In this document: positions 1 through 34,206 of the stretch, one piece after another | Layout of the letters: every line of letters begins with the position of its first letter | Numbering within the stretch: the first letter of the stretch is position 1 | DNA from: Bacteroidia bacterium | GTDB lineage: Bacteria; Bacteroidota; Bacteroidia; Bacteroidales; BM523 | NCBI GenBank assembly: GCA_016209245.1 | Contig: JACQWN010000071.1 | Coordinates: forward strand, 1 to 34,206 | Length of the DNA: 34,206 nucleotides | Direction of reading: 5' to 3' | Made by a program: the position numbers and the translations under genes | The notes under the pieces: model-generated | Database searches by the model: none | What the model saw: the letters and a program-made list of their open reading frames with translations, nothing else | What the model was told of the DNA's origin: nothing

Positions 1-1506
1 CCGCTCTGTTATGGCGACAGTATTACCCTGCTCGCCCATAATGGTATTGATTATTTATGGAGTACATCTGATACAACTGCAGCGATTACTGTTTCTCCAT
101 CATTAACAACTACCTATTATGTAACGGTAACCGGTGCCAATACATGTATTGCTTACGACAGTGTAATTGTAATTGTAAATCAATTACCTGACGCAGATGC
201 GGGTCTTGATGTTGCAGTATGCTTTGGCGATTCGGCGGTACTGACAGCCACAGGCGGAATCGTTTATGAATGGAATACAGGGGATATGACCGAAACAATA
301 ATTGTTAGCCCGTTAATTAGCTTGGAATATTATGTTACGGTTACAGATATTAACAGTTGTACATCGTCCGACAGTATAAAGGTGACGGTAAATCAGCTAC
401 CTATTGCAGATGCAGGAGCAGATGCAACAATCTGCAGAGGCGATACTGCGACACTAACGGCGAGCGGTGGCATATCATATCAGTGGAGCGATGGAGCAAC
501 TACACAGCAAATAAATATAAGCCCGTATAATACAACAGAATATATAGTAACGGCAACTGATGTAAATACTTGTCACAACAGCGATTCGGTTGTTGTAACA
601 GTCAATTTTGTGGACACTGATATTGATTCGGTTCAGCCGGTATGTTATGGTGACAGTATTACCTTGCTCGCCCATAATGGTATTGATTATTTATGGAGTA
701 CATCTGATACAGCCGAAATGTGCGATGGTGACAGCATTTTCTTAGGCGGAGCATGGCAGACGGCGGGAGGCAGTTATTATGATACGCTTCCGGCTGTAAA
801 CGGTTGCGACAGCATTATTATTACGAACCTTACGGTTCAGCAGACGGCAGTCAGCAGTCAGCAGTCAACGATATGTGACGGGGATAGTATTTTCGTAGGA
901 GGCGGTTGGCAGTCGGCGGCAGGTAGTTATTACGACACGCTTCAGACAGTTTTTGGTTGCGACAGCATCATCATAACCGATCTGACCATTCTGGATTATC
1001 CGGTTGTTGATCTTGGTCCTGACGATAGTCTTTGCCATGAATATCCGTTGAGTATAATACTTGACGCAGGAAATCCGGGAGCTACTTATCTCTGGTACAA
1101 TGGAGAAACAACACAACAGTTGGAGATTTTTGCGTATACAATGAATGAGTTAAACTGGAATATAATCTGGGTTGATGTTAGTTACGGAATTTGTTCCGTC
1201 ATAGATACTATTTTAATTTGGGTTGATATATGTGAAGGTATCGAAAATACTCTATATTCCAAAAATATTATGATTTACCCTAATCCTAACAAAGGCACTT
1301 TTACCATATTTTTCACAGGTTATACAAAAAGCAATATTTATTTAGAACTTTTGAATCCCGAAAATCAGATAGTTTTAAGTAAAAATATTTTGTATTTATC
1401 TGAAGAACCTATTCTTATTGATATAAATAACCTGCCTGGCGGAATTTATTTTCTGAAAATAAAGATAAATTTCAATATTAAATATATAAAAGTAATAAAA
1501 CAGTAA
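1..1506 (+). CDS. Secreted cell-surface repeat protein with T9SS (Por) C-terminal sorting domain; 5' end outside the window
   Basis: Frame 1 is open from nt 1 (PLCYGDSITLLAHNGIDYLWSTSDT...) into listed ORF 286..1506. It has tandem Cys-containing Ig-like modules (C.GDS..L.A.GG..Y.WS.G). The C-terminus MIYPNPNKGTFTIFF...GGIYFLKIKI fits the T9SS CTD pattern. Confidence 0.8.
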   Translation, partial: PLCYGDSITLLAHNGIDYLWSTSDTTAAITVSPSLTTTYYVTVTGANTCIAYDSVIVIVNQLPDADAGLDVAVCFGDSAVLTATGGIVYEWNTGDMTETIIVSPLISLEYYVTVTDINSCTSSDSIKVTVNQLPIADAGADATICRGDTATLTASGGISYQWSDGATTQQINISPYNTTEYIVTATDVNTCHNSDSVVVTVNFVDTDIDSVQPVCYGDSITLLAHNGIDYLWSTSDTAEMCDGDSIFLGGAWQTAGGSYYDTLPAVNGCDSIIITNLTVQQTAVSSQQSTICDGDSIFVGGGWQSAAGSYYDTLQTVFGCDSIIITDLTILDYPVVDLGPDDSLCHEYPLSIILDAGNPGATYLWYNGETTQQLEIFAYTMNELNWNIIWVDVSYGICSVIDTILIWVDICEGIENTLYSKNIMIYPNPNKGTFTIFFTGYTKSNIYLELLNPENQIVLSKNILYLSEEPILIDINNLPGGIYFLKIKINFNIKYIKVIKQ

Positions 1507-1523
1507 GGTCAGGTGGTCTGAAT

Positions 1524-3965
1524 TTAAATCTTTAGCCCCATCACCGTTATATCATCAGTCTGCTCAAAAGAATGTCCTGTTTCATGATTGATAAATGACA
1601 TCCAATTTATTATAGCCGTTTCAATGATTTCTTTCTGTACATTCATTGGTTTATCAGCTACAGATAACAGTAATTCCTTTAATCTTGCCGCTTTGAATTT
1701 CTTGCCTTTTTCGCCACCAAACTGGTCGGCGAATCCGTCTGACATCAGATATAAAGTATCTCCTTTATGTAATTCTATAATATGTTCGGTGAAATCTTCC
1801 ATTTTTACATGAATAGCAACAGGCATTTTATCGCCTTTGATCTCTTTTAATTCAAACGTTTGCTTTGCAAACGTTTGAATTAAAAATAAAGGGTTGTTCG
1901 CTCCTGCAAATTGTAACCGAATGGTAGAGACGTACGGCTGTACGTCTATACCATTCGGTTTCTCAATCGCACACAAAGCAATATCCATCCCGTCTTTAAC
2001 ACTTAACTCATTTGACATATTGTCATCGCTAATATCCCGTTGATGTAACGATTCAACAATATATTTCCTTGTTTGATTTAATACTTCGCTTGTCTTTGTT
2101 ACCTCCTCCTTCTTGACAATTTCATTTAAAATGGAGATACATAACATGCTCAAAAATGCACCCGGTACGCCATGTCCGGTGCAATCGCCCACACAGAAGA
2201 TAATCCATTTGTTGACCGTTGTACCCCAATAAAAATCACCGGAAACAACATCTTTGGGCTTGAAAAGCACAAAGTAATCTATAAATGTTTCACATTTGGC
2301 AAATGTGAAACATTTAACAAGGTCAGGCAGCATCGCCTGTTGTATCCTTTTTGCATAATTAATACTATCAGTTAATTCTTTATGGATAAATGTTATTTCA
2401 TCCTTTTGTCTTGTTACCAAATCCCTTTGCGCCTGAATTTCGTCACGCTGGTGTGATATCTTTTCATTTTTTTGGCTTATTTCAATATTTTGCTTGGCAA
2501 GTAAAATATTCGCTTTTTTCTTGGCATGATATTGCCTGTAAAGCAGGACAGAAAAAATAAATATCATAATGAAGCCAAGTACAAAAGAATAAATCATAAT
2601 TCTTTGTTTCTTCATGGCTTCTTCTTTTCTGGCAAGCTCGGCCGACTGAAGCGCTTTTTCTTTATTAAGATTATCAACTTCGAGCTGTTTTTTTTCAGTT
2701 TGATATCTTGCTTCCATTACTTCTATCTGCTTGTTTTTTTGGATATTATACAGACTATCTTTTGCGTTTGTATATAAAATATGGTATTCAAGCGATTTTT
2801 TATAATCGCCCAACCCTTGATATGCTTTCGAAAGGGAAAAGTATCCAAATTTTATCTCGTTCAAAGCATTTATTGATTGTGCTAATTGAAGTGAACTTTC
2901 AGCGCAATCAACCGCTTTGTCATAATAAATTTTCCCATCGCTTTGATTCGAAGATTTATCTCCTGCGGTATTATATAACTCGGCCATATTACCCAGCACA
3001 ATAGCTTCCCCCTGCCTGTCACCTGTTTTTTTAAATAAATTATATGCCTGTGTGTATGTTTCCGTCGCCTTTTCAAAGTTTCCCTGATAAAAATAAATCA
3101 TACCGATATTAGCATAGCACATAGCAGCATCTTTTTCATCGCCTATTTCTTTATCTATTTCAAACGCCTTCAAATAGTGCTCAACAGCCGAATTATATTC
3201 ACCCTGCATCTGTATTATTAATCCAAGGTTATTATAACAATATGCCACACCTTTTTTATTACCCAGCTCTTCATTTATTTTGAGCGCTTTTTTGAAATAA
3301 TCTGCCGCCTTTGTCAAATTCCCCTGCTTTTGGTGAATACCACCGATATTGTTATAACACAATGCTATTCCTTTTTTATCCCCGAACTCCTCATATATAT
3401 TCAGCGATTTTTGATAGTTTTCGATTGCCATAGGGTATTCTCCCTGCATAAAATACACATTTCCAATATTTGAAAAACAATTTGCAACCCCCTTTTTGTC
3501 ATTCAGAGCGATATATTTTTTTAAGGCATGCTGAAATGATGAAATAGCATCGGGATAATTTCTCTGATTATAAAACACAAGGCCGGTGTTAAATGTGCAT
3601 GCTGCAATTCCATTTTTATCACTTATTTCATTATATATCCGCTTTGATTGTTCATAAAAATCAACAGCTTCACGGTACTCGTGCCTGATATCATAAATTA
3701 TCCCTATAGATTTTAAAGACAGCGCCATATAATGCTTATTTTCTGCCTTCTTTGCTATATTATATGCCTTTTGGTAATAAAATAAACTGCTATCCTGATT
3801 TGTTGCACGGTAGAGATTTCCAATATCAAGCAATGCCTTTATTTGTACTGTATCCTGATTTGTGGTTTTTAACAGAGATTTCAGGCTGTCTATTTTTGTT
3901 TGTCCCGATACACTAAATGTAAATAATATAAGGAAGAATATTTTTATTAATCTAAGTATAAACAT
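1524..3965 (-). CDS. TPR-repeat, single-pass membrane SpoIIE/PP2C-family serine phosphatase (intact paralog)
   Basis: 813-aa ORF with a signal-like N-terminus, about 9 TPR-like repeats, TM segment IMIYSFVLGFIMIFIFSVLLY and a coiled coil. PP2C motifs follow: SGDFYW, GDCTGHGVPGAF, DGMDIALC, SDGFADQFGG, TDDITVMG. Confidence 0.85.
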   Translation of the reverse strand: MFILRLIKIFFLILFTFSVSGQTKIDSLKSLLKTTNQDTVQIKALLDIGNLYRATNQDSSLFYYQKAYNIAKKAENKHYMALSLKSIGIIYDIRHEYREAVDFYEQSKRIYNEISDKNGIAACTFNTGLVFYNQRNYPDAISSFQHALKKYIALNDKKGVANCFSNIGNVYFMQGEYPMAIENYQKSLNIYEEFGDKKGIALCYNNIGGIHQKQGNLTKAADYFKKALKINEELGNKKGVAYCYNNLGLIIQMQGEYNSAVEHYLKAFEIDKEIGDEKDAAMCYANIGMIYFYQGNFEKATETYTQAYNLFKKTGDRQGEAIVLGNMAELYNTAGDKSSNQSDGKIYYDKAVDCAESSLQLAQSINALNEIKFGYFSLSKAYQGLGDYKKSLEYHILYTNAKDSLYNIQKNKQIEVMEARYQTEKKQLEVDNLNKEKALQSAELARKEEAMKKQRIMIYSFVLGFIMIFIFSVLLYRQYHAKKKANILLAKQNIEISQKNEKISHQRDEIQAQRDLVTRQKDEITFIHKELTDSINYAKRIQQAMLPDLVKCFTFAKCETFIDYFVLFKPKDVVSGDFYWGTTVNKWIIFCVGDCTGHGVPGAFLSMLCISILNEIVKKEEVTKTSEVLNQTRKYIVESLHQRDISDDNMSNELSVKDGMDIALCAIEKPNGIDVQPYVSTIRLQFAGANNPLFLIQTFAKQTFELKEIKGDKMPVAIHVKMEDFTEHIIELHKGDTLYLMSDGFADQFGGEKGKKFKAARLKELLLSVADKPMNVQKEIIETAIINWMSFINHETGHSFEQTDDITVMGLKI

Positions 3966-4085
3966 AGTAATTTGATATTTTTTCGCAAGATAGGAAAAAT
4001 TAAAACAAAAAATTATTAGTTTTGTAACCTAAAAAAAATTATCAGCATAAAAAGAAATAGATACAATTATTGACATATTTCTGCT

Positions 4086-4274
4086 ATGAAAAATGAAGCT
4101 AAAAAGGAATTGGGGAAGTTGTGCATGGACATAGCCAAAATATTATTTGGCGGTATTGTATTAACATCTGTAATAAAGATTGAAGGTATCTCAAAAATAT
4201 TTTTAATAATAGTCGGAATAATAGTAGTTTTGATATTTATTTGGTTAGGTTATAAACTGATTAAAAATAATTAA
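4086..4274 (+). CDS. Small two-TM membrane protein, unknown function
   Basis: 62-aa ORF with two hydrophobic helices (ILFGGIVLTSVI; IFLIIVGIIVVLIFIWLGY), in an intergenic gap with no competing ORF. Confidence 0.4.
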   Translation: MKNEAKKELGKLCMDIAKILFGGIVLTSVIKIEGISKIFLIIVGIIVVLIFIWLGYKLIKNN

Positions 4275-4277
4275 TAT

Positions 4278-4382
4278 ATGGAAGCTTTGATTTTATATAT
4301 CACAGTTGGTGCAATAGGTTTAATCATTTTAGGTTATCTTTTAATATTTGATAAACCGAAACCTAAAGAACATACAAATTAA
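4278..4382 (+). CDS. Possible 34-aa single-TM peptide
   Basis: ATG lies 3 nt after the stop of 4086..4274. Translates MEALILYITVGAIGLIILGYLLIFDKPKPKEHTN. Below the ORF-track cutoff, so found by hand translation. Confidence 0.25.
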   Translation: MEALILYITVGAIGLIILGYLLIFDKPKPKEHTN

Positions 4383-4435
4383 GGTAGTTTCATCTTCGTA
4401 GTTCGTAAGCGTTGCATTGCGATGCATTGAGTTTG

Positions 4436-4479
4436 TCGAAATGAGCTTGTCGAAATGAGTTTATCGAAATGTCGAAATG
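4436..4479. repeat. Four direct copies of TCGAAATG (spacing 14, 14, 8 nt) upstream of the 4557 adhesin gene
   Basis: TCGAAATG at 4436, 4450, 4464 and 4472. The first two sit in a 14-nt tandem unit TTGTCGAAATGAGC/T. Confidence 0.6.
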
Positions 4480-4556
4480 TTCGTATTTTTTTCGTGCTTC
4501 GATGGTGTGAATAGTCACAAAAATACCAATTTTGAAAAGCCAAATTATTAAAATTT

Positions 4557-6950
4557 ATGTCTATGAAAAAACATTTACTCTTTTCAGCATTAATGGTATT
4601 AACCATTAGCATTTGTTACGGACAGGATTTTACTGCCGTTCAAAATGGAAACTGGAGCAGCAACTCTACATGGGGCGGGCTTGGTCCTGGAAATAATGTC
4701 AATGGTCTGAAGGATGTTATTATTCCTGCAGGTATTACAGTAACTCTCGATATTGACGTTGAGGTTAACACTAACCGCAAAATACAGATTGATGGTGTTC
4801 TGGACGGACCTGACCATGGAATAACCCTCAGTGGCGGCAATCTTGAAGGGACAGGGACAATTCTCCTTGACATTCTTGATTGTGGACTTAGCAGCAATAT
4901 TTCTTTGGGACCTGGAGGCGACCTGACCGCCAATTCCCTTTCAAATCAAGCCAATATTCTTAATTTTACAGAGGGCAACCATCACATCCTTGGCGTATTG
5001 ATTCTGACGGCAGGAGTAATACGGCTGACCGATAATGCTCTCCTTTCCCTTACAGATACAACATGGCTTGAAATGTGCGGAGGTCGTATTCGTAACCAGA
5101 CCGTAAATGATATTACAACGAATCTGAATGTCCGTCTTTCCCTTAATGCCGATTCCCTTGCCAATGACCTGAGCCTAGGTGAGGCAGTGTTTGGAGATAT
5201 TCAGCTTAATTTTATTGACCCCAACCACGAAATAATATTAGGCGAAGACATTATCGTTAATGGTTCGCTAGACCTCGAAAGCGGCATTCTCGACCTGGCA
5301 GGAAACGATATTGAAATAAATGGTAACTTCACCACTAACCAAGGGCGTTTTAAAGGAAATGCCTCATCGGGCATCACTGCTAATGGTGGCGGCAGCTTCG
5401 ACGCTTTTGACTTTTTACCGTCTTTCAACTTCCTTTCCGAGCTTAATATCAACCGCGATACTTTGTTTTCGGTAACATTAGCCGGACCGCTTCAGATATT
5501 CGACACTCTTTCGCTCCTTGAAGGCGAGCTCGAGCTTCCCGGCGATACTCTTGCCATTAGCGGCTTCATTCATTCACACCAAGGAATGTTTACGGGTAAT
5601 CCTTTATCCACAATTCTTATTCAAGGATTAGATAGCGGTGGAGTGTTTAGCTTCAAACCCGGACGCGATACTATTAATAATCTTATCATTAACCGTGAAA
5701 GCTCCGGATTAAAACAAAATCTTCCAACCGGAAAAGTCGGACTGATTTCAAACTTAACTATCAATAATAATTTGCTTATTAATAGCGGAATGTTATTCGT
5801 TGTTAATACTGGTCAATATGGAAAAGCCGCCCCGAGTTCAAAAACGGTAACGGTCAAGGGTACTGCCGAGCTGAATGGAATGGTAGGAATTGCTACTACG
5901 GGACCGGTTAAAACTTTGCTCGATACAGTTAATATTATTTTGAACGGCGATTTTATCACAACGGCATTGGGAAAATTCGTTGGCTCTGAACAGTTAAATC
6001 TGCTCATTGCAAATACCGGCTTGCTTGATACATTTAGCTTTGCGGCAGGGTATGATACTTTGGGAATATTTTCCCTTGCTCGTGAAAACGGGATGCTCAC
6101 ACTCGGAAGTAATCTGGCTATTGATAGTCTGTTGACATTGGCAAACGGATATATTAATCTTAATGTTTATGATTTATTCCTCGACAGCCATACAGAAGTG
6201 GCAGGATTCTGGCAAGGCAGCTATATCATCACAAGCGATACAGGAAGTCTTATACGGAATATTCAGAGTTTAGGCGAGGAATTTGTTTTTCCTGTCGGAA
6301 CACTTGCATCTTATGCTCCCGGTGCATTGACACTTGAAAATGGTTCGGGCTTGGGAGATTTTGGTTTAAGAGTATTTGATGGCGTATTTCAGGATGGCTA
6401 TTCAGGCGCTTTACTGTCTGACTCTCTTGCAGTAGTTGATTTGACATGGGATTTCAGCACCGATGCAATCGCTCCGTTAGCAAACATAATGCTCGAATGG
6501 TTTCCTGAAGATGAAGTAAATGGATTTGACACCAGTCAGTGCTATATCAGCCATTATTCCGACAGCACCTGGGATGTTCAGGATTCACTGCCGGCAACAC
6601 CTACCGATTCCGGCTCATATTTTACAACCCGCAGCATGTCAGCACCATCAGGATCTTTTGTAATAACAAGCGAAACCCTTGAAATGCATATCAGTGAAAA
6701 TACCGTTCCTGTCAAATCTGATATCTTTATATATCCAAATCCATCAGGAAATACATTAAATATTAGCATTGCAAGCGAAGCTAAAATGGATATTATTGAT
6801 ATTACAGGTAAATTAGCTTCGACATATCAGTTAAATAACCAAACTAAAACACTTAACCTGTCAAATTTAAGCAATGGTGAGTATTTATGTAGGATTAGCT
6901 ATACCGGTTCTGGTAAAACTGATACTTTCAAATTATTAATTACAAAATAA
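4557..6950 (+). CDS. Secreted beta-helix-type adhesin-like protein with T9SS C-terminal sorting domain
   Basis: 797-aa ORF with signal peptide MKKHLLFSALMVLTISICYG and N-terminal cap motif FTAVQNGNWSSNSTWGG, shared with the giant protein at 10092. Repetitive G/N/L/T-rich body. C-terminus IFIYPNPSGNTLNISI...GEYLCRISY fits the T9SS CTD. Start could be 4557 or 4563. Confidence 0.85.
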   Translation: MSMKKHLLFSALMVLTISICYGQDFTAVQNGNWSSNSTWGGLGPGNNVNGLKDVIIPAGITVTLDIDVEVNTNRKIQIDGVLDGPDHGITLSGGNLEGTGTILLDILDCGLSSNISLGPGGDLTANSLSNQANILNFTEGNHHILGVLILTAGVIRLTDNALLSLTDTTWLEMCGGRIRNQTVNDITTNLNVRLSLNADSLANDLSLGEAVFGDIQLNFIDPNHEIILGEDIIVNGSLDLESGILDLAGNDIEINGNFTTNQGRFKGNASSGITANGGGSFDAFDFLPSFNFLSELNINRDTLFSVTLAGPLQIFDTLSLLEGELELPGDTLAISGFIHSHQGMFTGNPLSTILIQGLDSGGVFSFKPGRDTINNLIINRESSGLKQNLPTGKVGLISNLTINNNLLINSGMLFVVNTGQYGKAAPSSKTVTVKGTAELNGMVGIATTGPVKTLLDTVNIILNGDFITTALGKFVGSEQLNLLIANTGLLDTFSFAAGYDTLGIFSLARENGMLTLGSNLAIDSLLTLANGYINLNVYDLFLDSHTEVAGFWQGSYIITSDTGSLIRNIQSLGEEFVFPVGTLASYAPGALTLENGSGLGDFGLRVFDGVFQDGYSGALLSDSLAVVDLTWDFSTDAIAPLANIMLEWFPEDEVNGFDTSQCYISHYSDSTWDVQDSLPATPTDSGSYFTTRSMSAPSGSFVITSETLEMHISENTVPVKSDIFIYPNPSGNTLNISIASEAKMDIIDITGKLASTYQLNNQTKTLNLSNLSNGEYLCRISYTGSGKTDTFKLLITK

Positions 6951-6986
6951 AAATAGAGTCCCCTCTAAAAAGCCATTTTTGTTTAA

Positions 6987-7040
6987 CCGCAGAGTTATTT
7001 CGTTAAAAAAAATTTTTTTCAACGAAATAACTCTGTGGTA
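6987..7040. terminator. Hairpin terminator candidate (19-bp stem with one G:U, A8/T9 loop)
   Basis: ACCGCAGAGTTATTTCGTT (6987..7005) pairs with AACGAAATAACTCTGTGGT (7022..7040), about 37 nt after the stop at 6950. Confidence 0.6.
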
Positions 7041-7373
7041 AAATTTTGAGTTCTTGCTCTTGTCTTATAAAAAAATACGAAAAAACACTAATATAAAATA
7101 CGTATTTTCAACAATTGACAATGCTTTAATAATAGTTTATATTTGCATTATAAAAATGTTATCTCAAATAATCATTTGTCTGAAGATGAGACACTTAAAA
7201 ATATATAGCTATAGCATAAAAATATTTATTAATAAAATTTCCATATTTTTTTAACATTTTGTAACAAAAATTTTATTTATTCGTAGAAACATATAAAAGC
7301 AAATGTAATTGTCTAAGCAATAAAAAATAAAAATACGTAAAAAATATCAGATTTACTTACAAACTAATACAAT

Positions 7374-7901
7374 ATGCTAACTCTTGAAAAAACACAAACC
7401 ATTGACGACTTCAAAAAAATTGAAGAAGGAAAATATTGTCAATTAATAAACGGAGAAATAATAATGTCACCATCACCATCAACAAAACACCAGCGCATCA
7501 GTAAAAGAATTTTTAAAAAGATTGATGCTTATGTAGAAGAAAACTATTTAGGCGAAACATTTTACGCGCCAATAGATGTTTACTTTGACGAAGAAAACGC
7601 CTTTGAACCCGATATCCTCTTTGTTTCAAAAGAAAGATTAGATATAATCAAGGAAGACGGCATCTATGGCGCTCCAGACCTTGTCATTGAAATCCTCTCG
7701 CTATCCAACAGTTATCACGACACTAAAACTAAGAAGAAAATTTATGAAAAATACGGCGTGAAAGAATACTGGCTCGTTGACCCGATGGACGGCGAAGCTA
7801 TCGGTTTCAAAAATGAAAATGGAAAATTTATTGAGTTTTACAAAGGAACCGGCGAATTTACAATTAAATTACTAAGTCTGAAAATAGAATTTGTTTTTTA
7901 A
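7374..7901 (+). CDS. Uma2 family (DUF820) PD-(D/E)xK-type endonuclease
   Basis: 175 aa. Family-typical motifs QLINGEIIMSPSPSTKHQ, EPDILFV, GAPDLVIEILSLSN, KKKIYEKYGVKEYWLVDP. Confidence 0.85.
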   Translation: MLTLEKTQTIDDFKKIEEGKYCQLINGEIIMSPSPSTKHQRISKRIFKKIDAYVEENYLGETFYAPIDVYFDEENAFEPDILFVSKERLDIIKEDGIYGAPDLVIEILSLSNSYHDTKTKKKIYEKYGVKEYWLVDPMDGEAIGFKNENGKFIEFYKGTGEFTIKLLSLKIEFVF

Positions 7902-7917
7902 TTAAAATATTAAATAT

Positions 7918-8310
7918 ATGAAACCAGTACAAAAAATTACAATCGCAACAAAAGATAAAAAAAGCAGAACATTAGAAGCGCTTTTTGACAGCGGTTCATT
8001 TTACAATATTATCCGGAAGGACTCACTTCCCGAAACCCGATTTGCTAATTATTACGACGAACCTTGTGAATTTGGCACAGCAGCAATAGATAAAAAGTTT
8101 CAAATTATTGGTGAAGTTTCGCTTATAATGGAAATTGACAACCGCCGATTTGATGATATAGTCTTGATTTCTGAACAACTGTCATTAGAAATGATTATTG
8201 GTGCCAAAACAATGCAGGGATGGGATATTTCAATTGTTAATGAAAATGGACATACAAAAATTAAAGTAGGCCGCGATATGCGCGACCCTGATATAACAAC
8301 AATTGTGTAA
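7918..8310 (+). CDS. Retropepsin-like (clan AA) single-domain aspartic protease
   Basis: 130 aa. Catalytic-type motif ALFDSGSFYNII and downstream hydrophobic-hydrophobic-Gly motif EMIIGAKTMQGWDI. Paralogous to 9274..9669. Confidence 0.7.
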   Translation: MKPVQKITIATKDKKSRTLEALFDSGSFYNIIRKDSLPETRFANYYDEPCEFGTAAIDKKFQIIGEVSLIMEIDNRRFDDIVLISEQLSLEMIIGAKTMQGWDISIVNENGHTKIKVGRDMRDPDITTIV

Positions 8311-8315
8311 CAATT

Positions 8316-8702
8316 ATGGAATACACAGAACTCATACAACAATCGGAACGCTATCTGCAAAATGCGCAGGATACCCTGAAAAAAGCAGGCAGGGAAGATG
8401 GCTATTACAAAGATGAAAAATATGTGAAAAGCGCCTGCGGCACCGCCTATCTTGCCGCATTGCTGGCAACGGATGCTTTTCTGGCAAAATACGGCAAAAA
8501 AGTTCCGGAAAAAAAAGGGCGCAGACATGCCGATAATTACAGAGAACTCCTCACAAAACAAAACAAAAAAGTGCTAAATAGTTTCAATGCGGCTTATTAT
8601 GGGTTCCATATAGATGGTTATTATGGAGGAGTTTTAAAAGCAAATATCATTAAAGGATGGTTTGAAGCCCTTGAAGAACTGATTAATGAAGCTAAAAAAT
8701 GA
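8316..8702 (+). CDS. Small all-helical protein, DUF5618-like (tentative family call)
   Basis: 128 aa, 5 nt after the protease gene. The pattern Y.DEKYVKSACGTAYLAALLATDAFL...KG.R....Y...L.K.NKK.L..F..AY..FH..GYYGG resembles DUF5618 proteins as I recall them. No clean HEPN Rx4-6H motif seen. Confidence 0.55.
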   Translation: MEYTELIQQSERYLQNAQDTLKKAGREDGYYKDEKYVKSACGTAYLAALLATDAFLAKYGKKVPEKKGRRHADNYRELLTKQNKKVLNSFNAAYYGFHIDGYYGGVLKANIIKGWFEALEELINEAKK

Positions 8703-8815
8703 ATTTTATTAATAAACATATTATCTATCTCAAAATACCTGCACTGTTTGTAGTGATTTTATCAAACATTTCAGATATTAATGTTAAAAAGTTAAAAAAA
8801 ATGTTATACTGTTAA
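8699..8815 (+). pseudogene. Decayed copy A of the giant-adhesin 5' leader / signal peptide
   Basis: ATG overlaps the stop of 8316..8702 (ATGA). Translates MNFINKHIIYLKIPALFVVILSNISD... then stops. Compare the giant gene start MNFKHTYQPKFKITALFAALLLLANS. Confidence 0.5.
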
Positions 8816-8827
8816 AAACTTTTTACT

Positions 8828-9137
8828 ATGAAACAAAAGATTATTGAAAAAGTCCCTGGTTATGTAAAAGACCTGTTGCTACCGGAACTTAAAGAGCTGA
8901 AAAGCGATGTGAAAGAGGTGAGAAGTGAAATGAAAGAAGTGAGAATAGAAATGAAAGAAGTAAAAGGTTGACGGCTTACAAGCATCTTTTGATGCTAAGT
9001 TTGATGGAATGAAGACATCCTTTGACGCAAAATTTGAAGGACTGAATCATAAAGACGAAGCTATAAAAATTTATGCCGAAGCGACTAAAATGCTCATTGA
9101 AGAAATACGAGACCAACGCAGAAAAAATAACTGTTAA
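8828..9137 (+). pseudogene. Coiled-coil protein gene with an apparent +1 frameshift
   Basis: 8828..8971 encodes MKQKIIEKVPGYVKDLLLPELKELKSDVKEVRSEMKEVRIEMKEVKG then TGA. From 8970 the next frame continues in the same repeat style (DGLQASFDAKFDGMKTSFDAKFEGLNHKDEAIKIYAEATKMLIEEIRDQRRKNNC, stop 9135..9137). Deleting one T of GGTT at 8966..8969 joins them. Confidence 0.5.
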
Positions 9138-9162
9138 ACAATGACGATTTATGATTTAAAAC

Positions 9163-9258
9163 ATGAACACAATATTTAAATACATACTTAAACCCAAAAC
9201 CCCCGCCCTGTTTGCGGTGCTTTTATCACATTTTTCAGTCATTTTATTAAATTATTAA
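9163..9258 (+). pseudogene. Decayed copy B of the giant-adhesin 5' leader / signal peptide
   Basis: Translates MNTIFKYILKPKTPALFAVLLSHFSVILLNY then stops. Nt 9203..9224 (CCGCCCTGTTTGCGGTGCTTTT) matches 10132..10153 of the giant gene at 21 of 22 positions. Confidence 0.55.
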
Positions 9259-9273
9259 ATAAAATATAAAATT

Positions 9274-9669
9274 ATGGGCAGAGTCAGACAATATATTGAA
9301 GTAGGCGACAATAAACACTGGGCTTTATTTGACAGCGGAGCACGAAACACTTATGTTACAAAAGAAGTGGCGGCTAATCTTCCAAGATTTCAATTAGACA
9401 CGCCAAATCCGGTTGCGCTTGGCGGAAAAGTTCATTATGTAAATGAAGATTGCCGTTTAGTATGCAAAATAAAGGGATGTGAAATCCGTGCTAATGTACT
9501 TGTTCTTGACAGCATTGGGGAAGACGATGATGGAAAACCTGTTGAAGTACTTATTGGTGCAATCACTATGCAAAATTGGGGAATCGCCCTTTTCCCTGAA
9601 AAAGAAGACGTGGACATGAGCAATTATCCTAAAGAATTTGTTGAATTTTTAACCGTTAAAACACAATAA
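9274..9669 (+). CDS. Retropepsin-like (clan AA) single-domain aspartic protease
   Basis: 131 aa. Motifs WALFDSGARNTYV and EVLIGAITMQNWGIAL, the same motif pair as 7918..8310. Confidence 0.7.
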   Translation: MGRVRQYIEVGDNKHWALFDSGARNTYVTKEVAANLPRFQLDTPNPVALGGKVHYVNEDCRLVCKIKGCEIRANVLVLDSIGEDDDGKPVEVLIGAITMQNWGIALFPEKEDVDMSNYPKEFVEFLTVKTQ

Positions 9670-9671
9670 GC

Positions 9672-10091
9672 ATGGGAGAAATAAGAGCCAATATTTTGTT
9701 GAAAAACCAAGAGGACTTGTTCCTCTTAAGACAAAAGAAAATTAAGCAAAAAGACATTCGCAGTCTAACGATTAACGCATTGGTTGACACTGGAGCAGTT
9801 ATGACTTTGCTCCCTGAAGAAGTAATAGAAAAATTAGGGCTGTTCAATATTGACAAAAGAATAGTCGTATTGGCAGATGATACAAAACGAACTATGAATA
9901 TAGCCGGCTACTTTTCTCTTACTGTTTGCGAGCGAACTATGAGTAACGACTGCATTGTTGGTCCTCCGGGTTGCGAACCTCTGATTGGTCAGATTGTGTT
10001 GGAAACTCTGGACCTGATTTTAGATCCCTTGCACAAAACAATCTCGGTACGTCCCGAATCGCCATATCTACCAACATTAAAACTTAAATAA
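9672..10091 (+). CDS. Retropepsin-like (clan AA) aspartic protease, DTGA subtype
   Basis: 139 aa. Motifs INALVDTGAVMTLLPEEVIEKLGL and EPLIGQIVLETLDLILDP. Starts 2 nt after 9274..9669. Its TAA stop directly abuts the ATG of the giant gene (TAAATG). Confidence 0.75.
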   Translation: MGEIRANILLKNQEDLFLLRQKKIKQKDIRSLTINALVDTGAVMTLLPEEVIEKLGLFNIDKRIVVLADDTKRTMNIAGYFSLTVCERTMSNDCIVGPPGCEPLIGQIVLETLDLILDPLHKTISVRPESPYLPTLKLK

Positions 10092-13000
10092 ATGAATTTT
10101 AAACACACATATCAGCCAAAATTCAAAATAACCGCCCTGTTTGCGGCGCTTTTGTTGCTTGCAAATAGCTCTTTTGCTCTAACCTTTACTTCTATACAAA
10201 ACGGTAACTGGAATGATGGTGCTACATGGGGAAACGCCTCACCAGGAGTACAGGGAACAGATTGGCCTGCAAATACTGATGACGCTGTCATTGCTGCCGG
10301 TCATACCGTTACCCTGCCGCTAGGCATCGCATTCACTATTAACGCTCTTACTATTAACGCTACAGCCACTCTGAATGCAAACAACCTGGTATTTACCATT
10401 AATGGAAATCTGATTATTAACGGCACTTTAAATAACACTTCAGGGACTAATATAGACACCCGAATGTATGGTGCTTCTCTTGATGGCACAGGTCAAATAA
10501 CCGGAACAAATATGCGCTTTATCTTTTATGCAAATTGTGCAATACTAGCTACAGCAAACATTACTGTAACCAACATTAACCGTTTTCGGATAAGATTCGG
10601 CGCTAATGTGGTTACTAATAATGGAACTATCACCACTACCCCTAACCTCACTATTGTTAGAGATGGAGTAGGTGCAAACCCAACATGGACACAAGGCGCT
10701 AATTCTTATTTAGAAATTAATAATGTAATTAATACAGCTCAGGTGACATTTAACGCTTCTGCTGCAGGCAATACTGTAGTTTATAATGCAACCGGAAATA
10801 GAAATATCACCACCCCTTCAGCCAGCACTTATCACCACCTCACTATTTCAGGAAGTTCTACCAAAACCATGCTCGCATCTTTAATTATTAACGGCAATCT
10901 CACTATTAATGGTGGAACTCTTAACCCCGGTGCAAATGATATAAATATTACAATCAGGGGAAACTGGACCAATAGCGGAAGTTTTAATCCGACCACTGCC
11001 CGATGGCAACAGCGTGTAACCTTTGATGGCGGCAGCGACCAGTCAATTACCAATTCGTCCGGAGAATTATTTTACCGGTTAACTGTGTCAAAAGGAGGAG
11101 GAACACTCTTGTTGAATAATAATGTAAATATCAATGACGAGGGCAATACTAATGGCTTTGACCTTACCATGTCTGGCGGCAATATCAATACACAGGGTAA
11201 CACTATTACTTTGGGTAGTTCACTGGCATCCGGTGCAGGAACGCTTACCCGCACTGCAGGGCAAATTATTGGCAAAAGCGGGCGATGGGTAAATGCCACA
11301 GCGACTGATTTCACTTTCCCCGTAGGAACCGCTACTAATTATCGCCCCGCAGTGTTTAATGCCGCTGCAGGACTTACCAACGGATTCCTTATTATTGAAC
11401 ACATTAGCAGTACACCGGGCGCCTTATCGCCAAACCCGTTTACGGATGTTGTTGATCTTTATTACAATACTTATAACGATGGTTACTGGCAATTGAGCGT
11501 ACCTGGTGCCGATGCGGCTGTATGCACCGACTTCAATGTTAATTTAGACGGAAACGGTTTCACCGCTTTCCCAATAGAAAATGGTCCTATACATTTTACA
11601 CGTGTACTCAAACGCGTTTCTGGCGTCTGGCAGGCGGGCGCCTCCACTTGCATTAATGATGTTCCCGGCTGCCCTAATGGCGTAACAGGCAATGTGGTTT
11701 CGCGCAACCTGATTAGCGGAATTACAGGCGATTACGCTTTTATCAGCCGTTACAATTGTACACCGCCTTCTGCACCCACTATCAGCGGTACAGCAAGTGT
11801 TTGCACTAATCAACTTGATGTCGCATACTCCTGCACAGGCACCGCAAGCAGCACTTTTACATGGACAATTCCTACCGGTAATGGTACAATAGATGCACCA
11901 TCTTCCGGTGTTGGTGTTCAGAATATCACCGTTGACTGGGGTGCCACAGGAGGCAGTGCAACAGTACGCGTAGTGGAAAACAATGGCTGCTCCAATAGCG
12001 ACCCAGGCGACTTTGCGGTTACTATACATCCTGTTCCGACCTCTTCTATCACCGGCAGCAATAATGTTACTGAATATACCGATGGCGAGCCCTATTCGGT
12101 TACAAATACTGCCGGTTACACTTACACCTGGACCATCACAGGCGGCTCGGTTGCAAGCGGGCAGGGAACCAATGCCATTACCGTAAACTGGGGTGCATCT
12201 GGCGCCGGCAATGTGAATGTGGTTGCAACACCCACAGGCGGATGCCCTAATGATGCTCCTGTAAATTTACCGGTTACCATTGTTTCGGCTTATACTTCTA
12301 ACGGAACGGGAGGTGGCAACTGGGGAGATGCCGCATCATGGACCTGCCTCTGTGTGCCTTCCGCAACAAGCAGTATCAGAATTTTAAACGGGGATGTTAT
12401 AACCCGGACTCTTGCCACTCAAAATATTAGAAATGTAACTATAGATGTAGGAGGCATTTTGGATATAGGTGATCTCATCATGACTATTTCAGGAAATCTT
12501 GTCGCGGATGGTGAATTAAGAATGTCGGGAGCCACTGCCCGAACTCTGACTTTATCCGGTGTTGGTTCAACTTTGGGAGGTACCGGCTCTATAACGGCTA
12601 CCGCTGCTTGTGGAACTAAGAGTATAAGTATTTCAGAAGCAAAAACCATCCCTTCTTCTGCAAACCTGCTCATTACTAACGTAAGAATCTCTACCATCGG
12701 GGCAAATGTAACCGTTACTAACAACGGCACTGTGAGCATCAATTGCAATATTACTGGAAGCAGCGCAACTACATCAAAATGGGTCAATGCAGCGGGTTCG
12801 CGGCTGAATATCGGTAGCTCCTTGCTCTCTACCGGAGTGCTTGAAGCATCGGCCAGCGGCAACACCGTGAATTATAACCCAACGGCAGCACAAAATGTCA
12901 AAGTACCTGTAACCACCTACTATAACTTAGAAGTTACTTCAGGTGCGGCAACAGTTTCACTTATTGGCGCCACTACGGTGACTAACAGCTTGAACATTAT

Positions 13001-16000
13001 CACAGGACGTCTTTGGATTCAAGGAAATAGTATTACTGTAAATGACACTACTACGGTGAGTGGTACACTAGAAGATAATGATAATGCCGGAACAAATACC
13101 TTCACTTATATGGTGGTAAACCCTGGTGGCACGCTTACAACGCAAGGAGGTATCGCTGATCTTTATACGATAACCGCCAATCTGATTATGTATGGAGGCA
13201 CAATCACTTCTACCGCAGGCACAATACCTACTTACAATATAGGAGGTACATTTACAGTGCCAAGCGGCACGGCAACCATTGGAGCTGGAGAAGTTGTATT
13301 CACTATCAGTGGTGCAACAACTATTAGCGGAACGCTCAATATTTCCAGTGAATTAGGAACAAAGACATTCAATGATTTTACGATTAACACAGGAGGAACT
13401 TTCAACAGCAGCGTGGCTTCTGCTTTTGTAATAACCGGCAGTTTACAGAATGACGGCACATTCACATCGGACGCTGCCACCTATAACCTTAGCGGTGCGG
13501 GACCTCCTGTTGCAACAAAAACCATTAGCGGAACCAGCGGTTTCACTTTCGGCACAGGCATCGTTACAGTTAGCGGTACATATAATAACAATACAACGCT
13601 CACGGTTCCAAATCTTACCGTTACCGGCTCGCTTACCAATAATAGCACCTGCAATGTTACCACTACTTTTGATGGAGCAGGAACTTATACCAATGCTGCC
13701 GGCTCTACGCTGAATGTAAGCGTACCCGACCCTCCGGCCATAGCTGTTACGACTTTTGACCCGTCGGCAAATTGCAATTTGGTGAACTACAACGGCTCTG
13801 CTGCACAGACCATACGCGGTGCAACATACTGCAACCTGCAGGTAGCCACAACCGGTGGAGCAACGGCTACATTTAGCAATACTGTTCTCACTATCGTGAA
13901 CAACAATTTTACTGTTGTCAGCGGTGGAATAGCGGCTCATATAGGTGTTGTTAACTTAACGGTAAGCGGTTCTACGAGCATCACCGGCACGCTCAACTTT
14001 ACTACTGCTACCACAGGCACAAAATCTTTTAACAATGTAACTGTAAACGCAGGCGGTGTATGGAGCAATACGATTAATTCACCTGTCACCATCACCGGAA
14101 ATATTCAGCATGATGGAACAACATTTACATCGGGTACAGGGCTATATACCTTATCAGGAGCGACAAAGACCATTAGCGGTTCATCCTCTTTGAGCATCAG
14201 CGATGTTACTATTTCTGGATCCTATACAAACAATTACACTGTTGCATCCGGATGCACTTTGAGCACCGCGGGCTACTCTCTGGCCGGTGCGGGCAGTTTA
14301 ACACAAGCAACCAATGGGATCCTCTATATTGGTGGAAATGCTTCTATTACCACTCTTACAGCAACGGTCAATCCCAATACTGTTTACTATGTTCTGGCAC
14401 AGGCGGCACAAGATGTAAAGGCGACTATTTATCATCATCTGGAAATAAGCAAATCGGCAGGAACCGCTAACCTTACCGGAGCCACACAGGTCAATGGGAA
14501 CATTACCATTTCGGCAGGTACATTGAGCGCCAACGGAGCAAATAATATAACGCTTTATGGAAACTGGATAAATTCTGATATATTCACCGGCAGCACCGGA
14601 ACTGTAGTATTTACGGGAACTGCTGCACAAACCATTACCGGTGCAACCACTTTCAATAATTTCACATTAGACAAAGGAGCAGTATCCCAAACAGTAACTT
14701 TAAACAACAATACCACAATAGGCGGGATCCTGACTTTTACTCTCGGTAAAATTGTTACGGGTGGTAATTATGCTATTATTTCAGCAGGCGGAAGTGTTTC
14801 AGGGGCTTCAGCAACAACCGGCTGGGTGCAGGGATATTTACAGAAAAATGTTGCACTTGGCAGTCCTGTTACCCCCGATTTTGAAGTAGGAGGGAATTCT
14901 GTTTATGCTCCGGTAAACATGACATTTGCTAGTGTAACAGCGGCAGGCAATTTTATAGTAAAAACCACAGATGGCGACCATCCCGAGATTGCTTCGTCCA
15001 ACATCATTCCCACAGAAAGTTTGAACCGCTACTGGACCCTTATCAACTCAAGTGTTACATTCACCACATTTAACGCTACTTATAATTTCGTCCCCGGCGA
15101 CCTTGATGCCGGTGTTGACCCGACAGTTGCCGATTTCAACGGTAAAAGATTTGACAGCTTTAGCTGGAGCAGTATTAATGTAACTACAAGAAACGCTACA
15201 AACACAGTGGTTACAGGCGAACCTTTGGCCGCATACACGACTGGCCAATACCGCGAAACAGCACTTGGAATCAGCATCATTACCAGTGACATTTATACCA
15301 GAAGGACAAGCGCTGATTGCGGAGGTAACTGCTTGTGGAACGATAAAGCCACCTGGATACAATACCGCACAGGAAGTATAACTTATTCAAGCAGCAGTAC
15401 CACTGTTACCGGAACAGGTACAAAATTTACATCTGAGCTTGCTGTCAATGATGTTTTAATGTGTCAGACAACTCCAGGAACAATAATAGGAACTGTGTTT
15501 TCTATTACTGATAACAGCATATTAACTCTTTATGCTAATGCTACAGGAGACGGCAGTTGCGACTACGGCAGGCAAGCGGTTCCCAGTACAAACGACCAGA
15601 TTGTTTATATCGGCAATCCTAATGTTCTAGGTGGAGGAGTAGATGTTACCTTTAATCCGGCATCGGCAATTATCAATCAATTGGTGTTTTACAGATACAC
15701 CACACTCGATCTCATTTCAAATTCGCTTACTCATAATGCCGGAACAACACTTACCATTCAAATTTCAGCAACAGTGAATCAGCCCAATGCCGACGGTCAG
15801 ACCCATTCATGGAACATTAATAACGGGGGTAAAGTCAAAATCAATAGTAGTTTAACCATAGGCAGTAATGATGCTACTGCAACCCGTGTGGCGCGGGTGG
15901 TCAGCAACTACGGGGATTCTTTGAATATAGGCACGGGTCTGAAATTCCGTTGTGACGCTGGTTCTAACGCCATGGCAGTGCTTGATATGAGCGGTGGAAA

Positions 16001-19000
16001 CGGAGTGGTGAGCGTGGCTGGCGCAGTTACACTTGATAATGGAACAGGCACTATCAATGGCGGTGCTGCCGGCAGTATTACCGGAAATGGAACGAAAACA
16101 TTTGAAGTGGTCAGTGGCGCAACTTTCAGAATGAACGGAACTACCGTTTTCCCCACAGGCTTTGGCACTTATACATTTGGAAGCACCAGCACCACGCAAT
16201 ATTACCAAACCGATGCACAGAACATTTCGGCGCAGACTTATGGTCACCTGTATGTTGAGCCAACTACCAACGGCATTATCCATACATTTCTCGCAGTTAC
16301 CACAACTGTACAAGGAAATCTGCAGATAGGAAATGGCACAAATACCGCTGTCGTTGTGAACGGAAGCGGGGTCGGTACAACTGTTGATGTTAATGGCGAT
16401 ATTTCTATCAGAGCGAATACCACATTTAGCAATTCACTCATTCCTTCTATTTTTGCAGGAGGAAACTGGACGCAAAACGGAACTTTTACTGCAGCCACCG
16501 GCGATCTTGTAACTTTTGATGGTGCTACTAACTCTCAGGTTATCTCTGCAAGCACAGTTACGTTTCCGAATGTAACGGTATCCAAAGGAAGCGGAAACAC
16601 CTTGTCCACCAGCGGTGGGCTTACAACTGTAACCACCAACAACCTGACAGTTTCGGGCGGTACCTTTACTGCTCCGGCTACATTGAACATCAACTCTACA
16701 GCAACATCTGCATTAACGCTGAACAATGGTGGTACGTTCACTGCCGGAACTACTATCAACATCAATGGCAACTGGAATAAAAATATCGGTTCTATATTCA
16801 ACGAAGGAACAGGAACAGTAAATTTTACCAGCGCTACAACTCCTCAAACAATACAAGGAACTGCTGCTGCAGACACTTTCTATAATGTTACTGTTTCAAA
16901 ATCAGCAGCAGGAAATACAGTGAATACGGGCGGAGGCATTGTCACGGTAACCACCAATAATCTCACTATTACAACGGGAACTCTTACCGCTCCGCTTACA
17001 TTAAATATAAATGGGAATATGACACTCGCTTCGGGACAGACGCTAACTGCCGGCACAACGATTAACTCAAAAGGCAACTGGACCAACAATGGCGGTACAT
17101 TCACTCCAGGCGCCAATACGGTTGTCTTTAACGGAAGCGCAGCACAGCAAATAAACGGAACGGCAGCCACACAGACATTTTACAATTTTACAGTTACAAA
17201 AACAGGAAGCACTACGCTGGATGTTGGAGGAAGCACCACTACATTCAATGCAACCAATGTAACTCTCAACAGCAATACGTTTGCTGCGGGAACAGCAGCT
17301 ACAATAAATGTTTCAAGCGACTGGACCAATAATGGCGGAACATTTACACCCGGCACAGGAACCGTATTTTTCACCGGCACCGGAGCACAGCAAATCACCG
17401 GCACTGCCGCTTCTGAAACTTTCTATAATGTAACTTTATCCAAGACAGCAGCAACACTTTTGAATACAGGCGGAAGCATTGCTACGGTTACTGTAAATAA
17501 CCTAACCCAAACCACAGGTAATTTCACTGCACCTGCAACGCTTGACATCAATGGTAATTATTCGCTAGCAGCAAGTCAGACATTTACTGCAGGTGCAAAT
17601 ATTTACGTAGGTGGCAACTGGACATGGACCAACACAGGCATATTTACACCAGGTACTGGCACCGTAACTTTTGACGGCAGTGGAGCGCAGCAAATCAACG
17701 GTACACAGGTTACTCAAACATTCTACAATTTTACAGTTGCAAAGACAGCAGGCACTGCATTAACTGTCGGGGGAAGCACAACTACGCTCAATTCGCAGAC
17801 TTACACCAATACTTCCGGCAACTATACCGCACCGGCTACTTTCATTGTTACCGCTAATGTATTGTTAACAGCTGGCACCTTTACTGCGGGCGCAGCCACC
17901 AATGTTGGCGGCAACTGGACAAATGACGGAGGCACTTTCACCCCAGGAACCAACACTGTAACATTTAATGGAACAGTATCGCAGTTAATTGGCGGCACTG
18001 CCGCTTCGCAGACATTTTATAATGTTTCCAAAAGCGACGTCTCAGTTATGCAAACCACAGGCGCCAGTCTGGCAACACTGACCTTTAATGCATATACCCA
18101 GAGCAATGGCGACTTCAATGCTTCAACACTTACCACATTCAATATAAATAACACTATCAATCACACAGCAGGGACATTTACAGCTCCGGGAGGCACAATT
18201 GTGAAAGGTACGGGCAACTGGACCAACAGCGGAACATTTGTACACAACAGCGGAACTGTGCAGTTCAACAGCTCTCTCACACTTGGAGGAACTTCAACAT
18301 ATAGTTTTAATAATGTAACTATTTCGGGCGGAGTACTCACAGCTCCAGCAGCGAATATGAATGTGGCGGGCAACTGGACTAACAACTCATCCTTCACGCA
18401 CAACAGCGGAACAGTAACGCTTAATGGCAATAATGTTCAGCAAACAATTGGAGGAACAATATCCACTACATTCAACAATCTCACGGTAAATAATTCATAT
18501 CCGGGTTATGCTGTTACCTTTTCTGCGCCTGAAACCGTAAGCGGTATTCTCACGCTTACCGATGGGCATATAACAACCACTGCAACCAATATTTTAACGC
18601 TTGATGCTTCTGCATCAGTAACATTAGGCGGAGCGCCGCAGGACAGCAGCTTTATCAAAGGTCCAATGAATCATACTGTAAATATCGCCACGTCTGTTAC
18701 AAAAATATATCCTGTCGGAAAAGGTAATTCGTACCGCAGAATGGAGCTGACCATTGACCAGAATGTAGTAACATCAACCACTTATACAGCAGAGTTGTTT
18801 AATCAGAATGCTACGACAGGAGGTTGTTCTACTCTTCCCGGCACGATAGATAAAGTTTCGCAAACACGATATTATAATATATCACAATCGCCGGCAACAG
18901 GGCTTGATGCGGCATCAATAAGAATGTATTTCGGATGTTCGGGTAAAAATGATGGTGTAACCGACCTTGCAAATTTAGCAGTAGCAAAAACCAATTGCCC

Positions 19001-19700
19001 TGATGTCTGGACTGATTTAAGCGGCATAACAGGTGGTACAGCTGCCTGTGGCGGTTCTTACTTTGAAGGTTATATTGATGCTTCATTTACTTCGTTCAGC
19101 AGGTTTGCACTTGCTAATAAAACAGGAGGCACTAATCCACTGCCCGTCGAACTACTTTCTTTTACCGCTGAATTGGACCACGGCCATGTTCAACTTGAAT
19201 GGACAACCGCCTCGGAAAAAAACAACGACTATTTTATAGTCCAAAAAACCCTCGATGGAGCATCTTTTGAAGAAGTAGCAAGAATTCCTGGCGGAGATAA
19301 TAGCAACAATGTTTTACACTATTCGGCAACAGATAATGAACCTTACTTCGGGGTTTCATATTATCAGCTTGTTCAGGTTGATTTTAACGGAAAAACTTAT
19401 TATTCCAACCTGGTTGCTATAGATAATTCAAATCCCGATTATTCGCTTGTTATCTATCCTAATCCTGCTAATAGCCAGTTTATTTATATCAACATCAAAG
19501 GTATCAGAAATCCGGGAAAAGCCGATGTTACATTCTACGATCTTTATGGCAGAAGCGTTTTATCAGATTCATTCGCTCTTTTCAGTCCGGAAACTACCGA
19601 ATTTATCGAAATTGATTTACGTGCAGGTATTTATTATACGAAGGTTACTATCGGGGAGCATGAATTTTTGACGGTAAAGTTGGTTGTTAAAGACTTCTGA
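10092..19700 (+). CDS. Giant (3202-aa) beta-helix/Ig-repeat adhesin-like T9SS cargo protein
   Basis: Single uninterrupted ORF with signal peptide ...ITALFAALLLLANSSFA and cap motif FTSIQNGNWNDGATWGN. Two PKD/Ig-like modules (CTPPSAPTISGTASVC...; ...WTITGGSVASGQGTNAITVNWG). Long tandem repeats. Pre-CTD domain NPLPVELLSFTAELDHGHVQLEWTT. CTD LVIYPNPANSQFIYINI...GIYYTKVTIG. Confidence 0.9.
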   Translation: MNFKHTYQPKFKITALFAALLLLANSSFALTFTSIQNGNWNDGATWGNASPGVQGTDWPANTDDAVIAAGHTVTLPLGIAFTINALTINATATLNANNLVFTINGNLIINGTLNNTSGTNIDTRMYGASLDGTGQITGTNMRFIFYANCAILATANITVTNINRFRIRFGANVVTNNGTITTTPNLTIVRDGVGANPTWTQGANSYLEINNVINTAQVTFNASAAGNTVVYNATGNRNITTPSASTYHHLTISGSSTKTMLASLIINGNLTINGGTLNPGANDINITIRGNWTNSGSFNPTTARWQQRVTFDGGSDQSITNSSGELFYRLTVSKGGGTLLLNNNVNINDEGNTNGFDLTMSGGNINTQGNTITLGSSLASGAGTLTRTAGQIIGKSGRWVNATATDFTFPVGTATNYRPAVFNAAAGLTNGFLIIEHISSTPGALSPNPFTDVVDLYYNTYNDGYWQLSVPGADAAVCTDFNVNLDGNGFTAFPIENGPIHFTRVLKRVSGVWQAGASTCINDVPGCPNGVTGNVVSRNLISGITGDYAFISRYNCTPPSAPTISGTASVCTNQLDVAYSCTGTASSTFTWTIPTGNGTIDAPSSGVGVQNITVDWGATGGSATVRVVENNGCSNSDPGDFAVTIHPVPTSSITGSNNVTEYTDGEPYSVTNTAGYTYTWTITGGSVASGQGTNAITVNWGASGAGNVNVVATPTGGCPNDAPVNLPVTIVSAYTSNGTGGGNWGDAASWTCLCVPSATSSIRILNGDVITRTLATQNIRNVTIDVGGILDIGDLIMTISGNLVADGELRMSGATARTLTLSGVGSTLGGTGSITATAACGTKSISISEAKTIPSSANLLITNVRISTIGANVTVTNNGTVSINCNITGSSATTSKWVNAAGSRLNIGSSLLSTGVLEASASGNTVNYNPTAAQNVKVPVTTYYNLEVTSGAATVSLIGATTVTNSLNIITGRLWIQGNSITVNDTTTVSGTLEDNDNAGTNTFTYMVVNPGGTLTTQGGIADLYTITANLIMYGGTITSTAGTIPTYNIGGTFTVPSGTATIGAGEVVFTISGATTISGTLNISSELGTKTFNDFTINTGGTFNSSVASAFVITGSLQNDGTFTSDAATYNLSGAGPPVATKTISGTSGFTFGTGIVTVSGTYNNNTTLTVPNLTVTGSLTNNSTCNVTTTFDGAGTYTNAAGSTLNVSVPDPPAIAVTTFDPSANCNLVNYNGSAAQTIRGATYCNLQVATTGGATATFSNTVLTIVNNNFTVVSGGIAAHIGVVNLTVSGSTSITGTLNFTTATTGTKSFNNVTVNAGGVWSNTINSPVTITGNIQHDGTTFTSGTGLYTLSGATKTISGSSSLSISDVTISGSYTNNYTVASGCTLSTAGYSLAGAGSLTQATNGILYIGGNASITTLTATVNPNTVYYVLAQAAQDVKATIYHHLEISKSAGTANLTGATQVNGNITISAGTLSANGANNITLYGNWINSDIFTGSTGTVVFTGTAAQTITGATTFNNFTLDKGAVSQTVTLNNNTTIGGILTFTLGKIVTGGNYAIISAGGSVSGASATTGWVQGYLQKNVALGSPVTPDFEVGGNSVYAPVNMTFASVTAAGNFIVKTTDGDHPEIASSNIIPTESLNRYWTLINSSVTFTTFNATYNFVPGDLDAGVDPTVADFNGKRFDSFSWSSINVTTRNATNTVVTGEPLAAYTTGQYRETALGISIITSDIYTRRTSADCGGNCLWNDKATWIQYRTGSITYSSSSTTVTGTGTKFTSELAVNDVLMCQTTPGTIIGTVFSITDNSILTLYANATGDGSCDYGRQAVPSTNDQIVYIGNPNVLGGGVDVTFNPASAIINQLVFYRYTTLDLISNSLTHNAGTTLTIQISATVNQPNADGQTHSWNINNGGKVKINSSLTIGSNDATATRVARVVSNYGDSLNIGTGLKFRCDAGSNAMAVLDMSGGNGVVSVAGAVTLDNGTGTINGGAAGSITGNGTKTFEVVSGATFRMNGTTVFPTGFGTYTFGSTSTTQYYQTDAQNISAQTYGHLYVEPTTNGIIHTFLAVTTTVQGNLQIGNGTNTAVVVNGSGVGTTVDVNGDISIRANTTFSNSLIPSIFAGGNWTQNGTFTAATGDLVTFDGATNSQVISASTVTFPNVTVSKGSGNTLSTSGGLTTVTTNNLTVSGGTFTAPATLNINSTATSALTLNNGGTFTAGTTININGNWNKNIGSIFNEGTGTVNFTSATTPQTIQGTAAADTFYNVTVSKSAAGNTVNTGGGIVTVTTNNLTITTGTLTAPLTLNINGNMTLASGQTLTAGTTINSKGNWTNNGGTFTPGANTVVFNGSAAQQINGTAATQTFYNFTVTKTGSTTLDVGGSTTTFNATNVTLNSNTFAAGTAATINVSSDWTNNGGTFTPGTGTVFFTGTGAQQITGTAASETFYNVTLSKTAATLLNTGGSIATVTVNNLTQTTGNFTAPATLDINGNYSLAASQTFTAGANIYVGGNWTWTNTGIFTPGTGTVTFDGSGAQQINGTQVTQTFYNFTVAKTAGTALTVGGSTTTLNSQTYTNTSGNYTAPATFIVTANVLLTAGTFTAGAATNVGGNWTNDGGTFTPGTNTVTFNGTVSQLIGGTAASQTFYNVSKSDVSVMQTTGASLATLTFNAYTQSNGDFNASTLTTFNINNTINHTAGTFTAPGGTIVKGTGNWTNSGTFVHNSGTVQFNSSLTLGGTSTYSFNNVTISGGVLTAPAANMNVAGNWTNNSSFTHNSGTVTLNGNNVQQTIGGTISTTFNNLTVNNSYPGYAVTFSAPETVSGILTLTDGHITTTATNILTLDASASVTLGGAPQDSSFIKGPMNHTVNIATSVTKIYPVGKGNSYRRMELTIDQNVVTSTTYTAELFNQNATTGGCSTLPGTIDKVSQTRYYNISQSPATGLDAASIRMYFGCSGKNDGVTDLANLAVAKTNCPDVWTDLSGITGGTAACGGSYFEGYIDASFTSFSRFALANKTGGTNPLPVELLSFTAELDHGHVQLEWTTASEKNNDYFIVQKTLDGASFEEVARIPGGDNSNNVLHYSATDNEPYFGVSYYQLVQVDFNGKTYYSNLVAIDNSNPDYSLVIYPNPANSQFIYINIKGIRNPGKADVTFYDLYGRSVLSDSFALFSPETTEFIEIDLRAGIYYTKVTIGEHEFLTVKLVVKDF
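16460..18490 (+). repeat. About 8-9 tandem ~85-95-aa coding repeats inside the giant gene
   Basis: Recurring unit GGNWTNNGGTFTPGTGTV.F.G..AQQI.GT.A..TFYN.TV.KT....L..GGS..T......L.....FTAP.TL.I.GN. Boundaries approximate. Confidence 0.7.
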
Positions 19701-19740
19701 TCAACTCCAACCCCGCATGTGCGGGGCTATAACAGAGAGT
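19701..19740 (+). repeat. Copy of a short repeated intergenic element (CAACYCCAACCCCGCA..GGGGCTATAACAG) with a terminator-like hairpin
   Basis: Immediately after the giant-gene stop. CCCCGCA/TGCGGGG palindrome at 19711..19726. Conserved blocks recur in inverted orientation at 31521..31561. Confidence 0.6.
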
Positions 19741-20099
19741 TAATCTTTAACGAAAAATGCTGATTATAACGGATTGCTGTGCTGATTGGTTTTTGTTAAA
19801 CATCTACGATGTATCGAATCTCCAGGTTCGCATTTGCTTTTACAAGACCTGAACCGCTACGCGGTATATTGCCCGTAGGGCATAAGATTTTGTAAAAGCA
19901 TAATGCCAAATTACAATGCATACCTTGTAGAGGTTTAACGTCGAACTGCTCACCACAGATATAGGGCTTTAACCCAAATTTGTGAATAATACAGGTTAAA
20001 TGAAAATATTTTTATTCGGTCAAATTTTTTTAGAAAGAAAGTCTATCAACCGTAAATGGATAATTCCCTCCGAATTATCAAACGAAACGGCATCCTTTG

Positions 20100-20249
20100 T
20101 TACCACTTAAGAAACAATAGATAGCTTTTACCTACCCTTCGCTGCCCCGAAAAAATTTTAATTATATCTTTTCCAAGCAGAGGAATTGCTTTTTGCAAGT
20201 ACGATTCACGGGGAATCATATTTTTCGGGATGTATGTTTCTATTTTCAT
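20100..20249 (-). pseudogene. N-terminal remnant of a DUF4143-type AAA ATPase gene
   Basis: Hand translation: MKIETYIPKNMIPRESYLQKAIPLLGKDIIKIFSGQRRVGKSYLLFLKW then stop. The R..YL......IK...G.RR.GKSYLLF pattern is the typical N-terminus/P-loop of that family, whose members are about 400 aa. Confidence 0.55.
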
Positions 20250-20458
20250 TTTATATATATCTTAAAATAATTACAAAGATATAAAAAGTTTTAAACATAC
20301 AAATAAAATCAGAAAAATAAATTTGGAGAGATTGAGGGAGGATGCTACAATTTTTTATATTTTTATGACTATAAGCATAAAAAGTTAAGAATAATAATTA
20401 TTTTTGTGGCTATAATCCTATGGTGAGCCACGCCGAACTTTTGATTACCCACTCGTTT

Positions 20459-21049
20459 TCATATAGACCCTCTACGAATAAATACTTCGCTTAAATCTAT
20501 TTCCAAATCTTTAAAAATACTAACTTTCACTTTATCTGTATAAGAATATATTTTTCCAGATTGGTATTTACCTTCCTTATCTAATTTGTAAATATGTAAT
20601 AATTCTTCCTCAGGCTGAACAATCCAATATTCTTTAACACCCGCCTCCTGATATAATAAAAATTTTTCATGAATATCTTTCTGTTTTGTAGAAGGGGATA
20701 AGACTTCAACAATTAAATCAGGTGCGCCAAGACATCCTTTATCATCAATTTTTTTGGGATCGCATACTACAACAATATCCGGTTGTACGACAGTATAAAT
20801 ATCTTTATCATCAGTTCCTTTTTTTGGCAGGCGGACATCAAAAGGAGCATAAAAAACTTCACATTTATTTTTTTTTCCTATAAAATTATATATTCTTCCG
20901 AATATAGTTCTTGAAACGCGTTGATGAAAAGTAGATGGAGCAGGGCTCATTTCATATACACGGCCATTTATCAGCTCATAGTATTTTCCATCATCCCATT
21001 TCAGATAATCAGCATACGTATAAAGCTGTGCAGAATCCATAGCTTCCAT
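20459..21049 (-). CDS. Uma2 family (DUF820) endonuclease
   Basis: 196 aa. Motifs YELINGRVYEMSPAPSTFHQ, QPDIVVVC, GAPDLIVEVLSPSTKQKDIHEKFLLYQEAGVKEYWIVQP. Confidence 0.85.
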   Translation of the reverse strand: MEAMDSAQLYTYADYLKWDDGKYYELINGRVYEMSPAPSTFHQRVSRTIFGRIYNFIGKKNKCEVFYAPFDVRLPKKGTDDKDIYTVVQPDIVVVCDPKKIDDKGCLGAPDLIVEVLSPSTKQKDIHEKFLLYQEAGVKEYWIVQPEEELLHIYKLDKEGKYQSGKIYSYTDKVKVSIFKDLEIDLSEVFIRRGSI

Positions 21050-21068
21050 GTTTAGAATTATTATTTAG

Positions 21069-21076
21069 CAAAGATA
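21069..21076 (-). promoter_or_regulatory. Bacteroidota -7 box TATCTTTG (TAnnTTTG) upstream of the Uma2 gene
   Basis: Plus strand CAAAGATA, which is TATCTTTG on the minus strand, 20 nt upstream of the ATG at 21049. Confidence 0.4.
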
Positions 21077-21084
21077 ATACTTTT

Positions 21085-22638
21085 TTACATTTCAACTACA
21101 ATAATCGTTTTCTCATTTTGGGCTACCTCTTCCCATTTTATTCTCTGCTCCCATGAAACTTCGGATGATGGTTTAAGTTCAAACAGAATTAAATAGCCTC
21201 TATTTATTCCAAGAGTATCTAAATAACGGCTGATCTGGTCTAACCCTTCTTCATAAACCCATTTATCATATTTTATTTTAAGTTCCAATACAAAAATATC
21301 ATTTCCGTAATATATTGTCAGGTCGGTTCTACCGCGACCTAGTGCCATTTCGCGTTCAATCCTTCCTCCTGCGTTTATGACCCTTTGCAGAAATGCCATG
21401 AGCATTAATTGGTGCCCGGCTTCACGGTAATTCATCATATTTATCCAATGTTCAGAATGACGACGATAAAATTTCTGGTATTCTTTCAGTAAAGTATCCA
21501 TATCCAAACTGCCGTCGCCCCGTATAAACCAACATAATTCCATCTTTGCGGCTATGCTTTCCTGCACGTCATAATTTAAAGTCCTTGGTATAATTTCCGC
21601 ATAAATCTTATTTGAAAACGTTATTCCGTTTTGAGTTCTTAATATTATACCCAAATCCAGACAATACTGTAAATCATTATTAAAGTTGTCATAGATAAGC
21701 TCTTCACCGTTAATTATAGCTTTAACAATCGGTTTTACCCTTTCTTCCTGTAACTTATCGAGCAAGCTATCGAGATGTGTATCCCTTCGTTGAATGAGGT
21801 TTTCTTTTGCGATGTCAACAATTTCAGGAGTCACCGGTAAGGAATAATCATGCTTCAGAATACGAGCTGTAATTTCGTGTGCCATAGCATTGACAAGCCA
21901 GGGTTGTCCGCCGGTATAATCGTATATTTTGTAAATAGCTTCATCAGGAAAATCTTGTTTTGTTTCACTTATATACTGCCCTAGCAAATCGGTAATATGT
22001 TGCTGTGTGAAATTTTTCAACATAAAAGATTCAGCTTTGATATTGAACGGCGAACCGGAACCTAATGACAATTCCGGCTTCCTGATTTTTTGCTTGTAAT
22101 CCCGGATATCACGTAAACCGACTAATGCAACAGAAACAGGAAATTTATCAGGTCTGAGAGTAAATCCGCTTCGCAATTGTCGTAATACGGATATCAAAAT
22201 TTTATCAATAAGCGAATCAATTTCATCAACAAGTAAAACTATTTTTTTTGGCATACTGCCCGACCATTCGACCAAATAATCTTTCAATGATTTATTTTTA
22301 AATGCTTCCGGTTCAGGTGGTAAATATTCTTTTGATAAAACAAGCGTCGAAGCATCATATAATGCTTTGAGCATTTTCTGATTAGCTGATTTTTCAGATA
22401 TACCCGGTACGCCGGCTTCTTCGACTGTAAATGTTACGGCAATATAGTTACCTTCATCGTTAATATTTTTTGCTAAAGAATGAAGCAAGGTTGTCTTCCC
22501 TGATTGACGTGGTGCATGAATTAAGAAATACTGTTTGTTTTGGATAAGAGAATATATTTCCTCTTTTAAACCCCGTAAAGGTTCAACCATATAATGCCAT
22601 TCAGGGCGGCAATGTCCGGTAGTATTAAATATTCGCAT
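21085..22638 (-). CDS. AAA-type ATPase fused to a C-terminal PD-(D/E)xK (PDDEXK_9/DUF1703-like) nuclease domain
   Basis: 517 aa. Walker A HAPRQSGKTTLL, Walker B-like IVLLVDEIDSL, C-terminal GRGRTDLTIYYGNDIFVLELKIK (D...ELK nuclease motif). Confidence 0.8.
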   Translation of the reverse strand: MRIFNTTGHCRPEWHYMVEPLRGLKEEIYSLIQNKQYFLIHAPRQSGKTTLLHSLAKNINDEGNYIAVTFTVEEAGVPGISEKSANQKMLKALYDASTLVLSKEYLPPEPEAFKNKSLKDYLVEWSGSMPKKIVLLVDEIDSLIDKILISVLRQLRSGFTLRPDKFPVSVALVGLRDIRDYKQKIRKPELSLGSGSPFNIKAESFMLKNFTQQHITDLLGQYISETKQDFPDEAIYKIYDYTGGQPWLVNAMAHEITARILKHDYSLPVTPEIVDIAKENLIQRRDTHLDSLLDKLQEERVKPIVKAIINGEELIYDNFNNDLQYCLDLGIILRTQNGITFSNKIYAEIIPRTLNYDVQESIAAKMELCWFIRGDGSLDMDTLLKEYQKFYRRHSEHWINMMNYREAGHQLMLMAFLQRVINAGGRIEREMALGRGRTDLTIYYGNDIFVLELKIKYDKWVYEEGLDQISRYLDTLGINRGYLILFELKPSSEVSWEQRIKWEEVAQNEKTIIVVEM

Positions 22639-22654
22639 GTCTTAATATTTTTTA

Positions 22655-22662
22655 CAAAAGTA
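22655..22662 (-). promoter_or_regulatory. -7 box TACTTTTG (TAnnTTTG) upstream of the ATPase gene
   Basis: Plus strand CAAAAGTA, 17 nt upstream of the ATG at 22638. Confidence 0.35.
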
Positions 22663-22755
22663 ATGATTTTCATCTAATAAAAAAGTCCCGAATTCTGTGT
22701 CGCTTATAAACCTGAATAATTCATAGCGCAGCACAAGGCTGCAAACAAAAAATAA

Positions 22756-24363
22756 TCAATGCTCAATAATTAATAGAGCATAAATTATTTGCTTGCCTGT
22801 ATTAATACAAACAATATAAGTTCCGTCAGCAACATCTTTAATATCAAGCGGCTCATACGAACTAACTATATTGGTCTTAATAATTTCATTCCCAAGGATA
22901 TCATATATAGATATAAATGATTTCTCAGCGCCTGAAATGCTCACATAATCGGCAGCGGGATTTGGAAATATTCTTATATCGGTTTTTCCAGCTAATTCAT
23001 CTATATCTACTAAAGTTGAGCTTATCTGAATATCATCAACCATAAAAATGAATGCATCGCTTGAAACGCATTGAATAGCAATATAAACAGGTTGATTATC
23101 ATAAGCGGAAAGGTCATAGTTTGCCTGTGTCCATGTAATTGGTGCTTCAATATAGCTTCCGGTGGAAATGAATGTAAAGCTTGCAGGGTCGTTATTTGTG
23201 GTGGAAATACCAACTTTATATCGTTCAAGACCCCATGTATTTTTATAAGTTTTTACCCAAAAGCTTAATGAAGTGTTGGTACCAAGCTCCAGTCGCGGTG
23301 ATATAATCCAGTCGTGGTTAGGCAAGTAGTCGGTTAGCTCACTGAAACAGGCGCCAAATCTTTGCCCGCCATGTGGTTGTAATGCGGCATCACCAGAGGC
23401 AGAGGGAATGGTTTGTGAAGGATTAAAAGCCATAAAAGCGCCGGTTCCGCCTTCATTGGCAAAATCATAATCATTTGAACCGTATTGAGTCTCTCCATCC
23501 TGGTCATTAACAGTCCATGGCTCAAAGTCGTATGAAAAATCAACGCAACTCTCAAAATTTAATGAAAACCCTGCCGACATTGTCAAAACTGTAATATATC
23601 CGGTTTTAGTCTCAGTATCACTTTGTGTGCCATCGGAAACAGTCAGACTGACATCATAAGTCCCGGGCGTAGTATAAGTAACACTTGGATTTTCTAACGT
23701 TGATGATGATGGATTTACTCCCTGAAATGTCCATGTCCATTGAGTCGTATTTAATATAGTTGTATTAGTAATCTGGATTGTTTCGTTAACTACCAGCTTC
23801 TTTTTACTAGATATAAATTCAGCATCAAATGTTAATGGCGGACAACCCGAAGCCCCGGAATAAAGCTCGGAAGCTGAAACAGCACCAATTTCATTGGTTA
23901 TTCTATTCGGACATATTAAATATACTGTAGGAAAATAAGTTATTTGATATAAATCGGCAATTGTAGCATTATCAATTATAGGGTAAGGTGTCCCTGTTAC
24001 CCAATCTCCTTGCGTATTGGTGCCTGTTCCCTGCAAATCGGCGAGAGTAGTGGTAGCATCGCCTTCGATAAAAAATACCATCAATTCATTTGTGCCCGGA
24101 GGACCATATTGATTATATAAATCTCTTAAAGCATGCGAATTGTGATAGTTCCAGCAAGGACTGCACCATGTAGCAAAAATATCCATAATAACCGGTTTAC
24201 CATCATTCAGATAATCATAAAGATGATAAGTATTACCATTAATATCGGTAGCAGTAAAATCGGGGCCGGTGCTCCCGTTCGGTAATTGACTGTATAAATT
24301 ATTTATACAAGCTGCTATTACCAGTTTAACATAAATAAAAACATATAACTTCTTCATAAACAT
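22756..24363 (-). CDS. Secreted thioredoxin-like (TlpA/redoxin) - PKD - choice-of-anchor-J-like fusion protein with T9SS CTD
   Basis: 535 aa with signal peptide. Redoxin motif GKPVIMDIFATWCSPCW. PKD-like PSVTYTTPGTYDVSLTVSDGTQSD. Middle domain W.VNDQDG...NDWIISPRLELGTNTSLSFWVKTY...ERYKVGISTT. CTD IRIFPNPAADYVSISG...DGTYIVCINTG. Confidence 0.85.
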   Translation of the reverse strand: MFMKKLYVFIYVKLVIAACINNLYSQLPNGSTGPDFTATDINGNTYHLYDYLNDGKPVIMDIFATWCSPCWNYHNSHALRDLYNQYGPPGTNELMVFFIEGDATTTLADLQGTGTNTQGDWVTGTPYPIIDNATIADLYQITYFPTVYLICPNRITNEIGAVSASELYSGASGCPPLTFDAEFISSKKKLVVNETIQITNTTILNTTQWTWTFQGVNPSSSTLENPSVTYTTPGTYDVSLTVSDGTQSDTETKTGYITVLTMSAGFSLNFESCVDFSYDFEPWTVNDQDGETQYGSNDYDFANEGGTGAFMAFNPSQTIPSASGDAALQPHGGQRFGACFSELTDYLPNHDWIISPRLELGTNTSLSFWVKTYKNTWGLERYKVGISTTNNDPASFTFISTGSYIEAPITWTQANYDLSAYDNQPVYIAIQCVSSDAFIFMVDDIQISSTLVDIDELAGKTDIRIFPNPAADYVSISGAEKSFISIYDILGNEIIKTNIVSSYEPLDIKDVADGTYIVCINTGKQIIYALLIIEH

Positions 24364-24897
24364 TAAGTTTTAAAATTTCAGGAAAAATATTAATTTATTT
24401 ATTAACGAAAATAAAAAATATACAAATTCTTTATATTATTAGACATTTGCAAGGGAAAAAGGAATAGAAATCCCGTATCTTTTCAGAGTTTTACATATCT
24501 GAAAATAAAGGAATTCATATTCTTTTGAATTCTTTGATTGTTCCATGTTTTATCCAGTTTTTAATTTCAGTCATTTAATATTAAAATAGAAATTAAATTG
24601 CATACATAAATTTATTTATTTATTGTACAAAATTATAACTAAATTTATGTTTATAACTTTGTCAATAATTTTATATAATTATTAATATTTCTACTTGCAA
24701 ATAAATAACAGCAAATTCTATGTTCAATTTTTTCTGTTTTCAAAATATATTCTTTCAAATTTTATTAATAATAGTTTTATATGTTATGAACATAAATATT
24801 TTATTTTAAAAAAAATTTTTTTAACAAGCTGATTTATTAACAATTTGTTGATATAACAGGTAAAATATTATTTATCAATATATATAATATGTTAATT

Positions 24898-24913
24898 CAG
24901 TGTTAAAACACTG
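24898..24913. promoter_or_regulatory. Perfect palindrome CAGTGTTAAAACACTG upstream of nadA (possible operator)
   Basis: 7-bp arms CAGTGTT/AACACTG, about 110 nt upstream of the nadA ATG, within a 660-bp AT-rich intergenic region. Confidence 0.3.
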
Positions 24914-25022
24914 TTCTTTATTTATTATTTTTTAAAAAAACAAATAATTTTGAAAAAAATTATACCGTTATTAACAGACATTATTATTCTTATATAATAA
25001 ATTTTTTTAAATATAAATAAAA

Positions 25023-26000
25023 ATGATAGATGTTAATAGTTTATCGGAAAAAGGATTTTTAGATATCAGCATAGATAAAAATATTAATTTAACTGATGAA
25101 ATCAACAAACTGAGAAAAGAAAAGAAAGCAATTATTCTTGCACATTATTATCAAAAAGGTGAGATACAGGATATAGCTGATTTTGTCGGGGATAGTCTTC
25201 AATTATCGCAGCAGGCATCGCAAACGGATGCTAAAATAATTGTATTTACTGGTGTTCATTTTATGGCTGAAACAGCCAAGATTTTATCGCCGGGAAAAAA
25301 AGTAATATTACCTGATTTAAAAGCGGGATGTTCGCTTGCAGAATCTGCGCCTGTGGCTCAATTCAGAGAATTTTTAAGGAATTATCCTGAACATATTGTA
25401 ATTACATATATAAATACTTCGGCAGCAATTAAAGCATTATCTGATATTTGTTGTACATCGTCGAATGCTGTTAAAATCGTCAATAGCTTTCCTGGAGAAC
25501 AAAAGATAATTTTTGCACCGGATAAAAATTTGGGTAATTATATAAACTGCCTTACAGGCAGAAATATGGTACTTTGGAATGGCGCCTGCCATGTTCATGA
25601 AGAATTCTCGTTGGAAAAAATACTGGAATTAAAAGCGCAATATCAGGAAGCAAAAATAATTGCACATCCTGAATGTAAAAAACCTGTAAGAATTGTTGCA
25701 GATTATATTGGCTCAACAGCAGCATTGCTGAATTATACAAAGCAGGATAATTGCAGCACTTATATTATTGCTACCGAATCGGGTATTATTCATCAGATGA
25801 AGAAAGCCAATCCTGATAAAATATTTATACCTGCACCGCCTAAAGATTCTACTTGCGGTTGCAGCGATTGTAATTATATGAAGCTAAATACGCTTGAAAA
25901 GCTGTATATATGTTTAAAATATGAGCTTCCTGAAATAATATTAGATGAAGATATCAGAAAAAAAGCGGAAGTTCCGATTAAGCGTATGTTAGAGTTATAG
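25023..26000 (+). CDS. nadA: Quinolinate synthase NadA
   Basis: 325 aa. Motifs ILAHYYQ, IQDIADFVGDSLQLS, GVHFMAETAKILSP.KKV.LPD..AGCSLA, and later conserved Cys residues (CHVHEEF, TCGCSDCNYMK). Confidence 0.95.
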   Translation: MIDVNSLSEKGFLDISIDKNINLTDEINKLRKEKKAIILAHYYQKGEIQDIADFVGDSLQLSQQASQTDAKIIVFTGVHFMAETAKILSPGKKVILPDLKAGCSLAESAPVAQFREFLRNYPEHIVITYINTSAAIKALSDICCTSSNAVKIVNSFPGEQKIIFAPDKNLGNYINCLTGRNMVLWNGACHVHEEFSLEKILELKAQYQEAKIIAHPECKKPVRIVADYIGSTAALLNYTKQDNCSTYIIATESGIIHQMKKANPDKIFIPAPPKDSTCGCSDCNYMKLNTLEKLYICLKYELPEIILDEDIRKKAEVPIKRMLEL

Positions 26001-26025
26001 TGTCTGTCTATAATGTCGCGTAGAA

Positions 26026-26105
26026 ACTCATCGGATGACTTATTTATTAAGGATATCATGCAATTCAAGCTAATAATCAATTAATTAGAAAGTCATCCGA
26101 TGAGT
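26026..26105. terminator. 16-bp perfect inverted repeat (48-nt spacer) between convergent genes; bidirectional terminator candidate
   Basis: ACTCATCGGATGACTT (26026..26041) pairs with AAGTCATCCGATGAGT (26090..26105). An outer 7-bp pair TGTCTGT (26001..26007) / ACAGACA (26129..26135) encloses it. Confidence 0.45.
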
Positions 26106-26198
26106 AAAGCTACTAAATTGCCAATTTTACAGACAAACTCTGCTGTGATTTTTTTGAAACACCTCTAACTATAGATTATACAGGTACATAAAATATAT

Positions 26199-26465
26199 CT
26201 ATATTACCATATTGCAAACCATTGTATAGTGAGGCGGAAGCGAATCGGAAGGGTAAACAATAAAAGTACCATCGTGACGAAATTCATATACTAACGTAGT
26301 CGGTTCATAGCTTATATTTTCACCGTGGTCAACGAACGACTCCATTTTCCATTGTGTTCTGACCAGAAAATTTTCTTTTGAAGGCAGAAATGAACAGTCT
26401 TTTTTACATGCGGATATAAGAAATAAAAAGAACAAAAATAATATATAAGAATATTTATTTGCCAT
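26199..26465 (-). CDS. Small lipoprotein, lipocalin-like
   Basis: 88 aa. Lipobox-like LFLISAC. ATG overlaps the stop of the upstream gene (TAATG). Confidence 0.6.
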   Translation of the reverse strand: MANKYSYILFLFFLFLISACKKDCSFLPSKENFLVRTQWKMESFVDHGENISYEPTTLVYEFRHDGTFIVYPSDSLPPHYTMVCNMVI

Positions 26466-27262
26466 TATTGATATTTACTGTATTTTGATTTAACATTTTT
26501 CAAAACCATTATTTTCGGAAGATAACCTAATTCAACTGTAGTAAGAAATTCTCGGTTAGTTATGTAATTTCCAACACATCCGATTTGAACATTTAATTCA
26601 AATTCATTTTGAAGATATTTCGTTTTAGCGGAGCTTATATCTTCTTTTGATATGATGAACAAGCCACATATTGCATAAGATTTACTTATATTATTTTTAT
26701 ATTCAAGAAGTTCATTAAAAATTTGTATTCGTTCCTTATAGCGTAAAATGATGTTAAACGCCCAGTTTTCTTTTGTTACTATTCCGCCGCGTCCTACATA
26801 TATTGCATCAACACCCGATGCCTCTTTTAAAAGTGTAATAGCGGCTTTGACTGTTGTATCAGATATCTTTATATCTATTTCCGGGGCTGCAAAAGGTTCT
26901 TCACTTTCCGAAATACTTTTCTTGATAATAATAATCTTATCGCTGATGCCAAGAGATTTTAAAATCTCACAGATAATATTTTTCACTTCTGACGATTTAA
27001 CATCGTGATAGAAATTATTTCCTAATGTTTTGTTTTTCGCGTCCGGTATAACGTGCCGGTAAATTAAAGTTTGTAAATCCCATTGAGCTGATTTCCCGGT
27101 ATAGTCATTATATTTTTTTATTTTTAAATCTTCTTCCGGTAAATTTATAGCATCAATCAATGCATTGATTATATTTCCTTTTTGAATTTCTCCTTCGTAT
27201 TGTAATTCTGCATTTTCAAAATATGCTAAAACAGAGTTTTGATCTCCTTCATAGCTTATCAT
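26465..27262 (-). CDS. Hypothetical protein with an XseA-like VGRGG...WAFN motif
   Basis: The listed ORF (26465..27331) starts at GTG inside a duplicated intergenic element. The first ATG (MISYEGDQ...) at 27262 is the more likely start, giving 265 aa. DAIYVGRGGIVTKENWAFN resembles exonuclease VII large-subunit DVLIVGRGGGSLEDLWAFN, but no GHExD follows. Confidence 0.55.
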   Translation of the reverse strand: MISYEGDQNSVLAYFENAELQYEGEIQKGNIINALIDAINLPEEDLKIKKYNDYTGKSAQWDLQTLIYRHVIPDAKNKTLGNNFYHDVKSSEVKNIICEILKSLGISDKIIIIKKSISESEEPFAAPEIDIKISDTTVKAAITLLKEASGVDAIYVGRGGIVTKENWAFNIILRYKERIQIFNELLEYKNNISKSYAICGLFIISKEDISSAKTKYLQNEFELNVQIGCVGNYITNREFLTTVELGYLPKIMVLKNVKSKYSKYQ

Positions 27263-27304
27263 TTCTTCTGAGAATATGAAATATGAAAGAAATAAGCTGA
27301 ATAG

Positions 27305-27366
27305 TTGGGGTTGAAAGTATATTTTACCCACATGTATTCATATAGAACCATAATTTTTCAATATAA
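27305..27366. repeat. Copy of a ~60-nt segment duplicated at 31552..31616
   Basis: 27 nt identical (TTGGGGTTGAAAGTATATTTTACCCAC, 27305..27331 = 31552..31578), then about 80% similarity (TTCATATAGAAYCATAATT...TTCAAT). Confidence 0.65.
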
Positions 27367-27416
27367 TTATAAATTTATATGTATTTTTATCACCGGTTTT
27401 GATTAGTTAGTATATT

Positions 27417-28775
27417 ATGAAAGTTCATTTCATCGCTATTGGAGGCAGTGTTATGCACAATTTGGCTATAACATTGCATAAAAAGGGATTTCAAATTTCA
27501 GGATCCGATGACGAGATTTTTGAGCCGTCGCATTCGCGTCTTGAGAAATATTGTTTAATGCCTGAAAAAGATGGATGGTTTCCTGAAAAGATAAGTACAC
27601 GCCTTGATGCAATTATATTAGGTATGCATGCACGTCTTGATAATCCTGAATTAATTAAGGCGCAAGAGCTTGGTATTAAAATTTATTCATACCCCGAATA
27701 TATATATGAGCAATGTAAAAGCAAGCGGCGAGTCGTCATAGGCGGCAGCCATGGAAAAACAACCATCACATCAATGATTATGCATGTTCTGAATTTTCAT
27801 GGAATTGATTTCGATTATCTGGTCGGCTCACAGCTTGAAGGATTTGAAACTATGGTACGCTTATCGGATACAGCTAAAATAGCTATATTCGAGGGTGATG
27901 AATATCTTGCTTCACCAATTGACAAACAACCTAAATTTCTTGTATATAAGCCAAATATCGGGCTTATTAGCGGTATTGCATGGGACCATATAAATGTTTT
28001 TCCCGTATTTGAAGATTATGTAGAACAATTCAGATTATTCGTCGAGAAAACCGATTCTGCCGGCGCTTTAATTTATTGTGAATGCGATAAAACATTGGTA
28101 TCAATGCTCGAAAAAATTCAAAATAAAGTCAAGCAAACCGCTTACAGAGCTCATCCTGCATTTATTCGTACCGGTCAAACTTTTCTCGATACCAAGTATG
28201 GCGAAATCCCTTTGCAGATATTCGGAGAGCATAATCTGCAAAATATAAACGGGGCACGATTAGTATGTAATGAAACAGGTATAGCTGATGAACAATTTTA
28301 TAAAGCGATACAATCGTTTAAAGGCGCTTCAAAGAGATTACAGCTATTGGCTCAAAATGAACATACAAAAGTTTTTCTCGATTTCGCCCATTCACCATCA
28401 AAATTAAATGCCACAATTAAAGCCGTTAAAGAACAGTATCCCGAGCAGCTTTTGGTTGCCTGTATGGAGCTGCATACTTTTAGCAGTCTGAATGAAAATT
28501 ATCTCGGACAATATCATGGCACTATGGAAAATGCCGATATTGCTTATGTGTATTTCAATCCTGAAACAATAAAGCATAAACGGCTGAAAGAAATCAGTGT
28601 TGAGCAAATTTTATTTGCCTTTGGCGGCAGGAATCTTGAAGTTTTTACCGATTCTGAAAAACTTCTGGAAAGGTTATTGAAGCTCGACTGGAAAGGTAAA
28701 ATTTTATTGCTGATGACGTCAGGTAATTTTTCGGTCATTAATTGTGACAAAATTTCCGCATTAGTGACGGCGTGA
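27417..28775 (+). CDS. mpl: Mur ligase family protein, Mpl-like (UDP-N-acetylmuramate:L-Ala-gamma-D-Glu-meso-DAP ligase)
   Basis: 452 aa. N-terminal MKVHFIAIGGSVMHNLAITLHKKGFQISGSDD, Mur ligase P-loop GGSHGKTTITSMI, EGDEY, FAHSPSK. Confidence 0.75.
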   Translation: MKVHFIAIGGSVMHNLAITLHKKGFQISGSDDEIFEPSHSRLEKYCLMPEKDGWFPEKISTRLDAIILGMHARLDNPELIKAQELGIKIYSYPEYIYEQCKSKRRVVIGGSHGKTTITSMIMHVLNFHGIDFDYLVGSQLEGFETMVRLSDTAKIAIFEGDEYLASPIDKQPKFLVYKPNIGLISGIAWDHINVFPVFEDYVEQFRLFVEKTDSAGALIYCECDKTLVSMLEKIQNKVKQTAYRAHPAFIRTGQTFLDTKYGEIPLQIFGEHNLQNINGARLVCNETGIADEQFYKAIQSFKGASKRLQLLAQNEHTKVFLDFAHSPSKLNATIKAVKEQYPEQLLVACMELHTFSSLNENYLGQYHGTMENADIAYVYFNPETIKHKRLKEISVEQILFAFGGRNLEVFTDSEKLLERLLKLDWKGKILLLMTSGNFSVINCDKISALVTA

Positions 28776-28839
28776 CTTGCAGGCATTGTGCCACTAAAAG
28801 AACCGAATGGGCGAAAGGGCGAGTGGGAGAAGTGGCGAT

Positions 28840-29541
28840 TTAAATTTTGAATCCTACAATCAATACATCGTCAACCTGTTCATAAGATTGGTCTGTTTCA
28901 GGATTAATAAATGACTTCCATTGCTCAAATTTATTATTCAGAATTTCTCTTTGCTCGAACATCGGCTTTTGAGATATTGAGCATAAAATTTTTTTTAAGC
29001 CCTGAAGTTTTATTTTTTCACCGTTTTCCCCTCCGAACTGGTCGGCATAACCGTCGGAAAACATATAAAAAGTATCACTGTCGGAATAAGTTAATTCATG
29101 CAGGGTAAATGGTTTCATATTATTAGAGATGCTGATTGGCATTTTATCCGCCTTCACTTCAATTAATTGCTTTTCGCAATTTTTCATGTTTGTTTCGGCG
29201 GATACATCGCCTTTTATTTCCTTTAATAACGCTTGACCCGCAAGGTCGCCTGAATCAGCGTTATTGCCTGCGCCTGCGCTACTGACTTTATTACAGTGAC
29301 CTTGCGGGACAGGCGTTATTAAATATAAAGAATTGTTAGCTCCTGCAAACTTTAATAATTTTTTTTCTTTTTCAATGGAGCATATACTCATAACTATTCC
29401 GTCTTTGGCTTCTTCCTCGTTTCCTGTTTGGTGTAAAGCTTTAATTATATTTTCACGCATATTATTCAGCACGGCATCAGGGCTTGTGATATTATTTTTG
29501 ATTACTATGTCATTTAAAAAGGCAATGCCGAGCATGCTCAT
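28840..29541 (-). CDS. C-terminal fragment of a disrupted TPR/SpoIIE (PP2C) phosphatase gene
   Basis: The listed ORF starts at an internal Met. The frame is open upstream to about 29637 and encodes ...TSATIVAVADCTGHGIPGAFMSMLG, with no start codon before the DCTGHG motif. Also MFSDGYADQFGG and VDDVLIVGFKI. Confidence 0.7.
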   Translation of the reverse strand: MSMLGIAFLNDIVIKNNITSPDAVLNNMRENIIKALHQTGNEEEAKDGIVMSICSIEKEKKLLKFAGANNSLYLITPVPQGHCNKVSSAGAGNNADSGDLAGQALLKEIKGDVSAETNMKNCEKQLIEVKADKMPISISNNMKPFTLHELTYSDSDTFYMFSDGYADQFGGENGEKIKLQGLKKILCSISQKPMFEQREILNNKFEQWKSFINPETDQSYEQVDDVLIVGFKI

Positions 29542-29589
29542 AAAAGCGCCGGGAATGCCATGTCCGGTACAGTCGGCAACGGCAACTAT

Positions 29590-29718
29590 AGTCGCACTAG
29601 TGTCTTGACAATTTAAAAATGAAACATTGAAAACAATTTTTTAATCCAGACCTCACAGGTTTCTAAAACCTGTGAGGTCTTAAAATTAAATTGTCGCAAC
29701 ACTAGTCCGGGTGCGACT
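29590..29718. repeat. Imperfect palindromic insertion carrying in-frame stops, inside the PP2C domain
   Basis: Outer inverted repeats 29590..29614 and 29688..29718. Central perfect 14-bp hairpin AGACCTCACAGGTT (29648..29661) / AACCTGTGAGGTCT (29667..29680). Direct repeat TATAGTCGCAC (29587..29597) / TATGAGTCGCAC (29751..29762), 165 nt apart. Confidence 0.7.
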
Positions 29719-31515
29719 TTGAGAAGTACCTTGATTATCGGCAAGACTGCTATGAGTCGCACCCTGACTATCGGCACTATTAACGGTGGTAATCCAATAA
29801 AAATCGCCGCTGACAATATCTTTTGGAAGATGCAATACAAAGCTGAAAGGCAGCAATCTTGAAATTTCCTGCATTGGCGTGAGAACTGCCGATTGGATAT
29901 ATCTTGCATATTCAATGCTTTCAGTAATTTCCCTGTTTTGCTCAATTATTTTATCATGCTGCTTTTTTAAATCTTTATTTGCAATTATAAGCTGCTCGGC
30001 CTGAGTTTGAATTTCTTCTTTTTGTTGCATAATTTCAGCATTGGCAAATTCTAATTGTGTGTTCTTTTTTTCAATTTCCGTTTTTTGGCGGGCAAGTAAT
30101 TTATTGGCTTTTTTCTTTTGCAATATCAGGCGGTAAAGAAAACCTGAAAATATAATAACCAGCAACAAGCCGCCAACCACAAATAAAATAACAATTCGCT
30201 GCTTTTTATTTTCCGCTTCTTTTTTTGCTATGTCTGCCTTTTTTAAAGCATTATCTTTATTAAGCATTTCAATTTCATGCTGTTTTTTTTCATTCTGATA
30301 TTTTGCCTCCATTTCATGGTAAGTGCGGGAGCTCTCCTCGTTATATATACTGTCGTACATTATTAAAAACAAATGTTCATATTTATAGGCGTTCTCAAAA
30401 TCGGATATTGCTGCATAGCAATCCGAAAGGTTATTATAAGCATCTTTAATCTCACTTTTTGCTCCCACTTCTTTAGAGTAGCTTAAGCTTTTTTCCAGGG
30501 TTTCGATTGCCTTATTGTATTTTTTCATTTTAGTATAAACCATTCCCATATTATTATAACATGATGCCAACCCCTGCCGGTCGTTCCTCGCTTCATTATG
30601 ACTGATAGCTTCCTCAAAATTTTTGATCGCCTCTTCATATTTACCCGTATTTTTATTTATTAATCCTATATTATTCAAAGTCCTGGCCAGCCCTGGCTTA
30701 TCGTTTCTTTTTCTGTTAATTTCCAATGCTTTTTTATATTTTTCAATGGCTTTGTCATATTCATTTATTTTGAAATAAATACTGCCCAGGTTATTTAATC
30801 CGTATGCGACACCCACCGTATCATGTATCTTATCGCAAAGTTCAATTGCCTGTTCCAGGTACTCGATGCCTTGCGGATAGTTTTTCATATAAATAGAGAT
30901 AATTCCGATATTGTTGACACATTTGACGGTTCTTTGCGTATCGCCGATTTGTTCCGATTGCTTAATTGATTTTTGGAAATAATCAATCGCCTTGGCATAA
31001 TCGCCTTTCCGGTAATATATACCGCCGATATTGTTATATACATCGGCTATACTTGGATGATTTTCTGTCTTAATATAATTCTCCAATGATTGAAGACTGT
31101 ATTTTAAGGCATCATCATAAGAACCGGTTTCATCTTTAATCATGCTTATATATAACAGGCATTTACCTTTATAATTTAAGCAGGTTTTCTTTTCAATAGC
31201 GTTTTTTGAGTCTTCAGCTATCTTTTCTGCAAGCTCGTATGCCTGATTATAATATTCAATCGCCTTTTCAGGTTCTTGCTTTTCATGCAAATCGGCTATT
31301 TCGATTAAAATTTTTATTTTATTAGTAACTGCCTGCATTTTCTTCGAAATTGTTAAAAGACTGTCTATTTTTTTTTGCTGGCTTTGGCCGGATATTGTAG
31401 CTACGATGGATATGATTAAAATAAAAGCTGTAAGAAACTTTTGAAAGTATCTATTATAATTCATTATGTTATATAATTTGGTAGCCATACATTTATCTAT
31501 TAAGCATACATTCAA
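29686..31515 (-). CDS. N-terminal fragment of the disrupted TPR/SpoIIE phosphatase gene (TPR repeats, TM, coiled coil, start of PP2C domain)
   Basis: TPR-like repeats, TM VILFVVGGLLLVIIFSGFLY, coiled coil, then LPKDIVSGDFYWITTVN followed by insertion-derived residues and a stop at 29686. The likely true start is M18 (MNYNRYFQKFLTAFILIISIVATISG) at 31464. Confidence 0.75.
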   Translation of the reverse strand: MNVCLIDKCMATKLYNIMNYNRYFQKFLTAFILIISIVATISGQSQQKKIDSLLTISKKMQAVTNKIKILIEIADLHEKQEPEKAIEYYNQAYELAEKIAEDSKNAIEKKTCLNYKGKCLLYISMIKDETGSYDDALKYSLQSLENYIKTENHPSIADVYNNIGGIYYRKGDYAKAIDYFQKSIKQSEQIGDTQRTVKCVNNIGIISIYMKNYPQGIEYLEQAIELCDKIHDTVGVAYGLNNLGSIYFKINEYDKAIEKYKKALEINRKRNDKPGLARTLNNIGLINKNTGKYEEAIKNFEEAISHNEARNDRQGLASCYNNMGMVYTKMKKYNKAIETLEKSLSYSKEVGAKSEIKDAYNNLSDCYAAISDFENAYKYEHLFLIMYDSIYNEESSRTYHEMEAKYQNEKKQHEIEMLNKDNALKKADIAKKEAENKKQRIVILFVVGGLLLVIIFSGFLYRLILQKKKANKLLARQKTEIEKKNTQLEFANAEIMQQKEEIQTQAEQLIIANKDLKKQHDKIIEQNREITESIEYARYIQSAVLTPMQEISRLLPFSFVLHLPKDIVSGDFYWITTVNSADSQGATHSSLADNQGTSQSRTRTSVATI

Positions 31516-31520
31516 GCACT

Positions 31521-31578
31521 GCCCTGTTATAGCCCCAAATTATGTGCGGGGTTGGGGTTGAAAGTATATTTTACCCAC
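31521..31578 (-). repeat. Composite repeated intergenic element (matches 19701..19740 and 27305..27331)
   Basis: The reverse complement reads TCAACCCCAACCCCGCACATAATTTGGGGCTATAACAGGGC. Adjacent TTGGGGTTGAAAGTATATTTTACCCAC is identical to 27305..27331. GGGGTTGGGGTT recurs at 32165..32176. Confidence 0.6.
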
Positions 31579-31968
31579 TCATTTTTCATATAGAATCATA
31601 ATTATTTTTTCAATTAAAATTCCAAGAATAATTCCGGAAATATAGCAAATAAAATCAGACCATTTAAAACCAAAACCCAACAATAATGCACCAATAATTG
31701 TATTTCTTACCTTGTCAAGCCATAAAGGATGAAAAAGCTGTGAACATTCCACAACAACCGAAATAATAAAAGCGGTTAAAGCTGAATAAATTTTTTTCCA
31801 ATTAGGAAATAGCATACGTAAAAAGAAATATCCTGCGCAAGCCCAGGGAGTATCGCCTGTATATTTTGCAAAAAAATCAGGGATATAGTCGCCGAATTTA
31901 CGTGATGCGATACCTATTGCTCCGGTCAAAACAGCTAAAAGAAGATATATTATGAATTTTTTCGGCAT
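31579..31968 (-). CDS. Small polytopic membrane protein, DUF2809-like
   Basis: 129 aa with 4 hydrophobic segments. N-terminal pattern IGIASRKFGDYIPDFFAKYTGDTPWA resembles DUF2809 proteins (tentative). Confidence 0.55.
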   Translation of the reverse strand: MPKKFIIYLLLAVLTGAIGIASRKFGDYIPDFFAKYTGDTPWACAGYFFLRMLFPNWKKIYSALTAFIISVVVECSQLFHPLWLDKVRNTIIGALLLGFGFKWSDFICYISGIILGILIEKIIMILYEK

Positions 31969-32075
31969 TTTTCAAACATCATTTGCCAAATTCGAAGGTA
32001 AGCGGTTGCCCGTATTCTGCCAACGGCTCATTTACAATATTTTTTTCTTTCTTGCTCATAATGATGTCTTTTTTG

Positions 32076-32083
32076 CAAAGATA
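32076..32083 (-). promoter_or_regulatory. -7 box TATCTTTG for the minus-strand gene 31579..31968
   Basis: Plus strand CAAAGATA. Part of an 11-bp inverted repeat TTGCAAAGATA (32073..32083) / TATCTTTGCAA (32107..32117). Confidence 0.35.
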
Positions 32084-32106
32084 ATCATTTGCAGCGAATT
32101 AATTTC

Positions 32107-32114
32107 TATCTTTG
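32107..32114 (+). promoter_or_regulatory. -7 box TATCTTTG for 32229..33776
   Basis: Exact TAnnTTTG match about 115 nt upstream of the ATG, and the mirror partner of the minus-strand box. Confidence 0.35.
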
Positions 32115-32228
32115 CAATAAATGGTTATTGCCCCTTTTTAAGTGTTCCCTGAGCCAAGTCGAAGGGGGTTGGGGTTATGAAAAATTACCAATAGAACCCG
32201 TTATAGAACCCAAAAACGAATTATCTTT

Positions 32229-33776
32229 ATGAAAAAAAATATTATGAAAAGGTTACCAATTAATCGTCAGGAATTTTCCGAGTTAATAAATGATAACTGT
32301 ATTTATGTTGATAAAACAGAATATATTTATCAATTATTAGAACATAAATATTATTTCTTATCACGACCCCGCAGGTTCGGAAAGTCATTACTCGTAAATA
32401 CTTTAAAAGAAATTTTTCTTTCTAATAAGGAATTATTTAAAGGACTTTGGATTTATGATAAAATTGAGTGGAGAAAATATCCTGTTATTAAAATTTCTTT
32501 TGCTAATATATCTCACAAAACACTTGGTTTAGAAAAAGCTATTCATAACGAACTTAATGATATTGCAAAGGAATATAATATTAAATTTTCAAAACAGGAC
32601 TACCCTTTAAAATTCAAGGAATTAATAAGAAAATTAGCCAACAAAGAAAAAGTTGTTGTTTTGATAGACGAATATGATAAACCGATAATTGATTATATTG
32701 ATGACATTGAGAAAGCAGAAAAAAACAGAGAGATTCTTAAAAATTTCTATTCAATAGTAAAAGATAGTGATAGCTATTTAAGGTTCTTTTTCGTAACAGG
32801 AGTATCTAAGTTCAGTAAAGTATCAATTTTTTCTGATTTGAATAATTTAACGGATCTTACCATAAACAAAAATTTTTCAACAATGATTGGATGGACACAG
32901 GAAGAAGCAGAAAAATATTTTCCTGAATATATTGAAAAAGTTCAGGAAGATTATGCTGATATATATACAGATATTATGCCTGTTATAAAAGAATGGTATA
33001 ATGGATATTCATGGGATGGAAAAAATTTTGTTTATAATCCTGTATCATTGATAAATTTATTTAGTCAACGAATTTTTAATAATTACTGGTTTGAAACCGG
33101 TACTCCTACATTTCTAACAAAATTTATTAAAAAAGAAAATTATACGGTTTTTGATATAGAAAAAAGTATGGCTACAACCGAACTTTTAGATAAATATGAA
33201 TTAAAAAACATAACATTGCTTCCTTTACTGTTTCAAAGCGGATATCTAACAATAAAAGAATTTGATATTTCTACCGGTATTATTACATTAGACTATCCTA
33301 ACAGAGAAGTTGCAAATTCTATGTCAACACATATTCTTTCTGAATTAACTATTGGAAAACTTGACAAAACAGGGGTTTTATTACTTCAAATGACAGAGAC
33401 TTTTAACAACAATATTATTGAAAAATTTATTAAACATATTAATACCCTTTTTAAAAATATTCCTTACACAATAATTGAAGACAGTGAAAAATATTTCCAT
33501 TCAATATTTTATATTGTAATGAAGTTGGTGGGTTATAAAATTGAATCAGAAATTTTAACAATAGACGGCAGAGTTGACGCAGTTGTTTTTACTGATGATA
33601 ATATTTTTATAATAGAATTTAAAATTAACCAGGGTGCTGATAAGGCAATAAAACAAATAAAAGAAAAAAATTATGCTGAAAAATATGCAGACGATAAACG
33701 AAAAAAAACTTTAATAGGAATAAATTTTAATACCGAAGCTAAAAGAGTTGATGATTATAAACATGAAACATTTTAA
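32229..33776 (+). CDS. Predicted AAA-ATPase (PF09820-like) with C-terminal PD-(D/E)xK nuclease domain (PDDEXK_9/DUF1703)
   Basis: 515 aa. Canonical N-terminus LPINRQEFSELINDNCIYVDKTEYIYQLLE...YFLSRPRRFGKSLLVNTL, Walker B VVVLIDEYDKP, C-terminal DGRVDAVVFTDDNIFIIEFKINQGADKAIKQIKEKNYAEKY. Confidence 0.9.
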   Translation: MKKNIMKRLPINRQEFSELINDNCIYVDKTEYIYQLLEHKYYFLSRPRRFGKSLLVNTLKEIFLSNKELFKGLWIYDKIEWRKYPVIKISFANISHKTLGLEKAIHNELNDIAKEYNIKFSKQDYPLKFKELIRKLANKEKVVVLIDEYDKPIIDYIDDIEKAEKNREILKNFYSIVKDSDSYLRFFFVTGVSKFSKVSIFSDLNNLTDLTINKNFSTMIGWTQEEAEKYFPEYIEKVQEDYADIYTDIMPVIKEWYNGYSWDGKNFVYNPVSLINLFSQRIFNNYWFETGTPTFLTKFIKKENYTVFDIEKSMATTELLDKYELKNITLLPLLFQSGYLTIKEFDISTGIITLDYPNREVANSMSTHILSELTIGKLDKTGVLLLQMTETFNNNIIEKFIKHINTLFKNIPYTIIEDSEKYFHSIFYIVMKLVGYKIESEILTIDGRVDAVVFTDDNIFIIEFKINQGADKAIKQIKEKNYAEKYADDKRKKTLIGINFNTEAKRVDDYKHETF

Positions 33777-34206
33777 AATATTATTAATAGTTTTACTGTC
33801 AATTGGATGTAAATTTTCATTTCTACATCGGATATTCATAATTCTGCATTCTACATTAATTTTGCTGATATTAACGATTTCTGCTGTTTTTGCCCAAAAA
33901 GCTGAAATCTTACCGGTTAATATCCGTGGATTAGCTGATACTGTCGGTTTTGCTCATAAAGCATGGCAAATGGATTCCGTTATTCAAAGAATTGACAGGA
34001 ATTTTAGCGGCATGATAGAGCAAAACTTAAAAAAAGCGAAAATACAAACCAATACTGCATGGAAAGCCGTAATCTCACCTCACGACGATTATGCCTTTGC
34101 CGGACAATTATATTTTGAAGCTTTAAAAAATATTAAGGCGCCTGTTGTAATATTAATAGGTGTCTCTCATAAGGCATGGAAATATGAGCTCGAAAATAAG
34201 CTGCTC
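33763..34206 (+). CDS. Partial CDS (3' end outside window), MEMO1/AmmeMemoRadiSam-B-like (tentative)
   Basis: Hand-translated open frame of 148 codons to the window edge, overlapping the previous stop by 14 nt. Hydrophobic N-terminus. AVISPHDDYAFAGQLYFEAL and VVILIGVSHK resemble the Memo-family PHAGY.YSG / ILGP.H motifs. Confidence 0.5.
   Translation, partial: MKHFKILLIVLLSIGCKFSFLHRIFIILHSTLILLILTISAVFAQKAEILPVNIRGLADTVGFAHKAWQMDSVIQRIDRNFSGMIEQNLKKAKIQTNTAWKAVISPHDDYAFAGQLYFEALKNIKAPVVILIGVSHKAWKYELENKLL

Follow-up and report, generated by a model that had tools for sequence, protein, structure and literature searches.

Stranded copies of an adhesin gene's 5' end around small-gene cassettes in a Bacteroidia contig: probable scars of serial insertion

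The adhesin locus and its repeated leader

On the plus strand of the window (the whole 34,206-nt stretch of DNA analysed here), the gene of a 3202-aa adhesin-like protein (10092..19700), the target of the proposed insertions, is preceded by a string of small genes in the same orientation. The only Pfam match of the adhesin is Por_Secre_tail at residues 3121-3199, a type IX secretion system (T9SS) sorting domain. The string opens with a Uma2-family (PD-(D/E)XK-like) putative endonuclease (7374..7901; PF05685, E 7.6e-31), followed by a first retropepsin-like gene (7918..8310), with weak RVP and Peptidase_A2B matches, and a DUF5618 (HEPN-like helical) gene (8316..8702; PF18498, E 6.9e-31) that also matches PaREP1 and HEPN weakly. 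In a comparison with toxin-antitoxin and defence families, Uma2 matched PADLOC candidate PDC-S03 (E 7e-41), DUF5618 matched HEPN weakly (E 0.059), and the retropepsins matched known families weakly. Next come cassette 1, a coiled-coil gene (8828..9137), and cassette 2, composed of a second retropepsin-like gene (2a, 9246..9669) and a clan AA aspartic protease gene (2b, 9672..10091, TIGR03698-like by family match). The coiled-coil gene had been described as frameshifted; it carries an 88-nt internal deletion relative to the intact 132-aa allele in L001, an independent Logan contig (SRR12113406).

The 5' end of the adhesin gene is present three times in this AT-rich region (GC 0.31-0.39), anchored at ATGs 8699, 9163 and 10092 and alignable without gaps. 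Copies A (8693..8780) and B (9157..9245) are stranded fragments; both lie on the strand of the live 5' end, in register with it, and hold 80-86 nt of it. The live leader (10086..10173) comprises the start of the adhesin gene with its signal peptide. Copy A opens a dead-end ORF of 38 codons (8699..8815) beginning MNFINKHIIYLKIPALFVVILSN, copy B one of 31 codons (9163..9258) beginning MNTIFKYILKPKTPALFAVLLSH, and the adhesin ORF begins MNFKHTYQPKFKITALFAALLLLANS. The DUF5618 TGA stop overlaps the ATG of copy A as ATGA and the TAA of the last retropepsin gene abuts the live ATG as TAAATG, both junctions being read directly as originally described; from the last stop to the next repeat there are 0 nt in cassette 2 and 25 nt in cassette 1. 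Three modules were first proposed, each ending in a leader copy, but only two have a copy at either end: the coiled-coil gene lies between A and B, and the retropepsin pair between B and live. The Uma2, first retropepsin and DUF5618 genes lie upstream of A, with no leader copy on their left.

Over 62 ungapped nucleotides, A and live share 40 positions, B and live 41, and A and B 40. When both strands of the whole window were scanned, the three were reciprocal best matches, standing well above the next-best score (33-34 of 62) and the background (mean 16.5, sd 3.6), and an nhmmer profile recovered just these three copies (E 1e-16 to 1e-20; next match E >1). The previously described match of 21/22 nt between B (9203-9224) and live (10132-10153) was confirmed, and none as good arose in shuffled sequences; the longest perfect match between these two is 15 nt, and the copies are ~65% identical overall. 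Contig L001 matches window positions 7373-10121, a span that takes in both dead copies and 30 nt at the start of the live one, so the structure is not a misassembly. Despite a divergence of ~35%, the three copies contain neither indels nor early stops, with pN/pS values of 0.38-0.64 at a pS near saturation.

Similarity among A, B and live is mosaic and not tree-like. Over the 5' part, the best match to live is A (24/39, against 20/39 for B), while in the 23-nt core, which begins at +39/+40 in all three, B is closest (21/23, against 16/23 for A); the heterogeneity of B-live between the two segments is significant (Fisher p = 0.0018). From +63 to +83, A and B agree at 14/21 positions, against 2/21 and 7/21 to live. 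This A/B tail, missing from the live copy, had been described before and is real, although the consensus then given, TTTATCAMACATTTYCAG, is one base too long for A. Hybrid recombination sites would be expected to show such a closest pair that switches along the repeat, and a tail shared by A and B alone is predicted by circle or att-type integration. The n-region of the live leader exceeds that of the adhesin's two closest homologues by ~8 residues and is similar to A and B; from about +63, the leader resembles the signal-peptide end of the adhesin family. In the closest homologues the n-region is different as well as shorter, and cassettes are missing upstream.

Similar layouts at unrelated genes

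Contig L013 carries three copies of the 5' end of an HdrA-like gene, with dead ATGs at 6304 and 9303 and the live ATG at 10435; the dead copies interrupt a series of toxin-antitoxin-like genes. The copies are 79-87% identical, all begin within a few nucleotides of the ATG and are identical over their first 27 nt; between them lie MNT, HicAB, retropepsin, PDDEXK_2 and DUF4258 cassettes, including bona fide MNT/HEPN, HicAB and DUF4258 modules. Window positions 9246-9649 correspond to L013 7251-7653 at 89% DNA identity, with unrelated flanks on both sides, so that one cassette has moved between contexts. Copy B ends at ~9245, about where this homology starts, at an AT-rich edge that is good to a few bases. 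In L016, a two-gene cassette lies between two copies of the 3' end of an FAA-hydrolase gene (57 nt, 91% identical); the old C-terminus has been left stranded, yet its overlap with the ATG of the next gene persists, a mirror image of the adhesin case. Elsewhere in the window, another gene 3' end is duplicated over 56 nt (27304/31551), with 4.2 kb between the copies. Duplications thus bracket inserts at four places, with variable lengths of 56, 57, 62-86 and 63-103 nt. About 100 kb of other retrieved loci contained no comparable intergenic repeats, and in L017-L032 retropepsin cassettes are flanked by housekeeping genes, and no duplication could be detected around them; the duplication is therefore not an obligatory footprint of retropepsin-cassette insertion.

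The differences among the L013 and L016 copies are mostly synonymous (pN/pS 0.15-0.23, from 5-12 differences per pair), which suggests that these copies diverged while they were still working gene ends. Since the repeats are unrelated between loci (adhesin leader, HdrA-like 5' end, hydrolase 3' end), the repeat is in each case the target gene's own end and no universal att site borne by the cassettes. The core motif gave chance matches alone in GTDB representative genomes and JGI metagenomes, no Rfam family was detected, and the consensus of the three repeats folds into a 4-bp hairpin (-4.66 kcal/mol) with no attC-like structure. In agreement with the original observation, no recombinase domain was detected in any scanned ORF of at least 90 aa in the 34-kb contig, and none appears in the gene lists of L013 or L016.

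Candidate mechanism and alternatives

Given that related bacteria have the same layout at unrelated genes, A and B are probably scars of repeated insertions. With modest confidence, we favour two successive recombinational insertions of recombinase-less cassettes in the first ~60-85 nt of the adhesin gene. Incoming DNA would bring a short copy of the gene's 5' end beside its cargo, most economically in the form of a small circle that had been excised from an array of the same kind. One crossover within a short stretch of identity, which for B and live would be the CCGCCCTGTTTGCGG core, would then integrate the circle, giving in order a truncated ~80-nt 5' fragment, the cargo and a regenerated full-length gene downstream. 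The dead copies would be hybrid left junctions (resident 5' part, incoming tail) and the live leader a hybrid right junction (incoming 5' part, resident remainder). The cargo would consist of selfish, toxin-antitoxin-like or defence-type small genes, with the coiled-coil gene arriving first and the retropepsin pair next (A being presumably older than B), and the adhesin gene would serve as a landing pad only. The catalyst is assumed to be host homologous or short-homology recombination because the repeated sequence changes from locus to locus; as a 15-nt perfect match is short for RecA-type recombination, the events may be old, or a short-homology or dedicated mechanism may have acted. The origin of the first repeat at a locus falls outside the circle model.

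Insertion had originally been placed exactly at the start codon. The old copies are ~80-nt fragments, which puts the joints ~60-85 nt inside the gene. The broader proposal of serial insertion, each event regenerating the start and stranding the old one, is supported by L013, L016 and the mosaic. The search for empty sites or altered cassette content that had been suggested found none at the adhesin locus, and the closest relatives of the adhesin are only 45% identical; the insertion history is accordingly inferred.

A possible alternative, though on the unlikely side, is that linear DNA from a diverged relative, carrying cassette, 5' end and gene body, recombined through a homologous joint within the gene and an illegitimate joint ~80 nt in, stranding the resident 5' fragment, so that A, B and live would be successive alleles. 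Such a mechanism has already been proposed for T6SS effector-immunity arrays (PMC5361080). The mostly synonymous or conservative differences in L013 and L016 fit it, as do the tight, native-looking stop/ATG junctions before A, live and L013 copy 2; moreover, intergenic spacers are tiny, which would leave the first ~100 nt of the target as the part most tolerant of an illegitimate joint. However, neither the B-live heterogeneity nor the tail confined to A and B is predicted by linear displacement, two or three independent illegitimate joints would be needed in the same 60-105 nt zone per locus, and no donor alleles are known.

We consider it unlikely that the repeats arose in place, as long (~55-105 nt) target or local tandem duplications that later diverged, with nothing imported. 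The similar sizes of the duplications at the four places favour this origin, and the third-position bias in L013 (8/12 differences, by hand count) would also fit one neutral and one constrained copy. Simple in-place duplication, however, predicts that the youngest dead copy and live are the closest pair throughout the repeat, which the mosaic contradicts, as does the tail of A and B missing from live. Successive events would also need to start from almost the same left edge, just a few nucleotides before the ATG, and the lack of indels or early stops at ~35% divergence is hard to accommodate. No transposase was found in the window ORFs and no terminal inverted repeats bracket the cassettes; this, with duplications of variable length (56-103 nt), sets the locus apart from a transposon with target-site duplication.

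It is very unlikely that a dedicated site-specific recombinase encoded elsewhere, of the integron or mobilisable-island type, inserted att-bearing cassettes at the leader core. The near-identical 22-nt core of B and live and the hybrid-site pattern at the junctions would suit such an enzyme, and elements with replacement gene ends offer precedents; against it, the repeats are unrelated among loci and the same cassette occurs in arrays with different repeats, no such enzyme was seen in the 34-kb window, L013 or L016, the repeat forms just the 4-bp hairpin, and the core motif is missing from the other genomes and metagenomes searched.

We regard it as highly improbable that the A and B ORFs are genuine small genes, coding for membrane or leader peptides, or serve the operon as translational-coupling devices, and that the adhesin took its N-terminus from this family and not the reverse. 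Both keep an ATG and a hydrophobic ORF that stays open for 31-38 codons in AT-rich DNA and ends 12-15 nt before the ATG of the next gene, with which each shares its frame (1 in 9 by chance), so that some function is conceivable, and the long n-region of the live leader is like theirs and unlike that of the adhesin family. Yet neither matched any family in family searches, A is listed by the Logan gene call only and B is missing from the protein collection, early termination in AT-rich cassette leaders is to be expected by chance, and the idea fails for the L013 dead copies, which are N-terminal fragments of a cytoplasmic flavoprotein. Finally, chance likeness of AT-rich, signal-peptide-like sequences or an assembly artefact, suggested by the base composition and the shortness of the repeats, is effectively refuted by the scan, the profile and the agreement of two independent assemblies.

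A bolder reading, which we regard as doubtful, is that these uncultured Bacteroidota-like genomes possess a dedicated, sequence-independent cassette-insertion system that takes the ~60-100 nt at either end of any host gene as its attachment site and duplicates them on insertion. If true, these would be integron-like arrays without integrase or attC, and the catalyst might be array-borne nucleases: Uma2 here, PDDEXK_2 (Rpn-like) in L013.

Comparison with known systems

The outcome at the adhesin gene is identical to that of Campbell-type insertion-duplication, in which a circle with a gene's 5' fragment yields a truncated 5' copy, the insert and an intact gene, and the duplication is as long as the homology carried by the circle. 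The difference is that the events here would be natural and serial and would use very short, diverged homology. Some elements carry replacement gene ends, such as SXT at the 5' end of prfC and e14 and phage 21 at the 3' end of icd; the substitute end makes insertion within the gene harmless, and the insert is left between direct repeats of the gene end. Where elements accrete in tandem at att sites, as in ICE-CIME and tycheposon arrays, several repeat copies remain. Both kinds need a site-specific integrase with a fixed att core, whether or not they encode it themselves. Flanking direct repeats and several copies are also seen at the adhesin, where a substitute end would likewise be brought in, but the inserts are 0.35-0.85 kb and lack an integrase, and the repeats vary by locus while cargo is shared. 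Accretion would keep the same att core throughout, whereas the B-live match of 21/22 drops to 16/23 for A-live, the shared retropepsin cassette sits in L013 among HdrA-like 5'-end repeats, and no element-encoded or nearby integrase was found within the 34-kb window, although one acting in trans from elsewhere in the genome may exist.

As in integrons and CALINs, small and mostly promoterless genes follow one another on one strand, apparently with many of toxin-antitoxin type, and short repeats punctuate them; newer units are probably nearest the active end. Unlike integrons, no intI was found in the 34-kb contig, L013 or L016, though a CALIN needs none; in contrast to both, the repeats lack an attC-like fold and are copies of the adjacent gene's coding start, not cassette-borne sites.

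In Vibrio cholerae, T6SS effector-immunity arrays are attributed to sequential displacement by homology-facilitated illegitimate recombination (Kirchberger et al. 2017, PMC5361080). They share with the adhesin locus serial insertions at one gene border, an ordered array, remnants of old gene ends and the absence of a recombinase. Those arrays, however, grow downstream of the gene and keep immunity genes under selection, whereas the adhesin array grows upstream and retains non-functional 5' stubs.

Rhs and CdiA arrays arise by C-terminal displacement with orphan tips (Jackson et al. 2009, PMC2935791; Poole et al. 2011, PMC3150448), for which a model with a circular intermediate and homologous recombination exists in the case of Rhs (PMC2935791). 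There, too, the live gene adjoins a string of silent pieces, each with a fragment of the conserved part as a recombination handle; circle excision between fragments and single-crossover reinsertion have been proposed, and the old end is shunted, not deleted. A and B are likewise silent, same-orientation fragments of the live gene, in mirror image, at the 5' and not the 3' end. The handle here is only ~60-100 nt, what is exchanged is the start of a signal peptide, accompanied by neither a toxin domain nor an immunity gene, the cargo consists of unrelated selfish-type small genes (coiled-coil, retropepsin-like), and the same process is apparent at non-toxin housekeeping genes in relatives. The phrase 'N-terminal displacement' had no match in a literature search. 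The best reading is that serial recombinational insertion stranding old gene ends mirrors Rhs C-terminal displacement, but at the 5' end and with small cargo of toxin-antitoxin-like or defence-like type.

The small-gene string and its leader copies

The window, a complete contig of 34,206 nt, encodes several cargo proteins of the type IX secretion system (T9SS), implying an organism of Bacteroidota type. A string of small genes, all on one strand, lies between the gene for a 797-aa T9SS protein (4557-6950) and that for a 3202-aa T9SS adhesin (10092-19700). The string comprises genes for a Uma2 nuclease (7374-7901), a first retropepsin-like protein (7918-8310), a DUF5618 (HEPN-like) protein (8316-8702; DUF5618 had no mention in the literature searched), a coiled-coil protein (8828-9137), a second retropepsin-like protein (9274-9669) and a TIGR03698-like aspartic protease, hereafter retropepsin 3 (9672-10091). 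The original prediction described two dead-end ORFs within this string that resemble the 5' leader of the adhesin, and both are present as read, copy A at 8699-8815 and copy B at 9163-9258, together with the ATGA junction at A and the TAAATG junction at the live adhesin start. The coiled-coil gene, which had been called frameshifted, is broken in the window by the loss of 88 nt between two microhomologies, AAAGGT and AAAGTT (window 8966-8972 vs 1596-1684 of L001), rather than by a simple frameshift; the allele in L001, an independent Logan contig (SRR12113406), is intact and encodes 132 aa. The deletion represents either strain polymorphism or cassette decay.

The leader repeat is real. A, B and the live leader align without gaps from their ATGs (8699, 9163 and 10092), with 40-41 identities per pair over the first 62 nt and a core that begins at +39/+40 in all three. 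The reported match of 21 out of 22 nt between B (9203-9224) and the live gene (10132-10153) was reproduced, and no shuffle matched it. When both strands of the whole window were searched, the best matches of each copy were the other two; the next-best window score was 33-34, against a background mean of 16.5 (sd 3.6). An nhmmer profile of the three copies recovered only those three (E 1e-16 to 1e-20), and no fourth, older copy was found with it. Misassembly was addressed with L001, which reproduces window positions 7373-10121 and thereby covers A, B and the live leader up to its 30th nucleotide. This contig starts 1 nt before the Uma2 ATG (7373) and stops 30 nt into the live leader (10121), just short of the core; its breaks thus fall at the array edges and could reflect assembly-graph branching, hence population heterogeneity, at these positions.

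Other features of the locus were also recorded. The A ORF and the coiled-coil gene (8699/8828) share a reading frame, as do the B ORF and retropepsin 2 (9163/9274), with one stop codon and 12-15 nt separating each leader ORF from the next cassette gene; by chance, both pairs would share a frame with a probability of 1/9. The 797-aa protein, whose own signal peptide is ordinary and unrelated, is a paralogue of the adhesin N-terminal region (10092-10300; QDFTAVQNGNWSSNSTWGG vs LTFTSIQNGNWNDGATWGN), so the string lies between tandem paralogues. A second Uma2-family nuclease gene (20459-21049, minus strand) adjoins an AAA-ATPase gene ~760 nt downstream of the adhesin stop, and the adhesin is therefore flanked on both sides by Uma2 genes. 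A conserved hairpin element, CCCCGCA..GGGGCTATAACAG, is located just past the adhesin stop (19711-19735, plus strand) and just past a DUF2809 gene (31524-31551, minus strand); no shuffle produced such a pair, and the element is possibly a genomic repeat of REP-like or terminator-like type.

No Rfam matches were detected in the leader repeats, the only hits being weak ones of miRNA models to a palindrome outside them, at 6980-7045. As to structure, the repeats have only a conserved 4-bp hairpin in common and are thus not attC-like, terminator and promoter counts were at shuffle level, and no Bacteroidetes-type -33/-7 promoter motif was found in the region. Given the lack of an Rfam family, the 4-bp hairpin and the shuffle-level counts, an RNA or terminator explanation was rejected. 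The leader was also rejected as a widespread element: a scan with the degenerate core CCYGCMCTGTTTGYRGYGMTTTT gave 1 match in GTDB representative genomes and 8 in JGI metagenomes, all in unrelated coding contexts and hence attributable to chance, and it recovered no orthologous locus in either dataset. Exact look-up returned no record for the adhesin or the upstream 797-aa gene. The homologues of the adhesin N-terminus (best, 45% identical) have different signal peptides and no cassettes upstream, and are too diverged to be used as empty sites; neither an empty site nor cassette polymorphism was retrieved for the adhesin locus via homologue and exact look-ups.

Mosaic similarity among the leader copies

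Similarity among the three copies is a mosaic. In the 5' part (+1 to +39), A and the live leader share 24/39 positions, B and the live leader 20/39, and A and B 22/39; in the core (+40 to +62), the corresponding values are 16/23, 21/23 and 18/23, and in the tail (+63 to +83), they are 2/21, 7/21 and 14/21. For B and the live leader, identity differs between the core and the 5' part (Fisher p = 0.0018). Had nested duplication been followed by decay, one pair would be expected to be closest throughout. A closest pair that shifts along the sequence is what hybrid junction sites would look like after crossover in a shared core, where the dead copies would carry the tails of incoming DNA and the live gene would retain its own continuation.

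Protein comparison agrees with the mosaic DNA pattern. The live signal peptide is similar to that of its family from ~+63 onwards (LLANSSFA|LTFTS vs LLIAVSSSIAQ|TTFTS), and its long n-region, MNFKHTYQPKFKI, is without counterpart in the two closest adhesin homologues and is like A and B in both length and style. The adhesin signal peptide is probably chimeric.

Cassette movement and similar arrays at other genes

The 90%-identity protein cluster of retropepsin 2 includes a member encoded on L013, a 17.6-kb JGI contig. DNA homology between the two loci is limited to 9246-9649 of the window (7251-7653 of L013; 89%), starting about at the end of copy B, at an AT-rich boundary that is fuzzy to a few bases, and ending where the coding sequence ends. 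Given that the homology is confined to the cassette and the flanks are unrelated, comparison of the two contigs shows, at the sequence level, that one cassette has moved between contexts. Most proteins of the retropepsin-2 family (P0040-P0082) stop exactly at ...YP(K/R)EFVEF (125 aa), roughly a quarter run on into unrelated tails of 3-40 residues, and the window/L013 homology also ends right after this motif; the right edge of the mobile unit may coincide with the last codons of the gene. A retropepsin profile scan of IMG/VR gave no relatives, and the cassettes are therefore not evidently phage-borne.

In L013, the cassette string contains MNT, HicB/HicA, retropepsin, PDDEXK_2 and DUF4258/MqsA-like genes, as well as decayed MNT/HEPN remnants, and is inserted within an hdr/mvh-type operon. 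Interspersed in it are two dead-end copies of the HdrA-like gene's 5' end, the gene itself lying downstream (dead-copy ATGs at 6304 and 9303; live ATG at 10435). In pairwise alignments of 103, 89 and 75 nt, identity is 83%, 79% and 87%, respectively; each copy starts at most a few nt from the ATG, and all three have the same first 27 nt. This is the originally predicted architecture at an unrelated, cytoplasmic target gene. Because the same layout is found there, the repeat is the target gene's own end and not an att sequence carried by the cassettes. Both dead copies in L013 are out of frame with their downstream genes. The MNT cassette of this contig also has a second copy with an internal deletion (6425-6482/9947-10004; 6739-6762/10004-10027), in which the 5' 58 nt (95%) are joined directly to the 3' 24 nt (100%); together with MNT/HEPN remnants at ~10054-10257, this copy shows duplication and decay inside the array.

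The contig L016 presents the mirror image, with a 57-nt, 91% copy of the 3' end of an FAA-hydrolase gene downstream of a two-gene cassette. The duplicate runs into an old C-terminus, which still overlaps the ATG of the next gene, and the live gene has a new C-terminus. In the window itself, a 56-nt direct repeat (27304-27358 and 31551-31606; 87.5%) brackets 4.2 kb in which TPR/SpoIIE genes and a Mur-ligase gene are located. Read on the minus strand, one copy consists of the last ~10 codons and 3' flank of the DUF2809 gene, and the other overlaps the called GTG start of a 288-aa ORF (26465-27331) that probably begins at an ATG further downstream; this repeat may be another gene-end duplication bracketing an insertion. 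Across ~100 kb of further retrieved loci, among them controls from the chance hits, such repeats were absent outside repetitive giant genes. Sequence comparison shows that the architecture recurs. No flanking duplications were found around other retropepsin cassettes in L014 and L017-L032. In L033, two copies (7934-8081 and 8866-9011; 93% identical) of a ~120-nt element (GGACTTTCGCA...TGCGAAAGTCC) flank a small-gene block that includes a retropepsin-3-type gene; it was rejected as a gene-end duplication, a palindromic MITE-like element being a different phenomenon.

Candidate mechanisms and relation to known systems

The most economical account, and one that we narrowly consider probable, is excision of a circle followed by reinsertion by single crossover; a circular-intermediate model has been proposed for Rhs C-terminal displacement (PMC2935791). 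Recombination between repeat copies would generate a small circle with one repeat and the intervening genes, and its single crossover with a homologous gene end would leave the insert flanked by a truncated copy and an intact gene. Such a process would explain why the stranded fragments are similar in length (~80 and 83 nt), why A and B have a common tail, why the core of B is near-identical to that of the live leader, and why the latter looks chimeric. It also suggests that A is the older scar, given its lower core identity to the live copy (16/23, vs 21/23 for B). Regarding the serial insertion at the adhesin 5' end that had been proposed, the repeats are real and mosaic, the architecture is recurrent and one cassette has moved, whereas we infer the intermediate, the enzyme responsible and the order in which the insertions took place.

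The main rival, which we regard as unlikely, follows a proposal made for T6SS effector-immunity arrays (PMC5361080): linear DNA from diverged relatives would enter by homology-facilitated illegitimate recombination. This would fit the observation that the copies in L013 and L016 differ mostly at synonymous sites, although it explains the mosaic pattern less well. With regard to imported versus in-place copies, the pN/pS of 0.15-0.23 in these two contigs is suggestive but, given the small number of sites, not decisive. A long target duplication made in place is improbable. A dedicated, sequence-independent cassette-insertion system with gene termini as landing pads is similarly doubtful and is required by nothing found here. 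The window encodes no integrase, transposase or other recombinase, as originally noted, and the same holds for L013 and L016. A site-specific recombinase acting in trans is very unlikely. Slightly less credible still is that A and B are functional small ORFs: these 31-38-codon ORFs are probably scars, not genes, and annotation of this locus would better read them as such.

Small selfish genes of toxin-antitoxin and defence type are scattered in operons of many environmental bacteria, and we know of no obvious vehicle for them. The circle account would make these loci one route by which such genes accumulate without a recombinase while sparing the host gene: the cargo would travel with a short duplicate of that gene's end, which would rebuild the gene, each event leaving a datable scar. 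The signature, dead-end copies of a gene start or end bracketing small genes, can be mined genome-wide and could be used to measure the frequency of recombinase-free cassette accretion.

Established displacement arrays concern the 3' ends of polymorphic toxin genes; replacement gene ends are a known feature of integrase-bearing elements, and cassette arrays one of integrons. In contrast to the toxin arrays, the displaced end here is the 5' end, and the phrase 'N-terminal displacement' had no match in the literature searched. Unlike in all three systems, the homology handle is only 60-100 nt, there is neither a recombinase nor an att/attC site, the cargo consists of unrelated selfish small genes, and ordinary genes of related genomes show what appears to be the same process. 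The displacement logic of Rhs, CDI and T6SS toxin loci would thereby extend to 5' ends and to ordinary genes, here an adhesin, an HdrA-like gene and a hydrolase.

What the first reader, a model, noticed from the sequence alone, without database searches (positions are those of the whole stretch)
7918..10094. Three single-domain retropepsin-like protease genes, including an adjacent pair fused stop-to-start with a T9SS giant adhesin
Three 130-139-aa ORFs carry the retropepsin signature. These are D(S/T)G (ALFDSGS, ALFDSGA, LVDTGA) and the later hydrophobic-hydrophobic-Gly motif (IIGAKTMQGW, LIGAITMQNW, LIGQIVLETL). Retropepsins work as homodimers. Here two different subtypes lie 2 nt apart (9274..9669 DSGA type, 9672..10091 DTGA type), which would permit a heterodimer. 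The DTGA gene's stop directly abuts the adhesin ATG. The third copy is paired (5-nt gap) with a DUF5618-like helical protein, an arrangement that resembles a two-gene toxin/antitoxin or enzyme/inhibitor module. A Uma2 nuclease gene heads the string. I know of no described role for free-standing bacterial retropepsins in adhesin processing or in defence-type modules, so either reading would be new.
Basis: partly seen in the sequence, partly recalled or inferred. Interest (0 to 1): 0.7.

Follow-up and report, generated by a model that had tools for sequence, protein, structure and literature searches.

The report
Mobile small retropepsin-like genes before adhesin
Three small genes upstream of a giant secreted adhesin really do encode HIV-protease-like proteins, but they look like independently mobile single genes that were inserted in front of the adhesin rather than a machine that processes it.

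Summary
ORFs 7918-8310 (A'), 9274-9669 (A) and 9672-10091 (B) exist with the stated motifs and spacings. All three are clan AA retropepsin-fold proteins. AlphaFold models of A and B match Ddi1, HIV-1 and HTLV proteases, and the A' profile matches Ty3 protease, DDI1 and family A.

In 80 genomic loci holding family A, B is directly adjacent in only one or two. A'-DUF5618 adjacency is seen only in this window. Neighbours are heterogeneous and mostly housekeeping genes. Linkage to T9SS cargo is not significant (p=0.32). None of the three proteins has a signal peptide.

A and B behave as solo, horizontally spread single-gene units of about a 30-nt leader plus the ORF. They are sometimes wedged inside operons (rplJ-rplL, gltB-gltD, a cmr operon). 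In some Bacteroidota they sit with the same companions: Uma2, DUF5618-like and a coiled-coil gene.

In this window the gene blocks are separated by two extra copies of the first ~65 nt of the adhesin gene. This points to serial recombination at the adhesin 5' end, between its only recognisable promoter and its ATG, and explains the stop-to-start abutment.

Function remains inferred: probably homodimeric cytoplasmic aspartic proteases of a conflict or defence type.

The parts
7115..7145 (+). Only recognisable promoter-like site upstream of the array (TTGACA-17-TATATT overlapping a Bacteroidetes-type -7 box, TATATTTG)
   Evidence: No + strand terminator-like site lies between it and the adhesin ATG. 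A 31-nt-arm hairpin at 6982-7043 follows the preceding gene.
7374..7901 (+). Uma2 (DUF820) PD-(D/E)XK nuclease-family gene
   Evidence: PF05685 E 8e-31. PADLOC candidate PDC-S03 E 7e-41. Homologs sit next to A or A' in L010 and L004-L007.
7918..8310 (+). A': 130-aa single-domain retropepsin-like protein (DSGS type), from a rare family
   Evidence: Only 14 homologs found. Its family profile hits Ty3 protease at E 2e-6, and DDI1 and ASPRV1 at about 6e-4. hhalign to family A gives 97.5% probability, E 8e-12. D24 and G95 are invariant.
8316..8702 (+). DUF5618 helical protein (PaREP1/HEPN-like, without the Rx4-6H motif)
   Evidence: PF18498 E 7e-31, with weak PaREP1 and HEPN hits. PDB 3mfn E 2e-21. 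No conserved Arg of an Rx4-6H motif.
8699..8815 (+). Stub 1: a copy of the adhesin gene's start codon and signal-peptide start (MNFINKHIIYLKIPALFVVILS...), overlapping the DUF5618 stop (ATGA)
   Evidence: 41 of 66 nt are identical to the adhesin start in register from the ATG. The null over 1198 other ATG sites has mean 19.7, sd 3.6, max 31.
8828..9137 (+). Frameshifted pseudogene of a small coiled-coil protein
   Evidence: tblastn of the L010 146-aa protein hits two different frames. The intact homolog lies 11 nt upstream of an A gene in L010.
9163..9258 (+). Stub 2: a second copy of the adhesin start (MNTIFKYILKPKTPALFAVLLS...)
   Evidence: 42 of 66 nt identical to the adhesin start and 44 of 66 to stub 1, with the same 44-nt ATG-to-CTGTTTG spacing in all three copies.
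9274..9669 (+). A: 131-aa retropepsin-fold protein (DSGA type)
   Evidence: AF2 pLDDT 90. Foldseek top hits are Ddi1 RVP, HIV-1 and EIAV proteases, probability 1.0, TM 0.62-0.69. 95 homologs across many phyla. 89% DNA identity to L001, restricted to 9246-9649.
9672..10091 (+). B: 139-aa clan AA aspartic protease (DTGA type)
   Evidence: TIGR03698 E 1e-12, PF13650 above its cutoff. AF2 pLDDT 91.5, with HIV-1 and HTLV protease as top fold hits. More than 285 homologs, many annotated as clan AA aspartic protease. The native C-terminus ...LPTLKLK is conserved.
10092..19700 (+). 3202-aa T9SS cargo adhesin whose 5' end is the repeated sequence
   Evidence: C-terminal sorting-domain hit. Start MNFKHTYQPKFKITALFAALLLL. 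Homologous cargo lies next to A in L002 and L013.

Best explanation
The three ORFs are real genes for small cytoplasmic single-domain retropepsin-fold (clan AA) proteins. They belong to two lineages: A and A' are sister families that public sources leave unannotated, and B belongs to the annotated 'clan AA aspartic protease' family (TIGR03698 / PF13650 / PF13975 type).

Each keeps the catalytic D-S/T-G-A loop and the hydrophobic-hydrophobic-Gly motif. The most likely molecular activity is therefore a homodimeric aspartic endopeptidase (inferred).

They are not a dedicated unit with each other, with DUF5618 or with the adhesin. Each is an independent, horizontally spread single-gene unit of about a 30-nt leader plus the ORF, ending at its stop codon. 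Such units turn up alone between unrelated genes in many phyla. In some lineages they accumulate in tightly packed same-strand arrays with other small conflict-system genes (Uma2, DUF5618/PaREP1-like, a coiled-coil gene, MNT/HEPN, HicAB).

In this window three such blocks sit between the only recognisable promoter and the adhesin ATG: Uma2-A'-DUF5618, a decayed coiled-coil gene, and A-B. Each block is followed by a copy of the first ~65 nt of the adhesin gene. The array was therefore built by repeated recombination at the adhesin 5' end. This explains why the B stop touches the adhesin ATG, and means the small genes are probably co-transcribed with the adhesin (inferred).

The biological role is most likely that of a conflict-system protease (defence- or toxin-like). 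That role is inferred, not shown.
For: Fold and family:
- A model pLDDT 90; top fold hits Ddi1, HIV-1 and EIAV proteases.
- B model pLDDT 91.5; top fold hits HIV-1 and HTLV proteases.
- A' profile hits Ty3, DDI1 and ASPRV1, and hhalign to A gives 97.5%.
- B hits TIGR03698 at E 1e-12.
- The catalytic Asp and the motif Gly are invariant in all three families.

Solo, mobile behaviour:
- The 80 family A loci span Bacteroidota, Planctomycetota, Poribacteria, Cloacimonadota, Elusimicrobia, Spirochaetes and one archaeon, at 45-65% identity.
- Neighbours are heterogeneous and mostly housekeeping genes.
- The family is small: 377 representatives at 50% clustering among 1.84e9 proteins.
- DNA similarity of window A to L001 (89%) and of window B to L092 (76%) is confined to the ORF plus about 30 nt upstream, ending at or within about 20 nt of the stop codon.
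- B homologs are wedged between rplJ and rplL, between gltB and gltD, and between cmr3 and cmr4 on Synechocystis plasmids. On those plasmids an Uma2 gene also sits between cas10 and cmr3.

Recurring companions:
- L010 carries A, A', Uma2, the coiled-coil gene, a second A and a DUF5618-like gene, in a different order from the window.
- L004 carries a PaREP1/DUF5618-like gene, A' and Uma2.

Insertion at the adhesin 5' end:
- Three in-register copies of the adhesin start share 41-44 of 66 nt, against a null maximum of 31.
- L001 shows an analogous 91-nt duplicate of the hdrA-like 5' end flanking a toxin-antitoxin island that contains a 90%-identical A.
- L013 has a 27-codon stub of the adhesin 3' end after the inserted block.

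Transcription: one promoter-like site and no + strand terminator-like site before the adhesin.

Conflict-system link:
- Small retropepsin-domain proteins are listed as type III CRISPR accessory genes in Sulfolobales (PMC3973734).
- B gives weak hits to PADLOC candidates PDC-M08B and PDC-M52B.
- MNT, HicAB, RHH and YgiT/MqsA-like neighbours occur in several loci.
Against: - No biochemical or phenotypic evidence exists for protease activity or for defence or toxicity.
- A and A' score below the curated Pfam and NCBIfam cutoffs.
- Few immediate neighbours of A are known defence genes. The defence reading therefore rests on a minority of loci.
- Flanking direct repeats occur at only 5 of 82 A genes. 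This is not significantly more than for other small ORFs in the same loci (8 of 286, p=0.17). Insertion with target-end duplication is therefore not shown to be a general property of the family.
- Adjacent pairs of retropepsin-like genes occur more often than random placement of such rare genes would give: window A-B, L010 A-A', L027 A-A, L096 B-B, L079 A-B. Occasional hetero-oligomers cannot be excluded.
- No empty-site relative of the adhesin locus was found.
- Co-transcription is inferred from consensus scans only.
Confidence: 0.6

Rival explanations
1. A and B form a heterodimeric retropepsin that is functionally coupled to the adhesin, for example by processing or by translational coupling.
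For: The A-B gap is 2 nt and the B-adhesin gap is 0 nt. Adjacent retropepsin-like pairs recur: L010 A-A', L027 A-A, L079 A-B, L096 B-B. A lies next to homologous T9SS adhesins in L002 and L013.
Against: - B is directly adjacent to A in only 1 of 80 genomic loci, plus L001 with a 300-nt gap. Most A and B genes are solo.
- Both families are abundant in phyla without T9SS.
- Neither protein has a signal peptide, whereas T9SS cargo is Sec-exported and its C-terminal domain is removed at the outer membrane (established knowledge).
- The near-versus-far comparison for T9SS cargo gives p=0.32.
- A lies before the adhesin in the window and L002 but after it in L013.
- The abutment is explained by the duplicated adhesin start stubs.
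Confidence: 0.06
2. A' plus DUF5618 (and by analogy A plus a small downstream gene) is a two-gene toxin/antitoxin or enzyme/inhibitor module.
For: - The A'-DUF5618 gap is 5 nt.
- DUF5618-like genes occur in 6 different loci that hold A or A': the window, L004/L006, L010, L021 and L028.
- A is followed within 16-95 nt by a conserved 76-aa gene in 4 Planctomycetota loci and by YgiT/MqsA-type zinc-finger genes in Poribacteria.
- MNT or RHH genes lie downstream in L035, L061 and L020.
Against: - No partner is conserved. The A' neighbours are Uma2, T9SS cargo, an AMP-binding enzyme or A.
- Where DUF5618-like genes are present, they lie upstream or downstream at variable distance.
- DUF5618 has no DNA-binding domain and lacks the HEPN Rx4-6H motif.
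- Most A loci have housekeeping neighbours.
Confidence: 0.12
3. The proteins are housekeeping regulatory proteases with a specific cellular substrate, like RimB in Pseudomonas.
For: RimB is a cytoplasmic free-standing retropepsin-like protease with a dedicated substrate (PMC11957791). Family A is strongly conserved, including its exact N- and C-termini. In Planctomycetota, A holds a syntenic position next to a Carb_kinase gene in 8 species.
Against: Distribution is patchy and multi-copy across distant phyla, with variable neighbours. There is no conserved partner such as RimK or RimA. A gene 90% identical at the protein level sits in an unrelated locus.
Confidence: 0.08
4. The retropepsin-like proteins are catalytically dead scaffolds or binding modules.
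For: The residue after the catalytic Asp varies in family A (S, T, N, G or P), which would weaken the 'fireman's grip'.
Against: The Asp and the Gly of the motif are invariant or nearly so in all three families, and the window copies have canonical DSG or DTG.
Confidence: 0.08

Closest known systems
Free-standing prokaryotic 'clan AA aspartic protease' (NCBIfam TIGR03698 clan_AA_DTGF; Pfam PF13650 and PF13975)
   Same: B matches these models (TIGR03698 E 1e-12; PF13650 above its cutoff). Its homologs are annotated this way, it is about 140 aa, single-domain, and has no signal peptide.
   Different: B scores below the TIGR03698 cutoff (47.9 versus 57.35 bits). A and A' match only at E 0.003-0.01 and are 'hypothetical protein' in public sources. 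They form separate, much rarer families with their own conserved termini (MGRVR... and ...YPKEFVEF).
Small retropepsin-domain accessory protein of type III CRISPR loci (Asp_prot, Saci_1895; Vestergaard et al. 2014, PMC3973734)
   Same: A single retropepsin domain of about 100 aa encoded among defence genes. A B-like gene sits inside a cmr operon on Synechocystis plasmids.
   Different: There is no CRISPR-cas in this window. The function of the CRISPR-associated protein is also unknown. Sequence relationship to Saci_1895 was not tested.
RimB and RloA retropepsin-like proteases of Pseudomonas (PMC11957791, PMC12239564)
   Same: Bacterial retropepsin-like aspartic proteases with a DTG motif and a dimeric model. 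RimB is cytoplasmic.
   Different: RimB and RloA act in fixed rimABK or rlo operons on polyglutamylated RpsF or periplasmic targets. The window genes have no such partners, belong to different Pfam families, and are patchy and mobile.
Ddi1 RVP domain and retroviral proteases (HIV-1, EIAV, HTLV; Ty3)
   Same: These are the best structural matches for the A and B models (probability 1.0, TM 0.6-0.75). They share the catalytic loop and are homodimeric in all solved cases.
   Different: Sequence identity is 13-23%. The window genes are not part of a polyprotein or retroelement, have no UBL or UBA domains, and are prokaryotic solo genes.
PADLOC phage-defence candidates PDC-S03 (Uma2-like) and PDC-M08B / PDC-M52B
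   Same: The Uma2 gene matches PDC-S03 strongly (E 7e-41). B matches the B components of PDC-M08 and PDC-M52 weakly, around the DTG loop.
   Different: The B hits have E 0.002-0.014 and cover only about 40 residues. These are untested candidate systems. The partner A components were not looked for.

Membership tests
Clan AA retropepsin-like aspartic peptidase | Catalytic Asp in a hydrophobic-hydrophobic-D-S/T-G-A loop | tested here: met
   ALFDSGS, ALFDSGA and LVDTGA. The Asp is invariant in all three family alignments.
Clan AA retropepsin-like aspartic peptidase | Downstream hydrophobic-hydrophobic-Gly motif | tested here: met
   IIGA, LIGA and LIGQ. The Gly is invariant in each family: G95 in A, G95 in A', G106 in B.
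Clan AA retropepsin-like aspartic peptidase | Retropepsin beta-barrel fold | tested here: met
   A model pLDDT 90, matching Ddi1, HIV-1 and EIAV proteases. B model pLDDT 91.5, matching HIV-1 and HTLV proteases. A' was tested by profile only: Ty3 protease E 2e-6 and hhalign to A 97.5%.
Clan AA retropepsin-like aspartic peptidase | Score above the curated cutoff of a Pfam or NCBIfam clan AA model | tested here: inconclusive
   B: PF13650 25.9 bits versus a 24.3 cutoff (met); PF13975 26.6 versus 28.2 and TIGR03698 47.9 versus 57.35 (not met). A and A' are below all cutoffs.
Clan AA retropepsin-like aspartic peptidase | Homodimer with an Asp dyad; pepstatin-sensitive proteolysis | not testable with these tools
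   No multimer prediction or biochemistry is available here.
Type II toxin-antitoxin two-gene module (A' with DUF5618) | The same two families adjacent in the same order across genomes | tested here: not met
   They are adjacent only in this window. The A' neighbours elsewhere are Uma2, T9SS cargo, an AMP-binding enzyme or A. DUF5618-like genes lie at variable positions in 5 other loci.
HEPN superfamily nuclease (DUF5618 gene) | Conserved Rx4-6H catalytic motif | tested here: not met
   Only a conserved His in LH...(F/Y)Y...G, with no conserved Arg 4-6 residues upstream, in 8 aligned DUF5618-like sequences. The Pfam HEPN hit has E 0.059 and the PaREP1 hit E 7e-4.
Integron gene-cassette array | attC recombination site (50 nt or more) after each cassette, and an IntI integrase | tested here: not met
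   Gaps between genes are 16, 5, 2 and 0 nt, which leaves no room for attC. The repeated elements are copies of the adhesin coding start, not attC-like palindromes. No integrase was seen among the listed ORFs, but this was not searched exhaustively.
T9SS cargo-associated processing factor | Export signal, and conserved linkage to genes with a T9SS C-terminal domain | tested here: not met
   The N-termini have no hydrophobic signal sequence. Both families are widespread outside T9SS-bearing phyla. T9SS cargo lies within 2 genes in 7 of 56 cases and further away in 3 of 53, p=0.32.

The most novel reading that the evidence does not exclude
Retropepsin A, A' and B, Uma2, DUF5618-like and the coiled-coil gene could be cargo of an undescribed cassette-capture process that needs no integrase. 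In it, promoterless single-gene units (short leader plus ORF) are inserted precisely at gene boundaries inside transcribed operons or 5' leaders. Each event duplicates the end of the target gene, about 30-280 nt, so that the host gene stays intact. The result is an integron-like array driven by a host promoter, here that of a T9SS adhesin. A stronger variant is that the small retropepsin-fold protein itself contributes to this mobility or to post-insertion addiction.
Probability: 0.1. Interest if true: 0.75.

Novelty: new member of a known kind. Interest (0 to 1): 0.4.

Why it matters
Free-standing bacterial retropepsins are barely studied. RimB, RloA and APRc are the few with a known role. 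This work shows that the window holds three of them from two lineages. Family A is a rare, highly conserved, cross-phylum and cross-domain solo gene with no annotation. Such genes keep company with Uma2, DUF5618-like and toxin-antitoxin genes, and can sit inside core operons and CRISPR cmr operons. That makes them candidates for a new class of single-gene conflict-system proteases. The duplicated adhesin start stubs also give a concrete, testable case of how small accessory genes are stacked between a promoter and a surface-adhesin gene. Such stacking could affect adhesin expression.

Tried and rejected
1. Integron cassettes. Rejected: intergenic gaps of 0-16 nt leave no room for attC, and the repeats are coding starts of the adhesin.

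2. Conserved A-B pair. Rejected by an HMM scan of 80 loci.

3. T9SS linkage. It looked striking at first, but the near-versus-far Fisher test gave p=0.32. From my own knowledge, these genomes are also rich in T9SS cargo.

4. Target-end duplication as a hallmark of family A. Clear individual cases exist (L025, L031, L065, L075, L045, L013, L001, the window). However, 5 of 82 A genes against 8 of 286 other small ORFs gives p=0.17, so it is not specific to A.

5. Defence-island enrichment. Only a few immediate neighbours of A hit PADLOC models.

6. Search for an empty site or sister cassettes with the stub core (CCGCCCTGTTTGCGGYGCTTTT) in metagenome contigs. It returned one unrelated high-GC, phage-like contig, a chance terminator-like match.

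7. Phage origin. No A relatives in the viral contig collection, no B relatives in GenBank phages, and no A in plasmids.

8. Rfam scan of the whole window: no hits.

9. Literature search for 'retropepsin-like' with toxin-antitoxin, and for DUF5618: no papers.

10. Heterodimer modelling could not be run.

Full report
**1. Observation**

The ORF list and the sequence show the genes exactly as described:
- Uma2, 7374-7901.
- A', 7918-8310, 130 aa, with ALFDSGS and IIGAKTMQGW.
- A DUF5618 gene, 8316-8702, 5 nt after A'.
- A, 9274-9669, 131 aa, with ALFDSGA and LIGAITMQNW.
- B, 9672-10091, 139 aa, with LVDTGA and LIGQIVLETL, 2 nt after A.
- A 3202-aa ORF whose ATG (10092) follows the B stop codon directly.

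Pfam confirms Uma2 (E 8e-31) and DUF5618 (E 7e-31). The large ORF and three other proteins in the window carry a T9SS C-terminal sorting domain.

**2. Are they retropepsin-like?**

Yes, all three.
- Single-sequence profile hits are weak for A and A' (RVP, Ty3 peptidase or Asp_protease_2 at E 0.003-0.014, below cutoffs). They are better for B: PF13650 above its cutoff, and TIGR03698 at E 1e-12 but below its cutoff.
- Family alignments make the case. In each family the Asp of D-S/T-G and the Gly of the hydrophobic-hydrophobic-Gly motif are invariant.
- The A' profile hits Ty3 protease (E 2e-6), DDI1 and ASPRV1 in the PDB. It matches the A profile at 97.5% probability.
- The AlphaFold model of A (pLDDT 90) retrieves Ddi1 RVP domains and HIV-1 and EIAV proteases, at probability 1.0 and TM 0.62-0.69.
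- The model of B (pLDDT 91.5) retrieves HIV-1 and HTLV proteases.
- A and B are only marginally related to each other (hhalign 41%, E 3e-4).
- None of the three has an N-terminal hydrophobic signal sequence.

**3. Family sizes and spread**

- B has more than 285 homologs at the 90% clustering level, in Elusimicrobia, Deltaproteobacteria, Planctomycetota, Spirochaetes and other phyla. Many are annotated 'clan AA aspartic protease'.
- A has 95 homologs. An exhaustive profile search of 1.84 billion representatives found only 377. Even so, it occurs in many bacterial phyla and in one Halobacteriota MAG, at 45-65% identity.
- A has strikingly conserved exact termini, MGRVR... and ...YPKEFVEF.
- A' is rare, with 14 homologs.

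**4. Neighbourhoods**

I fetched 80 genomic loci with family A, plus metagenomic and plasmid loci for A, A' and B.

HMM scans show that B is directly adjacent to A only in L079, and in L001 with a 300-nt gap.

The immediate neighbours of A differ in size, strand and family. They include tRNA synthetases, Carb_kinase, ILVD, methyltransferases and a few MNT genes. Few hit PADLOC defence models.

The A' neighbours are:
- Uma2 (L004-L007)
- A T9SS PhoD cargo protein (L008)
- An AMP-binding enzyme (L009)
- A (L010)

DUF5618 is immediately adjacent to A' only in this window.

B is found:
- Between rplJ and rplL, together with an MNT/HEPN pair (L090)
- Between gltB and gltD (L100)
- Before a peptidase M42 gene (L098)
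- As a tandem duplicate (L096)
- Between cmr3 and cmr4 of a type III-B operon on Synechocystis plasmids, where an Uma2 gene sits between cas10 and cmr3

The fixed-pair readings (A/B heterodimer, A'/DUF5618 module) are therefore not supported.

One weaker regularity does hold. The same small families recur together in variable order:
- L010 has A, A', Uma2, the coiled-coil gene, a second A, a PD-(D/E)XK gene and a DUF5618-like gene.
- L004 has a PaREP1/DUF5618-like gene, A' and Uma2.
- L021 and L028 have A with DUF5618-like genes.
- Adjacent retropepsin-like pairs (A-A', A-A, B-B, A-B) occur in about 6% of loci.

That pair frequency is more than random placement of such rare genes would give. 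It fits clustering or tandem duplication as well as it fits heteromerisation.

**5. T9SS linkage**

T9SS cargo lies next to A-type genes in the window, L002/3, L004, L008, L013, L015/16 and L027. The L002 and L013 cargo proteins are homologs of the window adhesin's C-terminal ~480 residues.

However, a near-versus-far comparison within loci from the Fibrobacteres-Chlorobi-Bacteroidetes (FCB) group gives 7 of 56 against 3 of 53, p=0.32. A lies upstream of the adhesin in two loci and downstream in one. Both families also abound in phyla without T9SS.

T9SS cargo is Sec-exported and its C-terminal domain is removed at the cell surface (established knowledge). A cytoplasmic retropepsin would have no access to it. 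An adhesin-processing role is therefore unlikely.

**6. Why B's stop touches the adhesin ATG**

The first ~65 nt of the adhesin gene (ATG plus MNFKHTYQPKFKITALFAALL) occur three times in direct orientation:
- At 8699, overlapping the DUF5618 stop as ATGA
- At 9163
- At the real start, 10092

All three have the same 44-nt spacing from the ATG to the CTGTTTG core. In register from the ATG, the copies share 41-44 of 66 nt. Over 1198 other ATG sites in the window the mean is 19.7, the sd 3.6 and the maximum 31.

The two stubs also share about 15 nt beyond the point where they diverge from the adhesin.

The region is therefore three blocks, each followed by an adhesin start:
- Uma2-A'-DUF5618
- A frameshifted coiled-coil gene (8828-9137)
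- A-B

DNA similarity of A to L001 (89%) spans only 9246-9649. Similarity of B to L092 (76%) spans only 9641-10091. The units are thus about a 30-nt leader plus the ORF, ending at or within about 20 nt of the stop codon. The C-terminus of B is the native, conserved ...LPTLKLK.

L001 shows the same pattern. A toxin-antitoxin island contains an A gene 90% identical at the protein level. That island is flanked by 75-91-nt copies of the 5' end of the downstream hdrA-like gene. In L013 a block of A plus one other gene is followed by an isolated 27-codon stub of the upstream adhesin's 3' end.

Similar brackets occur in L025, L031, L045, L065 and L075. My control shows this is not specific to A: 5 of 82 against 8 of 286, p=0.17.

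The mechanism is not resolved. Candidates are Campbell-type or homology-facilitated recombination of units that carry a copy of the target gene's end. The integron model fails because there is no room for attC.

**7. Transcription**

The only good promoter-like site is at 7115-7145 (TTGACA-17-TATATT overlapping TATATTTG). It follows a strong hairpin at 6982-7043. No + strand terminator-like site lies between it and 10092.

The small genes are therefore probably carried on the adhesin's 5' leader transcript. This is an inference from consensus scans.

**8. Function**

Shown:
- The retropepsin fold
- The intact catalytic motifs
- Absence of a recognisable N-terminal export signal, so a cytoplasmic location is likely
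- Solo, patchy, horizontally spread distribution

Inferred: homodimeric aspartic endopeptidases acting in a conflict-system context. The support is as follows.
- Small retropepsin-domain proteins are recorded as accessory genes of type III CRISPR loci in Sulfolobales (PMC3973734).
- A B-like gene sits inside a cmr operon.
- B weakly matches PADLOC candidates PDC-M08B and PDC-M52B, and the Uma2 gene strongly matches PDC-S03.
- MNT/HEPN, HicAB, RHH and YgiT/MqsA-type neighbours occur in a minority of loci.

Against this, most immediate neighbours of A are ordinary genes. No A relatives were found in the viral contig collection, no B relatives in the GenBank phage records, and no A in plasmids.

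**9. Comparison with known systems**

- B is a member, at family level, of the annotated free-standing clan AA proteases.
- A and A' are unannotated sister families with the same fold.
- None resembles RimB or RloA in context or APRc (membrane-anchored, from my knowledge of PMC4140852).

The result is therefore new members of a known but functionally uncharacterised kind. The adhesin-linked heterodimer and the toxin-antitoxin pair are not supported. The stacked-cassette architecture at the adhesin 5' end is the most interesting by-product and deserves strain-level follow-up.

Noticed in passing
window 8699-8815, 9163-9258, 10092-10160: There are three in-register direct copies of the adhesin gene's start codon plus signal-peptide start. 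Two are short dead-end ORFs of 38 and 31 aa. All share the core CCNGCNCTGTTTG..G.G.TTTT, a small hairpin-like motif. The two stubs also share about 15 nt (ATCAnAnnTTTCAG) that is absent from the adhesin.
   Followed up: yes
window 8828-9137: A frameshifted pseudogene of a small coiled-coil protein. The intact 146-aa homolog lies 11 nt upstream of an A gene in L010, and a 72-aa coiled-coil/TM gene precedes A' in L004.
   Followed up: partly
L001 6291-6393, 9278-9366, 10410-10524: There are three copies of the 5' end of an hdrA-like gene. They flank or interrupt a 4-kb island holding MNT, HicB, HicA, A, a B-like gene, PDDEXK_2 and DUF4258 plus a YgiT zinc-finger gene. The island is inserted inside an hdr/hydrogenase operon. 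Internally deleted remnants of MNT genes lie at 9947-10027 and 10196-10254.
   Followed up: partly
L105 and L106 (Synechocystis plasmids NZ_CP054307.1 and NZ_CP063660.1): A clan AA aspartic protease gene lies between cmr4 and cmr3, on the opposite strand. An Uma2 endonuclease gene lies between cmr3 and cas10 of a type III-B CRISPR operon. This is the same two families as in the window, here as interlopers in a defence operon.
   Followed up: no
L090 1511-4361; L100 4939-5537: B-family genes are wedged inside core operons. One lies between rplJ and rplL, together with DUF2971 and an MNT/HEPN pair. Another lies between gltB and gltD. No flanking repeats were detectable in either case.
   Followed up: partly
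L010 465-508 versus 2164-2207: A 44-nt stub (93% identical) of the leader plus the first 26 nt of an A gene lies between Uma2 and the coiled-coil gene. It is another truncated gene start inside a cassette-like array.
   Followed up: no
L004 552-696 versus 2813-2958; 1593-1625, 2048-2080 and 2798-2826: A 150-nt repeat holds TTTGTAA-rich promoter-like sequence plus the signal-peptide start of two small secreted paralogs. It brackets a block that contains A' and Uma2. A 33-nt repeat separates the individual genes.
   Followed up: no
L057, L069, L073 and L075 (Planctomycetota), 16 nt downstream of A: A conserved 76-aa gene (MKKANKKKMADDLRPEYDLSKLKGGVRGKYAKRF...) directly follows A in several Planctomycetota. 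It has no Pfam or NCBIfam hit and looks antitoxin-like. In L075 it is duplicated around another small ORF.
   Followed up: partly
window 20459-21049 (- strand): A second Uma2-family gene in the window (jackhmmer E 3e-67 to the first).
   Followed up: no
window 1522-3356 versus 28838-31038: Direct-repeat similarity of 65-76% between two distant - strand gene regions, apparently paralogous genes. There are also four T9SS C-terminal-domain proteins in the 34 kb and a very AT-rich stretch at 24001-25000 (GC 0.24).
   Followed up: no
window 9672-19700: B and the adhesin are in the same reading frame, separated by a single TAA. Stop-codon read-through would fuse B to the adhesin pre-protein.
   Followed up: no
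L002 about 1250-1290: A (GA)n microsatellite lies between A and the start of the adhesin paralog. It could be a slippage-prone tract upstream of a surface protein gene.
   Followed up: no

What the first reader, a model, noticed from the sequence alone, without database searches (positions are those of the whole stretch)
28840..31515. TPR/SpoIIE phosphatase paralog split inside its catalytic domain by a 165-nt palindromic insertion
ORFs 29686..31515 and 28840..29541 are in the same frame and together mirror the intact paralog at 1524..3965. The break falls between the SGDFYW and DCTGHG motifs of the PP2C domain. The intervening DNA has a perfect 14-bp hairpin (29648..29680), flanked by ~25-30-nt imperfect inverted repeats (29590..29614 / 29688..29718). 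It carries four in-frame stops. A direct repeat GTGCGACT(C)ATAG (coding orientation) occurs at both sides, exactly 165 nt (55 codons) apart. Deleting one repeat copy plus the intervening DNA gives ...FYWITTVNSADSQGAT-IVAVADCTGHGIPGAF..., with family-typical spacing. The pattern is that of a MITE-like or REP-like palindromic element with a target-site-duplication-like repeat. The downstream fragment has no start codon before the metal-binding DCTGHG motif. The usual DGMD motif also reads DGIV here, consistent with decay, although reversible excision between the direct repeats is conceivable.
Basis: seen in the sequence. Interest (0 to 1): 0.68.

Follow-up and report, generated by a model that had tools for sequence, protein, structure and literature searches.

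The report
IS630-type MITE splitting a phosphatase gene
A 103-bp non-autonomous transposon of the IS630 family has inserted at a TA inside the catalytic domain of one of two TPR-SpoIIE phosphatase paralogues of an uncultured Bacteroidota bacterium and broken the gene, which is an ordinary kind of gene inactivation, although the element's central hairpin is a palindrome found in several phyla.

Summary
The two ORFs are in one frame, four in-frame stops lie between them, and the hairpin, inverted repeats and direct repeat are all present. The "165-nt palindromic insertion" is two things of different age.

(1) A 103-bp MITE at 29600..29702. It is flanked by a duplicated TA (29598-99 and 29703-04) inside an ACTAGT site. 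Its terminal inverted repeats (GTGTYNNGACAATTTAA) and its right subterminal sequence match the ends of about 1186-bp elements in metagenomes. Those elements encode an HTH ORF plus a DDE_3 ORF, which NCBIfam names "IS630 family transposase". They also match 109-113-bp MITEs. All four stops lie in the MITE.

(2) About 60 nt of older, open, in-frame coding DNA. It is partly a direct and partly an inverted copy of the neighbouring loop codons.

Removing the MITE plus one TA (105 nt) gives one 856-codon ORF. The gene also carries Val in place of an Asp conserved in 118 of 119 homologues, which fits decay. No close relative exists in the databases searched (best NadA 74%, best phosphatase 44%), so orthologues and empty sites could not be checked.

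The MITE's perfect 15-bp hairpin is a separate curiosity: a REP-like palindrome found in more than 120 loci across Bacteroidota, Chloroflexota, Moduliflexus and KSB1.

The parts
29600..29702 (-). 103-bp IS630-family MITE. In the gene's orientation it reads GTGTTGCGACAATTTAA ... TTAAATTGTCAAGACAC. It has no ORF and carries all four in-frame stops. The IS 'left end' lies on the 5' side of the phosphatase coding strand.
   Evidence: The TIR pattern finds more than 120 metagenome loci, including about 1186-bp pairs that enclose HTH+DDE_3 ORFs and 109-113-bp MITEs. Ends align.
29703..29704 (.). TA target-site duplication, copy on the gene's 5' side (within gGAC-TA-GTGT).
   Evidence: same junction form (C-TA-GTGT ... 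ACAC-TA-G) in metagenome copies
29598..29599 (.). TA target-site duplication, copy on the gene's 3' side. The reconstructed target is GGAC-TA-GTGC, i.e. ACTAGT.
29686..29702 (.). MITE terminal inverted repeat corresponding to the IS left end (+ strand TTAAATTGTCGCAACAC).
29600..29625 (.). MITE terminal inverted repeat plus subterminal ATGAAACAT (+ strand), corresponding to the IS right end. It matches the last codons and stop of the transposase gene in full-length copies.
   Evidence: ATGTTTCAT..TTAAATTGTCA..ACAC shared with L129 and L196
29648..29680 (.). Perfect 15-bp hairpin with a 3-nt loop, AGACCTCACAGGTTT-cta-AAACCTGTGAGGTCT. It is a member of a REP-like palindrome family found in several phyla and forms the core of the MITE.
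29705..29754 (-). Older in-frame, stop-free loop expansion (with 29590-29597 it makes up 60 nt). It encodes ...HSSLADNQGTSQSRTRTS... and contains a diverged 33-nt-offset direct copy and an inverted copy of the adjacent codons.
   Evidence: D1, I2; inverted repeat score 13 against a shuffle maximum of 11 in 300; gaps in more than 95% of 119 homologues
29755..29770 (.). Arm 1 of 'hairpin A' (coding strand TAGTCAGGGTGCGACT, codons D-S-Q-G-A-T). It includes the upstream copy of the 8-nt direct repeat (29755-29762).
29703..29718 (.). Arm 2 of 'hairpin A' (coding strand AGTCGCACCCGGACTA). Its 3' end supplies the CTAG in which the MITE sits.
29590..29597 (.). Downstream copy of the 8-nt direct repeat (coding strand GTGCGACT), 165 nt from the upstream copy and 60 nt from it once the MITE is removed.
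29686..31515 (-). N-terminal gene fragment: signal/TM segment, TPR repeats, TM helix, coiled coil, and the first PP2C strand up to SGDFYW. It ends at a TAA inside the MITE's TIR (last four residues VATI are MITE-encoded).
28840..29541 (-). C-terminal gene fragment as an ATG ORF. The reading frame is open from 29637, and DCTGHG lies upstream of the ATG. It is the rest of the PP2C/SpoIIE domain.
29392..29403 (-). DGIV in place of the family's DGMD. The Asp is replaced by Val and the Met by Ile.
   Evidence: D in 118/119, M in 117/119; invariant M141 and D142 in alignment A5
1524..3965 (-). Intact paralogue (813 aa, TPR + SpoIIE), used as the reference for the broken gene.

Best explanation
The gene at 28840..31515(-) was a single TPR-TM-coiled-coil-PP2C (SpoIIE family) phosphatase gene. 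A 103-bp miniature inverted-repeat transposable element derived from an IS630-family insertion sequence inserted into the TA of an ACTAGT site. That site lies in the turn of the beta-hairpin that carries the two first metal-binding motifs (SGDFYW and DCTGHG). As is typical of IS630/Tc1-mariner elements, the TA was duplicated. A transposase supplied in trans by a full-length IS630-type element elsewhere in the genome would have moved it by cut and paste; this step is inferred. The MITE has stops in all three forward frames. Translation therefore ends four codons into it, and the catalytic domain is cut in two, leaving a 609-codon N-terminal ORF and a C-terminal remnant without a canonical start. 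The gene is most likely a recent pseudogene. The target site lay in an older, in-frame, 60-nt palindromic or duplicated expansion of the same loop. That is why the whole stretch looked like one 165-nt element flanked by direct repeats. The MITE keeps only about 25 nt of the IS left end and about 35 nt of the right end. Its core is a 33-nt perfect hairpin belonging to a palindrome family that is widespread in other genomes.
For: Shown:
- Both arms fit ACTAGTGTNNNGACAATTTAA. In about 20 loci two inverted copies lie 1169-1190 bp apart; in 7 loci they lie 109-113 bp apart.
- The 1186-bp units encode a 144-aa HTH_32/HTH_23 ORF and a 219-aa DDE_3 ORF. NCBIfam NF033545 'IS630 family transposase' matches them over profile positions 2-111 and 123-296, with 137.5 bits against a cut-off of 100.
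- Similarity extends beyond the search pattern. The window's ATGTTTCAT next to the right TIR equals the last transposase codons in L129 and L196.
- TA lies on both sides of GTGT...ACAC in a C-TA-G context. This is the TA duplication of the IS630 family (PMC2170065) and the 5'-CTAG-3' preference named in the title of Tenzen & Ohtsubo 1991, listed in that paper's references.
- Deleting 29600..29704 (105 nt) gives one ORF of 856 codons.
- All four stops lie inside the MITE.
- In an AlphaFold model of the paralogue (pLDDT 86.7), the insertion point maps to the two-residue turn between strands 58-65 and 68-76.
- Signs of decay: 5 mismatches at 68 columns that are at least 90% conserved, against a median of 1 in 119 homologues, including D to V.

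Inferred: mobilisation in trans, recency, and loss of function.
Against: - Only one copy is visible in the 34-kb contig, and no transposase gene is in the window. Multi-copy status and a partner IS in this genome are therefore unproven.
- No empty site or orthologue could be found.
- None of the metagenome MITEs with these TIRs carries the hairpin core, so this MITE variant has no sibling in the data seen.
- Both gene fragments are still free of further stops, so retained function of the N-terminal sensor part cannot be excluded.
- The origin of the 60-nt older segment is unresolved.
Confidence: 0.85

Rival explanations
1. One reading: the whole 165 nt is one MITE/REP-like palindromic element, and its target-site duplication is the 13-nt repeat GTGCGACT(C)ATAG.
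For: The 8-nt repeat is exact and 165 nt apart. Deleting 165 nt keeps the frame. The whole stretch folds strongly.
Against: TIRs with family-wide relatives delimit a 103-bp unit with its own TA duplication. The other 60 nt are open in frame and are copies of the neighbouring codons. The flanks beyond the TIRs have no match in 240 fetched loci. Spacing after the 165-nt deletion is still 5 residues longer than in the compared homologues.
Confidence: 0.06
2. A regulated or reversible switch: the MITE (or the 165 nt) is excised at a useful frequency and restores an active phosphatase. Alternatively, the two halves are separately expressed and work as a two-gene arrangement.
For: Both possible deletions (105 nt and 165 nt) restore one ORF. 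Both fragments are still free of extra stops in a 34%-GC genome. From general knowledge, strong palindromes flanked by short direct repeats favour slippage deletions, as in transposase-independent precise excision of Tn10.
Against: [quoted passage not shown] From general knowledge of Tc1/mariner elements, repair of such staggered cuts usually leaves a footprint, so exact restoration is not the default outcome. The downstream half has no ATG/GTG/TTG before the DCTGHG metal-binding motif. The copy lacks a near-invariant Asp. No promoter-like or terminator-like site was found in the MITE. No orthologue shows the split.
Confidence: 0.05
3. Assembly artefact: a repeat-induced chimeric join placed repeat DNA inside an intact gene.
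For: Elements with these TIRs often sit at contig ends in metagenome assemblies, so they do disturb assembly.
Against: The insertion has exact biological junctions (TA duplication in CTAG and complete TIRs at both ends), and the flanks continue the same gene in the same frame. A chimera would not be expected to reproduce a target-site duplication.
Confidence: 0.03

Closest known systems
RUP (repeat unit of pneumococcus), the 107-bp MITE of Streptococcus pneumoniae mobilised by IS630-Spn1
   Same: About 100 bp, no ORF, TIRs similar to those of an IS630-family element, insertion at TA, and the ability to inactivate genes it lands in (PMC2229807).
   Different: Different TIR sequence and host phylum. 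RUP is known as a family of about 100 copies in one genome, whereas only one copy is visible here. This element carries an unrelated palindromic core.
IS630 / ISY100 (IS630-Tc1-mariner superfamily insertion sequences)
   Same: TA duplication, the CTAG target preference reported for IS630, and an HTH + DDE transposase in the full-length relatives that share these ends.
   Different: The window element is a 103-bp deletion derivative without a transposase. The relatives found encode the transposase as two ORFs of 144 and 219 aa; whether a frameshift joins them was not examined.
Nezha and other cyanobacterial IS630-derived MITEs (recalled from memory, not checked here)
   Same: MITEs whose TIRs match IS630-family elements and which use TA targets.
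   Different: Sequence, host, and the palindromic core.
Rickettsia palindromic elements (RPE) and other MITEs that are read through in frame
   Same: A palindromic small element inside a conserved protein-coding gene, at a surface loop (PMC2229807).
   Different: RPEs stay open and are translated as part of the host protein. This MITE has stops in all three forward frames. Only the older 60-nt expansion and the other two coding palindromes (29222-29323 and 1915-1960) behave in the RPE manner, and they look locally generated rather than imported.
REP / REPIN elements with RAYT transposases
   Same: The core hairpin alone resembles a REP. It is a 30-40-nt palindrome, mostly intergenic, lies between co-directional or convergent genes, and occurs many times in some genomes.
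   Different: No GTAG or CGTC tag, no recurrent neighbouring gene, and the same sequence in several phyla, whereas REPs are usually lineage-specific.

Membership tests
IS630-family MITE | Terminal inverted repeats homologous to those of autonomous IS630-family elements | tested here: met
   Both arms fit the pattern that also brackets about 1186-bp elements encoding HTH + DDE_3 / NF033545 ORFs. Alignments A1 and A2 show invariant CTAGTGT, GACAATTTA and ACACTAG, plus shared subterminal ATGTTTCAT.
IS630-family MITE | Duplication of a TA target dinucleotide | tested here: met
   TA at 29598-99 and 29703-04, directly outside GTGT...ACAC. The bases outside CTAG vary among copies, so the duplicated unit is the TA inside CTAG.
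IS630-family MITE | Small size and no transposase gene | tested here: met
   103 bp with stops in all three forward frames. The seven metagenome MITEs span 109-113 bp measured from the A of ACTAGT to the T of ACTAGT, and 117 bp was computed by hand for the window on a slightly different span, 29593-29709.
IS630-family MITE | Several copies in the same genome and an autonomous partner able to mobilise it | not testable with these tools
   Only a 34-kb contig is available. It holds one copy and no transposase. The contig's proteins are not on record in the look-up of encoding contigs, and no fetched locus shares other DNA with the window.
IS630-family MITE | Evidence of insertion from an empty-site allele or orthologue | not testable with these tools
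   No close orthologue exists: best phosphatase hit 42-44% identity, best NadA hit 74%.
REP/BIME (RAYT-associated) | Short imperfect palindrome with a GTAG or CGTC tag, associated with a RAYT gene | tested here: not met
   The hairpin arms have no such tag, and no recurrent neighbouring gene was found in 120 loci.
In-frame translated palindromic element (RPE-like) | The element is open in the host gene's frame | tested here: not met
   The MITE has four stops in the host frame. The older 60 nt are open in frame.
SpoIIE/PP2C phosphatase (PF07228) | Domain match and conserved motifs | tested here: inconclusive
   The intact paralogue passes (56.4 bits against a cut-off of 25). The C-terminal fragment alone scores 21 bits, below the cut-off. 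The public record of the 265-aa fragment carries PF07228. SGD, DCTGHG, SDGYADQFGG and DD are present, but the subfamily's DGMD reads DGIV. PDB homologue 6k4e_A matches at E 6e-20.
Self-splicing intron, intein or known structured RNA | Match to a described RNA family, or an intein ORF | tested here: not met
   No Rfam match at gathering score in the window. Only sub-threshold chance hits appear in 29400-29950. 103 bp cannot hold an intein.

The most novel reading that the evidence does not exclude
The MITE's core, (G/A)ACCTCACAGGTTT-loop-AAACCTGTGAGGT(C/T), may be an undescribed palindromic module shared across phyla. It could itself be mobile, or it could be repeatedly recruited. It occurs in more than 120 loci of Bacteroidota, Chloroflexota, Moduliflexus and KSB1 with unrelated flanks. 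It forms the centre of MITEs with at least four unrelated kinds of terminal repeats. It can also sit in frame inside a real gene, where an orthologue keeps a perfect palindrome through two compensatory arm changes. It might act as a portable bidirectional terminator. Alternatively it could be a hairpin that inserts at the tips of DNA hairpins, or one that is kept perfect by arm-to-arm correction.
Probability: 0.3. Interest if true: 0.6.

Novelty: new member of a known kind. Interest (0 to 1): 0.3.

Why it matters
For annotation, the two ORFs should be called one disrupted gene (a pseudogene) with a mobile_element feature at 29600..29702, not two proteins. The public gene call that starts at an ATT inside the MITE is an artefact. 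The case shows how a MITE that lands in an older palindromic loop expansion can pass for a larger element with a long target duplication. It adds a Bacteroidota IS630-type MITE with defined ends (GTGTYNNGACAATTTAA, TA in ACTAGT) that can be used to mask or find such elements in metagenomes, where they often break contigs. The wider point, if it holds, is the hairpin core: one 33-nt palindrome shared by distant phyla and by unrelated MITE families.

Tried and rejected
- Exact look-up of the contig's Mpl-like protein and of the C-terminal fragment found nothing on record.
- A protein search with the restored catalytic half found no close orthologue (best 42-44%), so split and intact alleles could not be compared. 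NadA likewise reached only 74%.
- Rfam gave nothing at gathering score for the window or for 20 hairpin loci, and only chance-level hits at the E-value threshold.
- A literature search for the hairpin sequence returned only unrelated primer matches. A search for RAYT/REPIN in Bacteroidetes gave nothing applicable.
- BLAST of the insertion's flanks against the 120 hairpin loci gave no shared sequence beyond the hairpin and its AT-rich borders. The idea that the whole 165 nt is a repeat family was therefore dropped.
- I looked for a gene that recurs next to the hairpin (a RAYT or other transposase). The largest cluster covered 6 of 120 loci.
- Promoter and terminator scans of the MITE region found no terminator-like site and no promoter-like site within the MITE.
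- A viral-contig scan for the hairpin gave one hit only.
- Searches for the arms of the other coding palindromes elsewhere in the window found only the palindromes themselves.
- I considered and rejected an intron, an intein, a CRISPR repeat, an attC site and an IS200/IS605-type element: the size is wrong, Rfam gives no match, and the TA/TIR architecture points elsewhere.
Full report
**Observation**

The minus-strand ORFs 29686..31515 and 28840..29541 are in the same frame. The translation of 28840..31515 has exactly four internal stops, all between residues ...SVATI and KIVFNVSF.... Pfam finds TPR repeats in the N-terminal fragment and a SpoIIE domain in the paralogue. The C-terminal fragment alone scores just below the SpoIIE cut-off.

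The perfect hairpin has 15-nt arms (29648-29662 / 29666-29680). The flanking 24-nt inverted repeats are 29593-29616 / 29686-29709. The 8-nt direct repeat lies 165 nt apart. The stretch folds with z = -9.8 against shuffles.

**What the inserted DNA is**

I derived a pattern common to the two 24-nt arms, ACTAGTGTNNNGACAATTTAA, and used it to scan metagenome contigs. Allowing three mismatches for the partner arm gave two size classes:
- About 20 loci carry two inverted copies 1169-1190 bp apart.
- Seven loci carry copies 109-113 bp apart.

The 1186-bp unit of L129 (932-2117) encodes a 144-aa ORF with HTH_32, HTH_23 and HTH_29 domains and a 219-aa ORF with DDE_3. NCBIfam's 'IS630 family transposase' model covers the two ORFs consecutively, and L196 gives the same result.

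The alignments of element ends show invariant CTAGTGT..GACAATTTA on the left and TTAAATTGTCA..ACACTAG on the right. Outside my search pattern, the window's ATGTTTCAT next to the right repeat matches the last transposase codons of L129 and L196. The window element is therefore an internal-deletion derivative, a MITE, of an IS630-family insertion sequence.

**Boundaries and target**

In all copies the junctions read C-TA-GTGT ... ACAC-TA-G, while the bases outside CTAG vary. IS630-family elements duplicate a TA, as shown in vitro for ISY100 (PMC2170065). IS630 itself prefers the TA within 5'-CTAG-3' (Tenzen & Ohtsubo 1991, cited there).

In the window the element proper is 29600..29702 (103 bp), with TA at 29598-99 and 29703-04. 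The reconstructed target is GGAC-TA-GTGC. MITE plus one TA is 105 nt. Removing it gives one ORF of 856 codons that reads ...SGDFYWITTVNSADSQGATHSSLADNQGTSQSRTRTSATIVAVADCTGHG.... All four stops are in the MITE, which has stops in all three forward frames.

**The remaining 60 nt**

After removal of the MITE, two repeats stand out:
- An inverted repeat, TAGTCAGGGTGCGACT / AGTCGCACCCGGACTA, scores 13 against a maximum of 11 in 300 shuffles.
- A diverged direct copy sits at an offset of 33 nt.

One arm of the inverted repeat is the native D-S-Q-G-A-T codons. The MITE's CTAG lies at the 3' end of the other arm, so this expansion existed before the MITE arrived. Its origin is unresolved: local duplication plus inverted duplication, for instance by template switching, is an inference. 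The 8-13-nt repeat GTGCGACT(C)ATAG bounds this older expansion plus the MITE and is not the MITE's target duplication.

More than 95% of 119 homologues have gaps across the 25 extra loop residues. The paralogue and P0004, P0006 and P0013 each have 13 residues between W and D. The 165-nt deletion leaves 18, so 'family-typical spacing' is not quite right.

**Where it sits in the protein, and the state of the gene**

An AlphaFold model of the paralogue's catalytic domain (41-sequence alignment, mean pLDDT 86.7) puts SGDFYW in strand 58-65 and DCTGHG at the end of strand 68-76. A two-residue turn lies between them, and the insertion point maps to that turn. The only solved sequence homologue is 6k4e_A, a putative serine phosphatase.

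The broken copy differs from 119 homologues at 5 of 68 columns that are at least 90% conserved. The median among homologues is 1, and only one homologue has more. The differences include D to V (D in 118 of 119) and M to I in the DGMD motif. This fits relaxed constraint or a copy that was already altered. Whether the Asp is catalytic is not shown.

Neither fragment has further stops in a 34%-GC gene, which suggests (as an inference) that the insertion is recent. The downstream fragment has no ATG, GTG or TTG before DCTGHG. The public call (P0001) begins at an ATT inside the MITE.

**Context**

The window is a whole 34,206-bp contig from an uncultured Bacteroidota. It encodes four proteins with T9SS sorting domains, NadA, an Mpl-like Mur ligase and two Uma2 nucleases, and no transposase. 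The best NadA hit is 74% identical, and the named hits are Bacteroidales or Bacteroidetes MAGs. Orthologue comparison, empty-site evidence and copy number in the genome were therefore out of reach.

**The hairpin core**

An exact scan of GTDB genomes for CTCACAGGTTT-N1-6-AAACCTGTGAG found more than 120 loci in Flavobacteriaceae, Chitinophagaceae, Cytophagia, Chloroflexota, Moduliflexus/UASB14 and KSB1. Its properties are:
- The flanks are unrelated, and the outer stem pairs covary.
- The sites are mostly intergenic: 55 between co-directional genes, 20 between convergent genes and 4 between divergent genes.
- No gene recurs next to it.
- It is absent from Rfam and from the papers searched.
- None of the metagenome MITEs with IS630-type ends carries it.
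- About 12 of 124 hairpins sit in the centre of MITE-like elements with other, mutually unrelated terminal repeats.

In L060 the hairpin lies in frame inside a Peripla_BP_2 gene. At the orthologous site one relative has a decayed copy and another a strongly decayed one. A third has a perfect palindrome with two compensatory arm changes, AAACCTTCCAGGTTT..AAACCTGGAAGGTTT. This is a separate phenomenon that I could not identify.

**Mechanism and rivals**

The best explanation is cut-and-paste insertion of an IS630-family MITE at TA/CTAG, which truncates the protein and splits the PP2C domain (confidence 0.85). The rivals are less likely:
- A single 165-nt element with a 13-nt duplication conflicts with the family-defined ends and with the coding nature of the extra 60 nt.
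- A reversible switch or a functional two-gene arrangement has no positive evidence. It faces the footprint-prone excision chemistry, the lack of a start codon and the lost Asp.
- An assembly artefact is unlikely given exact TIRs and a target duplication, but only reads can exclude it.

**Comparison with known systems and verdict**

The element works like RUP of S. pneumoniae (107 bp, IS630-Spn1-related TIRs, TA targets; PMC2229807). It meets the testable defining features of an IS630-derived MITE: TIR homology, TA duplication, small size and lack of a transposase. Copy number and a partner IS could not be tested. It is a new member of a known kind, and gene disruption by a MITE is ordinary. 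Interest is low to moderate (0.3). The only unusual aspect is the cross-phylum hairpin that forms its core.

Noticed in passing
window 29648-29680; loci L001-L120, L241: The MITE's core hairpin, (G/A)ACCTCACAGGTTT-N3-5-AAACCTGTGAGGT(C/T), occurs in more than 120 loci of GTDB genomes from Bacteroidota, Chloroflexota, Moduliflexus/UASB14 and KSB1. The flanks are unrelated and the outer stem pairs covary. Sites are mostly intergenic between co-directional or convergent genes, and no gene recurs next to it. It has no Rfam family. It was found in only one viral contig.
   Followed up: partly
L016 3404-3559, L020 886-1046, L071 367-528, L111 3596-3756, L094 3735-3905, L066 1904-2078, L080 5237-5397, L081 3166-3337, L018 1661-1883: The same hairpin sits at the centre of MITE-like elements (about 155-225 bp) with at least three other, mutually unrelated kinds of terminal inverted repeats. 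One example is TTAAGTACATGACAAAAATT in Flavobacteriia. The window's IS630-type MITE is a fourth kind.
   Followed up: partly
L060 499-523 (gene 159-953, minus strand); L242, L243, L244 at about 720-740: The hairpin lies in frame (KPHRFSKPVRF) in a variable linker of a Peripla_BP_2 'helical backbone metal receptor' of a Hanamia MAG. At the same site, one orthologue has a decayed copy and another a strongly decayed one. A third has a perfect palindrome with two compensatory arm changes, CCTCACAGG/CCTGTGAGG to CCTTCCAGG/CCTGGAAGG.
   Followed up: partly
window 29222-29323: A second palindrome lies inside the broken gene's C-terminal fragment: 26-nt arms, 92% complementary, 50-nt loop, fold z = -4.9. 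It is open in frame (34 codons...TPVPQGHCNKVSSAGAGNNADSGDLAGQAL...) and sits at a beta-turn where most homologues have gaps. One arm covers the conserved LYLIT codons, so it looks like a local inverted duplication rather than an imported element. It is followed by an apparent duplication of the LKEIKGD / LIEVKAD motif.
   Followed up: partly
window 1915-1960: The intact paralogue also carries a coding palindrome: 21-nt arms, 95% complementary, 4-nt loop. It encodes KPNGIDVQPYVSTIRL, about 10 residues longer than the family consensus. In the model it forms a low-confidence loop between strands 141-149 and 163-170.
   Followed up: partly
L121-L240 (e.g. L129 932-2117, L196 683-1868, L163 4940-5050, L166 5501-6309): The IS630-type family with ends GTGTNNNGACAATTTAA is abundant in JGI metagenomes. 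It appears as full copies of about 1186 bp with two transposase ORFs (144 and 219 aa), as 109-113-bp MITEs, as intermediate sizes (150-400 and 807 bp), and as a cluster of three MITEs in L166. Many copies lie at contig ends, meaning they break assemblies.
   Followed up: partly
window 10092-19700: A giant 3202-aa ORF has internal repeats with start-to-start spacings of 243 and 300 nt (longer multiples also occur) and a T9SS C-terminal sorting domain. Three other T9SS-tailed proteins lie at 286-1506, 4557-6950 and 22756-24363.
   Followed up: no
window 7374-7901 and 20459-21049; 21085-22638 and 32229-33776: The contig encodes two Uma2-family putative restriction endonucleases and two AAA-ATPase-type proteins, one with a PD-(D/E)XK nuclease domain. 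This looks like defence or selfish-gene content.
   Followed up: no
window 6982-7043, 19835-19900, 26026-26105: Three strong intergenic inverted repeats lie just downstream of ORF ends and may be terminators (no scan was run on them). Their sequences are unrelated to the MITE's hairpin, so that hairpin is not one of this contig's other intergenic palindromes.
   Followed up: no
window 1-75 and 637-711: A 75-nt direct repeat (95% identical) lies 636 nt apart at the contig start, upstream of and inside the Ig-like/T9SS ORF 286-1506. This points to repeated domains that run off the contig end.
   Followed up: no

What the first reader, a model, noticed from the sequence alone, without database searches (positions are those of the whole stretch)
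29155..29316. Two further inverted-repeat-bounded, stop-free insertions within the same PP2C domain (RPE-like in-frame palindromes)
Aligned by eye to the intact paralog, the C-terminal fragment has two extra segments. (a) About 26 aa (PVPQGHCNKVSSAGAGNNADSGDLAGQ) is encoded by a locally GC-rich stretch bounded by a perfect 11-bp inverted repeat, CCCGCAAGGTC (29237..29247) / GACCTTGCGGG (29298..29308), extendable to about 20 bp imperfect. (b) About 20 aa (VSAETNMKNCEKQLIEVKAD) corresponds to exactly 60 nt bounded by TATCCGCC (29155..29162) / GGCGGATA (29207..29214). Insert (a) and the stop-bearing insertion upstream both encode N(N/S)ADS.G-like peptides, hinting at a related origin. Palindromic elements that insert in frame into coding sequence are classically known from Rickettsia (RPEs). 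Three in one Bacteroidota gene would be unusual.
Basis: partly seen in the sequence, partly recalled or inferred. Interest (0 to 1): 0.6.

Follow-up and report, generated by a model that had tools for sequence, protein, structure and literature searches.

The report
In-frame palindromic repeats inside genes
One of the two extra segments in this broken phosphatase gene is a copy of a small GC-rich inverted-repeat element that sits, almost always in the same reading frame, inside some forty places in genes of this uncultured Bacteroidota bacterium, much like the palindromic elements known from Rickettsia; the other segment is a hairpin-forming piece shared with only one sister gene.

Summary
The coordinates of (b) are 10 nt off: it lies at 29145-29204.

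Insert (a), 29233-29310 on the minus strand, is one copy of a 72-78-nt repeat with invariant 13-nt terminal inverted repeats (GACCCGCAAGGTC / GACCTTGCGGGTC).
- nhmmer finds 42 loci on 30 contigs of this 5.67-Mb, 35.5% GC genome.
- Of 36 copies found by pattern, 25 lie in ORFs of at least 200 aa and are read in one phase, as DPQGH-x17-GDLAGQ.
- Hosts are unrelated genes: PP2C paralogs, HflX, an ABC transporter, CHAT, NACHT-WD40.
- No copy turned up in 40 relatives or in two public contig collections.
- The RPE-like reading of (a) is therefore supported. This is a new, shorter variant with a strong phase bias and no target-site duplication, and it often sits at the centre of other palindromes.

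Insert (b) is a stop-free 60-nt hairpin (z -6.2). It has only one other copy, 91% identical, at the same site of a non-sister paralog, where the repeats are decayed. It is not a dispersed element. It is either a conversion patch between paralogs or a low-copy palindrome.

The suggested kinship between (a) and the upstream stop-bearing insertion is not supported.

The same beta-hairpin carries DNA palindromes in many paralogs, including the window's intact one.

The parts
29233..29310 (-). Insert (a): one copy of the 72-78-nt terminal-inverted-repeat element, read as VPQGHCNKVSSAGAGNNADSGDLAGQ. The left arm carries one change (GAC to GTC, D to V).
   Evidence: Pattern and frame listing; nhmmer hit 29309-29234, E 7e-17; 92% identical over 100 nt to the copy on C14, 89% to C20, 90% to C620.
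29222..29323 (.). The full 102-nt inverted repeat around (a): 26-nt arms 29222-29247 / 29298-29323. The outer 11 nt (TTTAATAACGC / GCGTTATTAAA) encode LYLITP and QALLK. They are probably an older short palindrome in whose centre the element sits.
   Evidence: the repeat finder I1, 92% complementary; fold -48.7 kcal/mol, z -6.76; flank complementarity; a comparable perfect palindrome at the same site of the intact paralog.
29205..29231 (-). ALLKEIKGD: a second-strand coding piece, 26 of 27 nt identical to the copy in paralog C14. In the model it lies in the disordered loop.
   Evidence: 96% over 27 nt; AF2 pLDDT below 50 for residues 114-128.
29145..29204 (-). Insert (b): 60 nt, VSAETNMKNCEKQLIEVKAD. 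Terminal 8-bp inverted repeat TATCCGCC / GGCGGATA plus an inner AATTGC / GCAATT. Its 3' half supplies the beta-strand that pairs with LYLI in the model.
   Evidence: It is an exact 60-nt extra relative to C14. The only other copy is C390:12103-12160, 91% identical. AF2: helix 130-141, strand 142-145.
28840..29541 (-). C-terminal fragment of the host gene (the PP2C / SpoIIE phosphatase domain lacking its first strands).
   Evidence: ORF list; PF07228 E 3.5e-4, below the curated cut-off; 38% identity to the intact paralog; the model matches the SiaA-PP2C structure 6k4e at TM 0.66.
29686..31515 (-). N-terminal fragment of the host gene: TPR repeats, a membrane segment, a coiled coil and the start of the PP2C domain.
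29596..29706 (.). The stop-bearing 110-nt MITE that splits the gene. It belongs to a different repeat family and is context only.
   Evidence: 28 copies of 100 nt or more on 27 contigs, 25 of them at 95% identity or more.
29703..29770 (.). A further hairpin-forming in-frame stretch upstream (SADSQGATHSSLADNQGTSQSRTRTS). It is unique in the genome and not related to (a).
   Evidence: the repeat finder I3; fold z -3.2, 1 of 200 shuffles as good; no similarity to (a); no other genomic hit for that part of the query.
1845..1885 (-). The same hairpin site in the intact paralog: a perfect 19-bp-stem DNA palindrome encoding FLIQTFAKQTFELK.
   Evidence: Fold -28.5 kcal/mol, z -5.89, 0 of 200 shuffles as good; translation.

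Best explanation
Insert (a) is a copy of a lineage-restricted, non-autonomous repeat. The unit is 72 nt (78 nt with the full arms), has about 54% GC in a 35.5% GC genome, carries invariant 13-nt terminal inverted repeats, and shows no target-site duplication. One orientation and phase is stop-free and encodes a hydrophilic 26-residue peptide (DPQGH...GDLAGQ). Copies in that phase survive inside genes as disordered surface loops.

Shown here:
- The family exists and is dispersed in unrelated genes.
- Nearly all copies share one phase.
- Paralogs and orthologs without the element exist.
- It was not found in the other genomes searched.
- In this gene it lies in the turn of a beta-hairpin of the PP2C fold.

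Inferred:
- The element moves or moved as DNA, mobilised in trans by an enzyme I could not identify.
- It prefers the centre of existing DNA palindromes, which would explain why the naturally palindromic hairpin-coding site of the PP2C family is hit again and again.
- Within that roughly 87-member family it also spreads by short-patch gene conversion. This copy, which shares its flanks with the C14 and C20 copies, probably arrived that way.

Insert (b) is not a member of that family or of any dispersed family. It is most likely a 60-80-nt patch exchanged between paralogs, which left the second beta-strand duplicated. Less likely, it is a separate low-copy palindromic insertion.
For: Family:
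- The 11-mer CCCGCAAGGTC occurs 39 times, against about 1 expected for the 10-mer.
- Arm pairs lie at a fixed 68-nt spacing.
- The genome search gave 29 matches on each strand in G000 and 0 for the reversed control pattern.
- nhmmer found 42 distinct loci at E <= 1e-5 on 30 contigs.

Phase:
- Of 36 pattern copies, 25 lie in ORFs of at least 200 aa in the DPQG...DLAG phase. Four lie in long ORFs in another or a mixed phase, and 7 in short or no ORFs.
- A random site, strand and phase falls in such a frame 13.7% of the time, binomial P 3.5e-14.
- The reverse orientation carries a stop in the same phase in most copies.

DNA-level rather than peptide-level constraint:
- The 13 arm positions pair in 26-27 of 27 distinct copies, third codon positions included.
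- The arms use codons that are rare here: GAC 27%, CCG 24%, CAC 21%, GCG 11%.
- Three copies keep the arms but are read in another phase, as PTRKV...SDLAG.

Unrelated hosts: HflX, ABC transporter, NACHT-WD40 (3 copies), CHAT, propeller regulators.

Sites without the element:
- HflX in all 9 relatives aligned lacks it.
- 15-16 of the 72 aligned PP2C domains carry it at this hairpin; the others do not.
- Carriers are scattered on the tree; for example, the sister of C620 is empty with support 0.987.
- An AU test rejects one clade for the four carriers of the (a) subtype, p 0.013.

Youth relative to the host gene: (a) is 92% identical to the C14 copy, while the host domain aligns to other paralogs only in conserved patches at about 66-73%.

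Structure: residues 92-129 are coil with pLDDT below 50, between strands LYLI (88-91) and LIEV (142-145). The fold is PP2C.

Palindrome targeting:
- Flanks next to the arms are inverted-complementary for 3 nt or more in 11 of 30 copies, against about 0.5 expected.
- Two more copies have 11-18-nt complementarity after a 1-2-nt offset.
- There are element-in-element nests on C324 and C556.
- The intact paralog has a perfect palindrome at this site.

Restriction to this genome: 0 of 40 relatives by pattern and by BLAST, apart from one 19-nt chance hit. The 3 genome-collection and 6 metagenome hits are all in 53-73% GC DNA and do not read as the peptide.

(b): as listed under parts.
Against: - No mobilising enzyme was found. 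Six Y1-transposase matches and one IS110-family match exist, but none has the arms within its locus. All unpaired arms lie in degenerate or composite copies, so no longer parent element is visible.
- No target-site duplication in any of 30 copies, which departs from classical MITEs.
- In HflX and CHAT the element seems to replace about 15-19 native loop residues rather than simply add to them. A plain insertion does not predict this.
- 29 of 36 copies lie in long ORFs, the same share as random sites (80.9%). Yet 25 of those 29 are in one phase. Random insertion followed by selection should leave relatively more intergenic copies, so the spread mechanism is not explained.
- The interior of the element shows no mirror covariation: 272 of 567 pairs against 266.7 for shuffled partners. 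It is therefore an element with terminal repeats, not a conserved full palindrome.
- The tree group for the AU test was named after I had seen a first tree.
- For (b), the local shuffle tests (1 of 500; z -6.2) mean a palindromic origin cannot be dismissed.
- The genome is a 726-contig assembly from a metagenome. Intergenic copies could be under-assembled, although a 72-nt repeat is shorter than a read.
Confidence: 0.8

Rival explanations
1. Both segments are ordinary lineage-specific variable loops of the SpoIIE/PP2C family, shaped by protein-level evolution. The inverted repeats are incidental.
For: The hairpin is a length-variable site across the family. Among the 120 best database homologs, 65 have the minimal 23-residue span and 55 are longer, up to 88 residues. 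Within the genome, loop lengths range from 26 to 87 residues.
Against: The (a) sequence recurs in unrelated genes with arms invariant at the DNA level and written in rare codons. Some copies are read in other phases. Among the 120 database homologs it occurs only in this genome's own four proteins. Carriers are not one clade. Loops fall into two classes by fold z-score, at most -3.1 or at least -1.3.
Confidence: 0.05
2. (b) is a second, low-copy palindromic in-frame insertion, either mobile or made de novo by fold-back or template-switch copying of the adjoining KADKMP codons. This is what the first reader proposed.
For: It is an exact 60-nt extra relative to C14, with identical flanks. It has an 8-bp terminal and a 6-bp inner inverted repeat, z -6.19. 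It is 91% identical to the C390 copy while the neighbouring sequence is about 73%. Three of the five differences from C390 fall on paired positions, and all of them pair in this copy. Other paralogs carry unique or low-copy palindromes at this same site: C124, C81, C588, and C570 with C244. The C81 insert is an inverted copy of its own RNEL codons.
Against: There are only two copies, both at the same site of the same gene family. The C390 copy does not fold (loop z +1.28). Its 3' half encodes the family's consensus strand and is modelled as the native strand with pLDDT about 90, so part of it is not extra at all.
Confidence: 0.3
3. The element family spreads only by recombination or gene conversion between homologous coding sequences, never by transposition. 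That would automatically keep the phase.
For: There is strong phase bias and no target-site duplication. The same site is occupied in many PP2C paralogs, and flanks are shared between the C633, C14, C20 and C160 copies. In the CHAT genes, C555 and C606 carry it at homologous sites.
Against: Copies sit in single-copy or unrelated genes with no shared flanks: HflX, the ABC transporter, three different sites in one NACHT-WD40 gene, and a membrane protein in another phase.
Confidence: 0.15
4. The repeats are an assembly or binning artefact.
For: The genome is a fragmented assembly of 726 contigs with 2.4% estimated contamination.
Against: Copies lie in frame inside long ORFs on 30 contigs, with subfamily variation. 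Contigs from four public runs of one study cover (a) and (b) continuously with their flanks, for example 29144-29601 without a difference. These runs may be the source data, so this is not independent support.
Confidence: 0.01

Closest known systems
Rickettsia palindromic elements (RPE-1 to RPE-10; Ogata et al. 2000, as described in passages of PMC10969869 and PMC1779305)
   Same: Both are short hairpin-forming interspersed repeats with an open phase, found in frame inside unrelated genes and encoding a conserved peptide. They are tolerated in the protein, proliferate in a lineage-specific way, and have no known transposase.
   Different: This family is 72-78 nt, against 100-150 bp. The host is a free-living groundwater Bacteroidota bacterium, not Rickettsiales. 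RPEs are described as abundant in both intergenic and coding DNA (PMC1779305), with about half of RPE copies in ORFs (PMC10969869); here 29 of 36 copies are in long ORFs and 25 of those are in one phase. Here only the 13-nt termini are invariant while interiors differ by subfamily. Here copies often sit at the centre of other palindromes and recur at one hairpin of an expanded gene family. Sequence similarity to RPEs was not tested because no RPE sequence was at hand.
Bacterial MITEs (Correia, ERIC, RUP, BOX, Coxiella QMITE1/2; reviews PMC10969869 and PMC3184786, paper PMC5896051, passages read)
   Same: Small, non-autonomous, with terminal inverted repeats, multicopy, and sometimes fused in frame to ORFs.
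   Different: No target-site duplication in 30 copies. No parent IS with the same ends. Smaller than most MITEs. GC-rich in an AT-rich genome. Internal to genes rather than intergenic or at gene ends (the QMITEs overlap mostly the 3' ends of genes, PMC5896051).
REP/BIME repeats with RAYT (Y1) transposases, and IS110/IS1111-type insertion into REP palindromes (PMC3733652 abstract only; PMC3184786 and PMC5896051 passages)
   Same: Hairpin DNA acts as the unit and as the target. Insertion into palindromes occurs without a classical duplication. This is the best mechanistic analogy for the nesting seen here.
   Different: REPs are extragenic, 20-40 nt, and tagged GTAG or CGTC. The arms here are not. 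The Y1 and IS110-family genes of this genome have no arm sequence nearby.
SpoIIE / RsbU-type PP2C phosphatases with TPR sensor parts (host gene)
   Same: The domain order is the same as in the intact paralog, and the fold match is SiaA-PP2C 6k4e, SpoIIE 5ucg, RsbU 3ke6.
   Different: This copy is split by a MITE with stops and carries about 50 extra residues in one hairpin turn.

Membership tests
RPE-like in-frame palindromic repeats (functional class) | Multicopy interspersed repeat within one genome | tested here: met
   42 nhmmer loci on 30 contigs; 29 pattern matches on each strand against 0 for the control.
RPE-like in-frame palindromic repeats (functional class) | Hairpin-forming, with inverted-repeat ends | tested here: met
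   The 13-nt arms pair in 26-27 of 27 distinct copies. This copy folds at z -6.76. The interior is not conserved as a palindrome.
RPE-like in-frame palindromic repeats (functional class) | Inserted in frame, without stops, inside unrelated protein-coding genes | tested here: met
   25 of 36 copies are in ORFs of at least 200 aa in one phase. Hosts come from at least six protein families.
RPE-like in-frame palindromic repeats (functional class) | Orthologues or paralogs without the element exist (it is an insertion, not ancestral sequence) | tested here: met
   HflX lacks it in 9 of 9 relatives aligned. 56-57 of the 72 PP2C domains are without it at the hairpin. Sister paralogs are empty.
RPE-like in-frame palindromic repeats (functional class) | The encoded peptide lies in a surface loop compatible with the fold | tested here: met
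   In the AF2 model, residues 92-129 are coil with pLDDT below 50, in the turn between two strands of the PP2C sandwich. This was tested for this one copy only, and it is a prediction.
Rickettsia palindromic elements proper (RPE-1 to RPE-10) | Sequence homology to an RPE family; Rickettsiales host; length 100-150 bp | tested here: not met
   The length is 72-78 nt. The host has T9SS-tailed proteins and Bacteroidota relatives. Homology to RPE sequences was not tested, as none was at hand. Rfam has no match on (a) or (b).
Classical MITE | Terminal inverted repeats | tested here: met
Classical MITE | Target-site duplication flanking each copy | tested here: not met
   No direct repeat at the flanks in any of 30 copies.
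Classical MITE | A related autonomous IS with the same ends | tested here: not met
   All unpaired arms lie in degenerate copies. The Y1 and IS110 loci lack the arms. Other transposase families were not searched.
REP/BIME | Extragenic, 20-40 nt, GTAG or CGTC head, with an associated RAYT flanked by REPs | tested here: not met
   The copies are intragenic. The arms start CTGACC. The Y1 genes are not flanked by the arms. The head-motif criterion comes from the abstract of PMC3733652.
SpoIIE/PP2C phosphatase (host gene) | PF07228 domain and PP2C fold | tested here: met
   The fragment scores 21 bits, below the 25-bit cut-off, because it is cut and interrupted. The paralog scores 56.4 bits. The fold match to 6k4e is E 1e-10, TM 0.66. 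Whether the broken gene is active was not testable.

The most novel reading that the evidence does not exclude
The family is not a transposon that lands at random and is then filtered by selection. It is an element, or a templated repair process, that integrates at the apex of DNA hairpins inside coding sequence in a way that is coupled to the reading phase. It replaces the native loop codons with a 24-36-residue disordered cassette. In effect this would be a natural loop-swapping system that has remodelled a sixth to a fifth of an expanded phosphatase family and has even reached a housekeeping GTPase.

The evidence does not exclude this reading:
- 25 of the 29 genic copies are in one phase, although at least one other phase is open in both orientations in most copies.
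- The genic share equals that of random sites.
- There is no target-site duplication.
- Native loops appear replaced in HflX and CHAT.
- Copies are nested in palindromes.
Probability: 0.2. Interest if true: 0.85.

Novelty: new variant of a known kind. Interest (0 to 1): 0.62.

Why it matters
In-frame selfish palindromes have essentially one textbook case, Rickettsia. The 2024 MITE review I read in passages (PMC10969869) only calls it conceivable that similar protein remodelling occurs in other prokaryotes, and the word stem 'Bacteroid' does not occur in it. My full-text search for palindromic element, in-frame, protein-coding and Bacteroidetes returned nothing relevant among the 15 papers listed of 67.

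This is a second, independent example, in a free-living Bacteroidota bacterium. It offers features that make mechanism questions testable:
- The unit is very small, with sharply defined 13-nt ends.
- It has several subfamilies.
- It shows an extreme phase bias.
- It nests in other palindromes.
- About 87 paralogous target genes give filled and empty versions of the same site in one genome.

It also warns annotators that odd low-complexity loops in such genomes can be repeat DNA. And it shows how a regulatory phosphatase family can diversify one surface hairpin.

Tried and rejected
- Search for the element elsewhere. The pattern with at most 1 mismatch per arm in 40 relatives gave 0 matches. 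BLAST of the 102-nt unit in the same 40 gave one 19-nt chance hit. The exact pattern in genome contigs gave 3 loci and in metagenome contigs 6 loci, all in 53-73% GC DNA and unrelated in translation. The tools warn that records of the window's own genome, or of one very near it, may be left out.
- Mobiliser. PF01797 (Y1) gave 6 matches and PF01548 (IS110) gave 1. None has the arms (up to 3 mismatches) in its locus, and there are no matching hairpins beside the three best Y1 genes. Other transposase families were not searched.
- Empty outer palindrome. A loose regex for AATAACGC...GCGTTATT returned mostly noise, and the only relevant hits were the filled copies.
- Interior covariation of the element: none.
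- Kinship of (a) with the upstream stretch: none.
- Rfam: nothing on (a) or (b). There were five sub-threshold chance matches on the MITE.
- Public runs. Four DNA runs of one groundwater study hold the stretch as contigs, and no RNA holder is listed. When laid, no joint skips exactly (a) or (b). The joints that were listed have short sides or low depth and probably come from paralogs. These runs may be the assembly's own source.
- Earlier notes of this scan on the same genome concern adhesin genes and did not bear on this finding.
- Not run: the search of protein representatives with the element peptide (a 26-residue unit is too short to reach significance in 1.84 billion sequences), complex prediction, and a second structure.
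Full report
**The locus.** The finding lies in a minus-strand gene for a TPR, membrane, coiled-coil and SpoIIE/PP2C regulator. The gene is split into an N part (29686-31515) and a C part (28840-29541) by a stop-bearing insertion. An intact paralog of 813 aa lies at 1524-3965. The window is contig C633 of a 5.67-Mb assembly with 726 contigs, 35.5% GC, and an estimated 94% completeness and 2.4% contamination.

**Checking the observation.**
- The arms of (a) are at the stated coordinates. They extend to 26 nt at 92% complementarity, 29222-29247 / 29298-29323.
The 8-mers are at 29145-29152 and 29197-29204 and bound exactly 60 nt.
- Both stretches exceed chance locally. A perfect repeat as long as the observed one appeared in 1 of 500 dinucleotide shuffles for each. 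The folds give z -6.76 for (a) and z -6.19 for (b), with 0 of 200 shuffles as good in either case.

**Insert (a) belongs to a dispersed repeat family.**
- The 11-mer of its arm occurs 39 times in the genome, against roughly 1 expected for the 10-mer. Left and right arms pair at a fixed spacing of 68 nt, with some at 104 nt.
- A pattern search gives 29 matches on each strand in this genome and 0 for the reversed control.
- Aligned in register, 28 copies give the consensus GACCCGCAAGGTCAY, about 46 variable nt, then RYGACCTTGCGGGTC(A/G)G.
- A profile built from them finds 42 distinct loci at E <= 1e-5 on 30 contigs.
- The 13 arm positions pair in 26-27 of 27 distinct copies. The interior falls into subfamilies and shows no mirror covariation: 272 of 567 pairs against 266.7 with shuffled partners.
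- Mean GC of the unit is 54% against 35.5% for the genome. The arm codons are minority codons here: GAC 27%, CCG 24%, CAC 21%, GCG 11%.

**Where the copies sit.**
- Of 36 copies found by pattern (72-nt, 108-nt and two odd spacings), 25 lie in ORFs of at least 200 aa and are read in one phase, as DPQGH-x17-GDLAGQ.
- Four lie in long ORFs in another or a mixed phase. These are two CHAT genes and a paralog read as PTRKV...SDLAG, and one membrane protein.
- Seven lie in short or no ORFs, some of them cut by contig ends.
- The opposite orientation carries a stop in the same phase in most copies.
- Hosts include PP2C paralogs, the GTPase HflX, an ABC transporter, a NACHT-WD40 protein with three copies, CHAT-domain proteins, and propeller-type regulators.
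- A random site, strand and phase falls in a 200-aa open frame 13.7% of the time, so 25 of 36 has binomial P 3.5e-14. By contrast, 29 of 36 in any long ORF equals the random share of 80.9%.
- The phase bias is therefore far stronger than the genic bias. Random insertion plus selection does not predict that pattern.

**The copies are insertions, not ancestral sequence.**
- In HflX, all 9 relatives aligned have a 17-19-residue loop where this genome has 39 residues containing the element and an extra partial arm.
- In CHAT paralogs, filled and unfilled versions of the same site exist. In both gene families the element seems to replace native loop residues.
- tblastn with the paralog's domain hits 87 contigs. 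In an alignment of 72 near-complete domains, 15-16 carry the element in one beta-hairpin, between LYLI and ELIEIKGDKM. The basal state is a tight 27-residue span.
- On a tree built without the loop columns, carriers are scattered. C620's sister C593 is empty (support 0.987), and the sister of the window's gene, C124, carries a different insert (0.968).
- The four genes with the same subtype as (a) (C633, C14, C20, C620) are rejected as one clade: lnL difference 95.1, p-AU 0.013. The caveat is that I named the group after seeing the first tree.
- (a) is 92%, 89% and 90% identical to the C14, C20 and C620 copies. The host domain has no close paralog: the best protein identity for its first part is 59%, and DNA alignments reach 66-73% only in conserved patches.
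- With C14 and C20 the similarity continues into the flanks, GANNxLYxITP on one side and ALLKEIKGD on the other. This particular copy was therefore probably brought in, or homogenised, by short-patch conversion between paralogs.

**Palindromes within palindromes.**
- None of 30 copies has a direct repeat at its flanks.
- Instead, the bases next to the 15-nt arms are inverted-complementary for 3 nt or more in 11 of 30 copies, against about 0.5 expected.
- Two further copies, including the window's, have 11-18 nt of complementarity after a 1-2-nt offset.
- C324 and C556 show an element inside an element.
- The same hairpin site in the window's intact paralog is a perfect 19-bp-stem palindrome encoding FLIQTFAKQTFELK (z -5.89). 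A related 25-nt palindrome (QTVAxQPF) recurs in several paralogs.
- Across the 34 paralog loops of 75 nt or more, fold z-scores split into two groups: 20 at -3.1 or below and 14 between -1.3 and +2.0.
- The low group contains all element carriers except C55, whose degenerate double copy scores -1.27.
- It also contains unique or low-copy palindromes: C124, C588, C30, C49, C570 and C81.
- The C81 insert is an inverted copy of its own adjoining RNEL codons.
- This site is therefore a general hot spot for palindromic DNA. I infer, without having shown it, that the element prefers hairpin apices.

**Insert (b).**
- Relative to C14 it is an exact 60-nt extra, between GGCGAT and AAAATGCC.
- Its only other copy is in paralog C390 (11823-12629), at the same site and 91% identical over 58 nt. 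The neighbouring sequence there is about 73% identical, and the two genes are not sisters.
- In C390 the repeats are decayed (6 of 8 and 5 of 6 positions) and the loop does not fold (z +1.28).
- The similar tract also covers the preceding LKEIKGD codons, which overlap the C14-like tract. The gene therefore looks like a mosaic joined in that shared motif.
- In the AlphaFold model (mean pLDDT 77.9, built from an alignment of 21 paralogs), LYLI is strand 88-91. Residues 92-129, which are (a) plus ALLKEIKGD, are coil with pLDDT mostly below 50. The 5' half of (b) is a helix (130-141, pLDDT about 67). The 3' half (LIEV, 142-145) is the strand that pairs back.
- Part of (b) is thus the functional second strand. 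The model's best structural matches are PP2C domains: SiaA 6k4e at TM 0.66, then SpoIIE, RsbU and tPphA.
- I rate a paralog-exchange patch as somewhat more likely than a separate palindromic insertion, but the fold statistics keep the latter alive.

**Family-wide and taxon-wide view.**
- Of the 120 best homologs of the C14 domain among 5.8 billion proteins, 65 have the minimal hairpin span and 55 are longer.
- Only four carry DPQG or DLQG...DLAG, and all four are this genome's own proteins. The nearest foreign protein is 58% identical.
- The element was not found in 40 relatives (one in the same family, 39 in the same order), either by pattern or by BLAST.
- The exact pattern in the genome and metagenome contig collections hit only GC-rich chance sequences.
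- Contigs of four public runs from one groundwater study cover (a) and (b) continuously. They may be the source data.

**Mechanism and comparison.**
- The behaviour matches Rickettsia palindromic elements as described in the passages I read: 100-150 bp, in intergenic and coding DNA, in-frame fusions, a conserved peptide, and compatibility with protein folds (PMC10969869, PMC1779305).
- It differs in size, host phylum, the near-exclusive single-phase genic location, ends-only conservation, and nesting in palindromes.
- It fails two MITE criteria that I tested: target-site duplication and a parent IS. It also fails the REP criteria.
- No mobilising enzyme was identified.
- The most likely working model has four steps. 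A trans-mobilised hairpin-end element inserts at palindromic sites. It persists only in the one hydrophilic open phase. It is then copied among paralogs by conversion. It is carried as a disordered loop.
- The steps from 'inserts at palindromic sites' onward are inferences.

**Verdict.** (a) is a real, non-chance, RPE-like in-frame repeat of a new family. (b) is a real hairpin-forming segment but not a dispersed element. The link to the upstream MITE is not supported. The gene carries four hairpin-forming extras in one domain: 29703-29770, the MITE, (a) and (b).

Noticed in passing
window 29596-29706: The stop-bearing insertion that splits the gene is a 110-nt MITE with 28 copies of 100 nt or more on 27 contigs, 25 of them at 95% identity or more. 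One contig of run X2 joins 29594 to 29700 (depth 3.4, short side 23 nt). This is a weak hint of an allele without the MITE.
   Followed up: partly
window 29703-29770: Another in-frame hairpin-forming stretch (25-nt arms, 80% complementary; fold z -3.2) lies just upstream of the MITE and encodes SADSQGATHSSLADNQGTSQSRTRTS. No other copy was seen in the genome, and it has no similarity to (a).
   Followed up: partly
window 1845-1885: The intact paralog has a perfect 41-nt DNA palindrome (19-bp stem) that encodes the turn of the same beta-hairpin, FLIQTFAKQTFELK. A protein hairpin written on a DNA hairpin.
   Followed up: yes
G000 contigs C124:6960-7040, C588:13990-14094, C81:3353-3415, C570:5524-5589 with C244:21154-21219, C30:628-672: Other PP2C paralogs carry different palindromic in-frame inserts at the same hairpin. 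C124 has a unique 76-nt near-perfect palindrome. C588 has a 66-nt perfect one with weaker relatives elsewhere. The C81 insert is an inverted copy of its own RNEL codons. The C570 insert has a 95% copy on C244. The C30 hairpin has 46 genomic hits.
   Followed up: partly
G000 C591:13445-14722 (L016): The housekeeping GTPase HflX carries the element plus an extra partial arm (39 residues) in place of a 17-19-residue loop that is present in all 9 relatives aligned.
   Followed up: yes
whole genome G000: The SpoIIE/PP2C family is hugely expanded: tblastn with one domain hits 87 contigs, and 72 near-complete domains could be aligned.
   Followed up: partly
G000 C160:268-1371, C437 and C336: Further GC-rich in-frame pieces recur, such as PSTPLRTSLAGQ and LPSSLGEGLGVR. 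They suggest additional repeat families inside genes of this genome.
   Followed up: no
G000 C274:4628-4833 and C398:7055-7364: Tandem or clustered arrays of the element lie in short ORFs: three and a half units on C274 and at least two units plus loose arms on C398. These are the best candidates for non-genic or source copies.
   Followed up: no
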